64,000 nt of DNA from Candidatus Palauibacter sp. (lineage in GTDB: Bacteria > Gemmatimonadota > Gemmatimonadetes > Palauibacterales > Palauibacteraceae). A model generated the notes under the pieces. The model had not been told where the DNA came from. It saw nothing but the letters and a program-made list of their open reading frames with translations, and ran no database searches. Both the position numbers and the translations under genes were made by a program. Below, piece by piece: positions 1 through 64,000 of this stretch. The stretch covers positions 1,209,663 to 1,273,662 of the forward strand of contig NZ_OZ244149.1 of the NCBI RefSeq assembly GCF_965216145.1. The letters are read 5' to 3'. Each line of letters opens with the position of its first letter. Positions within the stretch are counted from its first letter, which is position 1.

Positions 1-90
1 CCATAGGGTGAGTTCCAACTCGTCCGGCGCGTTGTAGGTGCTGAGGACGATGGAAAGACCGGGAGCACTCCGGAGGAAGCGGTGAGCCAC
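1..90 (-). CDS. N-terminal fragment of a probable family 2 glycosyltransferase (runs off the window edge)
   Basis: Not in the ORF track. GTG at 90 opens MAHRFLRSAPGLSIVLSTYNAPDELELTLW; the SIVLSTYN...L..TL pattern is the typical first strand/helix of GT2 enzymes. Confidence 0.6.
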   Translation of the reverse strand, partial: MAHRFLRSAPGLSIVLSTYNAPDELELTLW

Positions 91-148
91 TTCCGGTGAC
101 GTCTAGTGCTGCGGTTCGCGGGGCGGCTTCCAGCCTCTCAATATCGGC

Positions 149-2998
149 CTACGGGCGCCCGGGCTCCGCGTTCGAGAGGGCGATGGCGTTGAACAGGAAC
201 TTGAAGGTGCCGTGCGGCTGCGCGCGCCGCGTGATGAGCGGGCCGAACAGATAAAGGTGTCCGTCGCCGACCTCGGCCTCCGCCATCGTCACGCCGCCCT
301 GCAGGTACTCCTGGCCCCAGGCCCAGCCGCTGATCAGCGGCGCGTCGTTGTCGAACCACGCGAGCGACGTCACCCCCATCGCGGCGGCGGCACCGGAGTC
401 CAGCGCCGATGGGCTGAACACGGGGCTGTTGTTGAACGAGACCGCGAGCGGCGAGGGAACGCCCGTCGCGACGATCCTGGAGTTATCCACCGTCACCTCG
501 AGGATCGACCCGGGCACGTAGTACTCCTCCCGGCTCAGCGGCTGTCCGCCATTGACCAGATGGTCCTCGAGCGGGAGGCCGAGCGCCTTCCCGAGATCGG
601 TCGAACCGCCGATGGTGACGATCGAGCCGCCGTCCTCCAGGAACTCGATGAGCGCCGGCATCGTCGCCCCCGGCGTGACCCGTCCGAGTCGATCGCGGTA
701 CTCCGCGGGAATCGTCTCCGGATCCGGGGCGCCGAACCCGAACTGGCGCATCATCGCCTGCCGGACGGAATCGGGCACACCTGCGAACACCTCCTCGAAC
801 TGCGAACCGATGGCGCCCGCGGGGAAGATGATGACGTCGTAGTCATCGCTCAGATCTCCCTCGTTGAGCCGCTGCGGGAAGACGAGTTCGTAGTCCGCGA
901 ACCCGTACTGCTCGAGGATCCAGCGGATCCAGCCCGAGGGCATCGAGCCGCCGTACGTGTCCCAGAGCGCGATCCGGGACGCCCGCAGCCGCAGGGCGTC
1001 GGCGTCCGGATCGTCCGCCAGACCCCGGAAGTTAAGGCCCAGCTCGGCGGCCAGCGTCGCGACCTCGTCCGCGGTCCCGCCCCGGCTCTTCACGTAGAAG
1101 GTACCGGCCGGGTGCGTCCTCCCTTCCTCCGTCAGCGCCGAAGTGAGCCAGTAGACCTCGTGTCCCGAGCCCTGCAGCCGGTTGATCGCCGTGAACGAAT
1201 CGTTCACCTCGTGGCTGAACAGGAAGCCGGCCGCACCACCCGCGTCCGCGACCACGCCGGGCATGGGACTCGCGTTCCACTCCGTGATCTCCTCGAACGG
1301 CCCGTCGAAGCCCTCCAGGATGCGGTCGAACTCGACCCCCATCTGGATCGCCAGCGTCCACCCCGCGTTGTCGTACGGTGGCGTCGGGGGCGCCCCCGGG
1401 TAGAGGAAGTCGTTCGGGTGGTCCTGCGGCTCGAACATGTCGAGGACGTGCGGACGGAAGGCCTGTGCCGCCCGCACGACATAGGAACCGGCAGGATAGC
1501 GCTCGCCCGCCACCGAGAAATCGGCCATAGCCCGCTCCACCATGACCCCCGTCTCGAGCAGCGCGTTGACGTACTTGGTCGCCGTGGGGAAGTCGGCCTG
1601 ATCCGAGGGGAGGATGTACCCGCGCGGATCGCGCAGGTCGGGATCGAACAGCTTCTCATAGTCCTCGCGCGTCCCGCGGCTGCCGCCGAAGCCGCCCACG
1701 TTGCGGGCGAAGTCCGTCTCGCCCTGCCCCGCCCGCATCTCGTTGCGGAGCCAGTCCACGCGCTTGGGCTGGATCGTCCAGCTGTCCTTGTCCCCCCGCT
1801 CGATCGAGTTCATCCCCATGCGCCAGATGCGGTACAGGAACGTCTCCCGGTAGCGCGAGGCGAGGTCGAGCACGGCCTTGTTCGCGGTCACCGAGTAGTC
1901 GATCGACTGCCGGAAGTGCCACGGCTGCGGCGCGATCGGGGCGGGCAGATTGTCGTTGGGCAGCACCCGCTCGAGGATGAGCGGGATCTCCATCGGGGTC
2001 GGGTTCCCGATCGTCTCCGTGAGGAGCCCGATCATGTTGTGAAAGTACGGCATCGTGCGCAGGCCGCCGTTCCACCACGTGGAGTAGTTCGCCCCGCGCC
2101 GCCGCGTCGCCCCCGGCTTTCCCTCCGCCGTGAAGCGCGAGTGCATGGCCGCCCCCACGAGGTCGATCCCGGTGATCACCATGGGGTCGATGTTGTAATT
2201 GAAGGGATCCCGGAACGGCGGGGCGAAGAGCACGGTCCCCGTCGGACCCGTCTGGTGGTGGTTGTAGACGATCTGCGGATACCACGTCCGGTACATCTGC
2301 CGGTTCATGTTCTCGGATTCCGGCTGGAAGGACGCGTAGAAATCGCGGTTATTGTCGTGCCCCACGTACTTCTGGTACAGGACGGGGATCCCTCGCGTGG
2401 AGCGCTCCGTCTTCTCCTCGGTCCGCGTATACCAGTTCGAGACGAGGTCCATTCCGTCGGGATTCGCGTGGACGAAGAGGATGATGACATCGTCGAGGAT
2501 CCGCATCGTCTCGTCGTCCGTCCCGCTCACGAACTGCCACAGCGTTTCCATCAACTGTTGCGCGCCCAGGACCTCCGTGGCGTGGAGGCCGCCGTCGATC
2601 CACACGACGGCCTTGCCGCGCTTCGCGAGGTCACGCGCCTCATCTTCCGACACCCCTCCCGCGCGCGCCAGGCGGGCCGAGATCTGCCGGTATTCATCCA
2701 GGTTCGCGTGGTTCTCGGGCGAGGTGACGATCGCCATGAGCTGGTCGCGGCCCTCGGCCGTCTTCCCGATCGACTGCAGCGTCATGCGGGGCGATTCGGC
2801 GGCCAGCGTCTCCCAGTAGCGGGTGAGGTCGCCGTAGTCCGGGAGCTCGTAGTCGGCGCCGATCCGGTGGCCGAAGAACGTCTCCGGCGTCGTGAGGTCC
2901 TGCGCAACGCCGGGTCGGACTGCGGCAAAGGCCAGAACGATCGCGATGGCGGGCGGCGCGCAGCGGGCCACGGACCGGTGGGGGGCGAGAAACGACAT
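149..2998 (-). CDS. Secreted M14-family zinc carboxypeptidase-like protein
   Basis: 949 aa, signal-peptide-like N-terminus, IDGGLHATE zinc motif, HANPDG and GHDNNRD motifs; AGGAG RBS upstream. Confidence 0.85.
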   Translation of the reverse strand: MSFLAPHRSVARCAPPAIAIVLAFAAVRPGVAQDLTTPETFFGHRIGADYELPDYGDLTRYWETLAAESPRMTLQSIGKTAEGRDQLMAIVTSPENHANLDEYRQISARLARAGGVSEDEARDLAKRGKAVVWIDGGLHATEVLGAQQLMETLWQFVSGTDDETMRILDDVIILFVHANPDGMDLVSNWYTRTEEKTERSTRGIPVLYQKYVGHDNNRDFYASFQPESENMNRQMYRTWYPQIVYNHHQTGPTGTVLFAPPFRDPFNYNIDPMVITGIDLVGAAMHSRFTAEGKPGATRRRGANYSTWWNGGLRTMPYFHNMIGLLTETIGNPTPMEIPLILERVLPNDNLPAPIAPQPWHFRQSIDYSVTANKAVLDLASRYRETFLYRIWRMGMNSIERGDKDSWTIQPKRVDWLRNEMRAGQGETDFARNVGGFGGSRGTREDYEKLFDPDLRDPRGYILPSDQADFPTATKYVNALLETGVMVERAMADFSVAGERYPAGSYVVRAAQAFRPHVLDMFEPQDHPNDFLYPGAPPTPPYDNAGWTLAIQMGVEFDRILEGFDGPFEEITEWNASPMPGVVADAGGAAGFLFSHEVNDSFTAINRLQGSGHEVYWLTSALTEEGRTHPAGTFYVKSRGGTADEVATLAAELGLNFRGLADDPDADALRLRASRIALWDTYGGSMPSGWIRWILEQYGFADYELVFPQRLNEGDLSDDYDVIIFPAGAIGSQFEEVFAGVPDSVRQAMMRQFGFGAPDPETIPAEYRDRLGRVTPGATMPALIEFLEDGGSIVTIGGSTDLGKALGLPLEDHLVNGGQPLSREEYYVPGSILEVTVDNSRIVATGVPSPLAVSFNNSPVFSPSALDSGAAAAMGVTSLAWFDNDAPLISGWAWGQEYLQGGVTMAEAEVGDGHLYLFGPLITRRAQPHGTFKFLFNAIALSNAEPGRP

Positions 2999-3020
2999 TT
3001 TGCGGACTCTCCTTATGAAG

Positions 3021-3053
3021 ACCCTGTGCAGATCCTGTGCAGATCCTGTGCGG
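3021..3053. repeat. Three tandem 11-bp direct repeats A(C/T)CCTGTGC(A/G)G just upstream of the M14 peptidase RBS
   Basis: accctgtgcag / atcctgtgcag / atcctgtgcgg, read directly from the sequence. Confidence 0.85.
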
Positions 3054-3114
3054 ACGCGATGCCGAACTTCGGCGCATAATGGCGACGGGGTGGCCGGAAG
3101 CCCAAGCCCCCCGC

Positions 3115-3169
3115 CGAAAACGAAACCGCCCGCCGGCGAGCCCGAACTTCCGGGCTCTCGGCGGGCGGT
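3115..3169 (-). terminator. Intrinsic terminator downstream of the Vps10-like gene
   Basis: ACCGCCCGCCG-gc-GAGCCCG-aacttc-CGGGCTC-t-CGGCGGGCGGT long stem (3125-3169), followed on the minus strand by TTCGTTTTCG. Confidence 0.75.
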
Positions 3170-3209
3170 CGTTACTGAAGCCCTGACAGCTTGCGGCTGA
3201 AGCGGACCG

Positions 3210-6200
3210 TCAGCGCATGGGCGGAGACGGCACCTGGATCGGGTCGCCGAGGTCCGGGCCGACCCCCGCCGCCTGCACCGCCGAGAAGAGCGCCGGCATC
3301 CGGTCCTCGATCACAGCGTTGAGGCGATCGATGGCGCCGGGCAGCACGTCCCACCCGCGCTCGAGCTGGTAGAGCATGTCGGCGGTCGGCGCGGTGTGGT
3401 ATCCGGACAGGCCGCCGGACACGCCGGCACCGTCCCGGGCCCGGTCGAGTACGTCTCCGATCCCGTCCAGTTCCTCGCCCACGGCCTCGACCTCCGCCGT
3501 CAGCGACTCGGACACGTCGTGGTCCTCGAGCTGCGCCTCGATGTCGGACAGATGGTCGCGCAGCCGGCCCAGGGCCTGCAACCCCTCGTTCGTCGGCTTC
3601 GCCAGCGCGTAGGCGCTCATGAGGGCGTCCTGCCGCGCCATGAGATCGCTCCGGCTGATGTTCACCCGCGGGTCCAGCCGCACCGTGACGGCCGTCTCGA
3701 GCGTCTGCCCCGCCGCCTCCAGCCGGGCCGTGTACGTCCCCGGGAGGGCCTTGGGCGCAGTGGCGCCGGCGCGGAAGAACCCGCCGCCGCCAGGGGCGGC
3801 CGGCGGAGGCTCGTAGCGGAGATCCCACATCACCTCGTTCAGGCCGCGGTCGCCGCCGCCCTCGAGTTCACGGACCATGTCGCCGCTCGAATCGAGGATC
3901 GTGATGGTGGCGTTCCCGGCCATGGAGGCGCCGGCGGCGTCGGACGAGCCGCCGTTGGCGGACGGACCACCTGAACCGGCCACCCGGCCCATCATGTTCG
4001 CCTCATCGTCTTCGGCCATCGGGGCGTCCGGCAGGTCGCTGCCCAGCCAGTAACGGATGCGGGCGCCCTGCGGCGGGTTATCCGCCTCGAAGATGCCCGG
4101 CGTCCAGCCCTGCGGCGTGTACGGGTTGTAGGCGACCGCCGACTGGGTCGAGAAGAGGTGCATCTCGGAGGCGAGCACCGCCTGACTCAGTTCTTCGAGC
4201 GGGGTGACGTCCTCCATGATCCAGATGCCGCGCCCGTGCGTGCCGATGACGAGGTCGTTCTCGCGTTCCTGGATCTTGATGTCGTCCACCGGCACCGGCG
4301 GCATGTTCCGGAGCAGCGGGTGCCACGAGTTCCCGGCGTCGACCGAGAAGTAGGTCCCGATCTCGTTGCCGGCGAAGAGGAGGTTGGCCGCGCGCGGGTG
4401 CTGCTGGAGCGCGTTCATCGACCATCCGTCCGGCAGCCCGTTCGTCATCGCCCGCCACGACTCGCCGTAGTCGTTCGACACGTAGAGGTATGGCGCCATG
4501 TCGTCGTTGCGGTGGTTGTCGCCCGCCACCCACACCGTGCCCGCGTCGGCATGCGAGGCGACGATCCGCGTCATGTACAGCTGGTCGGGCACGCCCGGCA
4601 TGTTGAGCGCCGCGTTCGTCCATGTGCCGCCGCCGTCCCGGGTGACCTGCAGGTTCCCGTCGTCCGTGCCCGCGTAGACCACCATCGGGTCGAGCGGTGA
4701 TTCCTCGATCGAGATCATGTTGCCGAAGGTCGACGTCCCGTCGTTCGCCGACATCATCGGCTCGGAGCCGAGGACGCCCATGATCTCGAGCGTCTGGCGG
4801 TCGATGTCCTTCGTCAGGTCCGGGGAGATCTGCTCCCACGTCTGCCCGTAGTCCGTCGATTTGAACACGACGTTGCCGCCGTAGTAGATCGTATTCGGGT
4901 CGCTCGGCGAGACCTCGACCGGCGTGTCCCAGTTCCAGCGGTAGTCGGGTGGATCCTCTTCATCCTCCCCGGGGCGTCCCAGCGGACGCATCCGGAGACG
5001 CTCGCCGGTCTTCAGGTTCGTCCGCATCAGGTTCCCGTTCTGGGACTCGGCGAGCATCTCCCCGCCGTCGGGGTGGAGGACGGTGAAGTAGCCGTCGCCG
5101 CTCCCCACGTTGTACCAGTCGCGGGGCCGGATGCCCTGGTTGGACCAGGTGTCCGAGGGGCCGCACCACGAGCCGTTGTCCTGCAGGCCGCCGCACACGT
5201 GGTACGGGTCGCGGTTGTCGACCCCGATCTCGTAGAACTGCGCCAGCGGGAGATTGCGGAGCTGCCGCCAGCTGTCGGAGCGGTCCCAGCTGACCGAGAC
5301 GCCTCCGTCGCCGCCGAGGATGAGGTGGTCGGAGTTCCCCGGATCGACCCACAGCGCGTGGTGGTCGGAGTGGACCTCGGAGGACGCGTCCGGCGTGAAG
5401 TTGTTCCCGCCGTCGGAGGAGCGGTACAGGTTCCCGCCGCCCAGGTAGACCCGCTCCGGATCGTTCGGATCGATGCGGATCTGGCTGTAGTACATGGGAC
5501 GGTTGTTCGTCGTGCTGACCTGCGTCCACGTCTCGCCGCGGTCGGTGGACTTGTAGACGCCCGTCTTTTGATCCGGGTTGCCGGGCCCCTGCGGACCGCC
5601 GCCCTGGCCGGGGGCGCGCGCGTCGGCCTCGACGATCGCCATGACGAGGTTCCCGTCGCCCCGGTAGATGTCGAGCCCAATGCGGCCGAGGTCACCCTCC
5701 GGCAGGCCTCCGGCGAGCTTCGTCCAGTTGTCGCCGCCATCCATCGTCCGGTGGATGCCGCTGCCCGGCCCGCCGCCGTTGAAGCCCCACAACGTCCGCT
5801 GCCGCTGGTACATGGCCGCGAACAGCGTCATCGGGTCGCCCGGGTCCATGGCGAGGTCGATCGCGCCCGTGTGCTCGTCGACGTGGAGAACCAGTTCCCA
5901 CGTCTCCCCTGCGTCCATCGTCCGGTACACGCCGCGCTCGGGGTTCGCGCCCCACAGGCGGCCCATCGCCGCCACGTAGGCCACGTCCGGATTCCGCGGG
6001 TGCACCTGGATGCGGGAGATGTGGTGCGTCGCCTCGAGCCCGAGGTGGGTCCACGTCCGGCCGGCGTCCGTCGACCGGAACACGCCCATCCCCCAGGGGG
6101 AGGACTGCCGGTTCTGCGGCTCTCCCGACCCGACCCACACGACGTTCGGGTTCGAGGGCGCAAGCGTCACATCCCCGACCGACAGCATCGGTTGGTCGTC

Positions 6201-6470
6201 GAAGACCGATTCGAACGTGTTCCCGCCGTTGATCGTCTTCCACACGCCGCCGGTCGCCACACCGACGTAGAAGGTGGACGGATCGGACTCGACGGCCGCG
6301 ATGTCCGCGATGCGGCCTCCCATGATGGTGGGGCCGATCTCGCGCCACTCGAGCGCCGCGACGGCTGCCGCCATGTCGGCGTCCTGAGCCATCGCGGGGA
6401 GGGGTGTGGCGATGAGGGCGATCACCGCCGCAAGCGACAGACTTCCTGGGAGCCCTGAGCGCGTACGCAT
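3210..6470 (-). CDS. Secreted Vps10/sortilin-like BNR (Asp-box) repeat protein, glycosyl-hydrolase-like beta-propeller
   Basis: Repeated S.DGG.TW/F Asp boxes, WREIGP..MGGRI start, GGLQDNGSW motif, helical C-terminal extension. Start placed at MRTRSG (GAGGT RBS) rather than 6548. Confidence 0.85.
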   Translation of the reverse strand: MRTRSGLPGSLSLAAVIALIATPLPAMAQDADMAAAVAALEWREIGPTIMGGRIADIAAVESDPSTFYVGVATGGVWKTINGGNTFESVFDDQPMLSVGDVTLAPSNPNVVWVGSGEPQNRQSSPWGMGVFRSTDAGRTWTHLGLEATHHISRIQVHPRNPDVAYVAAMGRLWGANPERGVYRTMDAGETWELVLHVDEHTGAIDLAMDPGDPMTLFAAMYQRQRTLWGFNGGGPGSGIHRTMDGGDNWTKLAGGLPEGDLGRIGLDIYRGDGNLVMAIVEADARAPGQGGGPQGPGNPDQKTGVYKSTDRGETWTQVSTTNNRPMYYSQIRIDPNDPERVYLGGGNLYRSSDGGNNFTPDASSEVHSDHHALWVDPGNSDHLILGGDGGVSVSWDRSDSWRQLRNLPLAQFYEIGVDNRDPYHVCGGLQDNGSWCGPSDTWSNQGIRPRDWYNVGSGDGYFTVLHPDGGEMLAESQNGNLMRTNLKTGERLRMRPLGRPGEDEEDPPDYRWNWDTPVEVSPSDPNTIYYGGNVVFKSTDYGQTWEQISPDLTKDIDRQTLEIMGVLGSEPMMSANDGTSTFGNMISIEESPLDPMVVYAGTDDGNLQVTRDGGGTWTNAALNMPGVPDQLYMTRIVASHADAGTVWVAGDNHRNDDMAPYLYVSNDYGESWRAMTNGLPDGWSMNALQQHPRAANLLFAGNEIGTYFSVDAGNSWHPLLRNMPPVPVDDIKIQERENDLVIGTHGRGIWIMEDVTPLEELSQAVLASEMHLFSTQSAVAYNPYTPQGWTPGIFEADNPPQGARIRYWLGSDLPDAPMAEDDEANMMGRVAGSGGPSANGGSSDAAGASMAGNATITILDSSGDMVRELEGGGDRGLNEVMWDLRYEPPPAAPGGGGFFRAGATAPKALPGTYTARLEAAGQTLETAVTVRLDPRVNISRSDLMARQDALMSAYALAKPTNEGLQALGRLRDHLSDIEAQLEDHDVSESLTAEVEAVGEELDGIGDVLDRARDGAGVSGGLSGYHTAPTADMLYQLERGWDVLPGAIDRLNAVIEDRMPALFSAVQAAGVGPDLGDPIQVPSPPMR

Positions 6471-6633
6471 CTCGATTACCTCGTGTGGCAGGGGGTTCCG
6501 CGGGAGGGAGGCCCGGGCGAAGGAACCGGCACCGGCCACCCCACCCAACGACCATTACAACGGATATACAGTAGGCAAACCGACCGAAATCTGAAACCGC
6601 AGCTCGTGGGAAACGCCCGTCGACTCACCGAGG

Positions 6634-6662
6634 TTGCCGAATACGACATCACGTCGTAAAGT
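6634..6662 (+). promoter_or_regulatory. Sigma70-type promoter of the blaR1-blaI operon
   Basis: TTGCCG (6634-6639), 17-bp spacer, TAAAGT (6657-6662). Confidence 0.7.
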
Positions 6663-6680
6663 TACGACATGTCGTCGGTA
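6642..6680. promoter_or_regulatory. BlaI-type operator: perfect TACGAC-N5-GTCGTA palindrome plus a second degenerate site
   Basis: TACGACatcacGTCGTA at 6642-6658 overlaps the spacer and -10; TACGACatgtcGTCGGT at 6663-6679. Lies upstream of a blaR1/blaI pair. Confidence 0.75.
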
Positions 6681-6703
6681 CGGTGGTCAACGGAGAGCGA
6701 GAA

Positions 6704-8299
6704 ATGACGGATCTGATCCTCCAGATCGGGGCCAGCAAGCTGGTGCTGTCCGTCGGCCTTGCCGGAGTCGCGTGGATCGTGCAGCGCCGCCTCGGCTGGC
6801 CGTCTCTGGCCCACGGGCTCTGGTTGCTGCCGCTCGCGGCCCTGCTCGTGCCTCCGCTCGTCTCGATTCCGATCTGGCCGCGGGAGGCCGATCCCGTCGC
6901 GGCCGTCGCGGCCGCGGGCTTGTTGGGGGCGGAGCCGACGCCATTGGCGGGGGCCATCCTTGTCGGCTGGCTCAAGAGTCACGGCAAAGACGGGCTCGTC
7001 TGGCTCTGGCTGCTGGGCACCGCTTCCGTCCTCGGCTGGACGCTCGTTCGCACGCTGCGTTTCCACCGCTCGCTCGTGAGAGCGTCGGAGGTCGCGCCGC
7101 CCTCGGTCCAGCGCACCGCGCAGGAGATCGCCGGCGACCTCGGACTGGGTGCGGTCCCAACGGTTTACGCCACTCCCGCGCAAGTGTCTCCCATGGTGTG
7201 GTGGGCCGGAGGGAAGGCGCGGATCCTACTCCCCTCGCCCCTGCTGGTCGCGATGGATGGGGTCGAACTGCGCTGCATCCTGGCGCATGAACTCGCCCAC
7301 GTCCGACGGCGCGATCACGTCGTCCGCTGGCTCGAATGGCTGGCGTGCGCCGCCTTCTGGTGGAACCCCGTCGCCTGGTGGGCACGCCGAAGGTTGCGGG
7401 CGTCCGAGGAGTTGTGCTGTGACGCGCTGGCCATCTCCACGATCGACGGCGAGCCACGGCTGTACGCCGGGGCCCTGCTCCGGGTGATCGATTTCATGTC
7501 CACAGCCCCGGCACCGGGGCCGCTGACCTTCGCGAGTACGGTCGATCGCTGCGGCCGCGCGTCGCAGCTTGAAAGGAGATTTCGCGTGATCATGACAAAC
7601 GGAGAACCGACGCACGCCCCGCGCTGGCTGCGCCTCGCGCTGCGGTGCGGCGCCGTCTGCCTGCTGGCGGGCGGCCTGATCTACTGCACCGACCAGTCGG
7701 ACCTGACGGCCGTGGACCCGGCGCTGGCGCCGCCGGTGCAGGAGACCGCCGAGTTCCTCGTCACCGAAGGAAACCCGACTGCCAAGTCACCTTTCGCGGT
7801 CGACGGAGATTCGTCCCTCCGTCCCGCCGAGGTTGAGCGGGTGCTGCGTACTCTCTCCGCCCGACTCGAGACTCTCGCGGCGGAACACTCACTCCCAAGC
7901 GAGCTTGTCGAGGCCCTCCATGCCGCCGGGGACCGGGTCTTCTCCCTATCCGGGGCCCTTTCGGCGGGTGAACCCGCTGGACCTGGCCGGATTCCCGACT
8001 TGTTCCTGGGTGTGACACCAGACGACGGGACCGGAGATCCCAGGTTGGTCTCGCTGGAGCTTGCCGCCCTTCGGTCCGCGCTGTCGGGAACCCCGCTCTC
8101 GGATGCAGAAGCCGTTGAGGCCGAGTTGGCCCGGCACCTGCGGGTGCGCCAAGCCCCAAACTTCAAGTTACTCCATGGGATGCATCTCGAATGTTCGGTT
8201 GATGAAGGCGGAAGTCTCTCTCCGAGCGAACTCGTTTCCGGCACGATGACGTGCGAGACGGCGGAAACCAGCAAGGGGAAGCTCCGCCTGAGGCGATAG
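6704..8299 (+). CDS. blaR1: BlaR1/MecR1-like M56 family metallopeptidase (membrane signal transducer)
   Basis: Several TM segments, HELAH zinc motif, WWNP..W..RR.LR..EE..CD motif, LERRF..I motif. The C-terminal extracytoplasmic domain is not recognisable. Confidence 0.85.
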   Translation: MTDLILQIGASKLVLSVGLAGVAWIVQRRLGWPSLAHGLWLLPLAALLVPPLVSIPIWPREADPVAAVAAAGLLGAEPTPLAGAILVGWLKSHGKDGLVWLWLLGTASVLGWTLVRTLRFHRSLVRASEVAPPSVQRTAQEIAGDLGLGAVPTVYATPAQVSPMVWWAGGKARILLPSPLLVAMDGVELRCILAHELAHVRRRDHVVRWLEWLACAAFWWNPVAWWARRRLRASEELCCDALAISTIDGEPRLYAGALLRVIDFMSTAPAPGPLTFASTVDRCGRASQLERRFRVIMTNGEPTHAPRWLRLALRCGAVCLLAGGLIYCTDQSDLTAVDPALAPPVQETAEFLVTEGNPTAKSPFAVDGDSSLRPAEVERVLRTLSARLETLAAEHSLPSELVEALHAAGDRVFSLSGALSAGEPAGPGRIPDLFLGVTPDDGTGDPRLVSLELAALRSALSGTPLSDAEAVEAELARHLRVRQAPNFKLLHGMHLECSVDEGGSLSPSELVSGTMTCETAETSKGKLRLRR

Positions 8300-8358
8300 C
8301 GCAGCGGCAGCGTGGCGCTCGACGCTCCCCGTCGGAAACGATCGAGAAAGGGTCTCGC

Positions 8359-8727
8359 ATGACGATACCGCGCCTGGCCAACGCCGAACTCGCGGTCATG
8401 GAGCGACTCTGGAAGGAGGGGCGCCTCACCGCGCGCCGGCTTCGCGAACAGCTCTACCCCGACACCACGAGGTCGGCGCACGGAACCGTCCAGCGCCTCC
8501 TCCAGCGGCTGGAGGACAAGGGATTCGTCCACCGGGACGGCAGTCTCGGGACTCAGCTCTTCTCCACTCGGATCAGCCGGGAGGAATACGCGTCCGGGCG
8601 GCTCGAGGCGCTGGCCGACCGGATCACGGGGGGTTCGCTGGTTCCCATGATTACGCAACTGATCGAAGACCGGAAACTTGCGCCCGAGGAGATCGAGCGC
8701 TTGCGCAGGATCCTGGAGGAGGGATGA
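8359..8727 (+). CDS. blaI: BlaI/MecI/CopY family transcriptional repressor
   Basis: LANAELAVMERLW, TVQRLLQRLEDKGFV wHTH, GGSL.P....LI....L..EEIERLR C-terminus. Confidence 0.9.
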   Translation: MTIPRLANAELAVMERLWKEGRLTARRLREQLYPDTTRSAHGTVQRLLQRLEDKGFVHRDGSLGTQLFSTRISREEYASGRLEALADRITGGSLVPMITQLIEDRKLAPEEIERLRRILEEG

Positions 8728-8906
8728 CGCGAGGTGGGATCCCCGAGCTCGAGATCCCGAGGTCGAAGTAGCGGCGGGATCGTGCGCCGGGCGAGCCTCA
8801 CCGCCAGGGTAGCGCCCTCGCCGGAATCCGCGGATCTTCGGCTTGCGACAGGCTGCGGGAGCTGAGCCCTCCCGCCTTCCAGCCCCAGCGAGCCGGAGTG
8901 CCTCCC

Positions 8907-9665
8907 ATGTCTGCGGAAATACGGATGGAGCGGATGACCTCGCCCGAGATCGAGGCGGCGATCGAGGCCGGGGTCACGACCGTCGTCGTCGCGGCGGGGG
9001 CGGTGGAGCAGCACGGGCCGCACCTGCCGCTGTTCATGGATGCCGAGCACGGGGACCGGCTTGCGGTCGAGATCGCCCGGCGGCTCGGCGACGCGCTCGT
9101 CGCTCCCACGATCCGGGTCGGCTGGTCCGACCACCACATGGACTTCGCGGGCACCGTCTCCCTGAGCAAAAAGACCTTCCTCGCCGTGTGCCACGACTAC
9201 TGCGTGAGCCTCGCGCGCCACGGGTTCCGGCGGGTCTGTCTCGTCCCCTCCCACGGCGGCAACTTCGCCCCGCTCGCCGAGGCGCGGGACGCGTTCAACG
9301 AAGCGGCGGGGCCCGACTGTTCCGTGGACGTATACGCGGATCTGATCGAGGTCATCGGGACCTGGCGGGAGATCGCCGAGGCGGAGGCGGGGTTCGGCGC
9401 CCGCGTGGGCGGCCACGCCGACATCGCGGAAACCTCCATCATGATGGCCATGCACGACGGACTCGTCCGGGAGGACCGGGTGGAGTGCGGGCAGTTGACG
9501 ACGCCCGAGGAGGAACCGGAACTCATCCGGCGCGTGCTCAGCGAGGGGTTCAGGAGCGTGACTCCGAACGGCATCCTGGGCGACGCGCGGGGTGCGACCG
9601 CCGAGATGGGCGAGAAGATGATCACGGCGCTGGCGGACCGGATCGCCGCGCATTTCGGGGCGTAG
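8907..9665 (+). CDS. Creatininase family amidohydrolase
   Basis: GAVEQHGPHLPL..D, HH..FAGT, SHGGN and GHAD..ETS motifs; GGAG RBS before the ATG at 8907. Confidence 0.85.
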   Translation: MSAEIRMERMTSPEIEAAIEAGVTTVVVAAGAVEQHGPHLPLFMDAEHGDRLAVEIARRLGDALVAPTIRVGWSDHHMDFAGTVSLSKKTFLAVCHDYCVSLARHGFRRVCLVPSHGGNFAPLAEARDAFNEAAGPDCSVDVYADLIEVIGTWREIAEAEAGFGARVGGHADIAETSIMMAMHDGLVREDRVECGQLTTPEEEPELIRRVLSEGFRSVTPNGILGDARGATAEMGEKMITALADRIAAHFGA

Positions 9666-9714
9666 ACCAGCTTCCGGGTCGACGGGGGCGCGACTTGGCG
9701 AGGGAGACGACGGG

Positions 9715-10842
9715 ATGAGGTTCGGGCGAGCGGGAGCGGCGGTCGTGATCATGCTGGGAGCCGCTGGATCCCTCGCGGCGCAGGAGCGGCGGCGTCCGCC
9801 GCCCGTGCCGCCGGACAACTCTCCGCCGATGACGATCGAGGCGTACGACCCGCACTCGACTCTCGTCGTCCCCGAGAACCCGGTCACGCGCGCCGGTTTC
9901 CCGTTCGTGGACGTTCACCTGCACCTCAACGCGACGATGCCCCGGGCGCGGCTCGACCAGCTCGTCCGGGACATGGACGCGCTCAACCTCGCGGTCGGCG
10001 TAAACCTCAGCGGAGGCAGCGGACCCCGGCTCGCGCGGCAGGTGGAAGCCTTCGAAGCGGCGTATCCCGGTCGTTTTGTCGTGTTCGCGAACGTCGATTT
10101 CGGCGACGTCGATGACCCCGAGTTCGGGGCGCTCGCCGCGGCCCGGCTGGAGGCCGATGTCGAGGCCGGCGCCCGCGGGCTCAAGATCTTCAAGAGCCTC
10201 GGGCTGCAGATCACGGATGCCGCCGGAGAGCGGGTCCCGGTCGACGACCCCCGTCTCGATCCGATCTGGGCCAGGGCGGGCGAACTCGGCATCCCCGTTC
10301 TCATCCACTCGGCGGACCCGGCGGAGTTCTGGGAACCGATGGACGAGAACAACGAGCGCTGGCTCGAGCTTCGCCTGCGGCCGCGGCGCCGCCAGACCGG
10401 CCCGCCGTCCTTCGAGCAGGTGCTGGGCGAGCAGCTCAACATGTTCCGCCGGCACCCGGAGACGACGTTCATCGCGGCGCACTTGGCGTGGCTCGGCCAC
10501 GACCTCGGCCGCCTCGGGCACACGCTGGACGAGATCCCCAACATGAACGTGGGGCTGGGGGCGGTGATCTACGAGCCGGGGCGGCAGCCGCGTTTCGCGC
10601 GCGAGTTCTTCATCAACTACCAGGATCGGATCCTGATGGGGAAGGATTCCTGGGCTCCGGACGAGTATCCCACCTACTTTCGCGTGCTGGAGACCTCGGA
10701 CGAGTACTTCCCCTACTACCGGAAGTACCACGCGTTCTGGCGCATGTACGGCCTCGACCTCCCGGACGAGGTCCTGCGCAAGGTCTACTTCGAGAACGCG
10801 CTCCGGATCGTCCCCGGCATCGACCGAAGCCGCTTCCCGTAA
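9715..10842 (+). CDS. Secreted amidohydrolase family (Amidohydro_2-like) protein
   Basis: Signal peptide, DVHLH metal motif, GARGLKIFK, VLIHSADP, IAAH and ILMGKD motifs. Confidence 0.85.
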   Translation: MRFGRAGAAVVIMLGAAGSLAAQERRRPPPVPPDNSPPMTIEAYDPHSTLVVPENPVTRAGFPFVDVHLHLNATMPRARLDQLVRDMDALNLAVGVNLSGGSGPRLARQVEAFEAAYPGRFVVFANVDFGDVDDPEFGALAAARLEADVEAGARGLKIFKSLGLQITDAAGERVPVDDPRLDPIWARAGELGIPVLIHSADPAEFWEPMDENNERWLELRLRPRRRQTGPPSFEQVLGEQLNMFRRHPETTFIAAHLAWLGHDLGRLGHTLDEIPNMNVGLGAVIYEPGRQPRFAREFFINYQDRILMGKDSWAPDEYPTYFRVLETSDEYFPYYRKYHAFWRMYGLDLPDEVLRKVYFENALRIVPGIDRSRFP

Positions 10843-10922
10843 GGAGTGGACGAGACCCGAGGTCGCGCGTACGATCGGTCGCGAATCCACGTGCGCGGTG
10901 TCGGGAAACAGGGGAGTGAAAC

Positions 10923-11279
10923 ATGAAGGAGCCGGCGAAGAGGACCCTCGACTCCTACAGGTTGGCGCATGCGAAGGAGGAGGCGTACGACGCGGCCTAC
11001 CGGGCGCTCGCTCAGAGTTCCGGAGCGTTGAAGAAGGCCGAGGCGCGACTCGAGGAGGCGAGAGAGTTGAGGACGCGCGCCGTCGCGAGGGTGTACGAGG
11101 CGGCCGCGGTCTTCGTCGATGCGGAGAGGAGGGCGGAGGTCGCCTACCGGGCGGCGGCGGAGGAGGGTGCCATCTCCGAGTCGGGCCCCACCGAGTTGAG
11201 CGATGCGAATCGCGGCTCCATCGCCCGCCAGGCCGCCAAGGCGAGCGCCCTGCTGCAGTGGCTCAAACTGTTGAGTTGA
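10923..11279 (+). CDS. Hypothetical alanine-rich coiled-coil protein
   Basis: 118 aa, GGGGAG RBS, strong GC3 bias; no recognisable family. Confidence 0.6.
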   Translation: MKEPAKRTLDSYRLAHAKEEAYDAAYRALAQSSGALKKAEARLEEARELRTRAVARVYEAAAVFVDAERRAEVAYRAAAEEGAISESGPTELSDANRGSIARQAAKASALLQWLKLLS

Positions 11280-11294
11280 TCCTGCCGGCGCTGT

Positions 11295-11326
11295 GGCGGC
11301 GAGGCGGGACGCGCCGCCTTGCCGCC
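11295..11326. terminator. Hairpin between convergent genes (possible bidirectional terminator)
   Basis: GGCGGCGAGGCGG-gacgcg-CCGCCTTGCCGCC, 13-bp stem with one G-U pair; no U tract. Confidence 0.5.
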
Positions 11327-11343
11327 GCGCCCCTCGCATCTCC

Positions 11344-11850
11344 TCACATATCCGGGAAGTCGGCGGTCGGCCCGAACACCTGGGGGACCGGCACGTCGAG
11401 CAGCCGCAGGTAGACCCCCAGCTGCGCCCGGTGGTGGATCAGGTGGTCGAGGATGAAGCTCCTCAGCACCACGGCCTTCGGCATCGTGAAGCGCGGCTCG
11501 CCGCCGACAAGCATGGTCCACGTACTCGCGAACGTCTCATCGGAGGTCGACTCGATCGACGCCCGAGCCGTGGCGGCACTCTGGTCGAGGGCCGCAACCA
11601 ACTCGGCGGCGGACCCGAGCACCGGGTTCTGCGGGGGGCCACCGCCCTCGGGATCGATGTCGAATTCGGACATCGTCAGGGTCGGCATGGTCCAGTTCGG
11701 GATCATCGCGATGTGCGTCGCCAGCTCCCCGAGCGTCCACGACTTCTCGTGCGGACGCCAGCCCAGGCTGTCTTCGGGGACGACTTCCAGCATGGCGCGG
11801 CAACCGGCCACGATATGGTCGAACGCCATGAGAGTTCCTTGAGCGGACAT
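11344..11850 (-). CDS. DinB family protein
   Basis: L.WRPHEKSWTLGELATHIA and H..HHRAQLGVYLRLL motifs; GGAG RBS before the ATG at 11850. Confidence 0.85.
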   Translation of the reverse strand: MSAQGTLMAFDHIVAGCRAMLEVVPEDSLGWRPHEKSWTLGELATHIAMIPNWTMPTLTMSEFDIDPEGGGPPQNPVLGSAAELVAALDQSAATARASIESTSDETFASTWTMLVGGEPRFTMPKAVVLRSFILDHLIHHRAQLGVYLRLLDVPVPQVFGPTADFPDM

Positions 11851-12001
11851 GAGATACTCCAGTTTGAGCGGGTGGATCTTCGACTCCAGGCCTTGACACC
11901 TGTTGGGCGTGGGAAGCTGCAAGGTCTGCCCGCAGGATGGAACCATCCGCGACCCGACGCGGATCGGGCGCTCGCCGTCTCACCCGGAAACGCCCGGCGC
12001 C

Positions 12002-12041
12002 TTGATCTCTCGCGCGATCTAGCTAGATTTCTAGCTAGATC
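12002..12041 (+). promoter_or_regulatory. vapBC promoter with a 26-bp perfect palindromic operator
   Basis: GATCTAGCTAGA-TT-TCTAGCTAGATC at 12016-12041; TTGATC (12002-12007), 16 bp, TAGATT (12024-12029). Confidence 0.75.
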
Positions 12042-12060
12042 GTCAGGTTCCGGGGGAAAG

Positions 12061-12297
12061 ATGACCGTGATCGTGAACGTACACGAAGCCAAGACCCAAC
12101 TCTCCCGACTGCTTGCGCAGGTCGAGGCGGGGGAGGATGTCGTGATCGCGCGCCGGGGCGAACCGGTGGCGCAGCTCGTTGCCTGCAAGCCGCGCGGCCG
12201 GCGGCAGCCAGATGTCCTCAAGGGGAAGATCGTGATCCCCGACGACTTCTTCGATCCCCTGCCGGAGGAGGAACTGGTGGCCTGGGAGGGCAAATAG
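12061..12297 (+). CDS. vapB: Phd/YefM-family type II antitoxin
   Basis: VNVHEAKTQLSRLLAQVEAGEDVVIARRGEPVA motif; RBS and ATG at 12061 (the longer ORF from 11293 is an artefactual extension). Confidence 0.9.
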   Translation: MTVIVNVHEAKTQLSRLLAQVEAGEDVVIARRGEPVAQLVACKPRGRRQPDVLKGKIVIPDDFFDPLPEEELVAWEGK

Positions 12298-12299
12298 AG

Positions 12300-12686
12300 G
12301 TGCCGGTTCTGCTGGATACCCACGCGTTCCTGTGGTGGATCGCGGACAGTGGGCGTCTTTCCCGACGTGCACGACGCGTGATCGCCGACGAGACGAACGA
12401 GGTGGTGGTCAGCGCGGCGTCCGCTTGGGAAATCGCCACCAAGTACCGGATCGGGAGACTTCCGGACGGCGCAGCCGTGGCTCTCGATGTCGTCGGCCAC
12501 ATCGCCGGTCAGGGCTTTCGGGAGCTCTCGATCAGCGTCACCGATGCCGTACGCGCCGGCCGCCTCCCCGGACCGCATCGGGACCCGTTCGACCGAATGC
12601 TTGTCGCGCAGGCTCTCGGGGGTGGGCTCTCGCTCGTGTCAGCCGACGCGGTGTTCGACCGTTACGGCGTCGACCGGCTCTGGTAG
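12300..12686 (+). CDS. vapC: PIN-domain VapC toxin
   Basis: LLDTHAFLWW, VSAASAWEIATK and HRDPFDRMLVAQA motifs; GTG start 2 nt after the antitoxin stop. Confidence 0.9.
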   Translation: MPVLLDTHAFLWWIADSGRLSRRARRVIADETNEVVVSAASAWEIATKYRIGRLPDGAAVALDVVGHIAGQGFRELSISVTDAVRAGRLPGPHRDPFDRMLVAQALGGGLSLVSADAVFDRYGVDRLW

Positions 12687-13046
12687 TCATTCGCGCGGCT
12701 TGCCGGTGTCGCCCCGCCGGATCTCGAAGTCGCGCCGGTCGCGGTAGAAGAGCGCGCGGTTGAGGACGTAGTCGCCGCCTTCAAGATCGATGTCCGGGCA
12801 TTCCGTCATCGTCCAGTACTTGTGCTCGCCGAGAAACAGGTACTCTCGGGTCTGGTGGAAGAAACGGCAGGTGACGCCCTCGCCGCGCCCGATCCGCTCG
12901 CAGAAGGCGGCCAGGAGTTCCTGCTGCCCGTCTTTCTGGCTGACGACGTACTCGTGGGGCCAGGTTTCGCGGTAGGTCACGGCCTCGCGCCACGGGGCGC
13001 GAGCGACCAGCTCCATGATGTCCGGCTTCCGCCGTGCGTCTGCCAT
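12687..13046 (-). CDS. Conserved-looking hypothetical protein (W...WPHEY...YWTM...LNRA)
   Basis: 119 aa with an aromatic motif pattern that resembles a small uncharacterised family; strong coding bias. Confidence 0.7.
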   Translation of the reverse strand: MADARRKPDIMELVARAPWREAVTYRETWPHEYVVSQKDGQQELLAAFCERIGRGEGVTCRFFHQTREYLFLGEHKYWTMTECPDIDLEGGDYVLNRALFYRDRRDFEIRRGDTGKPRE

Positions 13047-13071
13047 CCCCGGCCTCCTCGGCGCGCGGCGC

Positions 13072-13497
13072 CTACCCGCCCACGCGGTCCAGGTCCAACT
13101 GGAGCGTGGCGTCGACCCCGAACCGAATCATCCCACGAATCTGGTCTGCCCCGAACAGGTTACCCGAGTAGCCGATGTTGGTAATCCGACCCGCAGCCCT
13201 CCACTCGAGGATCAGCGACACGTTCGGGTGCTCGTGCAGTCCGATAACCGTGCCGGAGATCATGTCCCCTTCCTCCTGCAGGGTGACCGTACCCGTGATC
13301 GCGCCGCGGTCGTTCGCGGACAGTCGGAAGTCGAAGCCGACCACCGAAGCCTCATCGACGACCTGCCCGACCCAGTGGCCGGTGATGTCCGGCGGGGCAG
13401 GCCCGGAAGTTCCGTCCCCGCAGCCGGCGAGCGCCACCGCGAGTACAATGACCGCACCTGCCGATCGCGTCTTCGGGGTCGCTCTCGGCTTTCTCAT
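13072..13497 (-). CDS. Putative lipoprotein, beta-barrel-like (paralogue 1)
   Basis: Lipobox LAGC, then P..P.ITGHWVG; GGAG RBS before the ATG at 13497. Confidence 0.7.
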   Translation of the reverse strand: MRKPRATPKTRSAGAVIVLAVALAGCGDGTSGPAPPDITGHWVGQVVDEASVVGFDFRLSANDRGAITGTVTLQEEGDMISGTVIGLHEHPNVSLILEWRAAGRITNIGYSGNLFGADQIRGMIRFGVDATLQLDLDRVGG

Positions 13498-13720
13498 CTC
13501 GTCTCCACTTCCGATCCGACATCGCCGTGAGACCCGGCGACGGTTTCGAGTAGCTGCCCAAGCAGGGATCGGTCGGCGGACACCTCTTGCGGGCCGACGC
13601 CGAGGAGGACCGCCGCCACGCCTTGATCGCCCAGGTGGAGCTTCGGCGTCTTGACCAGCCGACGCAACCGATTGCCGTGCCAAGGAGGCAATTCTCCAGC
13701 AGGAACCGGCGTTCAAGGTT
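13494..13720 (-). pseudogene. Relic of an AAA+ ATPase / DUF4143-type gene
   Basis: LERRFLLE/(frameshift)LPPWHGNRLRRLVKTPKLHLGDQGVAAVLLG...DRSLLGQLLETV matches the central signature of ATP-binding DUF4143 proteins; both ends of the gene are missing. Confidence 0.75.
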
Positions 13721-13784
13721 GAGCTGCGGCTGATTGCAAGTTCGCGCCGACAGCCGACTCGTGCGGGGGTTGTAAACGCTCGCC

Positions 13785-14297
13785 TCAGGGCCGATGGTTG
13801 GGCGGTATTGTGGCGCCGTCGGGGTCGACGTCGGAACCTCGTGCGATGCGCCTGAATTCCAGCGTGCCGATGTTCTGCACGATCGTGCCGCGTCGTATGA
13901 AACCGCTGATGTGATGTTCGGATCTGAAGCGACCCTGATAGTCCTCCGAGGAGGTTTCGTAGTCGAGCGTCAAGGATACTTCCGAGAAGGCATGCACGCC
14001 GCTCACGGTTCCCGGGGATATCGTTTCAATCGGGTGGGGGATGCGGCGGAAATCGGTTCGGCTGACCGTGCCCGAGACGTTGCCTTCCCCGTCTTCCTGC
14101 AGCCAGAGCTGCCAGGCCAGGCCCCCGTCGATAACCGTCACGTTGCCGAGCCACGTCCCTGTAAGGGGCATTTCGGCCGGATCCGTCGTGAAGCCGCAGT
14201 CGGCGATCGCCACCAACAGGACGATCGAGACTGCAAAGCGCGCGGCACATTCCCACGCCCCAGACGCCTCCGGTCGCAAGACGCTCGACCGCTGCAT
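13785..14297 (-). CDS. Putative lipoprotein/exported protein (paralogue 2)
   Basis: Hydrophobic segment ending in Cys, LTGTWLG; aligns by eye with 13072-13497. Confidence 0.65.
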   Translation of the reverse strand: MQRSSVLRPEASGAWECAARFAVSIVLLVAIADCGFTTDPAEMPLTGTWLGNVTVIDGGLAWQLWLQEDGEGNVSGTVSRTDFRRIPHPIETISPGTVSGVHAFSEVSLTLDYETSSEDYQGRFRSEHHISGFIRRGTIVQNIGTLEFRRIARGSDVDPDGATIPPNHRP

Positions 14298-14430
14298 TCA
14301 GGTCACGATGGCTGAGAAGAAATGTTGGTCGATGCTCTCCCTACGGTGAATCGATAACGGAATTGCCTCATGATTCCTTCAGGACCGGTGGCTTTCCGGT
14401 CACACTTGCAAACTCCTCCGCCTCCGGGAC

Positions 14431-15516
14431 CTATTCGTTCTCGGTGACCGGTATTGTCTCGACGCAAGGAACGAAGCGATCTCTTAGCCAGCCCTTCTTG
14501 CTGAGTAGACGGCAGGCAAGTTCAATCTGCCGCTCCGAAAAATCCCGCTTTCGCTCGTTCCAGGCGTATGCTTGGTCGACCACGTCATCGACGCTGCCGG
14601 CGTCTTCCTGCGTGACGACCCAGTGAACCGTGGACAGCAACTCCAGACCGAACGGTGACTCGAACCCGGCTACAAGGTCTGCGACGCGGTTGAACCGGGC
14701 TTGCGTATCCGTCGTGGTCGTCACAAGGGCCTGCGCGTCATCAATCGCGCCTGGAACCAGTCTCAGCCGCTTGTCGGGCCGGTCACCTCCGTCCGCGTAG
14801 CCCGACACCATGTGTCCCTCTATGGCATGGAGCACGTGGCGGAGATTCTCTGCGTAAGGCCCATAGTGCCCTTTAGTGAACCTGAGCTTCAGTGGCTCTC
14901 CTGCAGCCTGCATGAAGTACATCAGCTTGTGCGCCTCCTGGAGCGTGACGAACGGATCCAGCAGACCTCGCAGGTATCGGTCGAGCAGTCCGACGAGGGC
15001 GGCGCGTCCCGGTGTCATGCGAGGAACATCGCTTGAGCGGTTGGCTGTCGCGTCCTCTGGGCCGCCTCCCGGCTCGAAGATGGTTACCTCGATGTCGCCA
15101 TGATCCTTGAACGCCTCGAGAATGCGAGACCGTACCAGCGTCCAGTCGAGCCCACCCAAGCCACTCCCCAGCGGCGGGATTGCGACGGAGCGGATGTCTC
15201 GTTCGCGTATTTCCCGGACGAGAGATCGCAACCCGGAGTCGATGTCTTCGATGCGGCTCTTCCCACGCCAGTGACGCTTGCTGGGGAAGTTGATGATGTA
15301 TCGTGGCGGCACCCCCGAACCGGTCTCGAAGACGAAGACGCGCCCCGGCTTCATCTCCCCCCGCTTACACTCAGCGGCATAAGCCTTGAAGTTCGAGGGG
15401 AAGGCGCGCTTGAACTGGAGTGCGATGCCACGCCCCATCACACCGACGCAGTTGACGGTGTTGACCAGAGCCTCGGCTTCTTCCGCGAACATGTCGCCCG
15501 TCTTGAACCGGATCAC
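14431..15516 (-). CDS. darG: DarG antitoxin: macrodomain DNA ADP-ribosyl glycohydrolase with C-terminal domain
   Basis: GDMF..EAEALVNTVNCVGVMGRGIALQFK, INFPSKRHWRGKS, AIPPLGSGLGGLDW, KLMYFMQ.AGEPL.L.F.KG.YGPYA, GLELLSTVHW; GTG start at 15516 with GGAGG RBS. Confidence 0.9.
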   Translation of the reverse strand: MIRFKTGDMFAEEAEALVNTVNCVGVMGRGIALQFKRAFPSNFKAYAAECKRGEMKPGRVFVFETGSGVPPRYIINFPSKRHWRGKSRIEDIDSGLRSLVREIRERDIRSVAIPPLGSGLGGLDWTLVRSRILEAFKDHGDIEVTIFEPGGGPEDATANRSSDVPRMTPGRAALVGLLDRYLRGLLDPFVTLQEAHKLMYFMQAAGEPLKLRFTKGHYGPYAENLRHVLHAIEGHMVSGYADGGDRPDKRLRLVPGAIDDAQALVTTTTDTQARFNRVADLVAGFESPFGLELLSTVHWVVTQEDAGSVDDVVDQAYAWNERKRDFSERQIELACRLLSKKGWLRDRFVPCVETIPVTENE

Positions 15517-15536
15517 ATGTGCCTCCGCTCGTTGCT

Positions 15537-16057
15537 TCAATAGTACCAATCCGACTTCACTTCCACACGAGGCACGTGCTCAGCCCCCCTCAGCGCCTCG
15601 TTCGCTTGCCGCTGGATCGCCGTTGAATGAACGCCTATGCGGGTGATGAGAAACCATGGAAACGACGACTCCATGAGAAACTCGGCCTGTTTCCCTTCCT
15701 TCCTGTCCCGCCAATCACGGGCCTGCACAGCCGGCCAGTCGATTCGGTGAAGTTCTTCCAAGTCGGACCAATCCTCGAAGTAGGAAGAACCTGCGTTGGA
15801 CGCGGTAAACGCCCATCGTCGGTTGGCCCCTTCCGCCCAGGCGATCGCGCGATACAAGTCTGCTTCCAGGTGTACGTCAGAGAGGTGCGCGCACGTCTCG
15901 CCTTGATCTCTGCCATCCCGATCGACGTGCCAACCTTCGGTCGCTTCATCATCTCCGTGTCACAGGAGAGTCCTCCGTCACCTACGATCAAGATAAGACG
16001 GTCGACATGAACGATGTGATAGACCTTGGGCCGCGCAGGTACCGGGTGCAGAGGCAT
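15537..16057 (-). pseudogene. darT: darT (DNA ADP-ribosyltransferase toxin) with an internal deletion and frameshift
   Basis: The N-part (PKVYHIVHVDRL...GTSIGM..IK.RR) and C-part (VHLEADL...RWAFT.SNAG..YF...KQAEFL...DWYY) lie in different frames, joined at ~15875; the central conserved segment is absent. Confidence 0.85.
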
Positions 16058-16076
16058 CCGCTCGTGGCTACTCGTG

Positions 16077-16661
16077 TCAGTTGGACCAGGGGGGGACGAC
16101 GCCGTTCATGCGGGCGTAGGCGACGGACTGGCCGACGTGTTCGTTCATGTGCGAGACCAGCTGCAGGAGCACCGTCCAGCCCTGGACGCGGCGGCCGTAG
16201 AGTTCCGTCTCGCCGGCGAGGCTGGCCTCGCTGAGCGCGCCGACCTGCTCCATCACGTGGCGGACGGACATCTCGTGGATCTCGCGCACCTTGTCCTTGT
16301 CCCGGATCGACTCGATGTCCGCATAGTCGAACCCGTTGGGAGGCGCGATGCCCAGGTTCTGGTCGAGGTACATGAAGTTGTAGCGCGCGATGTGCATGTA
16401 GACCTCACCCACCTCCATCACGCCCTCGGCGGGCGCCCACGAGAACTTCTCCGTGGGCATGACGCGCGCGAGTTCGGAGATCTTGCGGCTGGAGCGCTGG
16501 AAGTGGTCGAGGATCTCGTCCCGGACCGCGATCGGATCCGTCCCGGGGGCGAGCGTCAGCTCATGGGACACGAGAGCGTCGTTGATGGGGATCTGCGCGA
16601 GCAGAGTCGCGGGCGCGAGGGCCGCGGCGACGACGAGAGCTGCGAGGGATTCCCGCCTCAT
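16077..16661 (-). CDS. Secreted DinB family protein
   Basis: Signal peptide; LA..MP.EKFSWAP.EGV..VGEV..HIA and H..EH.GQ..AYARMNGVVPPWS motifs. Confidence 0.85.
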   Translation of the reverse strand: MRRESLAALVVAAALAPATLLAQIPINDALVSHELTLAPGTDPIAVRDEILDHFQRSSRKISELARVMPTEKFSWAPAEGVMEVGEVYMHIARYNFMYLDQNLGIAPPNGFDYADIESIRDKDKVREIHEMSVRHVMEQVGALSEASLAGETELYGRRVQGWTVLLQLVSHMNEHVGQSVAYARMNGVVPPWSN

Positions 16662-16727
16662 CTGACTTCCTCCTGCGGTTGCTGGCTCGGGGTGGACGGC
16701 GCGGTGCGTTCCCGCGACGTAACCGGA

Positions 16728-16736
16728 TGATATGAT
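16728..16736 (+). promoter_or_regulatory. Extended -10 element (TG-A-TATGAT) upstream of the FG-GAP gene
   Basis: TGATATGAT in an otherwise GC-rich intergenic region. Confidence 0.5.
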
Positions 16737-16754
16737 ACAGTCCCCTCACCCGTT

Positions 16755-19700
16755 ATGGACGGGGTGAAACGCATCCAGGTCACTCTCTCAAGGCGAATGG
16801 TCGACCGTCATCCGCCACACATCGACGCCCGTCGCCCCGGGCTTGGGGTCTACGCCGCGCTGCTCGGCGGGGCGGCGGTGTGGGCGGGGTGCGGGCCAGG
16901 GGCGCTCGACTGGGTCGAGGAGGACGGCTACCGCTGGGCCGAGCTTCGAGTTTCGGGCGAGGACGAGCCGGGCTTCGAGCGGCTGGATCCTTCGGAGACC
17001 GGGATTTCGTTCGAGAACGTCGTCACGCAGGAGCAGTTCATCGAGAACAGCCACTACCTGAACGGCTCGGGCGTGGCCGTGGGCGATGTGGATGGCGACG
17101 GCAGGGTCGACATCTACTTCGCGGGGATGGACGGAGCCAACGAACTCTGGCGCAATCTGGGGGGCTGGAAGTTCGAGGAGATCGCCGAGGAGGCGGGCGT
17201 CGCCGCGGCGGGACGCTTCTCGACGGGTGCCGTGTTCGCGGATGTGGACGGCGACGGGGACCTCGACCTCCTCGTCAACGCGCTCGGCGGGCCGAACTCG
17301 CTCTTCGTGAACGACGGGACGGGGCACTTCACGGACGGGGCGGAGGCGGCCGGGCTCTCTTCGGCGCTCGGCAGCATGTCGATGACGCTGGCCGACATCG
17401 AGGGGGATGGGGACCTCGACCTGTACGTGGTGAACAACAAGGTCGCCACGGTGCAGGATCTCTTCCCGCCCGAGGTCCTGCAGCCGCGGAACATCTACCG
17501 CCGGACGGAGGACGGATTCGAGGTTCTGCCGGAGTGGCAGGAGCACTACACGCTCGGGGAGGTCCAGGGCGGCATGGTGCCGCGGCTCGAACTGGCGGAG
17601 CACGACCGGCTGTACGTGAACGACGGGACGGGGCGCTTTTCACCGGTGTCGTTCACGGACGGCGCGTTCCTCGACGAGGCGGGGCAGCCGCTGACCGAGG
17701 CACCGCTCGAGTGGGGGCTGGCGGCGCGTTTCCAGGACATGGATGGGGACGGGGACCCCGACCTGTACGTGTGCAACGACTTCCACAGCCCGGACCACAT
17801 CTGGATCAACGACGGGAGCGGCCGCTTCCGCATGCTCCCGCCGCTCGCCATGCGGAGCACGAGCTTCGCCTCCATGGGGGTGGACTTCTCGGATGTCGAC
17901 CGCGACGAGCGCATGGACTTCTTCGTGGTCGAGATGCTGAGCCGCGAGCAGCGGCTGCGGATGAAGCAGGCCAGCGGGGGCGTGCCGGACCCGCAGTTCG
18001 CGGGGCGGATCGAGAACCGGCCGCAGAAACCCCGCAACACCTTCTATCTGAATCGGGGGGACGGGACGTGGGCGGAGGCGGCGCAGTACGCCGGGGTCGA
18101 CGCGTCGGGGTGGTCGTGGGGCAGCACCTTCGTCGACGTCGATCTCGATGGCTACGAGGACCTCCTCATCGGGACGGGCCACTTCTACGACGCGATGGAC
18201 AAGGACGCGGCCCAGCGCATGGGCTCCGTGGACTGGCGCCAGCGGCTCCTCGTCTTCCCGCCGCTGCGGCTCTCGAACGTCGCCTTCCGCAACCGGGGCG
18301 ACGCGACCTTCGAGGAGGTGGGGGAGGCGTGGGGGTTCGCGGGGGACGAGGACATCTCGCACGGGATGGCGGCGGCGGATCTGGACGAGGATGGGGATCT
18401 GGACATCGTCACCAACCGGTTGCTGGCGCCCGCCGGGGTGTTCCGGAATGTGGGACGGGCGCCCCGGGTGGCCGTGCGACTGCGGGGGCGTGCGCCCAAC
18501 ACTTCGGGGATCGGAGCCCGCATCCGGGTGTCGGGGGGCGAGTTGCCGCCGCAGACGAAGGAGATCGTCGCTGGAGGCGCGTACCTCTCCGGTTCCGAGG
18601 CGCTGGCCAGCTTCGCGGCGGGCGAGGGGGAGATGTCGGTCGAGGTCGTCTGGCGGAGCGGGGCCACGAGCCGGGTGGACGGGGTGCGCGCGAACCGGGT
18701 GTACGAGATTGACGAACCCGCGGTCGGCGGGGCCGCGGCAGCCGGGGCCGGTTCGGCGGCGGTCGGAGCGTCGGATTCGGAGGCGGCGTCCTACAACCCC
18801 CTGTTCGAAGATGTCTCCGGGCTGCTCGGGCACCGGCACCGGGAGAACGAGTTCGACGACTTCGCGCAGCAACCGCTCATCACCTGGCGGCTCAGCCAGA
18901 GCGGACCCGGCGTCGCGTGGGGCGATGTCGACGGTGACGGCGACGCGGACGCCCTGGTGGGCGGAGGCGGCGGGTCCGGCCTCGCGGTGTTCCGGAACGA
19001 TGGCGCCGGGGGGTTCTCCCCGGACCGGGGGGCGCTGGGCGGCGGCGCGGCCGGGCCGGCGCGAGCCCCGGGCGACCAGACGGGCCTCGTCGTCGTGCCC
19101 GCCCGGGCCGGCGCCGCCGTGGTCGTCGGGACCGCGACGTACGACGGGTCCGACCGGGCGGCCTCCGCGGCCTCCGTCCTCCGCGCCACCGCCTCGGGGA
19201 TGGGCGAGTCCCAGACCCTGCCGGCGCACGCGTCGAGTACGGGCCCGCTCGCCGCGGCGGATTACGACGGGGACGGCGACGTCGACCTCTTCGTCGGCGG
19301 CCGCGTGGTCCCCGGTCAGTATCCCGTCCCGGCGACCTCCCGACTCTTCCTCGACGAAGGCGGCCGCTACGTCCTCGACGAGGCGAACGCCGGCCCGCTG
19401 ACCGACGTGGGGCTGGTGTCGGGCGCCGTATTCAGCGATGTGGACGGGGACGGCGACCCCGATCTGATACTGGCCCTCGAGTGGGGGCCCCTGCGTCTCT
19501 TCCTCAACGAGGACGGGCGATTCCAGGACGCGACGGCAAGCTTCGGCCTCGAGTCCCTCACGGGCTGGTGGAACGGCGTGACGGCGGGAGACCTCAACGA
19601 GGACGGACTGCCGGACCTGATCGCCACCAACCGGGGGCTCAACTCGGAGTACACGGCGAGTCCGGAGCATCCGGCCACCGCCTATCACGCCGACCTCGAC

Positions 19701-20567
19701 AACGATGGGTTCCGGGACGTGATCGAGGCGCGCTACGACGAGTTCACGCGCTCGATGGTCCCGATCCGGGGACTCCTCACGCTCGCCGGCGGTCTGCCCT
19801 TCCTCAGGGGCCAGATCCAGGGGCACGAGCACTACGGGCGGCTGGCGGTCGGAGAGATCCTGGGGCAGCCGGTCGATCTCCTCCCGACGGCCGAGGCGAC
19901 AACGCTCGCCCACACGGTCTTCATCAACCGGGGAGGGTCCTTCGAGGCCTTCGACCTGCCGCGGGAGGCGCAGTTGGCGCCGGCCTTCCACGCCGGCGTG
20001 GCGGACATGGACGGGGACGGGCACGAGGATGTCTTCCTGAGCCAGAACCTGTTCGCGTTCCGGAGCGAGGGGGACCGCAACGACGCGGGGCGCGGCCTGT
20101 GGCTGCGGGGCGATGGGACGGGGGCGCTGGCGCCGGTCCCGAGACAGCGTTCGGGCATTGCGGTGTACGGGGAGCAGCGGGGGGCGGCGTTCGCGGACTA
20201 CGACGCGGACGGGCGCGTGGACGTGCTCGTGAGCCAGAACGCCGCCGGGACGAAGCTGTACCGGAACGCGGGCGCCCGGCCCGGGCTGCGCGTCCGGCTG
20301 CGCGGCGGCCCCGGCAACCCGGCCGCCATCGGCGCTTCGATCCGGCTGGAGTACGGCGGCGGGACGCCCGGTCCGCTACGAGAGGTCCGCGCCGGGGGTG
20401 GCTACTGGTCGCAGGATGATCCGGTTCAAGTGATGGGGCTCGCGGCCGAACCCACTGCGGTCCGCGTCCGCTGGCCCGATGGCTCGGAGACGGTCACCCC
20501 GCTGGACGGCCCGACCCCGCTGGAGGTGACGATCGACGGGACCGGCGCGCTCGTGGCCCGCCGCTGA
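16755..20567 (+). CDS. CRTAC1-like FG-GAP repeat protein with two ASPIC/UnbV domains
   Basis: Many D.DGDGD.DL Ca-binding repeats; NGSGVAVGD, GWSWG..F.D and IGA.I......Q..E...GGGY.S motifs, the last occurring twice. The start may be 16797. Confidence 0.85.
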   Translation: MDGVKRIQVTLSRRMVDRHPPHIDARRPGLGVYAALLGGAAVWAGCGPGALDWVEEDGYRWAELRVSGEDEPGFERLDPSETGISFENVVTQEQFIENSHYLNGSGVAVGDVDGDGRVDIYFAGMDGANELWRNLGGWKFEEIAEEAGVAAAGRFSTGAVFADVDGDGDLDLLVNALGGPNSLFVNDGTGHFTDGAEAAGLSSALGSMSMTLADIEGDGDLDLYVVNNKVATVQDLFPPEVLQPRNIYRRTEDGFEVLPEWQEHYTLGEVQGGMVPRLELAEHDRLYVNDGTGRFSPVSFTDGAFLDEAGQPLTEAPLEWGLAARFQDMDGDGDPDLYVCNDFHSPDHIWINDGSGRFRMLPPLAMRSTSFASMGVDFSDVDRDERMDFFVVEMLSREQRLRMKQASGGVPDPQFAGRIENRPQKPRNTFYLNRGDGTWAEAAQYAGVDASGWSWGSTFVDVDLDGYEDLLIGTGHFYDAMDKDAAQRMGSVDWRQRLLVFPPLRLSNVAFRNRGDATFEEVGEAWGFAGDEDISHGMAAADLDEDGDLDIVTNRLLAPAGVFRNVGRAPRVAVRLRGRAPNTSGIGARIRVSGGELPPQTKEIVAGGAYLSGSEALASFAAGEGEMSVEVVWRSGATSRVDGVRANRVYEIDEPAVGGAAAAGAGSAAVGASDSEAASYNPLFEDVSGLLGHRHRENEFDDFAQQPLITWRLSQSGPGVAWGDVDGDGDADALVGGGGGSGLAVFRNDGAGGFSPDRGALGGGAAGPARAPGDQTGLVVVPARAGAAVVVGTATYDGSDRAASAASVLRATASGMGESQTLPAHASSTGPLAAADYDGDGDVDLFVGGRVVPGQYPVPATSRLFLDEGGRYVLDEANAGPLTDVGLVSGAVFSDVDGDGDPDLILALEWGPLRLFLNEDGRFQDATASFGLESLTGWWNGVTAGDLNEDGLPDLIATNRGLNSEYTASPEHPATAYHADLDNDGFRDVIEARYDEFTRSMVPIRGLLTLAGGLPFLRGQIQGHEHYGRLAVGEILGQPVDLLPTAEATTLAHTVFINRGGSFEAFDLPREAQLAPAFHAGVADMDGDGHEDVFLSQNLFAFRSEGDRNDAGRGLWLRGDGTGALAPVPRQRSGIAVYGEQRGAAFADYDADGRVDVLVSQNAAGTKLYRNAGARPGLRVRLRGGPGNPAAIGASIRLEYGGGTPGPLREVRAGGGYWSQDDPVQVMGLAAEPTAVRVRWPDGSETVTPLDGPTPLEVTIDGTGALVARR

Positions 20568-20570
20568 CGC

Positions 20571-21116
20571 TCAGCCGCCCTTGAGGGCGCGGATTCGTCG
20601 AGCGACCTCGCGGGCCATTTCGTTCGGGATGGGAATCGTGAGGTTGTACTGGGCGATCTTCCAGCGCCCGTCTTCCAGCACGAGCACGCCGCTGCCCCGT
20701 GTCTCCCCCAGGTTGGCGTTCTCGAGACGCTCGTCGAACCAGGCGGTGCGGGCGTCGGGGGCGATGGAGACGTGACGCTCGAGCATGTGGTACGTCCAGC
20801 CGGTGCCGGTGTCGAAGCGGGCCCTCGTGTAATCCATGAACGCCTCGCGCGTCCAGCGCTCGGTGGCGTCGGTTCCGAGGAAGACGGCCTCGCGGGCGTA
20901 GAGGCTGAAGTAACCGTCGAAATCCGTCTCGGAGGCCGCCTCGTGGAGCGCATCGAGGACGGCCGAGACGTCGGCGCGGGCACGGCTCTCTTCGACCGCG
21001 GCCGATTGCGCGGCGAGCCCGCCCGCGGCGAACTGCAGCATGAGCGCCGGGACGATCGTCGGCACAAGCCGTAGCGCGAGTCGCGGGCGGCGGGCCGGAG
21101 GGGCGGGGTTCAGCAT
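20571..21116 (-). CDS. Secreted SnoaL/NTF2-like protein
   Basis: LDALHEAAS..DFDGYF, FLGTDATERW, AWFDE.L, RGSGVL, WKIAQYNLTIPIPN. Confidence 0.85.
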   Translation of the reverse strand: MLNPAPPARRPRLALRLVPTIVPALMLQFAAGGLAAQSAAVEESRARADVSAVLDALHEAASETDFDGYFSLYAREAVFLGTDATERWTREAFMDYTRARFDTGTGWTYHMLERHVSIAPDARTAWFDERLENANLGETRGSGVLVLEDGRWKIAQYNLTIPIPNEMAREVARRIRALKGG

Positions 21117-21274
21117 GGCTTCCTCATGAATGTCTCGGGTCGGAGGGGTGCGTGGCGTTCGGCCTTCGTCCGTGTCCCCACCTCGCGTGATCCTACCTGA
21201 GCCGCGCACGAGCAACTAGTCTGTCGCGTTGGGTCGCTTCACGGTCGACCCGAACCCGGGAACCGGAGGTTGCC

Positions 21275-22573
21275 ATGAATCCATACCCCCTGATGAGGCG
21301 GAGGACGCGGCGGGTCGCGGTCGTCTGCGCCGCCATCGTCTGCGCGGTGGCCGCGTGCGCGCCGGACACCGGCGAGGACGCGTCGGGGTCGGGTCCCGGA
21401 GAGGCCATCGACGGGGCGATCGTCATCCGGGCGGACCGCATCCTCGACGGGCGCGGAGAGGCGCTCACGGGTCGGGAGGTGGTGGTGCGCGGCGGGCGGA
21501 TCGAGGCGATCGCGGAAGCGGGGTCCACGCGGGGCGCGGTGGTGTACGACCTGCCGGGTGCGACGCTGCTGCCGGGACTCATCGACACGCACGTCCACCT
21601 CGGCTGGCACTTCGACGCCGAGACGGGGCGGCTGCACGGCGCCGAATCGACGGACACGGCCGAGGACGAGATCCTCTACGCGGCCGAGAACGCCTGGAAC
21701 ATGCTGGTCAGCGGCGTCACCACGGTGCAGAGCGTGGGCGGACCCGAGGACGTGCCGCTCCGGGACGCGATCGCGCGGGGGTCGCTGCCGGGCCCGCGCG
21801 TCCTGACGTCGATCGAGCCCATCACGGCCGGGACGGGCGGACCGGACGAGATCCGGGCGCGCGTGGACGCGCTGGCGCAGGCGGGCGCGGACGTCATCAA
21901 GATCTTCGGGTCCGCCAGCATCAGGGTCGGCGGCGCGCCGACGCTGAGCCAGGAACAACTGGACGCCGCCTGTGGCCAGGCCCGCGAGCACGGCCTGCGC
22001 GCGGTCGTCCACGCCCACGGGCCCGAGAGCGCGCAGCGCTCCGCCCGGGCCGGCTGCTGGCAGATCGAGCACGGCGCGCTCCTGGACCGCGAGACACTCG
22101 ACCTCCTCTCGGAACGGCGTCTCTTCTTCGATCCGCACATTCACCTGATCTTCGAGAACTACTTCGCCAACCAGGAACGTTATCTGGGGATCGGGAACTA
22201 CACGGAGGAGGGGTTCCGGCAGATGCGCGAGGCGGTGCCGACCGCGCTGGACGTCTTCCGCGAGGCGCTTCAGGTGGAGGGACTCGAGATCGTGTTCGGC
22301 ACCGACGCCGTGGCCGGCGCCCACGGGCGCAACTGGGCGGAGTTGGCGTATCGCGTCCGCGAGGGCGGTCAGGATCCGATGGCGGCGATCGTGTCGGCCA
22401 CGAGCCTCGCGGCCGAGGCGATCGAGCTGGGGGAAAGCGTGGGCACGCTCGCGGCGGGCTTCGAGGCCGACGTGATCGCGGTGGCGGGGAATCCGCTGGC
22501 CGACATCGGAGCCCTCGAACATGTGGTGCTGGTCATGCGCGGCGGGGTCGTCTACCGGCACCGGCCGATGTAG
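21275..22573 (+). CDS. Amidohydrolase (imidazolonepropionase/Xaa-Pro dipeptidase-like) lipoprotein
   Basis: Lipobox VAAC; LPGLIDTHVH, GADVIKIF, HAHG, IEHG, FGTD and GFEAD motifs. Confidence 0.85.
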   Translation: MNPYPLMRRRTRRVAVVCAAIVCAVAACAPDTGEDASGSGPGEAIDGAIVIRADRILDGRGEALTGREVVVRGGRIEAIAEAGSTRGAVVYDLPGATLLPGLIDTHVHLGWHFDAETGRLHGAESTDTAEDEILYAAENAWNMLVSGVTTVQSVGGPEDVPLRDAIARGSLPGPRVLTSIEPITAGTGGPDEIRARVDALAQAGADVIKIFGSASIRVGGAPTLSQEQLDAACGQAREHGLRAVVHAHGPESAQRSARAGCWQIEHGALLDRETLDLLSERRLFFDPHIHLIFENYFANQERYLGIGNYTEEGFRQMREAVPTALDVFREALQVEGLEIVFGTDAVAGAHGRNWAELAYRVREGGQDPMAAIVSATSLAAEAIELGESVGTLAAGFEADVIAVAGNPLADIGALEHVVLVMRGGVVYRHRPM

Positions 22574-22677
22574 GGATCCCGGGCGACACCTGACGGTAGG
22601 ACCCCTCGTAGGGGGGTTACGGCGAGGGCCGGCTTCGGCTGAAGCCGCGAAGCCGAACGGCAACCGGAAGGAGATGC

Positions 22678-22914
22678 ATGAAGCGGTCGATCGAGCAGGC
22701 GCAGGAGCGGCTCGCGAACGATTTGCTCCGCCGTCGCGACGTTGTCGCCGTCGGCATCGGGGCCGATAACGGTGAGCCCTGCCTCAAGGTGTACGTGTCG
22801 GGACGGAGCGACCGCAGGTCGATCCCCCGCCGGTACGACGGGCACGAGGTACGGGTGGTCGGCGGCGGTCCGTTCCGGGCGCAGGCCGACGGCCCGGCGG
22901 CCGGCAGCCAATAG
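22678..22914 (+). CDS. Small protein: free-standing copy of the N-terminal domain of the downstream protease
   Basis: 78 aa, GAAGGAG RBS; VVAVGIG...GEPCLKVYV...IP...G.EV.V..GGPFRA aligns with VVGVGIG...GAPTIKVFV...FP...G.FPV.V..AGPFRV in 22933-24054. Confidence 0.75.
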   Translation: MKRSIEQAQERLANDLLRRRDVVAVGIGADNGEPCLKVYVSGRSDRRSIPRRYDGHEVRVVGGGPFRAQADGPAAGSQ

Positions 22915-22932
22915 CCGCCGGGGGTACGAACG

Positions 22933-24054
22933 ATGACGCCGCGCCGAAACCTGATCCTCGCGATCGTGATCGCGGTGGCCGCGGTCCTCGCACTCCATCT
23001 CCACTGGATCTCGACCTGGGCGCCCGGGCCGCCGCCGCGGCCCGGCCCGCGTCCGCCGCTTACCCCCGGGGGCGCGACACCCGAGCAGCTTCTGGCCGCG
23101 GCCATGCGGGTTCAGACCGACTTCGAGCCGAGCCTGTTCGCCCTCCCGGGAGTAGTCGGCGTGGGCATCGGCTTCGGCGACGCGGGTGCCCCGACGATCA
23201 AGGTCTTCGTCGATTCGTCGCTGCCCCGGGCCGCGTTTCCGCAGGCCCTTGGGAACTTCCCGGTCTCCGTGCAGCCGGCCGGGCCGTTCCGGGTCCTGCC
23301 GCCTGAACCGATCGCGTCGGAGAGGGGCGAGGACGAAGACCCGGTGCCGACGGGCCGCTTCGAGCGGCCGGTTCCGATGGGGGTGTCCACGGGCCACACC
23401 CGCTCCACGGCGGGCACGATCGGCGCCGTCGTGACCGATGGCGAGCGCCGCTACGCACTCAGCAACTGGCACGTGTTCGTTCCCGGCGGGGACGCGCGGG
23501 TGGGCGATATCCTGCTGCAACCGGGCCCGGTCGACGGCGGCGCGGATCCGGCCGACGCGATCGGCACGCTGGCGGCGTTCGAGCCGGTGGTCCTGTCGCT
23601 CTTCGCCACCAACCGGATCGACGCCGCGATCGCCCGCACGGACGAGGTGCTGCCGGAGACGCCGGTGGGGGGCTATGGGTCGCCGCGCAGCGCGACGATG
23701 GCGGCGAAGCCGGGGCTGCAGGTCCAGAAGTACGGGCGCACGACGCGCCTCACGGTCGGGGAGGTGGAGGCGGTCAACGCGTCGGTCAACGTGACGTACG
23801 GGTCGGCCGGATCGCAGGTGGGCCGCTTCACCGGCCAGATCATGGTGTGCTGCAATTTCAGCGCGGGGGGCGACTCGGGCTCGCTGATCGTGGCGCGCGA
23901 TCTCGACCGCGACGGCACCGCCGGGCCCGACGACCGCAAGCCGGTCGCGCTGCTCTTCGCCGGCGACGGGCGGCTGACGATCGGCAACCCGATCGACCTC
24001 GTGCTCGACCGCTTCGACGTGACGATCGTGGGAGAGGACGGCGCTGGCCGCTGA
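22933..24054 (+). CDS. Membrane-anchored or secreted trypsin-like (S1, Nal1-like) serine protease
   Basis: N-terminal TM and Pro-rich linker; GTIGAVV, LSNWHV (His), DAAIA (Asp), FSAGGDSGSLI (Ser), V.LLFAG. Confidence 0.8.
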   Translation: MTPRRNLILAIVIAVAAVLALHLHWISTWAPGPPPRPGPRPPLTPGGATPEQLLAAAMRVQTDFEPSLFALPGVVGVGIGFGDAGAPTIKVFVDSSLPRAAFPQALGNFPVSVQPAGPFRVLPPEPIASERGEDEDPVPTGRFERPVPMGVSTGHTRSTAGTIGAVVTDGERRYALSNWHVFVPGGDARVGDILLQPGPVDGGADPADAIGTLAAFEPVVLSLFATNRIDAAIARTDEVLPETPVGGYGSPRSATMAAKPGLQVQKYGRTTRLTVGEVEAVNASVNVTYGSAGSQVGRFTGQIMVCCNFSAGGDSGSLIVARDLDRDGTAGPDDRKPVALLFAGDGRLTIGNPIDLVLDRFDVTIVGEDGAGR

Positions 24055-24105
24055 GCCGTGGGCCCGACTGGCCACCTGCGCGGCGTAACGGCTAGGTTGG
24101 CGGCT

Positions 24106-24330
24106 ATGCAACGCTTCCGTTCACACTACCTGCCGCGTACGCGTCCGGGCCGGCTGCTGCTCGCCCTCTTCCTGGGCCTGTTCGCGTTCACTCAGCCGCC
24201 ACTCGTGTTCTGGATCGGTAACCGCGTCGAGCCGTTGCTGGGCGGGCTGCCATTTCTCTACGTCTATCTTCTCGTCTTCTACTGCCTCCTCATCGGGGTC
24301 CTCGTCTGGATGAAGAGGCGAGAACTCTGA
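24106..24330 (+). CDS. Small two-TM partner protein of a sodium:solute symporter (DUF3311/DUF485-like)
   Basis: 74 aa, two hydrophobic segments, N.VEP.LGGLPF motif; its stop overlaps the symporter start. Confidence 0.7.
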   Translation: MQRFRSHYLPRTRPGRLLLALFLGLFAFTQPPLVFWIGNRVEPLLGGLPFLYVYLLVFYCLLIGVLVWMKRREL

Positions 24331-25823
24331 TGGAACCCTGGGTCATCGCGACCGGACTCATCTTCGTCTATCTCCTGGCGACGATCGTGCTGGGGGCGGT
24401 CGCGAACCGGCGCATGTCGGTGGACCTCGAGGATTTCCTCCTGTATGGGCGCAAGGCCGGGTTCGTCGTCCTTTATCTCACGGTCGTCGCCACCTACCAC
24501 TCGGCGTTCGCCTTCCTCGGAGCCGGCGGGTTCTTCTACACGCACGGCATCGGATTCTGGGCCGCGGGCGCGTGGACGGTGCTCGTCGGCGCGATCACCT
24601 ACGTGCTCGGAAGCCGGATCTGGGCGCTCGGCAAGACGTTCGGCTATATCACGCCGGCCGATCTGCTGGCGGACTTCTACGAGTCCGATGCGGTTCGGGT
24701 CGTGGCGGCCATCGTGTCGGTGCTGTTCACGATCCTCTACATCCAGGTCCAGGCGGCGGGACTCGGCTACATCCTTTCGGTCGCGTCCGGCGACCGGATC
24801 TCGTTCGAACTCGGCACGCTGATCCTTCTCGTGGTCGCCGCGGGCTACCTCATCGCGGGCGGTCTGCGGGCTGTGTACTGGACCGACGTGATCCAGGGCG
24901 TGTGGATGTACGTCGCTGTGTGGGCCGGCGCGCTGGTGCTCGCGTTCAAGCTGTTCGGCGGGCCGATCCAGCTATGGAAGCGCGTGGCGGCGGAGCGCCC
25001 CGATCTCCTCACACTTCCGGGGCCCGAGGGGTTCTTCACGCCGGGGATGTGGTTCGGCCTGGTCGTTGTCCTCTCGTTCGGGATCGTCTTCCAGCCGCAC
25101 CTGTTCATCCGCTACTACACGGCGGTCTCGGCGCGCACGATCAAGTGGCTCGGCGCCACCACGCCCATCTACCTGATGACCTTGTACATCCCCGCTGCGC
25201 TGGTGGGTCTGGGCGGCGCGCTGGTGATGCCGGACATCGCGATTCCCGATCGGATCTTCCCCGAGATGCTGGTCGCCTATGCGCCGCCCTGGCTCACCGG
25301 CGCGATCCTCGCGGGCGCGACGGCCGCGGCGATGTCCACGCTCGACTCCATGCTGCACGCGAACATGACCGTGCTCACGCGCGACGTGTACCAGCGCTAC
25401 ATCCGCACGGACGCTGCTCAGAACCACTATATCCTCGTGGGTCGGCTCATCATCGTCGCCCTGCTCGCCGTTGGATATGTCCTCTCGGTGAACACGTTCG
25501 GCTTCCTCGTCACGCTCGTCTCACTCGCGGGTGCCGGCGCGCTGCAACTGATGCCGGCGGTACTCGGGGTCTGCTTCCCGGGACGGCGGCTTACGACGAG
25601 CGCGGGCGTGATCGCGGGCATCTCCGCGGGCCTGGCGACTCTCTGCGTGACGCTCATCGTCATACCGCATCCCCTCGGACTGCACGGCGGCGTGTGGGGA
25701 CTGGCGGTGAACTTCGTCGTGACCTGGGTCGTAAGCCGGCTCACGCCCGCACCGAGTGACCCCACGGTGTCGCGGATCCACGGCGCGATCGAGCGCTTCG
25801 TGTACGAGGGCGATCCCGCGTGA
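24330..25823 (+). CDS. Sodium:solute symporter (SSS) family transporter
   Basis: About 13 TM; EDFLL.GR, SAFAFLG, GGLRAVYWTDVIQG, AAAMSTLDS motifs. Confidence 0.9.
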   Translation: MEPWVIATGLIFVYLLATIVLGAVANRRMSVDLEDFLLYGRKAGFVVLYLTVVATYHSAFAFLGAGGFFYTHGIGFWAAGAWTVLVGAITYVLGSRIWALGKTFGYITPADLLADFYESDAVRVVAAIVSVLFTILYIQVQAAGLGYILSVASGDRISFELGTLILLVVAAGYLIAGGLRAVYWTDVIQGVWMYVAVWAGALVLAFKLFGGPIQLWKRVAAERPDLLTLPGPEGFFTPGMWFGLVVVLSFGIVFQPHLFIRYYTAVSARTIKWLGATTPIYLMTLYIPAALVGLGGALVMPDIAIPDRIFPEMLVAYAPPWLTGAILAGATAAAMSTLDSMLHANMTVLTRDVYQRYIRTDAAQNHYILVGRLIIVALLAVGYVLSVNTFGFLVTLVSLAGAGALQLMPAVLGVCFPGRRLTTSAGVIAGISAGLATLCVTLIVIPHPLGLHGGVWGLAVNFVVTWVVSRLTPAPSDPTVSRIHGAIERFVYEGDPA

Positions 25824-25844
25824 GCGCACTCGGAGGCTGATACG

Positions 25845-26297
25845 GTGGGCAAGCTCGTGGGAGGTCTCGCCCTCCTGTCGCTGGCGCTGTTCATGGTGCT
25901 CGGCTTCGTGCGCGCCGATGTCGACCCGTTGGCGCTCCGCACGATGGTGGCGCTCCTGATCGGGGCCGGGCTGCCGGCGGCGGGGGGCGTCTGGCTGCTG
26001 GCGCGCTACCGCGGGGTCGGGAGCCGGATCGAACACCGGCGCGAGCAACTGCGCCGCGACACGCTGGAGGCCGAGATCCTGAGGATGGCCGGGCGGCACG
26101 ACGGGCGGCTCACCGCGGTCGAAGTCGCGGGCGAACTGGCGGTGCCGACGACGACGGCGGAGGAGCTGCTGAACGAACTGATGGCGCGGGACATGGCCGA
26201 CATCGAGATCACCGACTCGGGTCTGCTCGTCTACACCTTCCACGACGTGCGACACCTGTCCGAGAAGGAATCGGCCCGAGGACTGCTGGAATCGTGA
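25845..26297 (+). CDS. Two-TM membrane protein with a C-terminal winged-helix-like domain
   Basis: Two TM helices, then EILRMA..HDGRLTAVEVA.EL......EELL..L...D...IE.TDSG..VY.F. Confidence 0.7.
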   Translation: MGKLVGGLALLSLALFMVLGFVRADVDPLALRTMVALLIGAGLPAAGGVWLLARYRGVGSRIEHRREQLRRDTLEAEILRMAGRHDGRLTAVEVAGELAVPTTTAEELLNELMARDMADIEITDSGLLVYTFHDVRHLSEKESARGLLES

Positions 26298-26962
26298 GCG
26301 AGACGCGCTGGCCGTGCCCCGTCTGTCTCGGGGTGAAGATGGAGAAGGCTTCGCTGGGATCGGGGGGCCGAGGCGGCGAGGGCGCGCTCACACTCGACCA
26401 CTGTGCCCGCTGCGGAGGCATGTGGTTCGAGCTGGGTGAGGTGCAGCGGCTCCGCGCGGAGCGTCCCGAGTCTCTGTGGGCGCGGATCCCGGCCCGCGAC
26501 GAGCGGCACCGGGCCCAGTGTCACACGTGCCGCGCGTTCGTGGACCGCGACGCGCCCCGGTGCGGGGCGTGCGGCGCGAAGACCCGGCTGAACTGTCCCG
26601 CCTGCGATACCACGATGCTTCAGGTCCGACAGTCCGAGCTGACGCTGGATGTCTGCAAGCGGTGCAAGGGCGTGTGGTTCGACCACCACGAACTCGAGGC
26701 GATCTGGGTGCTGGAACGGGACCGGGTCGTCGCGAGGCGCGGTAAGGGCGCAAGCCCCGCGCGCGGCGCGGAGACAGGCTCGGAGGTCCTCCTCCAGACC
26801 CTCTTCTGGGCACCGGATCTCGTCTTCGTGGGGGCGCACGTCGCCGGGCACGCGGTGGCGGCCGCGGCCCAAGCCGCCCCGGCCGTGCTCGAGGCCGCCG
26901 GGGAGGCCGCGGCCAGCGTGTTCGAGGCCATCGTCGAGATCGTGGCCGGCATCTTCGGCTGA
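26294..26962 (+). CDS. Protein with two TFIIB-type zinc ribbons and a central zinc ribbon
   Basis: Six CxxC pairs (CPVC, CARC, CHTC, CGAC, CPAC, CKRC); L.LD.C..C.G.WF...E repeated twice; GTGA overlap with the upstream gene. Confidence 0.8.
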   Translation: MSETRWPCPVCLGVKMEKASLGSGGRGGEGALTLDHCARCGGMWFELGEVQRLRAERPESLWARIPARDERHRAQCHTCRAFVDRDAPRCGACGAKTRLNCPACDTTMLQVRQSELTLDVCKRCKGVWFDHHELEAIWVLERDRVVARRGKGASPARGAETGSEVLLQTLFWAPDLVFVGAHVAGHAVAAAAQAAPAVLEAAGEAAASVFEAIVEIVAGIFG

Positions 26963-26995
26963 GGCAGGCTCCGGGTTCGCCTCGACGGCGCCGCA

Positions 26996-27004
26996 TGATA
27001 GAAT
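26996..27004 (+). promoter_or_regulatory. Extended -10 promoter element (TG-A-TAGAAT)
   Basis: TGATAGAAT about 50 nt upstream of the ATG at 27053. Confidence 0.55.
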
Positions 27005-27052
27005 CCGGGTCCGCTCCAACCTGACACGCACCCCTCCGGGAGACACAACGAA

Positions 27053-27469
27053 ATGGAAATCGCTCTGGCCACGCTGGCCGACTGCGCCAATACGTCGAAC
27101 GACGGCAAACTCAACCTGATGGGGCTGTTCGACACGCTCTACGCGGCGAACGTGCCCGTGACCCACCCGTCGATGCAGCTGGTGCTCAGGATCCGGGTCG
27201 AACCCGCCGAGATCGACCGGCAGCACGAGCTGGAAATCCGCTGCATGGACGCGGATGGCGAGGAGCTGTTCAAGGTGAAAGGCGGGTTCTCGGTCCAGGC
27301 CCTGCCGGGACGGGCGGCCACGTTCAATCACGTCGTGGGGATCAACAACCTGACCTTCCAGAGGTACGGGGGGCACACGATCTCGATCTTCGTCAACCGG
27401 GACCTCAAGGAGACGCTCGAATTCGAGGTCGCGAAGGCCGAGCAGCGCGCGCGGCCGGCGGCCGGCTGA
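27053..27469 (+). CDS. DUF6941-like hypothetical protein (beta-sandwich)
   Basis: LAD.AN...DGKLNLMG.FD...A...P..HP motif. Confidence 0.7.
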   Translation: MEIALATLADCANTSNDGKLNLMGLFDTLYAANVPVTHPSMQLVLRIRVEPAEIDRQHELEIRCMDADGEELFKVKGGFSVQALPGRAATFNHVVGINNLTFQRYGGHTISIFVNRDLKETLEFEVAKAEQRARPAAG

Positions 27470-27472
27470 GGG

Positions 27473-29653
27473 TCAGCGGTCCGGAACAGCCCCGGCGTCC
27501 GGCGCGGCGTCGGCGGCCGATTCCGCCTCCCACAGACGCCGCTGTTCGCTCGTCAGGTAGTGCCGGATGGCGGTCACGTCCTCCATCGTGAGCAGGTCGC
27601 CGAAGGCGGCCATGCCGTTCGCGGCGAGCGCGCCGCCCAGGACCACGGCGTCGAAGCTCTCCCACCCGCCGCCCTCCATCCGGCGCAGATCGGGATAGGC
27701 GGAGAGGTGCTCGTCCGAGGCGCGGTGGCAGATGGAGCAGTGGACCCCGAACAGCTCGGCCCCCGCGCGCACGAGCGCCGCGTCGAGCGCCAGATCCGGC
27801 GGCTCGGGCGTCGAGGGCGAGGCCTGCGGCGGCGGTAGCGGGACCTCCCCGCCGTCGAGTTTGAACACGAGCAGCCGCCCCACGCTCTCGTAGTCGTACG
27901 CCGCCGAGCCGAGCGGGTAGGCGGCGCCGCGCGGCCCCCCATAGCCGGCCATGACGGCGACGTACTGCACGCCGTCCGCCTCGTACGTCATCGGCCCCGC
28001 CATGACCCCGGTGCCGAGATGGATGCTGTGGAGGCGTTCCCCGCTGTCGGCCTGGTGGAAGTCGAGCGTGCCGACAGCGGTCCCCTGGATGACGAGGTTC
28101 CCCGCCGTGACCAGCGTGCCACCGTTCCACATGCTTCCCCGCGGAACCCGCCACAGCTCACGACCCGCGACGGGATCCCACGCGAGGAGGAACTCGTTGG
28201 GGCCGATGTCGGGGAGACCCTCGGCGAGGTGCGCGTACTCCCCCGGGAACGGGGGCCAGCTCGCCTCGAACCCCTCGTACGCCACCTCGGGACGGTGGTC
28301 GAACTCGTCCAGCGAACGCCACAGCATGGCCTGTTCGCGGGCCGGGATGTAGGCGATGCCCGTCTGCGGGTTGAACGACATCGGCTGCCAGTTGTGGCCC
28401 CCGGCCGAGGAGGGAAAGACGACCCGGGGCTCGTCCCGGTAGTCCGCGGCGGGGTCCGGGATGGGCCGGCCGGTCTCCATGTCGATCCCGAGCGTCCAGT
28501 TCACCGTGACGAAGTTCTCCGCCTGCAGCAATTCTCCCGTGGCGCGGTCCAGGACGTAGAAGAAGCCGTTCTTCGGCGCCTGGAGGAGAACCTCTCGCGG
28601 CTGGCCGTCGATCATGACGGTGCTCAGGATGATGTTCTGGGTCGCCGTGTAGTCCCAGATCTCGGCGGGCACCGTCTGGTAGTGCCACACGAGCCGCCCG
28701 CTCCCGGGGTCGATTGCGAGGATCGAGACGAGGTACAGGTTGTCGCCGCCGGAAGGGCTCCGGTGCCATATCGGATAGGGATACGAGTTCCCCGTCCCCA
28801 CGTAGAGAAGGTCGAGGACCGGGTCGTAGGCCATCTCCCCCCACACCGTGCCTCCGAGACCGCCCTCCCAGGCGGAGTTCGGGTCCCACGTCTCGGCGGC
28901 GACCTCCAGTTCGGGGTGCTCGACGCCGTCCGCCGGATTCCCGGGCACGGTGAAGAAGCGCCACCTCTCTTCACCCGTGTCGAGGTCGTAGGCGGTAATG
29001 TACCCCCTCACGCCGAAGTCCCCGCCGGCGTTGCCGAGGACGACGACGTCGCCGGCGATCTGCGGGGACCCGGTGCTCGTGTAGGAGAGCGCGCGGTCGA
29101 GGAAGGTGTCGACGCGCCAGATCTCCTCGCCCGTCGCGGCGTCGAGCGCCACCAGATAACCGTCGAAGGTGCCGACGTAGACGCGGCCCTCCCACACCTC
29201 GAGACCCCGGTTGATGGGGCCGCAGCAACCCTTCCTGCTGTAGCCCGGATCGACGTCGGGGTCGTATCGCCAGACCGTTTCCCCCGTCGTCGCGTCGAGG
29301 GCGGCGACGCTCCCCCACGGCCCGGGCGCGTACATCACGCCGTCCACGACGACGGGGGTGGCCTCGAGCCCCCAGTGCACACTGCCGACGTGCGAACGCC
29401 ACTCGTACTCCCAGGCGAGCCCGACCGCGGCCGCGTTCATGACGTGGATGCGCCCGAGCGGGGAATAGCGCGTCTCGCCGAAGTCGCGGCCGGAGGTCAG
29501 CCATTCCGCGGCGACCGTGTCGGTCGCGAGCAGGCGGGGCCGATCGACGTCACCGGGCAACGAGCCCGCCGGCACCGTTTCGCAGCCCGCCAGCGCGAAC
29601 GAAGCGAGGAGGGCCCCGCAAAGTGAGCGGGAACCCCGAGGGGCTCTTCCCAT
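27473..29653 (-). CDS. Type II quinohemoprotein (PQQ + cytochrome c) alcohol dehydrogenase
   Basis: W...GR...E.RYSPL, EATP.VVDGVMY, vicinal Cys GCCGPINRG, WDYTATQ, APKNGFFYVLDR, GGHNW.PMS; C-terminal CSICH heme motif. Confidence 0.9.
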   Translation of the reverse strand: MGRAPRGSRSLCGALLASFALAGCETVPAGSLPGDVDRPRLLATDTVAAEWLTSGRDFGETRYSPLGRIHVMNAAAVGLAWEYEWRSHVGSVHWGLEATPVVVDGVMYAPGPWGSVAALDATTGETVWRYDPDVDPGYSRKGCCGPINRGLEVWEGRVYVGTFDGYLVALDAATGEEIWRVDTFLDRALSYTSTGSPQIAGDVVVLGNAGGDFGVRGYITAYDLDTGEERWRFFTVPGNPADGVEHPELEVAAETWDPNSAWEGGLGGTVWGEMAYDPVLDLLYVGTGNSYPYPIWHRSPSGGDNLYLVSILAIDPGSGRLVWHYQTVPAEIWDYTATQNIILSTVMIDGQPREVLLQAPKNGFFYVLDRATGELLQAENFVTVNWTLGIDMETGRPIPDPAADYRDEPRVVFPSSAGGHNWQPMSFNPQTGIAYIPAREQAMLWRSLDEFDHRPEVAYEGFEASWPPFPGEYAHLAEGLPDIGPNEFLLAWDPVAGRELWRVPRGSMWNGGTLVTAGNLVIQGTAVGTLDFHQADSGERLHSIHLGTGVMAGPMTYEADGVQYVAVMAGYGGPRGAAYPLGSAAYDYESVGRLLVFKLDGGEVPLPPPQASPSTPEPPDLALDAALVRAGAELFGVHCSICHRASDEHLSAYPDLRRMEGGGWESFDAVVLGGALAANGMAAFGDLLTMEDVTAIRHYLTSEQRRLWEAESAADAAPDAGAVPDR

Positions 29654-29659
29654 GGGCTG

Positions 29660-31825
29660 CTAGAAGCGGGGGGTTACGGTGAGACGGAAGCTCCGGGTGG
29701 GTCCGGGGCTCCGTTCCTGCACGTCCACATACGTCGTCTGGAACAGGTTCTCGATCTTGGCCTGCACGGTGGTCCCGAGGATCCGGGTCCCGACCCGTAT
29801 GTCGACGAGGGTGATGGCAGCCCGGTCGTCGAGCGGGAACGCGAGGACTTCCTGCACCCGGCTCCGGTGGCGGAAATCGATCGCGACGAGTTGTCGCCAG
29901 CCCGAAATCGTCGCCGTCAGGTTGTGGCGAGAGCGGTAGGGCAGTGCACGGCCGGTCCCGTGGTCCTCGGTGTCAAGGAAGGTGTAGGTGGTGCTGAAGT
30001 CGAGGCGGCTCGGTATGACGCCGAGCCGCAGCCCCGCATCGATCCCCCGAACCATCGCTTCGGCGACATTGCGGAACTGGAAGGTGAAGATGTTGTTCGG
30101 GGCCGGCGTCGGCTCGATGAGATCGGTGTATTCGCTCCAGAAGAAGCCGGCGTCGACCCACACGCGGTCGCTGAGGTGCAACGTCGCCCCGACCTCTCGG
30201 GCCCATGCGGACTCTCCCCGCAACTCGGGGTTGGGGATGACGCGGAAGCCGAACTGGGTCGTCGACGTGAACTGCTCCACTACGCTCGGCGACCGGTAGC
30301 CTCGGCTGAAGGATGTCCTGAGACTCACTCGCTCGCTGGCCTCGAACACGACTCCGAGCTTCGGGTTGAGCACCAGATCCCTCATCGCAGCCGAAGCCTT
30401 GTGGTAGTCGAGCCTCAGCCCCACCGAGCCATGCACCCGGTCGGAGAACGCGATCTCGTCCTGCGCGAACACCGCGAGGTCTCTCACGTCGGGCGGAGGC
30501 GCCAGGAAGTTCGAGGACACACCGGTCAACGCTCCTTCTCCGCCGATCGTCAGGGCATGTGACCGATTGGGGAACAGGGACCATTGGATGTCTGTGCCGA
30601 CTCGCGTCGAGCGGTGGAAATCCTCGTTGTCGTGGAAGTAGTTCTGTGATCGCGCGTGATAGACGTGCGGCCGCAACTGAAGGCGATGCTTCGGCGTGAC
30701 GATGGGATTCGCCGTCACGCCGAACACGACGTCATCCGTCCGGATCCAGTCTCCGAGCTCGGTCGGATCGACTTCGAGCGGGCGGTCCGCGGACAGCCAT
30801 GTGAAGAACTCCTCCTCGTCCTTGCGCGTCCAGTTGACGAAGATTTCCCAGGGATTGGCGGACTCCGCAGGGAATACGGTCTTGAGCCGTACTCGCCAGC
30901 GCTCGAGCGCTCCGTTCTGCCGGAACCCGTCGGAGCCTTCGCGCGAGAGGTGCAGGGTCGTGCCCACGTCGCCGAGGCGGCGGGAATGCTGGAGGGCGAT
31001 CCCTTCCCTGCTCAGGCGCTCCTCCGTGAACGAGTGCCGGGTCGGGGTGTCGAAGAGGCCGAAATAGCCGCGGATGATCGTCTCGGGCTCGGCGGACGGA
31101 CGTCTCGTGATCACGTTCACGACGCCGCCCAGCGCGTTCGTGCCCCACAGCGTGGAGTGCGGGCCCTTGACGATCTCGATCTGCTCGACGTCCAGCACCG
31201 GGAGGCCGCTGAAATCGATCGAGGCGCCCACACCGGACAAGACGCGGTGGCCGTCGAGCAGCATGAGAACCCGGCTCCCGACGCCTCGCGCGATGCCGGT
31301 GGCGCCGCGGATGTCCATCTGTCCGGAGTTGAAGATCACGCCCTGCGCGAAGGGGAGCGCCTCGTCGAGGGTGACGGGGTGGCGATGGTGAAGCTCCTCA
31401 CCGCTCAGGACGGTAACGCTGACAGGAGTTTCGCCGGGTCGGGCGGGGGAGCGGCTCGCCGTGACGGTCAGCGCGGGCACCGTGAACAACTGTCGTTCGA
31501 GCAGAATGCTAAGCTCGCCCGTATGGTCGGCCTGGAGTTGGTGTTCCGTGACGCGGAAGCCCGGAGCGACCACAACCAGCGTATAGGCGTCGTCAGCCGG
31601 TGAGGCGATCGTGAAGCCGCCGTCGGAACGGCTCGTGGAGCGCAATGGGGTGTTGCGAATGAACACGGTAGCCCCGGCGATGGGGGCGCGCGTTTCGGCA
31701 TCCAGAACACGGCCGCGCACCGCATCCTGAGCCTGCACTGCCGGCGGGGCGCTCGCCAGGAAGACGGCGAGCGCCGCGCCGGACGCGAGGCATCGGCGGA
31801 AGCCGGCTGCTATTGCCGCTGCCAA
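29660..31825 (-). CDS. TonB-dependent outer-membrane receptor with carboxypeptidase-regulatory-like N-domain
   Basis: GRVLDAET.APIAGA, VTASR, IEIVKGP.STLWG.NALGGVVNVIT plug, NPELR.E, KIENLF, terminal Phe. Confidence 0.9.
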   Translation of the reverse strand: MAAAIAAGFRRCLASGAALAVFLASAPPAVQAQDAVRGRVLDAETRAPIAGATVFIRNTPLRSTSRSDGGFTIASPADDAYTLVVVAPGFRVTEHQLQADHTGELSILLERQLFTVPALTVTASRSPARPGETPVSVTVLSGEELHHRHPVTLDEALPFAQGVIFNSGQMDIRGATGIARGVGSRVLMLLDGHRVLSGVGASIDFSGLPVLDVEQIEIVKGPHSTLWGTNALGGVVNVITRRPSAEPETIIRGYFGLFDTPTRHSFTEERLSREGIALQHSRRLGDVGTTLHLSREGSDGFRQNGALERWRVRLKTVFPAESANPWEIFVNWTRKDEEEFFTWLSADRPLEVDPTELGDWIRTDDVVFGVTANPIVTPKHRLQLRPHVYHARSQNYFHDNEDFHRSTRVGTDIQWSLFPNRSHALTIGGEGALTGVSSNFLAPPPDVRDLAVFAQDEIAFSDRVHGSVGLRLDYHKASAAMRDLVLNPKLGVVFEASERVSLRTSFSRGYRSPSVVEQFTSTTQFGFRVIPNPELRGESAWAREVGATLHLSDRVWVDAGFFWSEYTDLIEPTPAPNNIFTFQFRNVAEAMVRGIDAGLRLGVIPSRLDFSTTYTFLDTEDHGTGRALPYRSRHNLTATISGWRQLVAIDFRHRSRVQEVLAFPLDDRAAITLVDIRVGTRILGTTVQAKIENLFQTTYVDVQERSPGPTRSFRLTVTPRF

Positions 31826-32277
31826 ACTGTCGTCGAGACGGCGGCCGCGGGTTCCGTCACGATGACGGTGAGGACGTTGCCCGCCAATGTGTATGTGCCC
31901 AGAGCCTGTTGCTGCTGGCCGGTCTGCTCCCAGGAGCCGTCCGTACGCACCGTGAACATCCCCTGGTCCGCGATTTCCGTGACGCTGCCATCCCTCGGGT
32001 CCGTCACCGTGAGGCTCAGGGACAGGCTGCCGGTCGCAGTGTCACCGGACGCCGAGTTCTGCATCAGCGTGAACGTCCCTACGGCAATGGGCGGCCCAAT
32101 AGGAAAGTTGCCGGTGACCACCCCGGTCAGGGACTGAAGGTCGTACGTCCCGGACAGATTGGGCGGCGGGGTCACCGCGGGCGTCGTCGGCTCCACCGGG
32201 TCGTCGTCGCCGCCGCAGCCGACAACGAGTCCGGCGGCAACAACAGGGATAAGCAGTATACCGAGGCGCTTCTTCAT
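31810..32277 (-). CDS. Lipocalin-like lipoprotein
   Basis: Lipobox VVGC; P.LSGTYDL, GTF.V..DG and GTYTL.GN.LT motifs. Confidence 0.75.
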   Translation of the reverse strand: MKKRLGILLIPVVAAGLVVGCGGDDDPVEPTTPAVTPPPNLSGTYDLQSLTGVVTGNFPIGPPIAVGTFTLMQNSASGDTATGSLSLSLTVTDPRDGSVTEIADQGMFTVRTDGSWEQTGQQQQALGTYTLAGNVLTVIVTEPAAAVSTTVWQRQ

Positions 32278-32310
32278 GAATCCTCCTGTGCGTTGATCTC
32301 GGGGCCAAGG

Positions 32311-34011
32311 TCAGTCGCCCCCGCCCGCTCGTTCCATCATTTGGTCACGCGCGGCGCGAAACTCGTTCCCCTCGCGCCAGTTGGGCCACTCGGCGCCCTG
32401 GGCCAGCCGGTAGCCCACCTCGAACAACAACCTCAGGTCGTCCACGGCGCCGTCCAGATTCCAGGACGGGTCGTACTCGTCCGTCGGCTTGTGATACCGC
32501 TCGGCCGTGTAAGCCTCACGCATCCGCCGGCCGTACGTCTCGCCCCGCTCCACGTGATCTATCCCGGAGTCGGTGTACAGGGCCGGCACGCCCCGCTTCG
32601 CGAAGTTGAAGTGATCGGAGCGGTAGAAAAACCCTTTTTCCGGCTCCGGATCCGCGCGTATCAGGCGGCCCGCCGCCGAGACGACCGCTTCAAGGTAGTC
32701 GTCCAGATCGGAGTTGCCGAGACCGACGACCGTGATGTCGTTCATCGGCCCCACCGTGTTGAGCCCATCCATGTTGATCGCGGCCACGGTCCGGTCCAGG
32801 GGATGGACGGGGTATTCTCCGTAGTGATCCGAGCCGAGGAGGCCCTGTTCCTCGGCGGTTACGGCGAGGAAGAGGACGGTGCGGGCCGGCGGCCGCTCGA
32901 GGCCGCCGAAGGCCGCGGCGATCTCGATGAGGCCCGCCACGCCCGTCGCGTTGTCGAGCGCGCCATTGTAGATCTCGTCTCCGTCGAGCGTCTCGTCCTT
33001 CCCCAGATGGTCCCAATGGGCCATGTAGACGACGGCTTCCTCGGGACGTTCGGAGCCGGCGAGGCGGCCGACGACGTTGTGCGAGGTCGAGCGCTCGATC
33101 GTGTTGCGGATCTCGAGGCTGACTGTGAGCCCCAGCGACGCCGCCTGGAAGTCCTCGCGGACAGCCCGCACGCTCAGCGGCGCGAGGTCGACACCCGCGC
33201 GTTCGAACAGCGCGGAGGCGGCATCGAGCGTCAGCCAGCCCTCGACCGCCGGACGGGAGAGGTTCGCATCCTCCGCGACGAGACCGAACTGGGGGCCGGA
33301 CCAGCTGCTGGCCACGACCTCCCAGGGGTATCCCGCCGCATCCGTCTCATGGATGATGAGGGCGCCCGCCGCGCCCTGCCGCCCGGCCTCCTCGAACTTG
33401 TACGTCCACCGGCCGTAGTACGTCATCGCGCGGCCGTTGAAGAGGGCGGGGTCGCCCGTCGCGTAGCCCGGATCGTTCACGAGCATGACGACGGTCTTCC
33501 CGGTCACGTCCACCCCGGCGTAGTCGTCCCACCCATACTCCGGGGCGACGATGCCGTACCCGACGAAGACCAGTTCGGAGTCCGCGAGGCCGCTGCGGTC
33601 GATGACGCGCTTCGTCCAGGCCATCATCTCGGTCCCGTACTCGAGCGTCTCCTCGCGGTCGTCGCCCGAGATCGCGAGCCGCATCCCGGGATCGGCCGTG
33701 AGCGACACGAGGGGGACCGGCTGCAGCCACTCCCCGTCGTTGCCGGGCTCGAGCCCGGCGGCCCCAAACGCCTCGGCCAGATAGGCGATCGTGAGTTCCT
33801 CGCCCCGCGAGACCGGCGCGCGCCCCTCGAACTCGTCCGAGGCGAGGACCGCGATGTGCTCCCTCAGCCCGGCGTCATCGATGCCCTGCAAGGCGTCGGC
33901 CGGCGCTTCGGGGTCCGGGGCACACCCCGCGGGGACCATCAGGAGTCCCCCGCGCAGCGCCGCGACCGCGGAGCGGCGAACCCGTCCGGGCGCCCGACGA
34001 TCATCGCTCAT
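32311..34011 (-). CDS. M28 family metallopeptidase with PA domain
   Basis: LASDEFEGR, YYGRWTYK.EEA, AHWDHLG, NGA.DNA.G, AEEQGLLGS, RSDHFNF, YH.P.DE. Confidence 0.9.
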   Translation of the reverse strand: MSDDRRAPGRVRRSAVAALRGGLLMVPAGCAPDPEAPADALQGIDDAGLREHIAVLASDEFEGRAPVSRGEELTIAYLAEAFGAAGLEPGNDGEWLQPVPLVSLTADPGMRLAISGDDREETLEYGTEMMAWTKRVIDRSGLADSELVFVGYGIVAPEYGWDDYAGVDVTGKTVVMLVNDPGYATGDPALFNGRAMTYYGRWTYKFEEAGRQGAAGALIIHETDAAGYPWEVVASSWSGPQFGLVAEDANLSRPAVEGWLTLDAASALFERAGVDLAPLSVRAVREDFQAASLGLTVSLEIRNTIERSTSHNVVGRLAGSERPEEAVVYMAHWDHLGKDETLDGDEIYNGALDNATGVAGLIEIAAAFGGLERPPARTVLFLAVTAEEQGLLGSDHYGEYPVHPLDRTVAAINMDGLNTVGPMNDITVVGLGNSDLDDYLEAVVSAAGRLIRADPEPEKGFFYRSDHFNFAKRGVPALYTDSGIDHVERGETYGRRMREAYTAERYHKPTDEYDPSWNLDGAVDDLRLLFEVGYRLAQGAEWPNWREGNEFRAARDQMMERAGGGD

Positions 34012-36895
34012 CTTCGCCCTGCCCTCCGGCCGGAGAGAGGCGCTTGCCGCCCGCGGCCGGGGGGGCAACAGGTCCGGCCGAGCGGTCCAGGAGGACCGGG
34101 TCGCCGAGCCCCAGCGCCGAGAGGCGCTCCAGCTGGGTTCTCGCGTCGCCCACCACGAGCCAGATGAACCGCCCGCGGTCGAAGTACTCCGCGGCCAGCT
34201 CCCGGATGCGTTCGACCGTCATCTCCCGGACGACGGTCTCCCGGCGAAGCAGGTAGTCCGCCGGGAAACCGTAGGCGCTCATGTCCGCCAGGATCCCGAG
34301 CTTGTTCCCCAGCGTCTCGAACGCACGGGCGTTCGTCTTGAGGAGGAAGCTCCGCGTGGCCGCGAGATCTTCCTCGTCGAACCCGGGGCCGTAGCCGTCC
34401 AGGAGATCGCGGATGATCTCCAGCGACTCGTAGGTCACATTCGAGCGCACGGAAGACGAGATGAGGAACGGGCCCGGGAGCGCCGTGCCCCGGAATCCGG
34501 AGCCGACACCGTAGGTGTAACCCTTCCCCTCGCGCAGGATCTGGGTGAGGTCCGAGGCGAAGCCCCCGCCGCCCAGCCGGAAGTTCGTCACCTGAGCGGG
34601 CCAGAAGTCGGGATCGGTCTCGGAGAGCGCGAGATACCCCACCTGCAGGACGGACTGGCTGGCGTTCGGCACATCGACGAAGTAGAGGCCGGGCACCGCG
34701 GCCCGGGCAGCGGGCGCGGAGGGAAGCTCCGGGGCAGCGCCGCTCCAGCGCGTGCCGATCCCCTCCAGCGCCGTGGTCACTTCGTCCGGAGTCGCCGCAC
34801 CGGCGACGTGCGCCGCGGCCCGGGCCGGCGTCAGGACGCGCTCGTAGTAGGCCCGCACGTCGTCGAGGCCGAGGGCACCGACCCCGTCGACCGTGCCGCG
34901 GGCGTTACTGCCCAGGATGTGGTCGCCATAGAGGAGCCGCGTCATCACGTCGCCCGCGATCGCGGTCGGCGACGACGACGCCTGGCGGAGCTGGTTGCGG
35001 ACCCGGTCCCGCGCGAGTTCGAACGCCTCGGCATCGAAGCGGGGTTCGAGCAGGATTTCCTCGACCAGGGCCATCGTCTCGGGGAAGTTCCGGCTCAGGG
35101 TCGAGCCCCGGATGGTGAAGGTCTCCCGGCCCGAGGTGACCGAGATCGAGGCGCCCAGCGCGTCGATGGCCTGCTCCAGTTCCTCCGGCGTCCGGTTCGC
35201 GGTTCCCTCGGTCATGATCTCGGCGAGCAGGTTCGCCGCCCCGATACGGTCGGGGTCCTCGAGCAGGAGGCCGCCATCGAGCCGAAGTTCGAATTGCACG
35301 AGCGGCGTCTCCCGGTCCTCGATGCCCCTGGCGGAAACGCCGTTCGCCAGCGTCGCGGTCCACACGGCCGGGGCCGAGAGGCTGGGCGGCGGGCCGAACT
35401 CCGGCTCGACCGAACGGTCGATTCGCGAGGGCGTGCGCGGGATGTCGCCACGGTCGTCGATGGCGACGGGCGCCTCGGCGCCCCGCACGATGGGCTCTTC
35501 CACCACCGTTGCGAGCAGCGAGCCCTCGAGCGCGAGTTCCGGCTGGCCGCGGGGGACGAAGCTGGTCGCCACGGAAGGACGACGCGCCACATAGGTCTCG
35601 TAGACGCGGAGGACGTCCGCTTCCGTCACGTCGAGGATCCGCTCGATGTCGTCCGCGACGTAGCCGGGATCGCCGGCGAAGATGTTGTACTGCGCGAGCT
35701 GAAAGGCCTTGCCCAGGACGCTCGACAGGCCGCGGTAGAAGGAGGTCTCGTATCCGGCCTTGACCCGCTCCAGGTCGGCGGCGGAGATCCCCTCCTCCTC
35801 GAACCGGGCGAAGGCCCGCTCGACGGCCCCCTGCACCTCGTCGAGCTCGGTGTCCCGGAAGGCCCGGATCGTGAGCCGCATCTGGCCCGCCAGTTCCTGG
35901 TGGAAGGCGAACATGCTCGCCGAGGGCGCGAGCTTTTCCTCCTCCACGATCACCTCGTAGAAGGGGGCCGTCTTTCCGTCCGTGAGGAGGGTGCCGAGGA
36001 GGGTCAGCGGGTACGAATCCGGGTGATACAGCGGGACCGTCGGCCACGAGAGCGCGAGCTGGGGCAACTGGGCGAAATTGTCCTCGTGGAAGAGGCGCGT
36101 CGAGGCGTCCAGCGACACGTCAAGCGGCGTCGGGCGGTCGGGCATCGGACGGGACGGGATCTCGCCGAAGTACCGCTCGATCCACTCCCGTGCCTGCGCG
36201 ACGTCGATGTCGCCGGCCACGACGAGCGTCGCGTTGTTCGGTCCGTACCACTTCTCGTGGAAGTCCTTCGTGTCGGCGAGCGTGGCGCCGTCGAGGTCAT
36301 CGAGCGACCCGATGACCTGCCAGCGGTACGGGTGCCCTTCAGGATACGTGGCCTGGTCGATGACGAAGCTCGCGTGGCCGTACGGGCGGTTGTCCACACC
36401 CTGTCGCTTCTCGTTCTTGACGACCTGCTTCTCCTTCGCGACGACGTCTTCGGTCACCGTGTTGATGAAGAAGCCGAGCTTGTCGGCCTCCGCCCACAGC
36501 GCCTTCTCGAGGGCATCGCTCGGCACCACCTCGAAGTAGTTCGTGCGGTCGCGGCTCGTCGACCCGTTCGTCGAGCTGCCCACCCGGGTCATGAGGCGGT
36601 CGAGGCCGCCGGGGCCGAGGTTCTCGGAGTCGAGGAAGAAGAGGTGCTCGAACAGGTGCGCGAAGCCGGTCTTGCCGGGCACCTCGCGCGACGACCCGAC
36701 GTGGAAGGTCATCGCCACGGCGACCACCGGGTCGGAGCGGTCGACGTGCAGCACCACGTCCAGCCCGTTGGGAAGCTCGTACTTCTCGTAGTCGATCGTG
36801 AATCCGCCGCCGCCGGCCGCGCAGGCGGAGAGCACGACCGCCAGGGCGGGGACCAGCGGCGCGCAGTGGCGCCGGATCGGGTCGGGAACGGACAT
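34001..36895 (-). CDS. M16 (pitrilysin/insulinase) family zinc protease
   Basis: Inverted zinc motif HLFEH, NGSTS.DRTNYFE, F...WYGPNNATL; two M16 halves. Confidence 0.9.
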   Translation of the reverse strand: MSVPDPIRRHCAPLVPALAVVLSACAAGGGGFTIDYEKYELPNGLDVVLHVDRSDPVVAVAMTFHVGSSREVPGKTGFAHLFEHLFFLDSENLGPGGLDRLMTRVGSSTNGSTSRDRTNYFEVVPSDALEKALWAEADKLGFFINTVTEDVVAKEKQVVKNEKRQGVDNRPYGHASFVIDQATYPEGHPYRWQVIGSLDDLDGATLADTKDFHEKWYGPNNATLVVAGDIDVAQAREWIERYFGEIPSRPMPDRPTPLDVSLDASTRLFHEDNFAQLPQLALSWPTVPLYHPDSYPLTLLGTLLTDGKTAPFYEVIVEEEKLAPSASMFAFHQELAGQMRLTIRAFRDTELDEVQGAVERAFARFEEEGISAADLERVKAGYETSFYRGLSSVLGKAFQLAQYNIFAGDPGYVADDIERILDVTEADVLRVYETYVARRPSVATSFVPRGQPELALEGSLLATVVEEPIVRGAEAPVAIDDRGDIPRTPSRIDRSVEPEFGPPPSLSAPAVWTATLANGVSARGIEDRETPLVQFELRLDGGLLLEDPDRIGAANLLAEIMTEGTANRTPEELEQAIDALGASISVTSGRETFTIRGSTLSRNFPETMALVEEILLEPRFDAEAFELARDRVRNQLRQASSSPTAIAGDVMTRLLYGDHILGSNARGTVDGVGALGLDDVRAYYERVLTPARAAAHVAGAATPDEVTTALEGIGTRWSGAAPELPSAPAARAAVPGLYFVDVPNASQSVLQVGYLALSETDPDFWPAQVTNFRLGGGGFASDLTQILREGKGYTYGVGSGFRGTALPGPFLISSSVRSNVTYESLEIIRDLLDGYGPGFDEEDLAATRSFLLKTNARAFETLGNKLGILADMSAYGFPADYLLRRETVVREMTVERIRELAAEYFDRGRFIWLVVGDARTQLERLSALGLGDPVLLDRSAGPVAPPAAGGKRLSPAGGQGEDER

Positions 36896-37003
36896 TGGGA
36901 GATCCCTTCCTTCGGGTGAGGGGCGGGGCGGTCGCCGCCCAAATCAATGCGATCGGCGGCGTCCACGCCACCCGCGGACCATGGCGGACGACGGAGGCAC
37001 CCG

Positions 37004-38035
37004 ATGCGCACGACACAGATTCTCTCGACCGGCTTCCGGGTCCCGGATCGCGTGGTCACCAACGACGATCTCGCGTCCATCATGGACACGTCGGATGAGT
37101 GGATCCGCCAGCGGTCGGGGATCGAGGAGCGACGCTGGGTGGAGGAAGGGGAGGCCGGCTCCGATCTGGGAGCCGCGGCCGCGGCGATGGCGCTGGAGCG
37201 AGCCGGGATGAAGGCGGAGGATCTCGACTGCCTGATCGTGGCCACGCTGTCGCCCGACCACTTCTTCCCCGGCACCGGCGTCTTCCTGCAGCGCAAGCTC
37301 GGGATCCGGGACATCCCCTGTCTCGACGTCCGCAATCAGTGCACGGGGTTCCTGTACGGGCTCTCGATCGCGGACGCATGGATCCGGACGGGGCGGTACG
37401 AGCGCATCCTCCTCGTCGGCACCGAGGTCCACTCCACGGGACTGCACAGGAACGACTTCGGGCGCGACACGGCCGTCCTGTTCGGTGACGGGGCGGGGGC
37501 GGTGATTCTCAGGCCGGTCGGTCCAGCGGAGGGGGGACGCGGAGACGGCAACGGGTCGGCCCCGGAGCGGGGCATCCTGTCGGTGCACATCCACGCCGAC
37601 GGGCGGTTCGCCGAGAAGCTCTGGGTGGAGGCGCCCGCCTCGAAGTACGATCCCCTGATCTCGCACGAGCACATCGACGCGGGTCTCACCTGCCCCTCCA
37701 TGGACGGGCGGGAGGTCTTCCGCCAGGCGGTGGCCCGGATGCCGGAGTCGGTGCGCGAGGCGCTGGACGCCGAGGGGCTGTCGATCGACGAGGTCGACAT
37801 GGTGATCGCCCACCAGGCCAACCTGCGGATCTGTCAGATGGTCCAGCGGGCGCTGGGTCTCTCCGACGACCGCGTCTACAACAACATCCAGCGCTACGGG
37901 AACACGACCGCGGCGAGCCTGCCGATCGCGCTCCACGAGTGCGCGGAGGAGGGGCGGCTACGCCGCGGAGACCTGCTCTGCCTGACCGCGTTCGGGTCCG
38001 GCTTTACGTGGGGGAGCGCGCTTATCCGCTGGTAG
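37004..38035 (+). CDS. fabH: 3-oxoacyl-ACP synthase III
   Basis: Cys-His-Asn triad in QCTGF, AHQAN and GNTT; DTSDEWI..RSGI.ERR, LFGDGAGA, AFGSGFTWG. Confidence 0.92.
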   Translation: MRTTQILSTGFRVPDRVVTNDDLASIMDTSDEWIRQRSGIEERRWVEEGEAGSDLGAAAAAMALERAGMKAEDLDCLIVATLSPDHFFPGTGVFLQRKLGIRDIPCLDVRNQCTGFLYGLSIADAWIRTGRYERILLVGTEVHSTGLHRNDFGRDTAVLFGDGAGAVILRPVGPAEGGRGDGNGSAPERGILSVHIHADGRFAEKLWVEAPASKYDPLISHEHIDAGLTCPSMDGREVFRQAVARMPESVREALDAEGLSIDEVDMVIAHQANLRICQMVQRALGLSDDRVYNNIQRYGNTTAASLPIALHECAEEGRLRRGDLLCLTAFGSGFTWGSALIRW

Positions 38036-38330
38036 CGGAGCCCCGGGGTTCGCCGGTGTCGTCCCCGCCGTCTCCGCCGTGCTCCTGGTCCTCGTCGTCC
38101 GTCTGCCGCTCGACGACGATCGTGCAGTTCGTGACCAGCGCCGCGATCGCGCCGATCGCCGCCCAGGCGGGAAGCAGCAGCGTCCCCACGACGCCGAGCG
38201 CCAGAGGGACCTCGATCAACTCCTTGCCTTCTTCGTTCCGGATCGTCAGACGGCGGACGTTTCCCTCGCGGAGGATCTCCTTGATCTTCCTGACGAGGTT
38301 CGTGCCGCGGACTTCGTATTGTTCACTCAT
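38022..38330 (-). CDS. DUF4342 domain protein
   Basis: LV.KIKE..REGNVRR..I.......L.E.PL..GVVG.LL.P..AA.GA.AAL...CTI.VER signature. Confidence 0.85.
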   Translation of the reverse strand: MSEQYEVRGTNLVRKIKEILREGNVRRLTIRNEEGKELIEVPLALGVVGTLLLPAWAAIGAIAALVTNCTIVVERQTDDEDQEHGGDGGDDTGEPRGSATSG

Positions 38331-38505
38331 GAGATTCTCTTTTCGGGGGCCCGGCGTGCGCCGGCGCAGGCGGCGGCTTCGGGGCCGACCATGGTCGAGC
38401 GACGATCGCCGTTCAATGTTTTTGATCAGAGTTCGACTATCCCGTCGTACCCCGGAACCGGTCCCGGAGGTCGCGACATCGGGGATGTCGTTCGGGAGGA
38501 ACAAC

Positions 38506-39498
38506 ATGGAACATAGTCGAAGCTGGAGTCATGCGTGGCGCGGAGCGGTCGCGTTCGGCACTCTCGCCCTCATCCTCGGTGCGGCCGGGTGTGGCGGAGG
38601 GGCGGAGGGCGACGGGGCGCCGGGCGCACTTCCCGAGGGCGCCGAGGCGTTTTCGCTACTGGGCGAGCCGCTCTATCCGAACCTGGCCCCCGCCGACGTC
38701 GCGGCCCGGCAGGCGCGTGACGTCCGGCAGGCGCGGGCGGACTACGAGGCGAATCCGGACGACGCCGACGCGATCATCTGGCTGGGCCGACGCGTGGCGT
38801 ACATGGGCTCCTATCGCGAGGCGATCGAGATCTTCTCGGAGGGGATCGAGAAGCACCCGGACGACCCGCGCATGTACCGCCACCGCGGGCACCGCTGGAT
38901 CAGCGTGCGCGAGTTCGACCGCGCGATCGAGGACCTCTCGCACGCCGCCGATCTGGTCCGGGGTGTGCCGGACGAGGTCGAGCCGGACGGCCAGCCCAAC
39001 GAGCGCGGGATCCCGACGAGCACGCTGCAGTCGAACATCCACTACCACCTCGCGCTGGCCCTCTACCTGAAGGGCGATTTCGAGGCGGCGCTGGATTCGT
39101 ACGAGGCCTACATGGCCGTCACCACGAACGCCGACCAGCTGGTGGCGATCTCGCACTGGTGGTACATGGCCCTCCGCCGCCTGGGGCGGGACGCGGAAGC
39201 CGCGGCGGTGCTCGAGCCGGTGACGGCGGATCTCGATGTGATCGAGAACACGAGCTACCACCGGCTCCTCCTCATGTACAAGGGAGAACTCACCGCGGAC
39301 GACCTCTGGGATCCGGCCAGCGAGGACCCGTCGGGCGTGGCGATCGCGTACGGGGTGGCGACCTGGCACCTCTACAACGGCCGCGAGGCGCAGGCGGAGG
39401 AGATGTACCGCCGCATCCTCCAGGGTTCGGGGTGGGCCGGCTTCGGCTACGTCTCGGCCGAGGCCGAGATCGCCCGGCTCGAGGCCGGTGGCGCGTAG
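38506..39498 (+). CDS. Tetratricopeptide-repeat lipoprotein
   Basis: Lipobox AAGC; IWLGRR.AY.G..REAI, YRHRGHR.I..R.FD.A TPR-like helices; GGGAGG RBS. Confidence 0.8.
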   Translation: MEHSRSWSHAWRGAVAFGTLALILGAAGCGGGAEGDGAPGALPEGAEAFSLLGEPLYPNLAPADVAARQARDVRQARADYEANPDDADAIIWLGRRVAYMGSYREAIEIFSEGIEKHPDDPRMYRHRGHRWISVREFDRAIEDLSHAADLVRGVPDEVEPDGQPNERGIPTSTLQSNIHYHLALALYLKGDFEAALDSYEAYMAVTTNADQLVAISHWWYMALRRLGRDAEAAAVLEPVTADLDVIENTSYHRLLLMYKGELTADDLWDPASEDPSGVAIAYGVATWHLYNGREAQAEEMYRRILQGSGWAGFGYVSAEAEIARLEAGGA

Positions 39499-39513
39499 CG
39501 GCATGTGACGGCT

Positions 39514-39545
39514 CTTCCCGGCGGCCCCCCCGTTGCCGCGGGAAG
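39514..39545. terminator. Hairpin between the TPR gene and the convergent candidate ncRNA
   Basis: CTTCCCG-g-CGGC ... GCCG-CGGGAAG, 11-bp stem. Confidence 0.55.
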
Positions 39546-39551
39546 TCGCGT

Positions 39552-39699
39552 GCGGGATTACAACGTTTGGATGGCCCGGCGCGTCCCATCCCCCGAACCT
39601 GGCGGGTGGGGACACCACCTCGACCGCGGCGTGCCACGCTGACGGCGGGGCCTGTGGATTCCTCATCAAGTTCGAGCACTGGCTGGGCCTGTGACCCGC
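39552..39699 (-). ncRNA. ssrS: Candidate compact 6S-like RNA
   Basis: Minus strand: GGCCC pairs with GGGCC; CUCGAACUUG pairs fully with CAGGUUCGGG; GAUGAGGAAUCCACAGG after the 5' helix; CCCACC...GGUUC before the 3' helix; TATGCT -10 at 39701-39706. The interval carries no credible ORF. Confidence 0.55.
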
Positions 39700-39855
39700 T
39701 AGCATAGCGCCGACCGCGCGCGTGCCCTGTGGCACGCGACGGGCGCATCTTGTCCGTTCCGGTCTGTGGCCGCACGATGCGGCCCGCGACATCCATCGCC
39801 GGCGGGAGGGAGTGGCAGTGCGCGAATCGTGCGACCATGGGGTCCGCCCGGCGCC

Positions 39856-40092
39856 ATGACGGGATATCTCTTCCTGGCCCTGGCGGTCCTCGTGGCGGTA
39901 GCGGGATGGGAGGTCCGGAGGCGGCTGCGCGAGCAGACCCGCGCCGGGGTCACCGACGAGGTCGTGCGCCGCATTGAAACGCTCGGCCGTGTGGACGCCG
40001 AGGATGTGGAGCCTGTCGACCTGGAGTTGGCGAAGGCCGAGGAAGACGAGTTCTGGGCCCAGACCTGGGACGAACCTGAAGAGAACTGGTGA
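39856..40092 (+). CDS. Small single-TM protein with acidic C-terminus
   Basis: 78 aa; MTGYLFLALAVLVAVAG TM, then L.D..VRRIE..GR...E..EP.D.......E..FW.Q.WDEPE. Confidence 0.7.
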   Translation: MTGYLFLALAVLVAVAGWEVRRRLREQTRAGVTDEVVRRIETLGRVDAEDVEPVDLELAKAEEDEFWAQTWDEPEENW

Positions 40093-40109
40093 GATCGGAG
40101 AGGGATTTC

Positions 40110-41288
40110 ATGCGCCGGACCATGTTGACGCTATCGGTTGGGGCTCTCGCGACGATGGCCGCGTGGGCGGGCCCGGTCGCCGGACTGCAGGAGGTGCCGC
40201 GAGCGTCCCTGGGGGAGCCGGTCGCCGCCTACGAGGATGGCCTCGGCTCCATGCGCGGCGTGAGGGAACTCCCGGATGGCCGTGTCCTGATCGCCGACGG
40301 CTTCGGCGAGGCCCTGATCGTGTGGCGACCCGGAGCGGGCGCGGACACGCTGATGAACGTCGGACAGGGGCCGGAAGAGTATCGTCTACCCGACGGACTC
40401 TTCCCCCTGCCTGACGGCGGCACGCTGCTCATCGACCTCGGCAACGCGCGCCTCACGCGCATCGAGGCCGATCTCGGCTTCGGGGAGACGTGGCCGATCG
40501 CGCGGGGCGGCCTCGGGGCGGGGATGACGATGATGATCGCCGAGGCGACGGATCGGGACGGGCGTATCTACTACGAGGAACGCCTCGGCGGCATGATGTC
40601 CGAGTCCGACTCGGCGGCCATCATGCGTTTCGACCCGGCGAGCGGGGAGACGGCGGAGGTCGGGCGGATCAGGCTGGGCGAGCAGGAGCGCCGGGAGTCC
40701 GGGGACGCGAACAACAGGAACGTCAGCATCCGGCCGGTGCCGTTCTCCGCGGAGGACGCATGGAGCGTCGCTTGGGACGGCCGCGTCGCGATCGCCCGCG
40801 CCGACGAGTACCGCCTGGAATGGAACGCCCCGGACGGAACGACGACGACCGGCGGCGCGGTGCCCCACGAGCCGGTGCGGATTCGAGGTGCCGATCAGGA
40901 TGAGTGGCTCGCCTCCCTCGGGGGCGGCTTGCGAGTCGAAGTGGAGTCCGATGGCGGCGCGCCTCGCATGTCCATGAGCCGGGCCCCCTCGGGAGCCGGC
41001 GATGCGAGCCCGCGCGATTTCGAGTGGCCCCCGGTCAAGCCGGCCTTCGCCCCGAACGGCGTCCTCACGGACCCCGGAGGCCGCGCCTGGGTGCGGCGTC
41101 ATGTGGCGGCGGGAGCGCCGGCGCTGTTCGATGTGTTCGACGCCCGGGGTCAGAGGATCGCCGAGGTGGAACTGCCGGAGGACCGGAACCTCGTCGCATT
41201 CGGGGAGGACAGCGCCTATCTGACCCGGAGCGACGAGTTCGAGTTCGCCTGGCTGGAGAAGTACGCGGCGCCCGCCGTCGGCGGTTAG
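40110..41288 (+). CDS. Secreted six-bladed beta-propeller-like protein
   Basis: Signal peptide; VRELPDGRVLIAD, G.GPEEY..P, F...D.W....DGRVA, G..WV.R and FDVFD..G motifs. Confidence 0.75.
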   Translation: MRRTMLTLSVGALATMAAWAGPVAGLQEVPRASLGEPVAAYEDGLGSMRGVRELPDGRVLIADGFGEALIVWRPGAGADTLMNVGQGPEEYRLPDGLFPLPDGGTLLIDLGNARLTRIEADLGFGETWPIARGGLGAGMTMMIAEATDRDGRIYYEERLGGMMSESDSAAIMRFDPASGETAEVGRIRLGEQERRESGDANNRNVSIRPVPFSAEDAWSVAWDGRVAIARADEYRLEWNAPDGTTTTGGAVPHEPVRIRGADQDEWLASLGGGLRVEVESDGGAPRMSMSRAPSGAGDASPRDFEWPPVKPAFAPNGVLTDPGGRAWVRRHVAAGAPALFDVFDARGQRIAEVELPEDRNLVAFGEDSAYLTRSDEFEFAWLEKYAAPAVGG

Positions 41289-41289
41289 C

Positions 41290-42507
41290 TCACCGCGGCT
41301 GGCGGACCAGGTCCGGATCTAGAGAACGGGGGGGCGAAACGACGACCGCCCCGGCCGCCGCGTCGAAACTCGGGGCCGCGCGCCACACATCGGTGTCGGG
41401 CTGGAACGCGGCCCACGCGAACCAGAACGCGTGATACGCGTCGGGATGCGGCTCGAGCCTCTCACCCTCCAGGGGGCCGGTGACAGCCCGCCCATTGAAG
41501 TTCCAGATGCTCCCGGTCTCCACATCCTGCCGCCGACCCTCCATGACCTCGAAGGTGAGCGTGCGGCCGGCGGCCCGGGCCCGGTAGACCCGCGCGCTCC
41601 GGGCCTGCGTGTTCCAGAACGCGACCACGGGTTCTCCGCCAGCCATGCCGCTGGCCGCCCACACCGAGGTTCCCGCCGACCCGGGTTGGTCGTTGACGGC
41701 GGCTGCCCGCAGGTCGGCGAGCGGAAACGCGATGCCGCCACTGCCGGCCGGCACGCCGATCACGGTTTCCTTCGGCAGCCGGCGTCGGTCGATCGGAGCC
41801 GCGGTCGGATAGGGGAGCCAGGCGTTGCTCGGGGTCCGGTAGTTTCCGTACGGGTAGAGCGTGTACAGGAAGTCGTGCCCGGTGTTTCGCGAAACGATCC
41901 ACGTGTCCAGGTAGATCAGGAGCCACGTCCCGTACGTCATCAACTCATACGGCACGCGCGTCAGGCGAGTCCCGTCCCGCGGCCCGCAGGTCGCCGATGG
42001 GGCGAGCTGCGGATAGAACGTACCCGACCTGTCTTCCATCACGAGGTTGTTGTCGAGGACGTAGATCGACACCCGGAAATCGGATGCCCCGCTCGGTTCG
42101 GGGTTGAAGACGCCGACCGATCCGGTGAGCGGCGAGTAGGTGATCGTGAGCCGTTCGCCCGGCACGCTGAAGTTGAGCACCTCGTGATACCAGAGGAGCT
42201 TGAGGGGAATCGCCAGCGGCTGGCCGTTGAAGTGGAGTGCGATCACCTGGTCGCTGCGACTGACGTAACCCACCTCGGGCGCGATGAGTCGCCTGGCGAC
42301 TTCGGGGTTGTCGAGGGCGGGGATGCTCGAACGGTCGCTGCCGCCGTCGGTAAGGCTCTCCAGCGGCAGGGTACAGGTCGCGAGCGACAAGTCCGGTCCC
42401 ATGGTTTCGCCCGAACAGGCGGGGAACGCCGCCGCGAACAGTACGACAATGGCGGGGGCGGCGCGGCGCCCGGGGCGCGTGCCGGTATCGATCTTCCCGG
42501 TTCTCAT
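41290..42507 (-). CDS. DUF3179 domain lipoprotein
   Basis: SIPALDNP, A.P...L.YHE..N, TYSPLTGS, NNLVM.DR, DVETGS.WN..G.A..GPL.G..L, FWFAW.AF.P.T. Confidence 0.85.
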   Translation of the reverse strand: MRTGKIDTGTRPGRRAAPAIVVLFAAAFPACSGETMGPDLSLATCTLPLESLTDGGSDRSSIPALDNPEVARRLIAPEVGYVSRSDQVIALHFNGQPLAIPLKLLWYHEVLNFSVPGERLTITYSPLTGSVGVFNPEPSGASDFRVSIYVLDNNLVMEDRSGTFYPQLAPSATCGPRDGTRLTRVPYELMTYGTWLLIYLDTWIVSRNTGHDFLYTLYPYGNYRTPSNAWLPYPTAAPIDRRRLPKETVIGVPAGSGGIAFPLADLRAAAVNDQPGSAGTSVWAASGMAGGEPVVAFWNTQARSARVYRARAAGRTLTFEVMEGRRQDVETGSIWNFNGRAVTGPLEGERLEPHPDAYHAFWFAWAAFQPDTDVWRAAPSFDAAAGAVVVSPPRSLDPDLVRQPR

Positions 42508-42595
42508 CGGGGCCTCCCGAAGGATCGTCCCGCAATGCCCTCCGACGCAGGTCGCGTCCGCCGGGCTTTCCGCTCCGGAAGAGCCGGTGAGGCCG

Positions 42596-42745
42596 CTAGA
42601 TGAACAGGGTCTCGTTCTCGCGATCGAATCCCTGAGTGTCGGCCTTCTGTGTCCGCAAGCCCTTTCGGCCCGCCTGATGGCGCTGGCCGATCACGATCAT
42701 CGCGATACTCGCGACGAGCGCCAACACGATTCTCACCGTCTTCAT
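42596..42745 (-). CDS. 49-aa small protein (N-terminal TM or signal), below the ORF-track cutoff
   Basis: GGGAGGGAAACGCC-ATG; MKTVRIVLALVASIAMIVIGQRHQAGRKGLRTQKADTQGFDRENETLFI, TAG stop. Confidence 0.65.
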   Translation of the reverse strand: MKTVRIVLALVASIAMIVIGQRHQAGRKGLRTQKADTQGFDRENETLFI

Positions 42746-42831
42746 GGCGTTTCCCTCCCTGCTTTCTTCCCCTCACCACACGGCACGCCGAAGCCGAGCA
42801 CGGATTGTAACTCGAAATATAGCGTCTCCCA

Positions 42832-43332
42832 TCAAAATAACGAATCCGGCCGTGCGGCAGTGACACCGCCCGGCGAGCCTGGGGCGATCAGCCAGCGGTT
42901 GAGGCTTCCACGCTGCAGGGCGAGATCTCCGTCTTCGAGGAGGATTCCGCCCGAATCCCGCGCCTCGAATCGGACCATATCCGCGCGCACGCGGATGTCC
43001 ACGCGGACGGAATCGCGGGGTGGGACCGTATCGAGTGGGACGCTTCCGGCTCCGGCGGCGACGAATACGAAGGCGGAAACGTCCAGTGAATTGACGAGGA
43101 GGAGTTGATGGATACGGGGCGACCCCTCGCCGGGCAGCAACCCGCCCGGGGCTGCGACTTCCGCCGAGGGGGGAGGGGACGGGCCGCCGGTGGGGGGCAC
43201 GGAATCCCCGGGTATCGGATCCCCATCCCTTCCCGGACGCGCGGCCTCGGGGGCGTCGCCACGAGGTCCGCACGCGGTGAGCCCGCTCGCCGTGAGGCCC
43301 AGCAGGAGCAGCACCGCCTCCCGCCCGCTCAC
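42832..43332 (-). CDS. Hypothetical lipoprotein
   Basis: Lipobox LTAC, Pro-rich linker, beta-rich C-domain; GTGA overlap with the glpD stop. Confidence 0.65.
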   Translation of the reverse strand: MSGREAVLLLLGLTASGLTACGPRGDAPEAARPGRDGDPIPGDSVPPTGGPSPPPSAEVAAPGGLLPGEGSPRIHQLLLVNSLDVSAFVFVAAGAGSVPLDTVPPRDSVRVDIRVRADMVRFEARDSGGILLEDGDLALQRGSLNRWLIAPGSPGGVTAARPDSLF

Positions 43333-45047
43333 GGCCCCGCTGGCGCGCGCGCCGCGAGAGCGCGAATCGCGGCATCATCGGTCGACCTGAAGGCGATGGC
43401 CCGCTCCACTTCCTCCGCTCTCCGTTCGCGAGTCCAGCCGAGTTCCGGCGCCATCACGGCCGCCACGCGGGCGGCGGCGGTCGGTGTCCCCTGCCGCGTT
43501 TCGAGACCGATCCGTGTCCGCCGATACAGGATGTCCTCGACGTGCGCCGCCATCTCGTCCCGTACCGAGTACACCGCTTCGGCCAGGATGTGCGGCTTCT
43601 CCGCGAGGACGCGCTCGCCCAGCCGTTCGTCGCGCTGCACCAGGTCGAGCACCCGGTGGGCCCGGGTCCCGTACGCCCGCATCAGCCGGTCGACCGTGGC
43701 GGTCTGAAGCCCGTGTCGTGCGGCGCGGTCGAGAATCCGGTCGCGCAGGGCCGCGGGGTCACGGAACTCGGCGCCGGGAAGCGGAACCCGGTCCGTATCC
43801 GCCTTCCGGACCGCCTTCACGCCCGCCGGCGCGAGGAAGGCCTGCACGCGATCCACGGTCTCCTCGGCCATGCGCCGGTGCGACGTCAGCTTTCCTCCAC
43901 TCAGTGTGAACACGCCGCGCGGTCCCTCGTGGATCTCGAACTCCCGGGAGACGGCGTCCTCGTCGTCGGCAGCGCCGGAGGGCGCGACGAGCGGCCGCAG
44001 GCCCGCCCACGCGCTGATGACATCGTCCGGCCCGAGCTTCGACGCCGGTAGCAGGTGGTTCGTCGCCTCGAGCAGATACGCGATGTCTTCGGGCGTGGCC
44101 GCGACTTCATGCGGTTCGCCGTCAAAGAACTCGTCCGTGGTCCCGATGATCGTGAGATCCTCGCGCCAGGGGAGGACGAACATCACGCGGCCGTCCTGCG
44201 GCGCCTCGAAGATGAGCGCGCCCGCGTGGCCGACCCGCTCGCGCGGTACGTGGATGTGGGTCCCGCGGGAGGGGCGGATCCGGACTCCGGCACCCGGACC
44301 CCTCCCGTCCCGGGCGCCGCCGGGCGCCGCGCCGATCCGGCCGAGAAGCTGCTCGGCCCACGCGCCGGTGGCGTTCACGATCGCCAGCGTGTCGACCTCC
44401 AGTTCCCTGCCGCTCTCGACATCCCGCACCGTCGCCCGGTGACCCGGCCAGTCCGAGGCATCGATGCGTACGATCTCGGCCCGGTTAGCGACCGTCGCAC
44501 CCGCTTCGAGGGCGGCCTGCATCGTCGCGATGACGAGTCTCGCGTCGTCGACCTGCGCGTCGAAGTAGCGCGCCCCGCCCAGCAACCCACCGGCGCGCAG
44601 GGCCGGCTCGCGTTCGAGCATGGCCCCGGCATCGAGCATCTGGTGCCGCTCGATGTTCCGGAACAACGACAGCGCGTCGTACAGCCACATGCCCGCGTCG
44701 AGCTTGCGCTTGCCGATCCGGCCTTCCCGGAAGATCGGGAAGTGGAACTCCAGCGGCCGAACGAGGTGGCGTGCGATTCGGAGGAGGGTCCGCCGCTCCT
44801 GGCTCGCCTCGAACACGAGATCGAACTCGAGATGCTCCAGGTAGCGCAGGCCGCCGTGCACGAGGCGGGACGAACGGCTGCTCGTCCCCCACGCGAAGTC
44901 CACGGCTTCAACGAGCGCGGTCCGGAAGCCGCGCCGCGCCGCGTCGCGCGCCACGGCGACGCCGGAAATCCCGCCGCCCACGACGAGGAGATCGAAGGCG
45001 GTCTCCGTGAGGCTCCGAAGGTGCTCCTCGCGCGGTCGAGCCGTCAC
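43329..45047 (-). CDS. glpD: FAD-dependent glycerol-3-phosphate dehydrogenase/oxidase
   Basis: DLLVVGGGISG, D.A.GTSSRSSRLVHGGLRYLE, D.QVDDARL, IVNATGAWA, SAWAGLRPL, GGKLT..R.MAE; start set at the GTG at 45047. Confidence 0.9.
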   Translation of the reverse strand: MTARPREEHLRSLTETAFDLLVVGGGISGVAVARDAARRGFRTALVEAVDFAWGTSSRSSRLVHGGLRYLEHLEFDLVFEASQERRTLLRIARHLVRPLEFHFPIFREGRIGKRKLDAGMWLYDALSLFRNIERHQMLDAGAMLEREPALRAGGLLGGARYFDAQVDDARLVIATMQAALEAGATVANRAEIVRIDASDWPGHRATVRDVESGRELEVDTLAIVNATGAWAEQLLGRIGAAPGGARDGRGPGAGVRIRPSRGTHIHVPRERVGHAGALIFEAPQDGRVMFVLPWREDLTIIGTTDEFFDGEPHEVAATPEDIAYLLEATNHLLPASKLGPDDVISAWAGLRPLVAPSGAADDEDAVSREFEIHEGPRGVFTLSGGKLTSHRRMAEETVDRVQAFLAPAGVKAVRKADTDRVPLPGAEFRDPAALRDRILDRAARHGLQTATVDRLMRAYGTRAHRVLDLVQRDERLGERVLAEKPHILAEAVYSVRDEMAAHVEDILYRRTRIGLETRQGTPTAAARVAAVMAPELGWTRERRAEEVERAIAFRSTDDAAIRALAARAPAGP

Positions 45048-45069
45048 CGGGGCCGGTCTCCCGGCGGGC

Positions 45070-46104
45070 TCACGGCGTGAGGACGAGCTTGCCGAAGACT
45101 CCGCCGGCCTCGAGGTGCTCATGCGCCTCGCGCGCCCGGTCCAGCGGCCACACGTCGTCGATGATGGGCTCCAGCGTGCCATCGAGCACCAGCGCCATCG
45201 CCGCGTCAAACTCCGACTGCGTAGCCATCGTCGTGCCGAGGACCGAGGTCTGGGTCCAGAAGAGGCGGGCGATGTGCAGCACGCCGCGTGGGCCGGTCGT
45301 GGCGCCGTAGACCACCATCCGTCCGCCCCTCGCGAGAGCGCGTACACAACCCTCCCACGTCACCTCGCCCACGCTGTCGAGAACGAGATCCACGCCGCGC
45401 TTCCCTGTCTCCGCCCAGACCCGGCGCGAAAAGTCCTCCTCCAGGCGGTCGATCACGAGATCCGCCCCCAGCGCTTCCACGCGACGCACGTTCCCCGGTC
45501 CGCTCGTGACCGCGAACACACGCGCACCGTGGTGCTTCGCGATCTGGATGGCGGCGGTGGAGACCCCACCCGATGCGCCGGTGATGAGGACCGTTTCACC
45601 CGCTGCCAGCCGTCCTCGCGACAGGAGCCCGCGCCACGCCGTTTGGTAGACGAGCGGTGCCACGGCCGCGGTGGCGAACGGGAAACCGTCCGGCAAGCGC
45701 ACGAGGCTGCGCTCCGGTACCGCCACCCATTCGGCGAAGCCGCCGGGCAGGTGTTCGCCCAGGACGCGGTAGGCGGGGCAGAGGGGATGCTCTCCCCGGA
45801 CGCACCATTCGCAGTCGTCGCGGGCACACCAGCACCCCGGGTTCACGGCCACCCGATCTCCGGCGGCCCACCCCGTGACCTCATCACCCAGCGCCACGAT
45901 CTCGCCGGCCATGTCCGAGCCGCCGATGTGGGGCATCTGCAGGCGGAGTCCCGGGAGCCCTCGCCGCACCCACAGATCGAGGTGATTCAGGCCCGCCGCC
46001 CGGACTCTGATCAGCACTTCACCCGGACCGGCTGTCGGGTCGGGCAGCTCGCCGACCTGAACGACGTCCGGTCCTCCATGTCGTTCGAAGTATGCCGCTT
46101 TCAT
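45070..46104 (-). CDS. Zinc-binding medium-chain dehydrogenase / quinone oxidoreductase
   Basis: GEVLIRV.AAGLNHLD.W, GSD.AG, structural Zn Cys cluster C..C..C.......C, GASGGV. Confidence 0.85.
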   Translation of the reverse strand: MKAAYFERHGGPDVVQVGELPDPTAGPGEVLIRVRAAGLNHLDLWVRRGLPGLRLQMPHIGGSDMAGEIVALGDEVTGWAAGDRVAVNPGCWCARDDCEWCVRGEHPLCPAYRVLGEHLPGGFAEWVAVPERSLVRLPDGFPFATAAVAPLVYQTAWRGLLSRGRLAAGETVLITGASGGVSTAAIQIAKHHGARVFAVTSGPGNVRRVEALGADLVIDRLEEDFSRRVWAETGKRGVDLVLDSVGEVTWEGCVRALARGGRMVVYGATTGPRGVLHIARLFWTQTSVLGTTMATQSEFDAAMALVLDGTLEPIIDDVWPLDRAREAHEHLEAGGVFGKLVLTP

Positions 46105-46174
46105 GGGCGCAACGTACGGCGGCGCGGCGGCGTGTGCAGCCATGGGTGACGCCCGATCACAGGCTCCCGCAGAG

Positions 46175-46191
46175 TTGAGAACCAGTCTCAA
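46175..46191. promoter_or_regulatory. Fur/PerR-like palindrome upstream of the suf operon
   Basis: TTGAGA-ACCAG-TCTCAA; 10 of 14 positions match the 7-1-7 TGATAAT-n-ATTATCA Fur box. Confidence 0.6.
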
Positions 46192-46197
46192 TCAGGG

Positions 46198-46226
46198 TTG
46201 ATAACGCGTCCAGAGCGACGTACCTT
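46198..46226 (+). promoter_or_regulatory. Sigma70-type suf operon promoter
   Basis: TTGATA (46198-46203), 17 bp, TACCTT (46221-46226). Confidence 0.55.
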
Positions 46227-46317
46227 ATCGCGTCGATAATGGTTGTTCCTTCATCCGTTTGTGTTTCCAGGCCGGCGCCCCTGGGTGACCGGCCTTTTGC
46301 AACTGAAGAGGATTCGA

Positions 46318-47091
46318 ATGTCAGAACCGCTGCTGTCGATTCGCGGACTGCGAGCGAGGGTGGAGGGAGAGGATACGGAGATCCTCCGAGGCGTGGATCT
46401 CGATGTCGAGCGCGGCCAGGTGCATGCGCTGATGGGACCCAACGGCTCGGGAAAGAGCACGCTGGCCAAGGTCATCGCCGGACACCCGACCTACGAGGTG
46501 ACGGGCGGCGAGATTCTGTTCAGGGGCGAAGACGTCCTCGAACTGGAGCCCGACGAGCGGAGCCGGGAGGGAATCTTCCTCGCCTTCCAGTATCCCGCCG
46601 AGGTTCCGGGGGTCTCTATCGCCAACTTCCTGCGCACGGCGATGAGCGCGCGTCTGGCCGAGGGCGAGGAGATGGACGTGTTCGGCTTCCAGCGCACGCT
46701 CACCGAGAAGCTCGAGATGCTGAGGATGGATCCGGGCTTCGCCATCCGGTATGTGAACGATGGTTTCTCGGGCGGCGAGAAGAAGCGGAACGAGATCCTC
46801 CAGATGGCGGTTCTTCAGCCCGCGCTGGCGGTGCTGGACGAGACGGACAGCGGTCTCGATATCGATGCGCTCAAGATCGTCTCGAACGGCGTGAACCGGC
46901 TTTCCGAAGCGGATGAAGCGCTCGGAGTTCTCCTCATCACGCACTACAAGCGGATCCTGAACTACATCCAGCCCGACCGCGTCCACGTCATGATGGCGGG
47001 GCGCATCGCCGAGAGCGGCGGTGCCTCGCTGGCCGACAAGCTGGAGGCCGAGGGTTATGACTGGCTCTACCAGGCGGCGGCAGCCGTCTAA
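46318..47091 (+). CDS. sufC: Fe-S cluster assembly ATPase SufC
   Basis: [47 protein letters not shown]. Confidence 0.95.
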
Positions 47092-47162
47092 CAGCCAGCA
47101 GCCGAATTCCGCGGATTCTGCTCCGCGGCGATGACTCAGCAGTACCGGAAGGCGGAAGAACC

Positions 47163-48578
47163 ATGCCCCAGAACGAGACGATCACAGAGCTCGGGCTCGA
47201 CGAATACAAGTACGGTTTCATCACCGAGGACAAACCCGTCTTCAAGGCGGTCCCGGGGCTTTCCGAAGACATCGTCCGGCAGATCTCCGGTCACAAGGAC
47301 GAGCCGGATTGGATGCTCGAGTTCCGGCTCAAGGCGCTCGAGGTCTACCGGTCCAAGCCCATGCCGACGTGGGGCGGTGATCTCTCGAAGCTCGAGGATA
47401 CGCTCGACGAGATCTACTTCTATCTGAAGCCGCAGGAGCAGATGGAGCGGTCGTGGGACGACGTCCCGCAGGAGATCAAGGACACGTTCGAGAAGCTCGG
47501 GATTCCCGAGGCGGAGCGGAAGGCGCTCGCCGGGGTCGGAGCCCAGTACGAGTCCGAGATGGTCTATCATTCGCTCAAGGAACAGTGGGAGGAGCAGGGC
47601 GTGATCTTCGAGTCGATCGAGGACGGGCTCGCCAGGCATCCCGAACTGTTCAGGCAGTATTTCTCGACGATCGTCCCCACGCGCGACAACAAGTTCGCGG
47701 CGCTGAACTCGGCCGTGTGGTCGGGCGGGTCGTTCGTCTACATCCCGAAGGGGGTGAAGGTCGAGATCCCGCTCCAGGCCTACTTCCGCGTCAACGCCGA
47801 GAAGATGGGCCAGTTCGAGCGCACCCTCATCATCTGCGATGAGGGCGCCGAGGCGCACTACATCGAGGGCTGCACGGCGCCGGTCTACTCCACCGACTCG
47901 TTCCACTCGGGCGTGATCGAGATCGTGGTCAAGAAGGGGGCGCGGTTCCGCTACACGACGATCCAGAACTGGTCGAACAATATGTACAACCTCGTCACGC
48001 AGCGGGCGATGGTGCACGAGGACGCGAAGATGGAGTGGCTCGACGGCAACCTGGGCTCGAAGCTCACGATGAAGTACCCGTCGTGCTTCCTGGTCGGGGA
48101 GCGCGCGCACGGGGAGATCCTGTCGATCGCCTACGCCGGGGATGGCCAGCACCAGGACACGGGCGGGAAGGTGGTCCACGCGGCTCCGCATACGACGTCG
48201 CAGATCACGTCGAAGTCGATCTCGAGGGGGCTCGGGCGCTCGTCGTACCGCGGGCTGTGCAAAGTGTACGATGGCGCGGTGGGCGCGAAGTCCAACGTCG
48301 AGTGCGATGCGCTGCTGCTCGACGAGACGTCGCGGACGGACACCTACCCCTACATCGAGATCGACGAAAACACGGCTTCGATCGGCCACGAGGCGACCGT
48401 CTCCAAGGTAGGTGACGAGCAGCTGTTCTATCTGATGAGTCGCGGACTGGACCAGGCCGAGGCGATGGCGATGATCGTGCGAGGCTTCATCGAACCGGTG
48501 GCCAGGGAACTGCCGCTCGAGTATGCGATCGAACTGAACCGCCTGATCGAGATGGAGATGGAGGGGTCGGTCGGATAG
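47163..48578 (+). CDS. sufB: Fe-S cluster assembly protein SufB
   Basis: [58 protein letters not shown]. Confidence 0.95.
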
Positions 48579-48652
48579 ACGGCGGGCGCCGGGCGCGTTC
48601 CGCGTCACCTCTTTCCGGAAAACGGGATTAGAGACCAGGGGTCTCGGACGAT

Positions 48653-49984
48653 ATGAGCACTATGACAGCCGGGCTGGCGGAGTCGACGCTGGCCTCGGCG
48701 GATTTCAGGGCGTTCGCCGGCGGGCTTTCCGAGCCGGCGGGGATCGCGGAGGTGCGGGCCGCGGCGTGGGAGCGGTATGTCGCGTTGCCGTGGCCAACGA
48801 AGAAGTCGGAGGAATGGCGCTACACCGACCTGTCGAAGGTCGGCTTCGGCGCGCTCACGCCGACGCTCCCGACGATCGCGCCGGAGGAGCCGCTCTCCGC
48901 GGAGGTGCACGCCGTGCTGGCGCGGTCGGGGGATCGAGCGGGCATCGTCGTGCTCCGCGATGGGCAGGTCGCGCACCTCGAACTCGCGCCCGAGGTCGCC
49001 CGGGCGGGCGTGGTGCTGTGCTCGATTCGGGACGCCGCGGTCGAGCACGCCGGGCTGCTGCGGCGCACGATGTTCGATGCGCGGCCGGGACCGGCGGAGG
49101 AGAAGCTCTGGTCGCTGCATCTCGCGCTGCTGGGCGGTGGATACTTCCTCTATGTGCCGCGCGGTGTGCGGATGCCGGCGCCGGTCCATGCCTTCCACAT
49201 CGTCGAACGCGAGGGGACGATTTCTTCGACGCACTCGCTCGTGTACTCGGAGACGAGCGCGCGGGCCGCGGTGATCGACGAGTTCCTGTCCGACGATCTG
49301 GGCGCCGAGACCGTCTCGCTGCACGGGGCCACGGTCTCGGGCGAGGCCGACTCAGCCATCGAGTACGTAGCGCTGCAGCGCTACGGCCGCGGCGTGAAGC
49401 ACTTCTCGACGCAACACATCGTGGCGGGGCGCGACTCGCGGGTCGTGACGTTCAACGTCGCGTTGGGCGGCGACCTGTCCCGGGCGGACGTGACGAGCCG
49501 GCTGGCCGGGCCGGGGAGCAACAGCGAGATGCTGGCGCTCTGGTTCGGTGATGCGAACCAGCACTTCGATCACCACACGCTCCAGCATCACGCGGCGCCG
49601 CACGCGCGCAGCGACCTGTTGTTCAAGGGCGCCCTGACCGACAAGGCGTCGAGCGTGTTCCGGGGGCTGATCCGGGTGGACAAGGGCGCGCAGCTCACGG
49701 ACGCCTATCAGACCAATCGCAACCTGCTGCTCAGCGACGGGGCTCACGCGTCGGCTCTCCCCAACCTGGAGATCGAGGCCGATGACGTGCGTTGCTCGCA
49801 CGGCGCGACGATCGGACAGGTCGACGACGGACAGCTCTTCTATCTGATGACCCGCGGCCTGACGCGGCGCCAGGCGGAGCGACTGCTGGTGTTCGGGTTC
49901 TTCGACGAGGTGCTGGGGCGGCTTCCGATGGAGGGTGTCCGGGCCCGCGTCCGCGAAGCGATCGAGGAGAAGATCGGACTATGA
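48653..49984 (+). CDS. sufD: Fe-S cluster assembly protein SufD
   Basis: EEWRYTDL, S.LLFKG.L, F.GLI.V, PNLEI.ADDV.CSHGATIG, FYL.TRGL. Confidence 0.92.
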   Translation: MSTMTAGLAESTLASADFRAFAGGLSEPAGIAEVRAAAWERYVALPWPTKKSEEWRYTDLSKVGFGALTPTLPTIAPEEPLSAEVHAVLARSGDRAGIVVLRDGQVAHLELAPEVARAGVVLCSIRDAAVEHAGLLRRTMFDARPGPAEEKLWSLHLALLGGGYFLYVPRGVRMPAPVHAFHIVEREGTISSTHSLVYSETSARAAVIDEFLSDDLGAETVSLHGATVSGEADSAIEYVALQRYGRGVKHFSTQHIVAGRDSRVVTFNVALGGDLSRADVTSRLAGPGSNSEMLALWFGDANQHFDHHTLQHHAAPHARSDLLFKGALTDKASSVFRGLIRVDKGAQLTDAYQTNRNLLLSDGAHASALPNLEIEADDVRCSHGATIGQVDDGQLFYLMTRGLTRRQAERLLVFGFFDEVLGRLPMEGVRARVREAIEEKIGL

Positions 49985-50292
49985 GCCGGTTCGTTGCCGT
50001 AGCCAGCCTGGACGAAGTTCCGGAGAACGATACGAAGGGCGTGATGGTCGACGATCTGGCGATCGTCCTCATCAACAGCGGGGGCGACATCCACGCCCTC
50101 GAGGATTGCTGCTCGCACGAGGAGTTCCCCCTCTCCGCGGGGGAGGTCGCCGCCGGCGAGATCACGTGTACGCTGCACGGAGCGCGTTTCGACATCGCGA
50201 CAGGGGCGGTGCGCGCGCTGCCCGCGGTCATGCCGGTTCGGCGCTTCGACGTGCGACTCGACGGCGACGAGATCCAGGTCGACGTCGGCTGA
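49981..50292 (+). CDS. Rieske-type ferredoxin (non-heme iron oxygenase ferredoxin subunit-like)
   Basis: CSH...C.LHG.RF Rieske ligands; ATGA overlap with the sufD stop. Confidence 0.9.
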   Translation: MSRFVAVASLDEVPENDTKGVMVDDLAIVLINSGGDIHALEDCCSHEEFPLSAGEVAAGEITCTLHGARFDIATGAVRALPAVMPVRRFDVRLDGDEIQVDVG

Positions 50293-50320
50293 ACGGAACG
50301 GTCGACACGATCGGGGCTCG

Positions 50321-51661
50321 ATGATGGACACGAACCACCCGGCAGGCGTGCTCGCTCCGGACGGTCCCCCCCTGGCGGCCGACCGCGATTCGGCGGCGGC
50401 CGGCGGCGACGGGACGGAGACGGGTCCGACGCCTGCGTGGGACGTCGCGGCGATCCGGGCCCGGTTCCCCATCCTGTCGCGGGAAGTCAACGGCCATCCG
50501 CTCGTCTATCTCGACAGCGCGGCGAGTTCGCAGCAGCCGCTCCGCGTGCAGGACCGGGTGGAGCGCTATCTGCGCATGCAGCACGCCAACGTGCACCGCG
50601 GCGTGCACCAGCTGAGCGCCGAGGCGACCGAGGCGTACGAGGACGCGCGCCTCGCCGTGGCGGCGCATGCGGGCACGCCCGACCCATCGGAGATCGTCTT
50701 CACCCGCGGCACGACGGAGGCGGTGAACCTCGTCGCCTCGAGCTGGGGCGGCGCCTTCGTCGGCCCGGACGATGACATCGTGCTCACGAAGATGGAGCAC
50801 CACTCGAACCTCGTCCCCTGGCAGCTGCTCGCCGCCCGTACGGGGTGCGGACTCCACTTTGTCGATGTCACGGCCGAAGGCAGGCTCGACCTCGACGACC
50901 TCGACCGTCTTCTGAAGCGGCGGCCGCGCCTCGTCGCGTTCACCCACGTCTCCAACAGCCTCGGGACGATCAACCCCGTGCGGGAGATCGTGGCCCGGGC
51001 CCACGCGGCGGGCGCGCTCGCCCTCGTCGACGGCGCGCAGGCGGCCCCCCATCTCCTGACCGACGTGACCCGGCTCGGGTGTGACTTCTACGCCTTCAGC
51101 GGGCACAAGATGTGCGGACCCACGGGCGTCGGAGCGCTGTGGGCGAGGCGTGAACTGCTCGAGGCGATGCCTCCGTATCAGGGGGGCGGCGAGATGATCT
51201 CGGAGGTGACGCTGGAGGGATCTTCGTGGGCGAAGCCGCCGGCCAAATTCGAGGCCGGGACGCCGAACATCTCGGGCGTCGTGGGCTTCGGCGAGGCCGC
51301 CCGCTTCCTTGCGGACCTCGGGCGGGAAGCGCTCGCGTCTCACGAGGACGCCCTGACGCGATACGCGCTGGGACGGCTCGGCGCGATCGAAGGGCTCCGG
51401 CTGTACGGGCCCCGGCGAGGCCGCACGTCGGTGTTCTCCTTCACCTACGGAGACGTGCACCCGCACGACCTCTCCACGATCCTCGACCAGCGCGGCATCG
51501 CCATCCGGGCGGGACATCACTGCAACCAGCCGCTCATGGACCACTACGGGATCAGCGGCACCGCGCGGGCGAGCTTCTATCTCTACAACTCGGCGGACGA
51601 GATCGACGCGCTGTGCGACGGGCTCGCGATGGCCGCCGAAGTCTTTCACGGCATATCCTGA
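50321..51661 (+). CDS. sufS: SufS (group II) cysteine desulfurase
   Basis: YLDSAASSQ, FSGHKMCGPTG (PLP Lys), FEAGTP, IRAGHHCNQP (catalytic Cys). Confidence 0.95.
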   Translation: MMDTNHPAGVLAPDGPPLAADRDSAAAGGDGTETGPTPAWDVAAIRARFPILSREVNGHPLVYLDSAASSQQPLRVQDRVERYLRMQHANVHRGVHQLSAEATEAYEDARLAVAAHAGTPDPSEIVFTRGTTEAVNLVASSWGGAFVGPDDDIVLTKMEHHSNLVPWQLLAARTGCGLHFVDVTAEGRLDLDDLDRLLKRRPRLVAFTHVSNSLGTINPVREIVARAHAAGALALVDGAQAAPHLLTDVTRLGCDFYAFSGHKMCGPTGVGALWARRELLEAMPPYQGGGEMISEVTLEGSSWAKPPAKFEAGTPNISGVVGFGEAARFLADLGREALASHEDALTRYALGRLGAIEGLRLYGPRRGRTSVFSFTYGDVHPHDLSTILDQRGIAIRAGHHCNQPLMDHYGISGTARASFYLYNSADEIDALCDGLAMAAEVFHGIS

Positions 51662-51666
51662 CGCCC

Positions 51667-52164
51667 ATGACCGATCCCCCTCCGCAGGCGCCCGGCAGGG
51701 CCGACCGGGAGATCCCTTCCTCCCTCAACCAGCTGTACCAGGAAGTGATCCTCGATCACTACCGAAAACCCCGGCACAAGGGGCGGCTGGACGACGCCAC
51801 GCACGCGATCACGATGAACAACCCCCTGTGCGGAGACATCATCGAACTCATGCTTCGGGTGGAAGAGGGGAGGATCGCGGACGCCCGCTTTCTCGGGCGC
51901 GGCTGCTCGATCAGCCAGGCCGCCGTTTCGATGCTGACCGGACGTGTGCTCGGAAAATCGCTGGAGGAGGCGCGCGAGCTTTCCGCCAGGTTCACCCGGC
52001 TCCTGCACGGGGAGCGCGCGATGCTGGCGGACGACGATCTGGGCGATCTGCGCACGCTGGCGGGCGTCTCGAAGTTCCCGGTCCGCATCAAATGCGCCCT
52101 GCTGGGCTGGAACTGCCTGGAGGAGCTGGCGGACGGGACGAACTCCGGCAGCGACTCCGGGTGA
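51667..52164 (+). CDS. sufU: SufU (SUF-system NifU/IscU-like) sulfur acceptor
   Basis: LYQEVILDHY..PR..G, NP.CGD, GCSISQA, R.KCALL.W. Confidence 0.93.
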   Translation: MTDPPPQAPGRADREIPSSLNQLYQEVILDHYRKPRHKGRLDDATHAITMNNPLCGDIIELMLRVEEGRIADARFLGRGCSISQAAVSMLTGRVLGKSLEEARELSARFTRLLHGERAMLADDDLGDLRTLAGVSKFPVRIKCALLGWNCLEELADGTNSGSDSG

Positions 52165-52198
52165 TCCCGACGCGCCGCACCGGAACCCGCGGTCCGGC

Positions 52199-53173
52199 GT
52201 GAACCCGGACGGCGTCTCCGCCCCCTCGCCCAACGAGGGATCCCGCCCGTCATTCGGACGTGTGCTGCGGATCGCCGGCGGCGTCTATCACGTTGACGAC
52301 GCCAATTCGGTCATTCAGGCATCGCTGCGCGGCCGCGTCAAACGGACGGATTCGCGAATCGTATCCGTCGGGGACCTCGTCGAACTCGAGCGGGTCGGGG
52401 ACGAGATGCGGATCGTGCGCCTCCGACCGCGGCGCAGCGCACTCGCCCGCCACGGCGTCTCGAAGCGGCGCGAGCAGGTGATCGTGGCGAACGTCGACCA
52501 GGTCGCCGTCGTCGTCTCCGTCACGGCACCCGACCCCGATTTCCTCATGGTCGACCGGCTGCTCGCGTTGGCGGCGCTGAGCGAGATCGAGGCAGTTCTC
52601 GTGGTGAACAAGACGGACCTCGCGCCGCTCGGCGGGAGCGGCCCCGCCCGGGGCTCCGGCGGGGGAGACGCGGTCGGGAGCGGCCTCCGGCAGTACGCCG
52701 CGCTCGGTGTCGAAACGATGTGGACCAGCGCCGAATCGGCCGAGGGGCTGGAGGCGCTCGCCGCCCGGCTCGAGGGCCGCGTCACGGTGCTGAGCGGCCA
52801 GTCCGGCGTCGGCAAGTCGAGCCTCCTGAACGCGCTCGTCCCGGGCCTCGACCTGCGGGTGGGCCAGATCAGCGAGCGGCGGGGGCGCGGGCGGCACACC
52901 ACGGTCGCATCGGCGCTCTATCGCTATCCGCCGGGGGGCTACGTGGCCGATACGCCGGGCCTGCAGTACCTGGCGCTGTGGGACCTCGACCCCGCGCGGC
53001 TGCAGCGCGGCTTCGTGGAGATCGCCGCGGTCGGCGAGGGCTGCCGTTTCGCCGACTGCCGCCACCGCGTGGAGCCGGACTGCGCGGTCATCGCCGCCGT
53101 GGAGCGCGGGACCATCGCGCGGCGGCGGCGGGAGAGCTACCTGCGGCTCCTGGACGAAGCCGAGAAGACCTGA
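52199..53173 (+). CDS. rsgA: Ribosome small subunit-dependent GTPase A
   Basis: ANVDQ, NK.DL, GQSGVGKSSLLN, GRHTT, DTPG, C.F.DC.H..EP.C zinc finger. Start codon is approximate. Confidence 0.92.
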   Translation: MNPDGVSAPSPNEGSRPSFGRVLRIAGGVYHVDDANSVIQASLRGRVKRTDSRIVSVGDLVELERVGDEMRIVRLRPRRSALARHGVSKRREQVIVANVDQVAVVVSVTAPDPDFLMVDRLLALAALSEIEAVLVVNKTDLAPLGGSGPARGSGGGDAVGSGLRQYAALGVETMWTSAESAEGLEALAARLEGRVTVLSGQSGVGKSSLLNALVPGLDLRVGQISERRGRGRHTTVASALYRYPPGGYVADTPGLQYLALWDLDPARLQRGFVEIAAVGEGCRFADCRHRVEPDCAVIAAVERGTIARRRRESYLRLLDEAEKT

Positions 53174-53778
53174 TGGGCGAGACGGGCGCGCCGTGGAGCG
53201 AGGGCCGCGTCGCGCGCCGGCTGGCCGGCACGAGCCCCGCGCTCGTGCCGGAGGGGGCGGCGGACCGCCACGCCGCCGTGACCCTCGTCGTCCGACCCGG
53301 CCCCCGGGATCTCGAGGTGCTCTTCGTCCGGCGCGCCGAAGTCCCGGGTGACCCCTGGTCCGGCCACATGGCGCTCCCCGGCGGGCACCGCGACGCCGCC
53401 GATGCGGACATCCTGGCGACGGCGCGCCGCGAGACGCGCGAGGAGGTGGGGCTCGATCCCCCCTGCCGCGCCTACCTGGGGCGCCTCGACGACCTGCGCC
53501 CCGCGACCCGCCGGATCCCGTCGATCCTCATCTCGCCCTTCGTCGCGTGGCACGATGGTGAAACCCGGGTCGCGACGAACGACGAGGTGCAGTATCACGT
53601 CTGGGCACCGCTCGGCGCGCTGCGCGATCCCGCCCTGCGCTCGGAGGTCCGCTTCGCCGACGGTGGCCGCGAGCGCATCTTTCCCTCCATCTTGTTCGAG
53701 GGCGACACGATCTGGGGGCTCACCCATCGCGTCGTCATGAACTTCCTCGACCTTGTCACGGAGAAAGCCCTTCGATGA
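53173..53778 (+). CDS. Nudix hydrolase, CoA-pyrophosphatase-like
   Basis: DPWSGHMALPGG, TA.RET.EEVGL Nudix box, IWGLT. Confidence 0.88.
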   Translation: MGETGAPWSEGRVARRLAGTSPALVPEGAADRHAAVTLVVRPGPRDLEVLFVRRAEVPGDPWSGHMALPGGHRDAADADILATARRETREEVGLDPPCRAYLGRLDDLRPATRRIPSILISPFVAWHDGETRVATNDEVQYHVWAPLGALRDPALRSEVRFADGGRERIFPSILFEGDTIWGLTHRVVMNFLDLVTEKALR

Positions 53779-54242
53779 GCGATGTCCTCTACCGTTCCCA
53801 CGTGAAGATCGTCCGGGAGAAGGGTCCCTACCGCACGGCGCACATCCCGGCCACGGAAGCACCTGTTGAGTTCGGCGTCCACTCCGCGATCGCGGAGCAC
53901 TACGGCGTCACCTCCGACCGCGATATCGCGACGACGCTCGACTACGTGATCGCCGCCACGGGCGGCTGACTGACCGGAACCTTCGGGGGCGCGCTGGAAG
54001 CGCGTGGGGTCAGGGCCGATGAGGGACGACTCGTGGCGGAGGTCAAGGGCGAGGTCGAGACGGAGGATGGCGTCCTCGTCATCCGGAGGATTCACGCGCG
54101 GTATCGACTGCGGGCGGACGAGGCGCACGCCGCCGCGATCCGGCGCGCGTTCGAGGCGCATCCGCCGAAGTGCCCGGTCTACCGGACGCTCTCCGGGTGC
54201 ATCGACATCACGACGGAGCTGGACCTCCTCCCGCTCGAATGA
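53775..54242 (+). CDS. OsmC-like selenoprotein (Sec at codon 65)
   Basis: ORFs 53775-53969 and 54033-54242 share a frame and are separated by a single TGA (53967-53969): ...TTLDYVIAATGG-U-LTGTFGGALEARG...KCPVYRTL... 155 aa; ATGA coupling to the Nudix gene; SECIS-like hairpin directly after the TGA. Confidence 0.85.
53970..54013 (+). promoter_or_regulatory. Bacterial SECIS-like stem-loop
   Basis: CTGACC...GGTCAG basal stem; GCGCGC-UGGAA-GCGCGU apical hairpin whose G-containing loop starts 26 nt after the UGA. Confidence 0.75.
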
Positions 54243-54252
54243 GCGGCGGGGC

Positions 54253-55626
54253 TCAGTTGAGCCCGTCGGTGAGGCGGCCGTACAGGTCGGCGAGCGCCGC
54301 GATGCCGTTGCGGTAGACGCCGAGATCGATCCACTCGTCCGGCGCGTGCATGTTGCAGCCGGGGAGTGCGAAGCCGATGAGCAGCACCGGCGCCTCGAAC
54401 GTCTCTTCGAACGCCTGGACGATCGGGATCGAGCCCCCTTCGCGCACGAACGCGGGCGGGGCCCCGAAGCCCGACTCAAGCGCGGCGGACGCGGCGCCGA
54501 AGATCGGGTGCCCCGTGTCGGCGACCCAGGGCGCGCCGCCGTGCGAGCGCTTGATCTCCACCGTCACACCCTCGGGGGCGAGCTCGTGGACCCGGGCCTC
54601 GAAAGCTTCAATGACCTGCGCCGGATCCTGATCCGGGACGAGCCGCATCGACACCTTCGCCATCGCCCGCGACGGCAGCACGGTCTTTGAGCCCTCGCCG
54701 GTGAAACCGCTGAGCATCCCGTTCACATCCAGCGTCGGGCGATACCACAGCCGCTCGAGGGCCGAGAAGCCGGCCTCGCCGCCCAAGGCCGGCGCTCCGA
54801 CCCCCGCGCGCAGCGTCTCGTCGTCCATGGGGAGACGCTCAAGGTCGGCGCGTTCGCGCTCGGTGATGGGCCGGACGGCGTCATAGTACCCCGGCACGGT
54901 CGCGCGCCCCCGGTCGTCCCGGAGGCCGGCGAGGATCGCGGCCAGGGCGTTCGCCGGGTTCACGACGGCGCCGCCGTAGCTCCCGGAGTGCAGGTCCGAC
55001 GCGGGCCCGAAGACGTTGATCTCCGTATAGACGATCCCCCGCAGGCCCGTCGTGATGCACGGCAGATCGGGCGAGAACATCCCGGTGTCGCTGATCAGGA
55101 CCGCGTCGCAGGCGAGGCGTTCGGCGTTCTCCGAGAGGAAGGCCGCGAGGTGGCGGCTCCCGACCTCCTCTTCCCCCTCGATCACGAGCTTGAGATTCAC
55201 GGGTACCCCGGCCCCGGTCGCGAGGCGGGCCTCGAGCGCCTTGATATGCATGTGGACCTGTCCCTTGTCGTCCACGGCGCCGCGGGCGTAAAGGCGGCCA
55301 TCCCGGACGGTCGGCTCGAACGGGGGACTCGACCACAGTTCGTCCGGTTCGGATGGCTGCACGTCGTAGTGCCCGTAGACGAGCACGGTCGGTGCGTCGG
55401 GGGCGTGGATCCGCTCGGCGACGACAATCGGGTGCCCCCCGGTCTCGATGACCTCGGCGCCGGGGACGCCCGCCGCCGCGAGGTGTTCGGCGACCCACCC
55501 CGCGCACGCCCGGACATCGCCGGCGCGCTCCGGGTCGGTGCTGATGCTGGGGATCCGGAGGAAGGTCTCGAGTTCCTCGCGGAAGCGGGGGAATTCTCGG
55601 TCGATGTAGGCGCAGAAGTCGGACAT
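54253..55626 (-). CDS. M20 family dipeptidase (ArgE/DapE/CNDP-like)
   Basis: VYGHYDVQP, ARGAVDDKG, EGEEE.GS, DLHSG.YGG, GGSIP, HAPDE. Confidence 0.9.
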   Translation of the reverse strand: MSDFCAYIDREFPRFREELETFLRIPSISTDPERAGDVRACAGWVAEHLAAAGVPGAEVIETGGHPIVVAERIHAPDAPTVLVYGHYDVQPSEPDELWSSPPFEPTVRDGRLYARGAVDDKGQVHMHIKALEARLATGAGVPVNLKLVIEGEEEVGSRHLAAFLSENAERLACDAVLISDTGMFSPDLPCITTGLRGIVYTEINVFGPASDLHSGSYGGAVVNPANALAAILAGLRDDRGRATVPGYYDAVRPITERERADLERLPMDDETLRAGVGAPALGGEAGFSALERLWYRPTLDVNGMLSGFTGEGSKTVLPSRAMAKVSMRLVPDQDPAQVIEAFEARVHELAPEGVTVEIKRSHGGAPWVADTGHPIFGAASAALESGFGAPPAFVREGGSIPIVQAFEETFEAPVLLIGFALPGCNMHAPDEWIDLGVYRNGIAALADLYGRLTDGLN

Positions 55627-55746
55627 GGGCTCCGGGTCTGGTTGCGGGATTCGCGGGCGTCGGGGCGCGGGCGTGATCGACTATAGGGTAGCGGCGGCGT
55701 GCGGCAAGCGCCTCGCGGCCCGGCAAAGCTGTCGGCGCCCGGGCGG

Positions 55747-56886
55747 TCAGTCGAACCGGGTCTCGGTGACGAGGGCGCCGACGCGGGCCGAGGTGTCGAG
55801 GCCGAGGAGCTTCCGGATCCCGGGGAGGCGGGCCAGCGCGAGGAGCGCCCCGATGCCGGCGGCGCCGGAGGGGCCCGCGACGATGCGGGCGCCCAGCCGC
55901 CCGGACTCGAGCGCCTCGGCGCCGGCGACCCACGCGTCTTCCGGGAGCGCGAGTGCCGCGTCGAGCAGCGGTGCGAGGAAATCCCAGGCGATCGTCGACG
56001 CGACGCCGGCGGCGAGGCCGCCCATCGCGGTGTCGAACGGCGGTTCGGCCACGCTCGCCCGGCCGCGGCGCAGGCTGCGCCCGAAACAGTCCGCCCGCCA
56101 CGGCTCGACGGCCACGAAGCGCGGCCGTCCCTCGCCGCACCGATGCGCGAAGTGGCCGCACACACCCGTCGCGAGGCCGCCGACGCCCGCCTGCACGAAG
56201 AGGTGCGTGAGCGGCGCCGAGCCGGCGGACGCCAGCGCCTCCAGCATCTCCGCGGCGAGGAGCGTGTAGCCGGCCATGACGCGGCGCGGCGTTTCCTCGT
56301 AGCCCTCGTACGCGGTGTCGGAGACCACGATCCAGCCGTTGCGGGCGGCCGCCCGGTCGGTGTGTGCGACCGCCCCGTCGTATGCGCCCGGCACGCGGAC
56401 GACCTCCGCCCCGTGCGACTCGATGGCCCGCGCGCGCGCCGGAATCGCGTCGTCCGGCAGGAAGACGACGCAGCGGCATCCGAGTTCCGCGCTGCCCCAG
56501 GCGACGGACCGCCCGTGGTTGCCCGCCGACGCGGTCGTGACCGTGATCTCCGCCGCGAGCGGGTGTCCGGCCCGGAGTTCCGCCCCCGTCGGCCGCGCGC
56601 CGCTCCGGCGCTCGATCTCGTCCTGCAAGGCGCGCAGGACGGCGAACGCCCCGCCGAGCGACTTGAACGAGCCGAGGCCGAAGCGCGACGACTCATCCTT
56701 GACCCACACGGCTTCGACGCCCAGCAACGCCGCGAGCCCCGGCAGTGTTACCAACGGCGTCGCTTCGTACCCGGCCCAGCCTCGGATCACGTCCCGAGCC
56801 GCTGCGGCCGTGGCCGGGTCGAGGGTCCCTTCCGTGGCCCTGCGCGGCAGCAAGGGCGAGCGGAGCGAAAGGCGGAGTTGGCTCAT
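55747..56886 (-). CDS. dpaL: Diaminopropionate ammonia-lyase-like PLP enzyme
   Basis: KDES.RFGL.SFK.LGG (PLP Lys), [21 protein letters not shown]...P..VM.GY, QAGVGG. Confidence 0.85.
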
Positions 56887-57006
56887 CGTGTGGCCAGGCG
56901 GGACGGGAGGACCAGGTGGTCTCGGCGCAGCGGGTTGGCCGGGTGGCTCTCGGGCATCAGTTTCCCGGCGACCGTCGCGATAGTGCCCTCAACCCGGAGC
57001 GATCCG

Positions 57007-57381
57007 TTGGATCTCGGCATGTTTTCGATCAGTCTCACGGTGAAGGATCTTGCCGCCTCGAAGGCGTTCTACGAGAAGCTCGGTTTCGAGCAGACGGGGG
57101 GCGATTTCGAAGCAAACTATCTGATCATGATGAATGGAGAGACCGTGGTCGGCCTCTTCCACGGGATGTTCGAGAAAAACATCCTCACGTTCAACCCGGG
57201 GCTCACGCTCGAAGGCAAGCAAATGGAGTCCTTCACGGATGTCCGCGACATTGAGCGCACCCTCCGCGAACGCGGCGTGGAGATCACGCACGGCACGGAG
57301 GAGGCCGGCGATTCCGGACCCGCGCACATCGTCGTCGAGGATCCCGACGGCAATCCGATCCTCATCGACCAGTTCTTCTAG
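57007..57381 (+). CDS. VOC/glyoxalase family protein
   Basis: [50 protein letters not shown]; TTG start. Confidence 0.88.
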
Positions 57382-57402
57382 CCGTCCGTCAGGAACCTCC
57401 GA

Positions 57403-58728
57403 GTGAAAACCCTTCTGAACATCACCGGGCGGGCGTTTCGCGTTCCTGCGGGAACGTCGCCGGTCGCGCGTGGCCTCGCCGTCGTGGCGTGTCTCCTCGC
57501 CGTCCCTCTGGAAGCGCAGGAGGAACCGCCTGCCAACGGCAACGGCGCCCTTCGGGTCTTCTTCGACTGCGAGGGAGGCCGCGGCACGTGCGACTTCGAC
57601 TTCTACCGACGCGAGATCCCGTATGTGAACTACACGCGGGACCGGGAGGACGCCCAGGTCCACGTCCTGATGACCTCCGAAGGGACGGGCAGCGGCGGCC
57701 AGCGCTTCACGCTCGATTTCATCGGGCGGGAAGAGTTCATCGAGATCACGGATCGGCTGGAGGTCGTGACCCGCGCCAACCTCGCGGTCGAGCAGCGGCT
57801 GACCGAGGTGGCGCGCACGCTCGAACTGGGCCTGCTGCGCTACATCGCCCGCACCGACCAGGCCGCCAGCATCGATGTCCACTATGACGGAGCCGAGCAC
57901 GGCGAGGCGGCCGCGAAGCCCGAGGACGACCCGTGGGGCTTCTGGACCTTCCGGCTCCGCGGGAACGTCGAACTCGACGTGGACGAACGCACCGAGTCAT
58001 ACGAACTCTCGAGCGGCTTCTCGGCCGACCGGGTCACGGACGCCCTGAAGCTCGAGTTCTCCATCGACGGGAGCTACAACAAGAGGCTCTTCGAGACCTC
58101 GGACACGACCTCGGTCACCAGCATCCGCGAGAGCTACGATGCCGAGGGGCTCAGCGTGTGGAGCCTCTCGGACCACTGGTCGGTGGGAGCGGCGTACGAG
58201 CTGGCACACTCCAGCTTCGAGAACGAAGACCTGCAGATCCGGGTGGGGCCGGCCGTGGAGTACAACATCTTCCCCTACTCCGAGTCGACCCGCAGGCAGT
58301 TCAATTTCCTCTATACGATCGGCCTCCGGTACAACGACTACATCGAGCAGACAGTGTTCCTCAAGGACGAGGAGACCCTGCCGCACCACCGGTTCAGCGT
58401 CCGCCTCAGCGTCCGCCAGCCGTGGGGCGAGTCCTACGGGTCCCTGACCTTCTCCCAGTTCCTCCACGACACGTCGAAGAACCGCTTCACCGCCTTCGCG
58501 GGGGCCGATTTCCGCATCTTCCGCGGCCTTTCGCTCCGGCTGAACGCGAACTACTCGCGCATTCGCGACCAGCTCAACGTGCCCGCCGGCGACGCCACGG
58601 CTGAGGAGGTGCTCCTCCGCCAGCGCGTCCTCCAGAGCGGTTTCGAGTATGGCGTGTCGGTGGGCTTCTCCTACACGTTCGGGTCGATCTATTCCAACGT
58701 CGTCAACCCCCGCCTGGACCGGTTCTAG
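57403..58728 (+). CDS. Outer-membrane beta-barrel-type hypothetical protein
   Basis: Signal peptide; VF.DC...CD.D..R.EI.YVNY.RD...A.VHVL.T, DPW.FW.F, PA.E.NIFPY.EST, FGSIY.NVVNPR. Confidence 0.75.
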   Translation: MKTLLNITGRAFRVPAGTSPVARGLAVVACLLAVPLEAQEEPPANGNGALRVFFDCEGGRGTCDFDFYRREIPYVNYTRDREDAQVHVLMTSEGTGSGGQRFTLDFIGREEFIEITDRLEVVTRANLAVEQRLTEVARTLELGLLRYIARTDQAASIDVHYDGAEHGEAAAKPEDDPWGFWTFRLRGNVELDVDERTESYELSSGFSADRVTDALKLEFSIDGSYNKRLFETSDTTSVTSIRESYDAEGLSVWSLSDHWSVGAAYELAHSSFENEDLQIRVGPAVEYNIFPYSESTRRQFNFLYTIGLRYNDYIEQTVFLKDEETLPHHRFSVRLSVRQPWGESYGSLTFSQFLHDTSKNRFTAFAGADFRIFRGLSLRLNANYSRIRDQLNVPAGDATAEEVLLRQRVLQSGFEYGVSVGFSYTFGSIYSNVVNPRLDRF

Positions 58729-58747
58729 CTACCACGAGGCTGACTTC

Positions 58748-60238
58748 ATGTACAGGTTCTTCGTCCCGCCGACCGCCGCCGTCGTGACCGGCATCGTCGC
58801 GACGGCCCTCTTCGCCGCCCCCGCGCGGCTCGCGTCCCAGACCCCGACCTCGCTCATGGAGGGGGCGTCGCCGGCGGAGATGTCCGCCCTGGAAGCGCTC
58901 GACGACCTGGCCGACGAGATACGGGGCATGTCGATGACGCTGTGGGAGTACTCGGAGACGGCCCTTCTGGAGCATCGCTCGGCCGAGTACCTGGCGGGGC
59001 TGCTCGAGGCCGAGGGGTTCGAGGTCGAAACCGGGGTCGCGGGCATGCCCACCGCTTTCACCGCGACGTACCGCCATGGAAGCGGAGGTCCGGTGCTCGG
59101 CGTGCTGGCCGAGTACGACGCGCTGCCGGGCGTCGGGAACGAACCGGTGCCCCACCGGGTGTCCCGGGCGGACGGCATCACGAGCGGCCACGGCTGCGGC
59201 CACAACCTGTTCGGGGCGGGCTCCGTCGGCGCCGCGATCGCGATCAAGCGGGCCATGGCGGATCAGGACATCGCGGGCGAGGTGCGGCTGTTCGGCACCC
59301 CGGCCGAGGAGACGGTCGTCGGCAAGGTGTACATGGCCAACGCGGGCGCCTTCGACGGGGTGGATGCGACGCTCGTGTGGCATCCGATGACCGAGACGCG
59401 GGTCACGAACGCCTCGACCCAGGCGATGAACAACTTCACCGTGGAGTTCCGGGGCCAGGCGGCGCACTCGGCGGCGGACCCGTGGAACGGCCGCAGCGCC
59501 CTCGACGCCGTGGAGATGATGAACTACGGAGCGAACCTGATGCGGGAGCACGTCCAGCCCTCGACGCGCATCCACTACGTGATACCGAACGCGGGGGAGG
59601 CGCCGAACGTCGTCCCCGAGTACGCGAAGGTGTGGTACTACGTGCGCGACACCCTGCGAACGAACGTGGAGGAGCACTACGCGTGGCTCCTCGACATCGC
59701 CGACGCCGCCGCGCAGGCGACCCGCACCGAGCACGAGGTCGCCCTCATCACGGGCGTGCACGCGCTCCTGCTCAACCGGCCGTTGCAGGAGGCGATGCAG
59801 GCGAACCTGGAAGCGGTCGGGGGCCCGAACTTCCCGGATGTCTTCCAGGCCTGGGGGCGCGAGATGCAGACCGGCCTCGACATCGACCCGGTGGGCCTCG
59901 ACGTCGAGGTGCAGCCGCTCGCCCTCGGGGTGACGCCGGCGCAGGGCGGCTCGACGGACGTGGCGGAGGTGAGCTGGATCACCCCGACGGTTCAGCTCGA
60001 AATCACCTCCGCTCCGAAGGGCGTCCCCTGGCACTCCTGGGCCACGAGCGCCTCGCACGGGACCGAATGGGCCGCGGCCGCGGCGGACGTGGCGGCGCGC
60101 GTTCTCGCGATGACGGGCATGGATCTGCTCACCGATCCCGGCCTCCTCGAAGCCGCCCGGGAGGCACACCGGGAGTCCACGCAGGGCCGGCCCTGGCGCT
60201 CCGCCATCCCCGCGGACCAGAAGCCTCCGATCCCGTAG
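58748..60238 (+). CDS. M20 amidohydrolase, AbgB-like
   Basis: LAEYDALPG, GHGCGHNLFG, GTPAEE, AHSAA.PW.GRSALDA, GSTDV..VSW..PT. Confidence 0.88.
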   Translation: MYRFFVPPTAAVVTGIVATALFAAPARLASQTPTSLMEGASPAEMSALEALDDLADEIRGMSMTLWEYSETALLEHRSAEYLAGLLEAEGFEVETGVAGMPTAFTATYRHGSGGPVLGVLAEYDALPGVGNEPVPHRVSRADGITSGHGCGHNLFGAGSVGAAIAIKRAMADQDIAGEVRLFGTPAEETVVGKVYMANAGAFDGVDATLVWHPMTETRVTNASTQAMNNFTVEFRGQAAHSAADPWNGRSALDAVEMMNYGANLMREHVQPSTRIHYVIPNAGEAPNVVPEYAKVWYYVRDTLRTNVEEHYAWLLDIADAAAQATRTEHEVALITGVHALLLNRPLQEAMQANLEAVGGPNFPDVFQAWGREMQTGLDIDPVGLDVEVQPLALGVTPAQGGSTDVAEVSWITPTVQLEITSAPKGVPWHSWATSASHGTEWAAAAADVAARVLAMTGMDLLTDPGLLEAAREAHRESTQGRPWRSAIPADQKPPIP

Positions 60239-60268
60239 GCCGTCGGGGCTCCGGCGCATTAGCCGCTC

Positions 60269-60298
60269 TTGCCGGTTGTTCTTGGCTTTTCCTATGCT
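60269..60298 (+). promoter_or_regulatory. Possible sigma70 promoter
   Basis: TTGCCG (60269-60274), 18 bp, TATGCT (60293-60298). Confidence 0.45.
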
Positions 60299-60395
60299 CA
60301 CGGTATGGTGGCCTCGTTGTGTGGGGTATCCACCGACAGGTGGAACCGGACGGGCAGGGGAGGCTTCACCACTCTTCAGGCGAGAGGTCAACGCC

Positions 60396-60803
60396 ATGAA
60401 CACGAAGTGCCTCGTCGCATCCGTCGCCGGTGCCGTTGTCCTCTTCGTAGGCGGCTACGTGCTGTACGAACTGCTCCTGGGGGGCTTGATGGAAGCCAAC
60501 ATGGGTAGCGCCACCGGGGCCATGAAGGACGCTCCCAACTTCCTCTGGATTGCGGTCGGCCAGCTGGCCTCTGGGGGCGTGCTGGCGACCGTGCTCGGGT
60601 GGAAGGGCGCCACCGACGTGGCTGGCGGTGCCAAGGCGGGCGCCCAGCTCGGCGCGCTTATCGCCGTGGCCGTCGGGTTCATGATGCTGGGTACGATGAA
60701 CGTCTCGACCCTCACCTGGGCCATCGTTGACGTCGTCGTTTCGGCGGTCCTGTGGGGCGCGGCAGGTGCCGTCGTCGGCATGATGCTCGGACGGGGCGAC
60801 TAG
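60396..60803 (+). CDS. Four-TM membrane protein (DUF1761-like)
   Basis: 135 aa, four hydrophobic helices; GAGAGG RBS. Confidence 0.7.
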   Translation: MNTKCLVASVAGAVVLFVGGYVLYELLLGGLMEANMGSATGAMKDAPNFLWIAVGQLASGGVLATVLGWKGATDVAGGAKAGAQLGALIAVAVGFMMLGTMNVSTLTWAIVDVVVSAVLWGAAGAVVGMMLGRGD

Positions 60804-60813
60804 GGGTTCGGCT

Positions 60814-60849
60814 CCGGCCGGCGGGCGTATTTTCGCGCCCGCCGGCCGG
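60814..60849. terminator. Perfect 14-bp hairpin after the membrane protein gene
   Basis: CCGGCCGGCGGGCG-tattttcg-CGCCCGCCGGCCGG; no U tract. Confidence 0.55.
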
Positions 60850-60943
60850 GCCCGCTGGACAGGTTGATGTGACCCGCTCCACCTTCTTCGACGTTCTCCG
60901 ACCTTCTCTCGTCCTGTTCCGACCACAACCACAGAGTCTTGCC

Positions 60944-63520
60944 ATGAACTGCGCACAGCGTGTCGGCCTCCGCTCCCTCCTGCCCCTCGCGGCCGTGACC
61001 ATGCTCGCGACGCCGCTCGCCGCGCAGGAAGCCGAGGAGGGCCCGGCGAACTACCGCCTCGCGGCGCGATTCGCGCCCTACAGGATCGATGAACTCATCT
61101 ACTCCACCTCCGTCGATCCGCAGTGGATCGAGGGCTCGGAGTCGTTCTGGTACGAATGGGAGACGTCGGACGGGTCCTTCTACTACATCGTCGACCCGGT
61201 GGCCGGCACGAAGCGGCCGATCTTCGACAATGACCGGATCGCGGCCGAGCTGACCCGCATCACGCGCGACCCGTGGGACGGCCAGCACCTCCCGATCCGC
61301 GCGATCAAGTTCATCGACGCCAACACGCTCCAGTTCGAGGTCGAATCCTCGCAGGACGAAGAGGAGGAGGAGACCGACTCGGAGATGGAGGAGATGGAGG
61401 AGCTCGACGAGGAGGAGGAAGAGGGCGAACAGCAGCGCCAGCGGGCCCGGAAGAAAGTGTTCCACTTCGAGTACGACGTGGACACGCGCACGCTTCGCGA
61501 AATGGAGGATTGGGAAGCGCCCGACAATCACCCGTCCTGGGCCAGCGTGTCACCTGACGGCCAGACCGTGATCTTCGCCCGCCACCACAACCTCTACATG
61601 ATGAGCGGGGACGACTATCAGCAGTTCCTCGAGGCGCGGCGCGGGGAGAGCGGCGACGAGGCGGATGAGGCCGAGGAGGGGATCGAGGTCGAGGAGACGC
61701 AGCTCACCACGGACGGCGAGGAGCACTACAGCTACGCCGTCTTCGAGCGGGGCGACACCGACATCGAGCGCGAGGAGAACGCCGATGAGCGCAAGCGGGC
61801 GTCGATCTCGTGGTCGCAGGACTCGCGCCGTTTCTCGCTCATCCGGCGGGATCGCCGTGAAGTGGGGGATCTGTGGGTCATCCACATGGTCGGGAACAAG
61901 CGGCCCGAACTCGAATCGTACAAGTACGACATGCCGGGCGAGGAGACCGTCAGCCAGCCCGAGCTTCTGATCTACGACCTCGAGGAGCGGCGCATGGTCG
62001 AGGCCGCGATGCCGGAGGAGTGGAAGGACCACCGCCTGTCCCAGACTTCGGCGCGCCAGTTCCGGTATCCGGACAGCGAGGAGCCGTTCCGCACGCTGTG
62101 GCTCTCCCCGAACTCGGACGAACTCCACTTCGTTCGCCAGAGCCGCGACCAGCACCGGGTGGACGTCATGGTCGCCGACGCCGCGACGGGCGAGTCCCGC
62201 GTGCTGTTCGAGGAGCGGCTCAACACCTACGTGGAGTTCCAGCGGCTCGAACTCCTCGAGTCCGGCGACATGCTGTGGTGGTCGGAGCGGGACGGCTGGG
62301 CCCACCTGTACCGGTTCGGGCCGGACGGATCGCTGCGCAACCGCCTCACCGAGGGCCCGTGGTCGGTACGCCAGGTCGTCGGGGTCGACGAGGCGGCCGG
62401 GGTCGCCTACTTCCAGGCCAACGCGCGCGAGGCGGGTGAGGACCCCTACTACCAGCACCTCTACCGGGTGAACCTGGACGGCTCGGGGCTGACCCAATTG
62501 AACCCCGGCGACTTCGATCACCGGGTCGACATGGGGGAGTCGAACCGCTTCTTCGTCAACAACCATTCGCGCGTCGACGAGACGCCGGCGTCGGCGCTCC
62601 ATGCCGCGAACGGACGCAGGATCATGGACCTCGAGACCGCGGACTTCTCGAAGCTCGAGGAAGCGGGGTATGGATTCCCCGAGCCCTACAGGGTGAAGGC
62701 GGACGACGGGGTGACGGATCTGTACGGCGTCATGTACAAGCCGTTCGACTTCGACCCGGAGGAGACGTATCCGATCGTGGCCTACGTGTACCCGGGGCCG
62801 CAGACGGAGTCCGTCGCCAAGTCGTTCTCCACGGCGCGCTATGAGACGGCGCTGGCCCAGTTCGGGATGGTGGTGATCACGGTGGGGAACCGCGGCGGTC
62901 ATCCGGCCCGCTCGAAGTGGTATCACAACTACGGGTACGGAAACCTCCGGGACTACGGGCTGGCCGACAAGAAAGCCGCGATCGAACAACTCTCCGACCG
63001 GCACGATTTCATCGACATCGACCGGGTCGGGATCTACGGCCACTCCGGGGGCGGCTTCATGTCCACGGCGGCGATGCTGGTCTATCCGGACTTCTTCAGG
63101 GTCGCGGTCTCATCGTCGGGGAACCACAACAACGACGTCTACAACCAGAACTGGTCGGAGAAGCACCACGGCGTGAGTGAGGTCGTCGACGACAGCGGGA
63201 ACGTGACCTTCGAATACGAGATCGAGCGCAACTCGGATCTGGCCGCGAACCTGAAGGGGCACCTGCTGCTCACGACCGGGGACATCGACAACAATGTCCA
63301 CCACGCGGGGACGCACCGCATGGCGGAGGCGCTGATCCGGGCCAACAAGCGCTTCGACTACTTCGTCTTCCCCGGCCAGCGGCACGGCTACGGCGACATG
63401 AGCGACTACTGGTTCTGGCTGCGCGCGGAGTACTTCGTGAAGCACCTGCTGGGCGACACGCGATGGAAGCCGGACATCACGCAGTTGAACGTCGAACAGG
63501 AGCAGACGGGCGGCCTCTGA
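60944..63520 (+). CDS. S9B family (DPP IV-like) peptidase
   Basis: Signal peptide, DPP IV N-propeller, YVYPGPQ, GIYGHSGGG (Ser), GDID.NV (Asp), FPGQRHG (His). Confidence 0.9.
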   Translation: MNCAQRVGLRSLLPLAAVTMLATPLAAQEAEEGPANYRLAARFAPYRIDELIYSTSVDPQWIEGSESFWYEWETSDGSFYYIVDPVAGTKRPIFDNDRIAAELTRITRDPWDGQHLPIRAIKFIDANTLQFEVESSQDEEEEETDSEMEEMEELDEEEEEGEQQRQRARKKVFHFEYDVDTRTLREMEDWEAPDNHPSWASVSPDGQTVIFARHHNLYMMSGDDYQQFLEARRGESGDEADEAEEGIEVEETQLTTDGEEHYSYAVFERGDTDIEREENADERKRASISWSQDSRRFSLIRRDRREVGDLWVIHMVGNKRPELESYKYDMPGEETVSQPELLIYDLEERRMVEAAMPEEWKDHRLSQTSARQFRYPDSEEPFRTLWLSPNSDELHFVRQSRDQHRVDVMVADAATGESRVLFEERLNTYVEFQRLELLESGDMLWWSERDGWAHLYRFGPDGSLRNRLTEGPWSVRQVVGVDEAAGVAYFQANAREAGEDPYYQHLYRVNLDGSGLTQLNPGDFDHRVDMGESNRFFVNNHSRVDETPASALHAANGRRIMDLETADFSKLEEAGYGFPEPYRVKADDGVTDLYGVMYKPFDFDPEETYPIVAYVYPGPQTESVAKSFSTARYETALAQFGMVVITVGNRGGHPARSKWYHNYGYGNLRDYGLADKKAAIEQLSDRHDFIDIDRVGIYGHSGGGFMSTAAMLVYPDFFRVAVSSSGNHNNDVYNQNWSEKHHGVSEVVDDSGNVTFEYEIERNSDLAANLKGHLLLTTGDIDNNVHHAGTHRMAEALIRANKRFDYFVFPGQRHGYGDMSDYWFWLRAEYFVKHLLGDTRWKPDITQLNVEQEQTGGL

Positions 63521-63561
63521 TCCGGCCGCCCGCCGCTCCGTTCCCGCGGGTTACCTGCTAG

Positions 63562-64000
63562 CAGTCCGTGGTAAAAGTCGGGATGTTCCGCGCCGGCATT
63601 GATGGTTAGATTGTGGCCGGGACAGGAGTGGCCAGTCAGTCGGAGGTGGGCGATGGCGATGGGGCGGCGGAGGGGCGGGCGGCAGAAGGCGCTGTTCGTG
63701 GCTGCGGCGGGGATCCGGGCTCCGGGGCACCCGTTCTACCGGGCGCTGGACGGGATGCTGGCGGAGGCGGGCTTCGACGGGTTGTGCGAGGAGACGTGCG
63801 CGGCGTACTACGCGGAGCGGCTGGGCCGTCCGAGCGTGGCGCCGGGGGTGTACTTCCGGATGCTTGTGGTGGGGTATCTGGAGGGGATCGGATCTGAGCG
63901 GGGGATCGCGTGGCGGTGCGCGGAGTCTCTGTCGCTGCGGGAGTTCCTTGGCTACGAGCTGGACGAGAACCCGCCGGACCACTCGACGGTGTCGCGGACG
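63562..64000 (+). mobile_element. Left end of an IS1182/IS5-like insertion sequence (truncated by the window)
   Basis: CTAG (63558-63561) followed by CAGTCCGTGGTAAAAGTC as the probable left end; transposase ORF follows. Confidence 0.7.
63653..64000 (+). CDS. IS1182-like transposase, N-terminal part
   Basis: GGAGG RBS; HPFYR.LD..L, Y....GRPS.APG.YFRML.VGYLEGI.SER.IAWRC..S.SLR.FLG.......PDHST.SR. Confidence 0.9.
   Translation, partial: MAMGRRRGGRQKALFVAAAGIRAPGHPFYRALDGMLAEAGFDGLCEETCAAYYAERLGRPSVAPGVYFRMLVVGYLEGIGSERGIAWRCAESLSLREFLGYELDENPPDHSTVSRT

Follow-up and report, generated by a model that had tools for sequence, protein, structure and literature searches.

In the SpeB-Spi and staphopain-staphostatin systems, a small gene adjoins the gene of a secreted protease and is co-transcribed with it; Spi is a 'propeptide analogue' encoded beside speB, the staphostatins are placed similarly, and the small proteins, which are signal-less, are thought to shield the cytoplasm against enzyme that becomes active too early (PMC2873492). 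Potempins are lipoprotein inhibitors of 98-132 aa whose genes lie directly upstream of peptidases in the KLIKK operons of Tannerella forsythia, and they are membrane-anchored and specific for the cognate secreted peptidase (PMC9890683). The Pro regions of the alpha-lytic/streptogrisin proteases act in cis as chaperone and inhibitor; they are N-terminal alpha/beta domains whose C-terminal tail occupies the active site (title of entry 1boq). In yeast Ssy5 (peptidase S64), inhibition lasts until the N-terminal prodomain, which remains bound to the enzyme, is removed (PMC6761765). In the rice protease NARROW LEAF 1 (NAL1), the 'ATP-binding domain' (ABD) stays attached and uncleaved and builds a trimer by docking on the neighbour's protease domain; ATP is held by ABD loops (R120, R122, K123, K139), the oligomeric state controls activity, and the ABD promotes both assembly and activity (PMC12012508). 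That structural paper makes no mention of a free-standing ABD paralogue.

Here we describe a gene pair within a stretch of 64,000 nucleotides of Candidatus Palauibacter sp. (Gemmatimonadota), which we call the window and whose numbering we use throughout. The features of the pair are as follows.

22666..22673, + strand: Shine-Dalgarno-like GGAAGGAG, 4 nt 5' of the small-gene ATG (read in the sequence)
22678..22914, + strand: small gene, 78 aa, no signal peptide, paralogue of the protease N-domain (ORF, homologues, hhalign, AF2, dN/dS)
22780..22782, + strand: codon of Cys35 in the motif PC[IL]KV[YF]V, hallmark of the small-protein family (conservation)
22933..24054, + strand: gene for a NAL1-type S1 (chymotrypsin-fold) serine protease, 373 aa (homologues, Foldseek, PDB profile match, AF2)
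22939..23016, + strand: N-terminal hydrophobic membrane anchor, aa 3-28 (AF2 helix 3-28; Kyte-Doolittle maximum 2.99)
23017..23079, + strand: Pro-rich spacer, aa 29-49, APGPPPRPGPRPPLTPGG... (sequence; low pLDDT, 58-74)
23080..23292, + strand: protease N-domain, aa 50-120, one helix and three strands, AGPFRV at its end (hhalign, AF2)
23293..23364, + strand: variable acidic linker between N-domain and catalytic domain, aa 121-144 (length-variable in alignment A2; pLDDT 58)
23365..24036, + strand: catalytic double beta-barrel domain, aa 145-368 (invariant columns, Foldseek, codons)
23470-23472, 23620-23622 and 23875-23877, + strand: codons of the triad H180, D230 and S315 (read in the sequence)

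The gene pair and its NAL1-type protease

The small ORF runs from an ATG at 22678 to a TAG at 22912-22914, and the window sequence holds no further in-frame start 5' of that ATG. Its ribosome-binding site, which the first-pass annotation had reported, is legible as the Shine-Dalgarno-like stretch in the list, and a gap of 18 nt separates the small gene from the protease start at 22933. Metatranscriptome contigs indicate that both genes are transcribed: one sponge metatranscriptome contig covers 22563-22852 and so reaches into the small gene, and none of the contigs found, all of them short, spans 22868-23009. No sigma-70 promoter or intrinsic terminator was found around the gene pair, in a high-GC phylum where such motifs are uninformative. 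In the window the two genes share a reading frame, which we attribute to chance because in a related locus (L001) they lie in different frames and their stop-to-stop ORFs overlap; an in-frame fusion by read-through of the TAG was rejected on the same ground.

We found 23 close homologues of the small protein, each standing alone and 74-88 aa long, and its gene evolves under purifying selection within the window's clade (dN/dS = 0.04-0.29). AF2 predicts a fold of one helix and three strands, alpha1(5-16)-beta(22-30)-beta(33-40)-beta(56-61), with a mean pLDDT of 80; in this model of the isolated protein the conserved tail, GGGPFRA, has no ordered structure. One could suppose that such an ORF is a non-functional duplication relic or spurious, since it is short and without a Pfam family, and the high-GC genome around it abounds in chance ORFs; however, its stand-alone homologues number in the thousands and cross phyla, its linkage to the protease is conserved, its fold is confidently predicted, its codons are under selection and a metatranscriptome contig lies over it. 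Conservation and selection already refute a relic, and we give that explanation practically no weight. The 78-aa ORF and the 373-aa protease ORF are both genuine genes.

The protease has more than 2,630 homologues and gives a confident model (AF2; pLDDT 88.9, pTM 0.83) with two barrels in the catalytic domain and with the N-domain formed by a helix (50-69) and three strands (74-81, 87-94 and 109-116). H180, D230 and S315 stand in chymotrypsin order and are invariant in 72 protease homologues, and residues 3-28 form a helix in the model; the enzyme had been called a NAL1-type protease with an intact His-Asp-Ser triad and an N-terminal transmembrane segment, and each part of that description held. 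The flexible linker (aa 121-144) would permit cleavage and is a possible but unproven processing region.

Using the reference structures of NAL1 (PDB 7Y77, 8PMG and 8PMM) and its Pfam family Nal1_C (PF25819), we found that the protease model matches NAL1 over 364-434 aligned columns (Foldseek E 3.5e-15 to 6e-13, TMq 0.54-0.61) and that a PDB profile search gives E 3.8e-9. The window protease scores 13.5 bits against PF25819, where the gathering cut-off is 26.1, and homologues of 45-50% identity lie above that cut-off (P0097 at 37.0, P0084 at 34.6 and P0117 at 28.5 bits), as do many further homologues among precomputed matches. The next-best structural matches of the catalytic domain, behind NAL1, come from the alpha-lytic protease/SGPB family (S1E; Foldseek), and a weak match to Pfam S64 falls in the same C-terminal barrel region. 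The N-domain aligns weakly with NAL1 residues ~57-209 in the profile comparison, with the pattern GTAVG...PAILVFV...LPA.LEG common to both, and it corresponds to the NAL1 ABD. The N-domain had been labelled 'pro-like', a label that we leave as unproven because the equivalent domain of NAL1 is uncleaved and forms the trimer interface. Neither the small protein nor the protease nor diverse homologues of either gave a Pfam match to Pro_Al_protease or to I9, the type of POIA1 that the first-pass annotation had named (hmmscan E<=1).

Ancient paralogy and two-way gene linkage

To compare the small protein with the N-domain, we aligned a profile of 24 small proteins to one of 23 proteases and found that residues 5-76 of the small protein align with residues 57-129 of the protease at a probability of 97.8% and E 7.7e-13 (hhalign, profile-profile). 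The homology proposed in the first-pass annotation thus stands, and the motif pairs on which it was based (VVAVGIG/VVGVGIG, GEPCLKVYV/GAPTIKVFV and GGPFRA/AGPFRV) are legible in both translations. Pairwise BLASTP of the window's small protein against the protease gives 16/46 identities (E 1e-6), and an HMM of either domain detects the other domain in nearly all of 80 related loci. A motif G-x-F-R-A(L) is common to the N-domain and the small protein; it forms a beta-bridge in the protease model and is disordered in the isolated small-protein model (AF2). Most small proteins end 0-3 residues past this motif, and tails past it are short throughout the family (0-10 aa) and not conserved.

In a tree, the small proteins form one clade that is cleanly apart from all protease N-domains. 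The window's small protein shares 30% identity with the N-domain of its own protease and 35% with small proteins from other phyla, and the hallmark Cys, invariant in alignments A1 and A6, is present in 99% of 70 small proteins, whereas all 78 N-domains have V, A, T, I or S in its place. We also looked for the Cys in the N-domains of proteases that have no partner and did not find it. The small protein is therefore not a recent copy of the protease's 'own' N-domain, as had been suggested, but one member of an old family of free-standing N-domain paralogues that has no annotation. Clustering at 90% identity leaves at least 2,560 clusters of this family, and at 50% identity there are 949 representatives. 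The description 'signal-less' is right for the window's 78-aa protein and does not extend to the family: absence of a signal is not a family trait, because many partners are lipoproteins, and the lipoprotein partners go together with strongly hydrophobic signals on the protease. Fusions also occur, as lipoproteins of two or three tandem small domains and as a protease with two C-terminal N-like domains. One protein, P0266, consists of three small-domain repeats.

When we examined gene neighbourhoods starting from the protease, an adjacent small gene on the same strand was present at 68/80 loci in more than 10 phyla. The linked loci come from Gemmatimonadota, Planctomycetota, Desulfobacterota, Bacteroidota, Calditrichota, Latescibacterota, Fibrobacterota, Nitrospinota, Acidobacteriota and Gammaproteobacteria, the last including Vibrio bivalvicida. 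In the converse direction, among 34 metagenome loci whose sequence extended at least 1.6 kb upstream of the small gene, 33 had the protease there, a count that was taken from the narrow alignment A7 and covers one large subclade only. Stand-alone homologues and co-occurrence with the protease, which the first-pass annotation had proposed looking for, were thus both found. The gaps between the two genes are mostly 4-20 nt. The usual order is protease followed by small gene, with the small gene directly downstream in about 60/68 loci; an upstream small gene occurs only in the Palauibacter clade and at a handful of loci elsewhere, so that a protease 'preceded by' its small gene is true of the window and not of most loci, and the order in the window is a clade-specific inversion. 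The small gene is missing at about 14% of protease loci and is therefore dispensable in some lineages. A cultured carrier of the pair is Vibrio bivalvicida 605 (L079), and V. nereis (L078) naturally lacks the partner. In all, the loci L001-L160 contain roughly 130 natural pairs.

No third conserved gene accompanies the pair beyond lineage synteny (at most 13/81 loci). The neighbours in the window encode an amidohydrolase, a SnoaL-like protein, an SSF symporter and an FG-GAP/ASPIC protein, which we call housekeeping. PADLOC models of anti-phage defence gave no match for the small protein, the protease or their homologues, and with such neighbours a defence-island context was rejected. The arrangement had not been recognised as described, and we likewise found no description of it in Pfam, NCBIfam, PADLOC or the literature searched.

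Possible roles of the small protein

The pair most likely consists of an enzyme and its dedicated regulator, and on the best reading the small protein would restrain, or possibly assemble, the protease; we infer both the physical binding and the inhibitory direction. In the reading that we tentatively favour, while stopping short of calling it probable, the small protein is the protease's dedicated partner that mimics its N-domain, a cognate inhibitor or 'immunity' protein. The region would then be a conserved, putative two-gene operon, with the small protein as the first gene product and, as the second, a protease built in the order membrane anchor, Pro-rich spacer, alpha/beta N-domain, flexible linker and chymotrypsin-fold catalytic domain. 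By mimicking the N-domain, the small protein would dock on the protease domain or on the docking surface of the N-domain, its G-x-F-R-A tail would gain order upon binding, and the bound form would hold the enzyme inactive or unassembled until the proper place or time. A free small protein would have an obvious binding site, because the equivalent domain of NAL1 docks in trans. Since the window's partner has no signal peptide, its action would be cytoplasmic; in this clade it may act on the not-yet-exported protease, as proposed for the staphostatins and Spi, and the lipoprotein partners of many other lineages may act in the periplasm, like the potempins. The inhibitory prodomain of Ssy5, from the related S64 family, is a further precedent.

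Several observations count against this reading. The window protease looks periplasm-facing and its partner lacks a signal, and for most of their lives they may thus sit in different compartments. Every protease already has its own N-domain, which makes a binding site for a second copy problematic. The loss of the partner at about 14% of protease loci also counts against it, as does the finding that the equivalent domain of NAL1 promotes assembly and activity. Tat export of a pre-folded protease was considered as an answer to the compartment puzzle and rejected for the window's clade; the RR of the protease N-terminus MTPRRN is not conserved and is RK, KR, SR, HR or NR in homologues. In Foldseek the small-protein model has no significant match (best E 0.065), and its resemblance to NAL1 (8pmg_C, TMq 0.50) is likewise below significance.

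Alternatively, the small protein could help in trans with folding or assembly: as a second 'pro-like' half it would join the cis N-domain in clamping and folding the catalytic domain and then leave, much as in the two-subdomain alpha-lytic Pro region or with the membrane-anchored steric chaperone Lif. The closeness of the catalytic domain, after NAL1, to the pro-region-dependent alpha-lytic protease/SGPB family suggests such a role, as do the tandem multi-domain versions of the small protein and the lipoprotein-anchored partners encoded right downstream of the enzyme. The order of enzyme and then anchored partner recalls that of lipase and foldase. The small model also weakly resembles the alpha-lytic Pro region (2pro_A/B: TMq 0.41-0.43, rmsd 3.2-3.9, 63 columns), but at E about 0.5 this is below significance, and a Pro_Al_protease match in Pfam is lacking. 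Moreover, a signal-less cytoplasmic partner like that of the window would be unable to fold a Sec-exported enzyme in the periplasm, and 14% of proteases do without a partner. We regard a folding factor as a doubtful explanation. What NAL1 itself suggests is a stoichiometric subunit, cap or adaptor of an oligomeric cage, which would fill ABD-type sites, set the oligomer state or recruit substrates and would activate or target the enzyme instead of inhibiting it: the homologous NAL1 domain builds the trimer on a neighbour's protease domain, oligomeric state controls activity there, the structural match to NAL1 takes in the whole protease model, and the three-repeat protein P0266 could match a trimer. 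Yet a closed ring of cis N-domains has no free site; the N-terminal beta-strand that NAL1 needs for hexamers is here replaced by a membrane anchor; and the compartment mismatch of the window applies equally. We consider this unlikely. Finally, the motif common to the N-domain/linker junction and the small-protein C-terminus would fit a substrate or decoy that the protease cuts at G-x-F-R-A, as perhaps it cuts its own N-domain, so as to free a tail peptide or titrate activity. A signalling peptide is improbable because the tails past the motif are short and not conserved, and purifying selection acts over the whole domain and not on the tail alone, so a substrate role appears very unlikely.

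Beyond the window, it is conceivable, and to us somewhat doubtful, that the small family as a whole represents phylum-spanning dedicated regulators of NAL1-type proteases, which arose by ancient duplication of the protease's own ABD-like docking domain and act by mimicry, competing for or extending the N-domain interface on the catalytic domain and thereby gating assembly or activity. For such a regulator family, the invariant Cys could be a switch or a contact residue, and lipoprotein and signal-less isoforms, possibly made from one gene by alternative starts, would guard both sides of the inner membrane. It would also imply that the 'ATP-binding domain' of plant NAL1 descends from a bacterial regulatory or docking module.

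If the small protein is a cognate regulator, an unannotated family of thousands of sequences that has no Pfam or NCBIfam model would gain a defined role, and a widespread, unstudied class of bacterial secreted or membrane S1 proteases would gain specific partners. The pair would provide a serine-protease case of an enzyme controlled by a free-standing copy of its own domain, of which few are known and Spi/SpeB is the clear case. It would further offer a way into the evolution and mechanism of the odd 'ABD' of NAL1, a crop-yield protease, and the partners could serve, as they stand, as specific inhibitors of proteases of this class or as tools for assembling them.

Comparison with described systems

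We regard the pair as a version of the known protease/cognate-partner operon, with a small family that is itself unannotated. NAL1 is the nearest relative of the enzyme: like the bacterial protease, it has a catalytic triad, a double beta-barrel and an alpha/beta domain directly N-terminal of the protease domain. However, NAL1 is a cytosolic and nuclear plant protein whereas the bacterial proteases carry a membrane anchor or signal peptide, and NAL1 has an extra NTD strand for hexamers and binds ATP in its ABD loops. The loops of the bacterial N-domain are far shorter, and the basic residues that contact ATP in NAL1 are not evidently conserved in it.

Ssy5 is eukaryotic and has a large prodomain and no free-standing copy, in contrast to the window's pair, which is bacterial and has one. 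Pro regions of the alpha-lytic type are, to our knowledge, always encoded in cis and never as separate genes. The potempin operons have the gene order of the window, and the potempins have the lipoprotein form that the small family takes elsewhere, although the window's partner carries no lipoprotein signal. We know of no potempin that is a paralogue of any domain of its target peptidase. The adjacency of small gene and protease gene in SpeB-Spi and staphopain-staphostatin is as in the window, and just as Spi is an analogue of SpeB's own propeptide, the small protein is homologous to the N-terminal region of its protease. In contrast, SpeB and staphopain are cysteine proteases (C10/C47) unrelated in sequence to the window's serine protease, and the region copied in SpeB is a propeptide, whereas the NAL1 homologue of the window's N-domain is retained. 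Compared with Spi and the staphostatins, the present small-protein family is also far wider in distribution and often takes the form of a lipoprotein.

A two-gene unit in the window

Within 22666-24054 of the + strand we found two closely spaced genes, encoding a small protein and a protease, and the genes that flank this pair are ordinary chromosomal genes. GGAAGGAG precedes the ATG of the small ORF at 22678, and no alternative upstream start in frame with this ORF was found when the sequence was read.

Features of the region around the gene pair
16755-20567, upstream: FG-GAP/VCBS-repeat protein, 1,270 aa, with ASPIC/UnbV C-terminal domains; unrelated to the finding
20571-21215, minus strand: SnoaL-like protein
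21275-22573: amidohydrolase
22678-22914, + strand: small-protein ORF, 78 aa, ATG 22678 to TAG 22912-22914, from ORF reading
22933-24054, + strand: protease ORF, 373 aa, its ATG 18 nt past the small ORF
24058-24330: two-TM ORF, 90 aa, without a Pfam match, directly before the symporter and overlapping it by the stop codon
24330-25823, downstream of the protease: SSF sodium:solute symporter
26294-26962: Zn-ribbon protein

The symporter ORF is kept 3' of the protease in eight related loci. The two genes of the pair share a reading frame, with the TAG and six codons between them. Programmed read-through was considered and rejected, as the shared frame looks coincidental because the frames of the two genes differ in the related locus L001. 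The closest database relatives belong to Candidatus Palauibacter (Gemmatimonadota lineage), among them the protease P0001 (locus L005, NZ_OZ250143.1), which is 98-99% identical to the window protease. Among the public runs that contain the stretch are metagenomes and metatranscriptomes of sponges. Short metatranscriptome contigs, none of which spans the junction, indicate transcription of both genes.

Relation of the small protein to the protease N-domain and to NAL1

The small protein is homologous to the N-domain of the protease, and the motif pairs reported in the first-pass annotation are visible directly in both translations. By pairwise BLASTP the two proteins share 16/46 identities (E 1e-6); when a profile of 24 small proteins was compared with one of 23 diverse proteases, residues 5-76 of the small protein aligned with 57-129 of the protease (probability 97.8%, E 7.7e-13); and, across 80 related loci, an HMM of either domain almost always picked up the other. 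These three tests show a similarity beyond chance. The original observation is confirmed and its interpretation supported in part, the module and the N-domain homology being right.

In the AF2 model of the protease (pLDDT 88.9, pTM 0.83), we found a TM helix followed by a Pro-rich spacer, an alpha/beta N-domain, an acidic linker and two beta-barrels. The N-terminal TM and the intact triad that had been claimed are both present: the helix spans aa 3-28 and is strongly hydrophobic, and His180, Asp230 and Ser315 do not vary among 72 homologues. The N-domain consists of a helix (50-69), three strands (74-81, 87-94, 109-116) and a two-residue bridge (F119-R120), and the acidic linker (aa 121-146) is modelled at low confidence. 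The small protein, modelled separately, has a confident alpha/beta fold (mean pLDDT 80; helix 5-16, strands 22-30, 33-40 and 56-61), and its conserved GGGPFRA tail is disordered in this isolated model.

The best Foldseek match of the protease is rice NAL1 (E 3.5e-15), with 364-434 aligned columns that cover the whole chain; the alpha-lytic protease/streptogrisin family comes next, matched over the catalytic domain only (E around 1e-10). The protease sequence profile also matches NAL1 (E 3.8e-9), and a weak N-terminal profile alignment to NAL1 has the same GTAVG...PAILVFV...LPA.LEG pattern. The window protease falls under the Pfam Nal1_C threshold; its homologues pass it. In NAL1, aa 89-172 form the 'ATP-binding domain' (ABD), four strands and a curved helix, which is retained and contacts the adjacent subunit at its protease domain, building the trimer (PMC12012508). 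Given the NAL1 matches and this retained ABD, the label 'Nal1-type' has structural support and the label 'pro-like' is unproven: of the homologues of the N-domain that have been characterised, the nearest is a docking domain that stays in place permanently, and a Pfam sequence search gave no match to a propeptide family. The small-protein model compares with the alpha-lytic Pro region (2pro) at a TMq of 0.41-0.43 and with NAL1 at 0.50, both below significance. Weak matches to the eukaryotic ribosomal protein eS7, by sequence profile (E 0.02-0.2) and by Foldseek with the small model, probably reflect a generic alpha/beta fold resemblance.

The two domains are ancient paralogues. In a neighbour-joining tree of 70 small domains and 78 protease N-domains from the same loci, all 70 small domains fall in one clade without any N-domain, and the window small protein has 30% identity to its own N-domain and an average of 35% to small proteins from distant phyla. 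These data indicate that the duplication is ancient and that both lineages have co-existed since; the small protein is not, as first described, a copy of its own protease's N-domain. The clearest family signature is the Cys in PC[IL]KV[YF]V, present in 99% of the 70 small proteins compared, at a column that is V, A, T, I or S in each of the 78 N-domains compared. The window residue is Cys35 (codon 22780-22782); it could serve in packing, as a contact residue or in redox/covalent chemistry.

Linkage, family and localisation

Linkage of the two genes is strict in both directions. A protease-based survey covered 80 genome loci from at least ten phyla, with Gemmatimonadota predominant (the others were Planctomycetota, Desulfobacterota, Bacteroidota, Calditrichota, Latescibacterota, Fibrobacterota, Nitrospinota, Acidobacteriota and Gammaproteobacteria, including Vibrio bivalvicida), and the small gene adjoins the protease on the same strand in 68 of them. 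A more sensitive re-search of the other 12 loci, two of which are near contig ends, gave nothing further except a partial match in L032. In a survey based on the small gene (80 metagenome loci, one large subclade), 34 loci had 1.6 kb or more of sequence upstream, and in 33 of these the protease catalytic domain lies upstream on the same strand. Beyond lineage-level synteny no third gene is common to the loci, so the conserved unit is exactly two genes. About 14% of protease loci have no partner, which indicates that the partner is not obligatory for the enzyme everywhere; V. nereis and V. bivalvicida offer a natural comparison pair. In both of these cultured vibrios (V. nereis, L078; V. bivalvicida 605, L079) the protease has an extra C-terminal domain. 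The small partner is present in V. bivalvicida alone of the two, where it has a TM segment at its N-terminus; what comes after the protease in V. nereis, as in the uncultured Pseudomonadota MAG L080, is an ORF for a large membrane protein.

Usually the protease gene comes first and the small gene second, frequently with 4-20 nt between them. The description of the protease as preceded by the small gene holds in the Palauibacter clade (window, L001-L006, L062) and in L094, L149 and L154, whereas elsewhere the small gene is usually downstream. In L037 (Gemmatimonadota) small genes flank the protease on both sides, a signal-less copy upstream (3640-3858) and one with a lipobox downstream (5083-5292), and this locus may be intermediate between the two orders.

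The small ORF is a genuine gene that belongs to a large family. Stand-alone homologues are abundant: 23 close ones (74-88 aa) have invariant C35, H56 and GGGPF, and a profile built from 37 diverse members retrieved, at E<=1e-3, 2,560 clusters defined at 90% identity. All of the 120 best are proteins of 73-137 aa without a Pfam domain, and every source name shown among them is 'hypothetical protein'. When 1.84 billion representatives were scanned exhaustively with HMMER, 949 matched; of the 150 matches listed, the majority are 68-140 aa long and stand alone. We found no model for the family in Pfam, NCBIfam or PADLOC. Within the Palauibacter clade the small gene is under purifying selection (dN/dS 0.04-0.29).

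Longer protease relatives carry C-terminal Big/CARDB Ig-like domains and others have classical signal peptides or lipoboxes, which argues that the protease family is extracytoplasmic. The small protein was described as signal-less; this is true of the window's protein and of others but not of the family, as many partners carry a lipoprotein signal (L-x-G-C lipobox) at the N-terminus, together with a linker. Signal-bearing partners accompany strongly hydrophobic protease signals, and in Longimicrobiales signal-less partners accompany weaker hydrophobic segments with a conserved Asp or Glu. The window clade is the exception, combining a strong anchor and Pro-rich spacer with a signal-less partner, a puzzle as to compartment. 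The moderately hydrophobic segment with a mid-segment Asp/Glu is seen in the Longimicrobiales-type proteases of L009, L010, L013, L015, L016, L019-L031, L034-L040, L043, L046, L050 and L051, where the small partner lacks a signal; it may reflect another mode of export or anchoring, or a non-exported enzyme. Long small proteins with a lipoprotein signal, from downstream genes (L041, L042, L045, L047, L048, L060, L064, L069 and others; also P0144, P0197 and P0234), retain an ATG placed 1-5 codons ahead of the domain in 20/23 loci, with an SD-like purine run upstream of it in 16/23. Because this internal ATG coincides precisely with the start position of the short signal-less forms, a single gene may yield both an exported isoform and a cytoplasmic one; alternatively, the long starts may have been called wrongly.

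Among the architectural variants (P0344, P0366, P0266, P0268, P0276, P0302, P0313, P0289, P0405), P0344 combines a lipoprotein signal and a protease domain with two N-like domains at the C-terminus, and has no N-terminal N-domain; there are also secreted proteins in which small domains stand in tandem, in two or three copies, and small domains fused to Cys-rich modules (DUF333-like by eye). These variants suggest that the module works together with the protease domain.

Possible roles and known protease/partner systems

We propose that the small protein would bind its protease by mimicking the N-domain, because the homologous domain of NAL1 docks in trans on a protease domain and because N-domain and small protein both end in a G-x-F-R-A(L) motif. 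Most small proteins end 0-3 residues past this motif, which has no structure in the small-protein model alone and forms a bridge in the model of the whole protease; a segment that becomes ordered on binding would be expected to behave in this way.

Restraint of the enzyme, by a cognate inhibitor or 'immunity' protein, appears the most likely direction, tentatively and at somewhat under an even chance. It is favoured because of its precedents: Spi, a propeptide analogue whose gene adjoins speB, and the staphostatins, which lack a signal (PMC2873492); the potempins, lipoproteins with genes immediately 5' of those of their peptidases (PMC9890683); and Ssy5, a related S64 protease with an inhibitory prodomain (PMC6761765). 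That the small protein is a trans-acting foldase or second pro-half seems rather doubtful. NAL1 activity is controlled by oligomeric state (PMC12012508), and that the small protein would serve a NAL1-like oligomer as assembly subunit or adaptor is likewise conceivable but unlikely; a substrate or decoy is improbable, and a relic is effectively excluded by conservation of the gene.

Operons of a protease and its cognate partner are already known, one of them with a propeptide analogue. The particular pair here, a bacterial NAL1-type S1 protease and a free-standing paralogue of its ABD-like N-domain from a large, unannotated family, was not found in the libraries and literature searched.

Follow-up and report, generated by a model that had tools for sequence, protein, structure and literature searches.

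One frame in the 64-kb stretch of Candidatus Palauibacter DNA analysed here (the window) most probably represents a single gene for a 155-residue protein of the OsmC/Ohr fold, in which codon 65, a UGA, is decoded as selenocysteine (Sec). From the sequence comparisons described below, the probability of this reading is put at about 0.88. Sec is favoured over another recoded residue because the UGA is paired with Cys in homologues and is accompanied by a SECIS-like element. The kind of system is already known, with Sec at a redox Cys position and a SECIS element inside the coding region, and its mechanism is not new. The family itself is apparently an uncatalogued, widespread, and systematically mis-annotated selenoprotein family. 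A sequence-only reading of this DNA had proposed that Sec replaces the peroxidatic Cys, and this proposal is supported by a TGA in 83 of 83 fetched loci, by the Cys homologues, and by a covarying hairpin. The coordinates of the features are given in Table 1.

Table 1. Features of the OsmC-like gene, in window coordinates.
Feature	Position	Strand	Remarks
Translation start region	53760..53778	+	SD-like GGAG 53760-53763, ATG 53775; read from sequence
OsmC-like coding sequence	53775..54242	+	155 codons and TGA terminator; codon 65 = UGA (proposed Sec)
In-frame UGA, proposed Sec codon, residue 65, peroxidatic position	53967..53969	+	Next base C
SECIS-like hairpin	53989..54005	+	5' arm GCGCGC 53989-53994, loop UGGAA 53995-53999, 3' arm GCGCGU 54000-54005
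TGC codon, Cys133, C-P-V motif, proposed resolving Cys	54171..54173	+	Cys invariant in alignments A1 and A3

The coding sequence consists of 155 codons and a terminal stop, and the TGA at codon 65 is its only internal stop. The translation opens with MSDVLY, reaches the TGA after TTLDYVIAATGG, resumes with LTGTFGGALEARG, passes through KCPVYRTLSG, and ends with HPPKCPVYRTLSGCIDITTELDLLPLE before the terminal stop. The list of open reading frames splits the gene into pieces of 64 aa and 69 aa. The GC contents at codon positions 1, 2, and 3 are 0.64, 0.47, and 0.88 on the 5' side of the TGA, and 0.76, 0.49, and 0.87 on the 3' side, with the frame unchanged. This pattern on both sides is the coding signature of a 69% GC genome, and the third-position values of 0.88 and 0.87 in one frame indicate that the coding signal crosses the TGA junction. 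Both the joining of the two short ORFs into one 155-aa frame with a single TGA and the continued codon bias past the TGA had been described in the sequence-only reading, and both are borne out by these values and by the translation.

When Cys is written at the stop, the window protein matches the Pfam OsmC family PF02566 with 46 bits (E=7e-12) over residues 54-148, a stretch that spans the TGA, and the score lies above the gathering threshold of 27.5 bits. The protein falls outside the OsmC peroxiredoxin subfamily TIGR03562, with 21.5 bits against a cut-off of 85.8. The OsmC alpha/beta fold is found in the AF2 model (pLDDT 96.7) of the Cys homologue P0005, which is 57% identical to the window protein. 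The top PDB matches of this model are all OsmC/Ohr proteins, namely 2onf (TM 0.86), 1nye, 1qwi, 1lql, and 1usp, and its structural neighbours have Foldseek TM values of 0.62-0.86 at identities of 11-17%. A sequence search of the PDB gives the OsmC of T. thermophilus (1ukk) as the sole match, and a search with the family profile gives only Ta0195 (2onf, E=0.007). By sequence, the nearest solved structure lies at an E-value of about 0.01-0.08, and no solved or characterised member of this OsmC branch was found in the PDB searches.

The protein has both catalytic positions of the OsmC proteins, one in the central helix, occupied by U65, and one in a C-P-V type motif. In the alignment with 1ukk, U65 is opposite the AGCFSM Cys, and C133 is opposite that of CPVSRAL. 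This supports the earlier assignment of the UGA to the catalytic Cys position, and the second Cys is indeed in the CPV..TL motif where it had been placed. The invariant residues of alignment A1 include C133, P134, and V135, D56, E95, and R105, and also H36, H42, and Y43 of the conserved motif FGVHxxIAEHY. The latter belongs to an extra N-terminal region of roughly 50 residues. The other motifs of the family are GG-U-LTGTFGG[A/V]LEAR and CPVYR, which contains the second Cys. By analogy with the OsmC/Ohr family, from which the hydroperoxide reductase function is derived, the protein is most likely a selenol-based hydroperoxide reductase or a related redox enzyme whose reaction would pass through a Sec65-Cys133 selenenylsulfide.

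A genome scan with one genome per species gave at least 575 relatives, and the best 80 among them were retained. These 80 and three loci from NCBI/ENA genomes make up the 83 fetched loci. The scan used two peptide patterns and was without bias towards TGA, since one of the patterns ended in [CW] and was unable to match TGA. The 80 TGA loci, as the best 80 of at least 575, represent species-level genomes from at least six phyla. The carriers belong to the Gemmatimonadota (Palauibacter, Longimicrobiales, and Gemmatimonadales), the Acidobacteriota (Bryobacterales, Solibacteraceae, and Pyrinomonadales), the Actinomycetota (Gaiellaceae and Thermoleophilia), the Chloroflexota (Dehalococcoidia and Anaerolineae), Methylomirabilota/Rokubacteria, and Latescibacterota. 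Among them are the Palauibacter genomes GCA_965209135.1 and GCA_965197445.1 and the Longimicrobiales chromosomes OZ251577.1 and OX638356.1.

Homologues with TGC or TGT at the UGA codon had been named beforehand as a check on the Sec proposal, and homologues that never have TGA or Cys there, combined with a genome lacking the sel machinery, as evidence against it. Both TGA and Cys codons were found: all 83 fetched loci have TGA, and at the DNA level it is replaced by TGC or TGT in the homologues L084-L086. The full-length Cys homologues P0005, P0061, and P0072 have TGC or TGT in their DNA, and the in-frame UGA is thus aligned with the Cys of homologues. The 120 database proteins listed include 60 forms with 'W' at the Sec position, 21 C-terminal fragments, and 35 Cys forms, as well as one Gly, one Arg, and one Leu form; Sec-type entries number 81 in this list, compared to the 35 Cys forms. 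In the 'W' form P0002, the one checked at the DNA level, the codon is TGA, and Trp was written by the gene caller. The Leu form P0090 has TTA in its DNA, one step from TGA, and the Gly and Arg forms are known from the protein level only.

The hairpin that follows the UGA has a GC stem of 6 bp, lies inside the coding sequence, begins 19 nt 3' of the UGA, and encodes G-A-L-E-A-R. Across 80 distinct aligned sequences, 98.5% of the stem cells are paired. At pair 29/39, 55 of these sequences have C-G, the other 25 have U-A, and none is mismatched. The observed pairing and covariation values were reached by none of 500 shuffles, shifted registers collapse, and RNAalifold recovers the identical helix. 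The switch from C-G to U-A comprises a non-synonymous change from Ala GCG to Val GTG and a synonymous change from GCG to GCA. The 25 sequences with the compensatory U-A pair come mostly from one clade, the Longimicrobiales, and may therefore represent a single evolutionary event.

Codon usage in the stem is nearly fixed, with GGC in 81/83, GCG in 52/55, and CTG in 81/84, and these codons are held even where lower-GC genomes use codons ending in T or A next to them. The synonymous entropy of the 5' arm is 0.16-0.31 bits, compared to 1.3-1.85 bits for the flanking four-fold codons. Some of the hairpin's conservation is at the protein level, since a conserved peptide is encoded by the same nucleotides. 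The encoded peptide [A/V]LEAR is present in 60/60 Sec ('W') forms, versus 9/82 Cys forms. The hairpin is kept in the recently converted Cys form L084 and in the Leu form L087, and it is lost in the divergent Cys forms L085 and L086. By eye, the Dehalococcoidia loci (GCGCC-CUUGA-GGCGC), L079, and L065 can apparently also form a hairpin, with its register shifted or its loop different; minimum-free-energy folds recover a variant hairpin in L064 and L065 and none in L079. The conservation, the compensatory pair, and the suppressed synonymous change all point to a SECIS stem-loop directly 3' of the UGA, and by these comparisons the hairpin is evidently under RNA-level selection.

The hairpin resembles a bacterial SECIS element and is accordingly termed SECIS-like. 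Like the element of E. coli fdhF and the bSECISearch consensus, it is a stem-loop inside the ORF, close behind the UGA, and its small apical loop contains G residues. The bacterial SECIS consensus has the loop about 16-37 nt from the UGA, a range that covers the roughly 25 nt of the window element. In contrast, its spacing is longer than that of the fdhF element, and its stem of 6-7 bp is very GC-rich and has no obvious bulged U. Rfam gives no family at gathering thresholds in the whole window, and only chance snoRNA and miRNA matches at E<=10 around the hairpin. Single-sequence folding of the hairpin region gives z-scores of -0.2 to -2.0, no better than shuffled GC-rich sequence, and these scores are uninformative because the sequence is 70% GC. 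An alternative helix of alignment columns 17-23/31-37 is 93% paired, but it has no covariation and 295 of 500 shuffles are as good, and the hairpin of columns 26-31/37-42 is preferred. A lower stem in the window, CUGACC/GGUCAG, is by eye not conserved in other loci.

A conserved UGA with a downstream hairpin is expected alike under any SelB-like system, and the inserted residue could then be other than Sec. It could be Cys, if a SelB-like factor works with a tRNA(Cys) that resembles tRNA-Sec, as proposed for some uncultured bacteria, or Trp from near-cognate read-through at UGA-C, since UGA followed by C is a weak terminator. However, Cys-recoding systems are rare compared to canonical Sec decoding, and a UGA with a hairpin would have no advantage over a plain TGC if the product were Cys. 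Trp at the catalytic position would kill the enzyme, and the homologues have Cys there. Recoding to a residue other than Sec is therefore considered improbable. The pairing of Sec and Cys at redox sites, on the other hand, is the classical signature of selenoproteins (PMC1088965, PMC13188914).

The TGA is neither an error nor the mark of a pseudogene. Inactivation of an OsmC gene by a premature stop, arising from a nonsense mutation or a sequencing error, would agree with the fragments annotated by pipelines, and the rare Leu (TTA), Gly, and Arg relatives could be products of decay. Against this, the identical TGA is present at the homologous codon in 84 of 84 sequences (the window and the 83 loci) from at least six phyla, with coding conservation on either side of it. 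Codons 1-64 have a dN/dS of 0.07-0.11 and codons 66-155 one of 0.11-0.16 in comparison with Palauibacter orthologues, which indicates that purifying selection is strong both before and after the TGA. The site is covered by Logan contigs from four runs of four independent studies, none of which has a variant at the TGA; this argues against a sequencing error, and the RNA-level selection on the hairpin is also at odds with a decaying gene. Inactivation thus has almost no likelihood. Code 4/25 is not used by the organism, since TGA also terminates 24 of 38 other well-supported ORFs of the window. A window-wide scan for same-frame TGA junctions gave a sole other candidate at 25821, which is the ordinary stop of a sodium:solute symporter gene, with the following gene lying in the same frame.

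Current gene models treat the two sides of the TGA as separate proteins. The closest database proteins are 90-aa 'OsmC family protein' entries of Candidatus Palauibacter (Gemmatimonadota) that begin directly after the TGA, and three complete or near-complete NCBI/ENA genomes have an ORF of 62-64 aa followed at once by one of 90-91 aa. Two fragments are therefore called by pipelines, as the sequence-only reading had expected. JGI proteins have 'W' at the TGA position, and many of the 50%-identity representatives end at profile position 67 or begin at position 69, that is, they break at the Sec codon. The gene is thus split in two or read with Trp in at least 80 species-level genomes and in many metagenome proteins.

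That these pieces are two genuine small genes, whose products, an N-terminal protein of 64 aa and a C-terminal OsmC fragment of 90 aa, would come together post-translationally, is exceedingly unlikely, even though both are predicted by gene callers and the window codon after the TGA is CTG, used as a start by NCBI: the codon at this place is CTC, CTT, or CTA, none of them start codons, in 44 of 84 loci, which leaves the C-terminal half there without an independent start; inspection of the window found no SD-like sequence before the CTG; the Cys homologues are single polypeptides; and the split, which in the library fragments falls at profile positions 67 and 69, would divide the OsmC domain right at the catalytic residue.

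For the single gene with Sec at codon 65, the following course of decoding and catalysis is proposed. The mRNA hairpin GCGCGC-UGGAA-GCGCGU, located +19 to +36 nt after the UGA, would act as a bacterial SECIS element. With the ribosome paused at UGA-C, it would bring in SelB loaded with GTP and Sec-tRNA(Sec), so that translation would continue with Sec rather than terminate. Sec65 would then lie at the N-terminal end of the long helix, the site of the peroxidatic Cys in OsmC/Ohr proteins. It would attack the hydroperoxide and be converted to a selenenic acid, which Cys133 of CPVYR would resolve to a selenenylsulfide. A thiol partner of the lipoyl or thioredoxin type would probably reduce the latter. 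The 64-kb window contains no selA, selB, or selD, as no SelA, SelB, or SelD domains were found by Pfam on about 45 ORFs, and a tRNA scan of the window gave no tRNA genes, hence no tRNA-Sec.

Sec-containing OsmC-like proteins are known from the Sargasso Sea, where a COG1765 (YhfA type) family with the motif UxxT was described in 2005 (Zhang, Fomenko and Gladyshev, PMC1088965). In a 2026 inventory of prokaryotic selenoproteins, this is the sole OsmC-like family (PMC13188914). The Sargasso family shares with the window family the superfamily fold PF02566, the replacement of the first catalytic Cys by Sec at the start of the long helix, a coding-region hairpin after the UGA, and the Sec/Cys pair in a thiol-redox protein. 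The two differ in their motifs. The Sargasso sequence AACY01145085, taken from the supplement of PMC1088965, has 137 aa with GIGF-U-LLTQL ... GCFAENL and the UxxT motif, whereas the window family has GG-U-LTGTFGG, that is U-L-T-G-T in place of UxxT, together with CPVYR and the extra N-terminal region. With the NCBIfam model NF041052, 'OsmC-related (seleno)protein', which has a curated cut-off of 95 bits, AACY01145085 scores 157 bits, the window protein 12.8, and its homologues 16-21. BLASTP of the window protein against AACY01145085 gives a weak local match of 11/35 identities (E=0.026). The score of 12.8 bits and the weak BLASTP match place the window gene in an OsmC branch different from that of NF041052. 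The earlier statement that Sec-containing OsmC-like proteins have been reported is thus correct for the Sargasso family, but the window protein belongs to a different one.

The comparison with OsmC (E. coli and T. thermophilus 1ukk) and Ohr proteins shows the same fold, with the two catalytic chalcogen residues in corresponding places. The chemistry is likely the same, in that hydroperoxides would be reduced by way of an Se-S or S-S bond within the molecule. In contrast to these proteins, the window branch uses Sec for Cys, has only 11-17% identity, and is below the TIGR03562 cut-off.

No NCBIfam model covers the window family, and it is absent from the published selenoprotein inventories that were compared (PMC1088965, PMC13188914). 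A family model with a Sec-aware rule, as NF041052 has, would mend the annotation. The balance tips slightly towards the view that the family is a second, independent Sec lineage within the OsmC fold, absent from the inventories, among the more widespread selenoproteins of aerobic phyla from soil and sea (Gemmatimonadota, Acidobacteriota, Actinomycetota, Chloroflexota, and Methylomirabilota), with mostly Sec among its closest members, hidden as 64-aa and 90-aa fragments or as 'Trp' proteins, and with a hairpin that dictates the peptide [A/V]LEAR. As far as a mention in a 2026 review goes, the family may be among the unvalidated candidates of a groundwater MAG survey. A literature search on Sec use in Gemmatimonadota, Palauibacter, or Solibacter gave nothing useful, and no selenium mention was found in the Palauibacterales ecogenomics paper.

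The presence of this family implies that Sec is actively decoded in lineages seldom discussed as selenoprotein users, among them Palauibacterales, Longimicrobiales, Bryobacterales, Gaiellaceae, and Methylomirabilota, and it points to a selenium-dependent peroxide or redox defence in these groups. The hairpin represents a clean natural case of an RNA element that constrains the protein sequence it overlaps. The matched Sec and Cys orthologues offer a test of the benefit of Sec in an OsmC-type active site.

The gene order in the window is sufC-sufB-sufD-sufS-...-rsgA-NUDIX followed by the OsmC-like gene, which is convergent with an M20 peptidase gene, and this order is common to other Palauibacter genomes (loci L001 and L002). 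The NUDIX domain is encoded by the upstream ORF 53170-53778, and the TGA stop of this ORF overlaps the ATG of the OsmC-like gene (ATGA, 53775-53778). The overlap suggests that the two genes are translationally coupled in an operon. A scan for promoters and terminators gave nothing relevant. Clustering of the flanking ORFs of 80 loci found no universal neighbour, only clade-specific ones. The neighbours of the Cys forms are redox genes, with Thioredoxin_3 in L085, and AhpC-TSA/Redoxin and DsbD_TM in L086. A metatranscriptome contig of 317 nt from a closely related strain spans 53803-54119 uninterrupted and keeps the UGA; its depth is low, and it may represent DNA carry-over. A long antisense ORF (53595-54479) lies opposite the OsmC-like gene and is read as a high-GC artefact, because the third-position GC signal (0.87-0.88) is in the forward frame.

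The Sec codon of the OsmC-like selenoprotein gene and the adjoining hairpin form the region of the gene with the highest nucleotide conservation across species. In the metagenome runs X1, X5, X6, and X10, a several-fold higher depth is confined to the segment that comprises the TGA and the SECIS-like hairpin (window 53961-54004), and this segment is matched by short contigs of other co-occurring organisms with about 4 mismatches per 44 nt. The Bryobacterales MAG MFD05580.bin.2.3 has two paralogous copies of the gene, L053 and L069, and the in-frame TGA is present in both.

Among the 120 database homologues listed, 60 have Trp at the Sec position, including P0002, P0003, and P0009. The corresponding codon of P0002 is TGA in the DNA (locus L088, JGI contig Ga0672931_0395948, 665-667), and the Trp is therefore a reading by the gene caller of the source, perhaps through application of a code in which TGA is Trp. 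Trp at this position is a systematic annotation artefact of short metagenome contigs. Leu, Gly, or Arg occurs in rare relatives, namely P0090, P0050, and P0079. The Leu form, P0090, was checked in the DNA and has the codon TTA (locus L087, 1702-1704), a single mutation away from TGA, while the Gly and Arg forms are known at the protein level only. The SECIS-like hairpin is retained in L087, the contig of which is labelled 5x. Either inactivation of the copy or errors in long reads at low coverage could account for these Leu, Gly, and Arg forms.

The selenoprotein gene closes a co-directional block, in which rsgA and a NUDIX gene come after the SUF genes. The latter encode a SufC-like ABC ATPase, two proteins of the SufB/D type, and a SufS-like aminotransferase of class V. 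The gene order of the block is kept in the further Palauibacter genomes represented by loci L001 and L002.

A scan of the window found only one further TGA with high-GC3 ORFs in one frame on either side. Upstream of it lies the ORF of a sodium:solute symporter (Pfam SSF). The ORF on the downstream side begins with a separate GTG start codon and gave no match in a Pfam search. This TGA thus appears to be a normal terminator with another gene after it rather than a Sec codon.

Elsewhere in the window, the stretch at about 12000-16000 has a GC content of 0.61-0.65 vs about 0.69. In addition to its PIN-domain and Macro-domain genes, it contains several ORFs without a Pfam match. The stretch could have been acquired as an island, or it could be a toxin-antitoxin or defence region. 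The ORF cut by the end of the window matches a transposase domain, which suggests that an IS element lies there.

Features of the window and the contigs of the paralogous copies
Feature	Position	Strand	Remark
DinB-family gene	11344-11946	-	One flank of lower-GC stretch
PIN-domain protein	12300-12686	+	Inside lower-GC stretch
Macro-domain protein	14431-15549	-	Inside lower-GC stretch
DinB-family gene	16077-16661	-	Other flank of lower-GC stretch
TGA junction	25821-25823	+	Between ORFs 24330-25823 (+) and 25845-26297 (+)
SUF iron-sulfur cluster assembly genes	46243-51661	+	Directly 5' of selenoprotein gene, same strand
ORF cut by window end	63599-64000	+	Match to transposase domain DUF772 (PF05598)
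L053	CAVTJS010000005.1		Bryobacterales MAG
L069	CAVTJS010000001.1		Bryobacterales MAG
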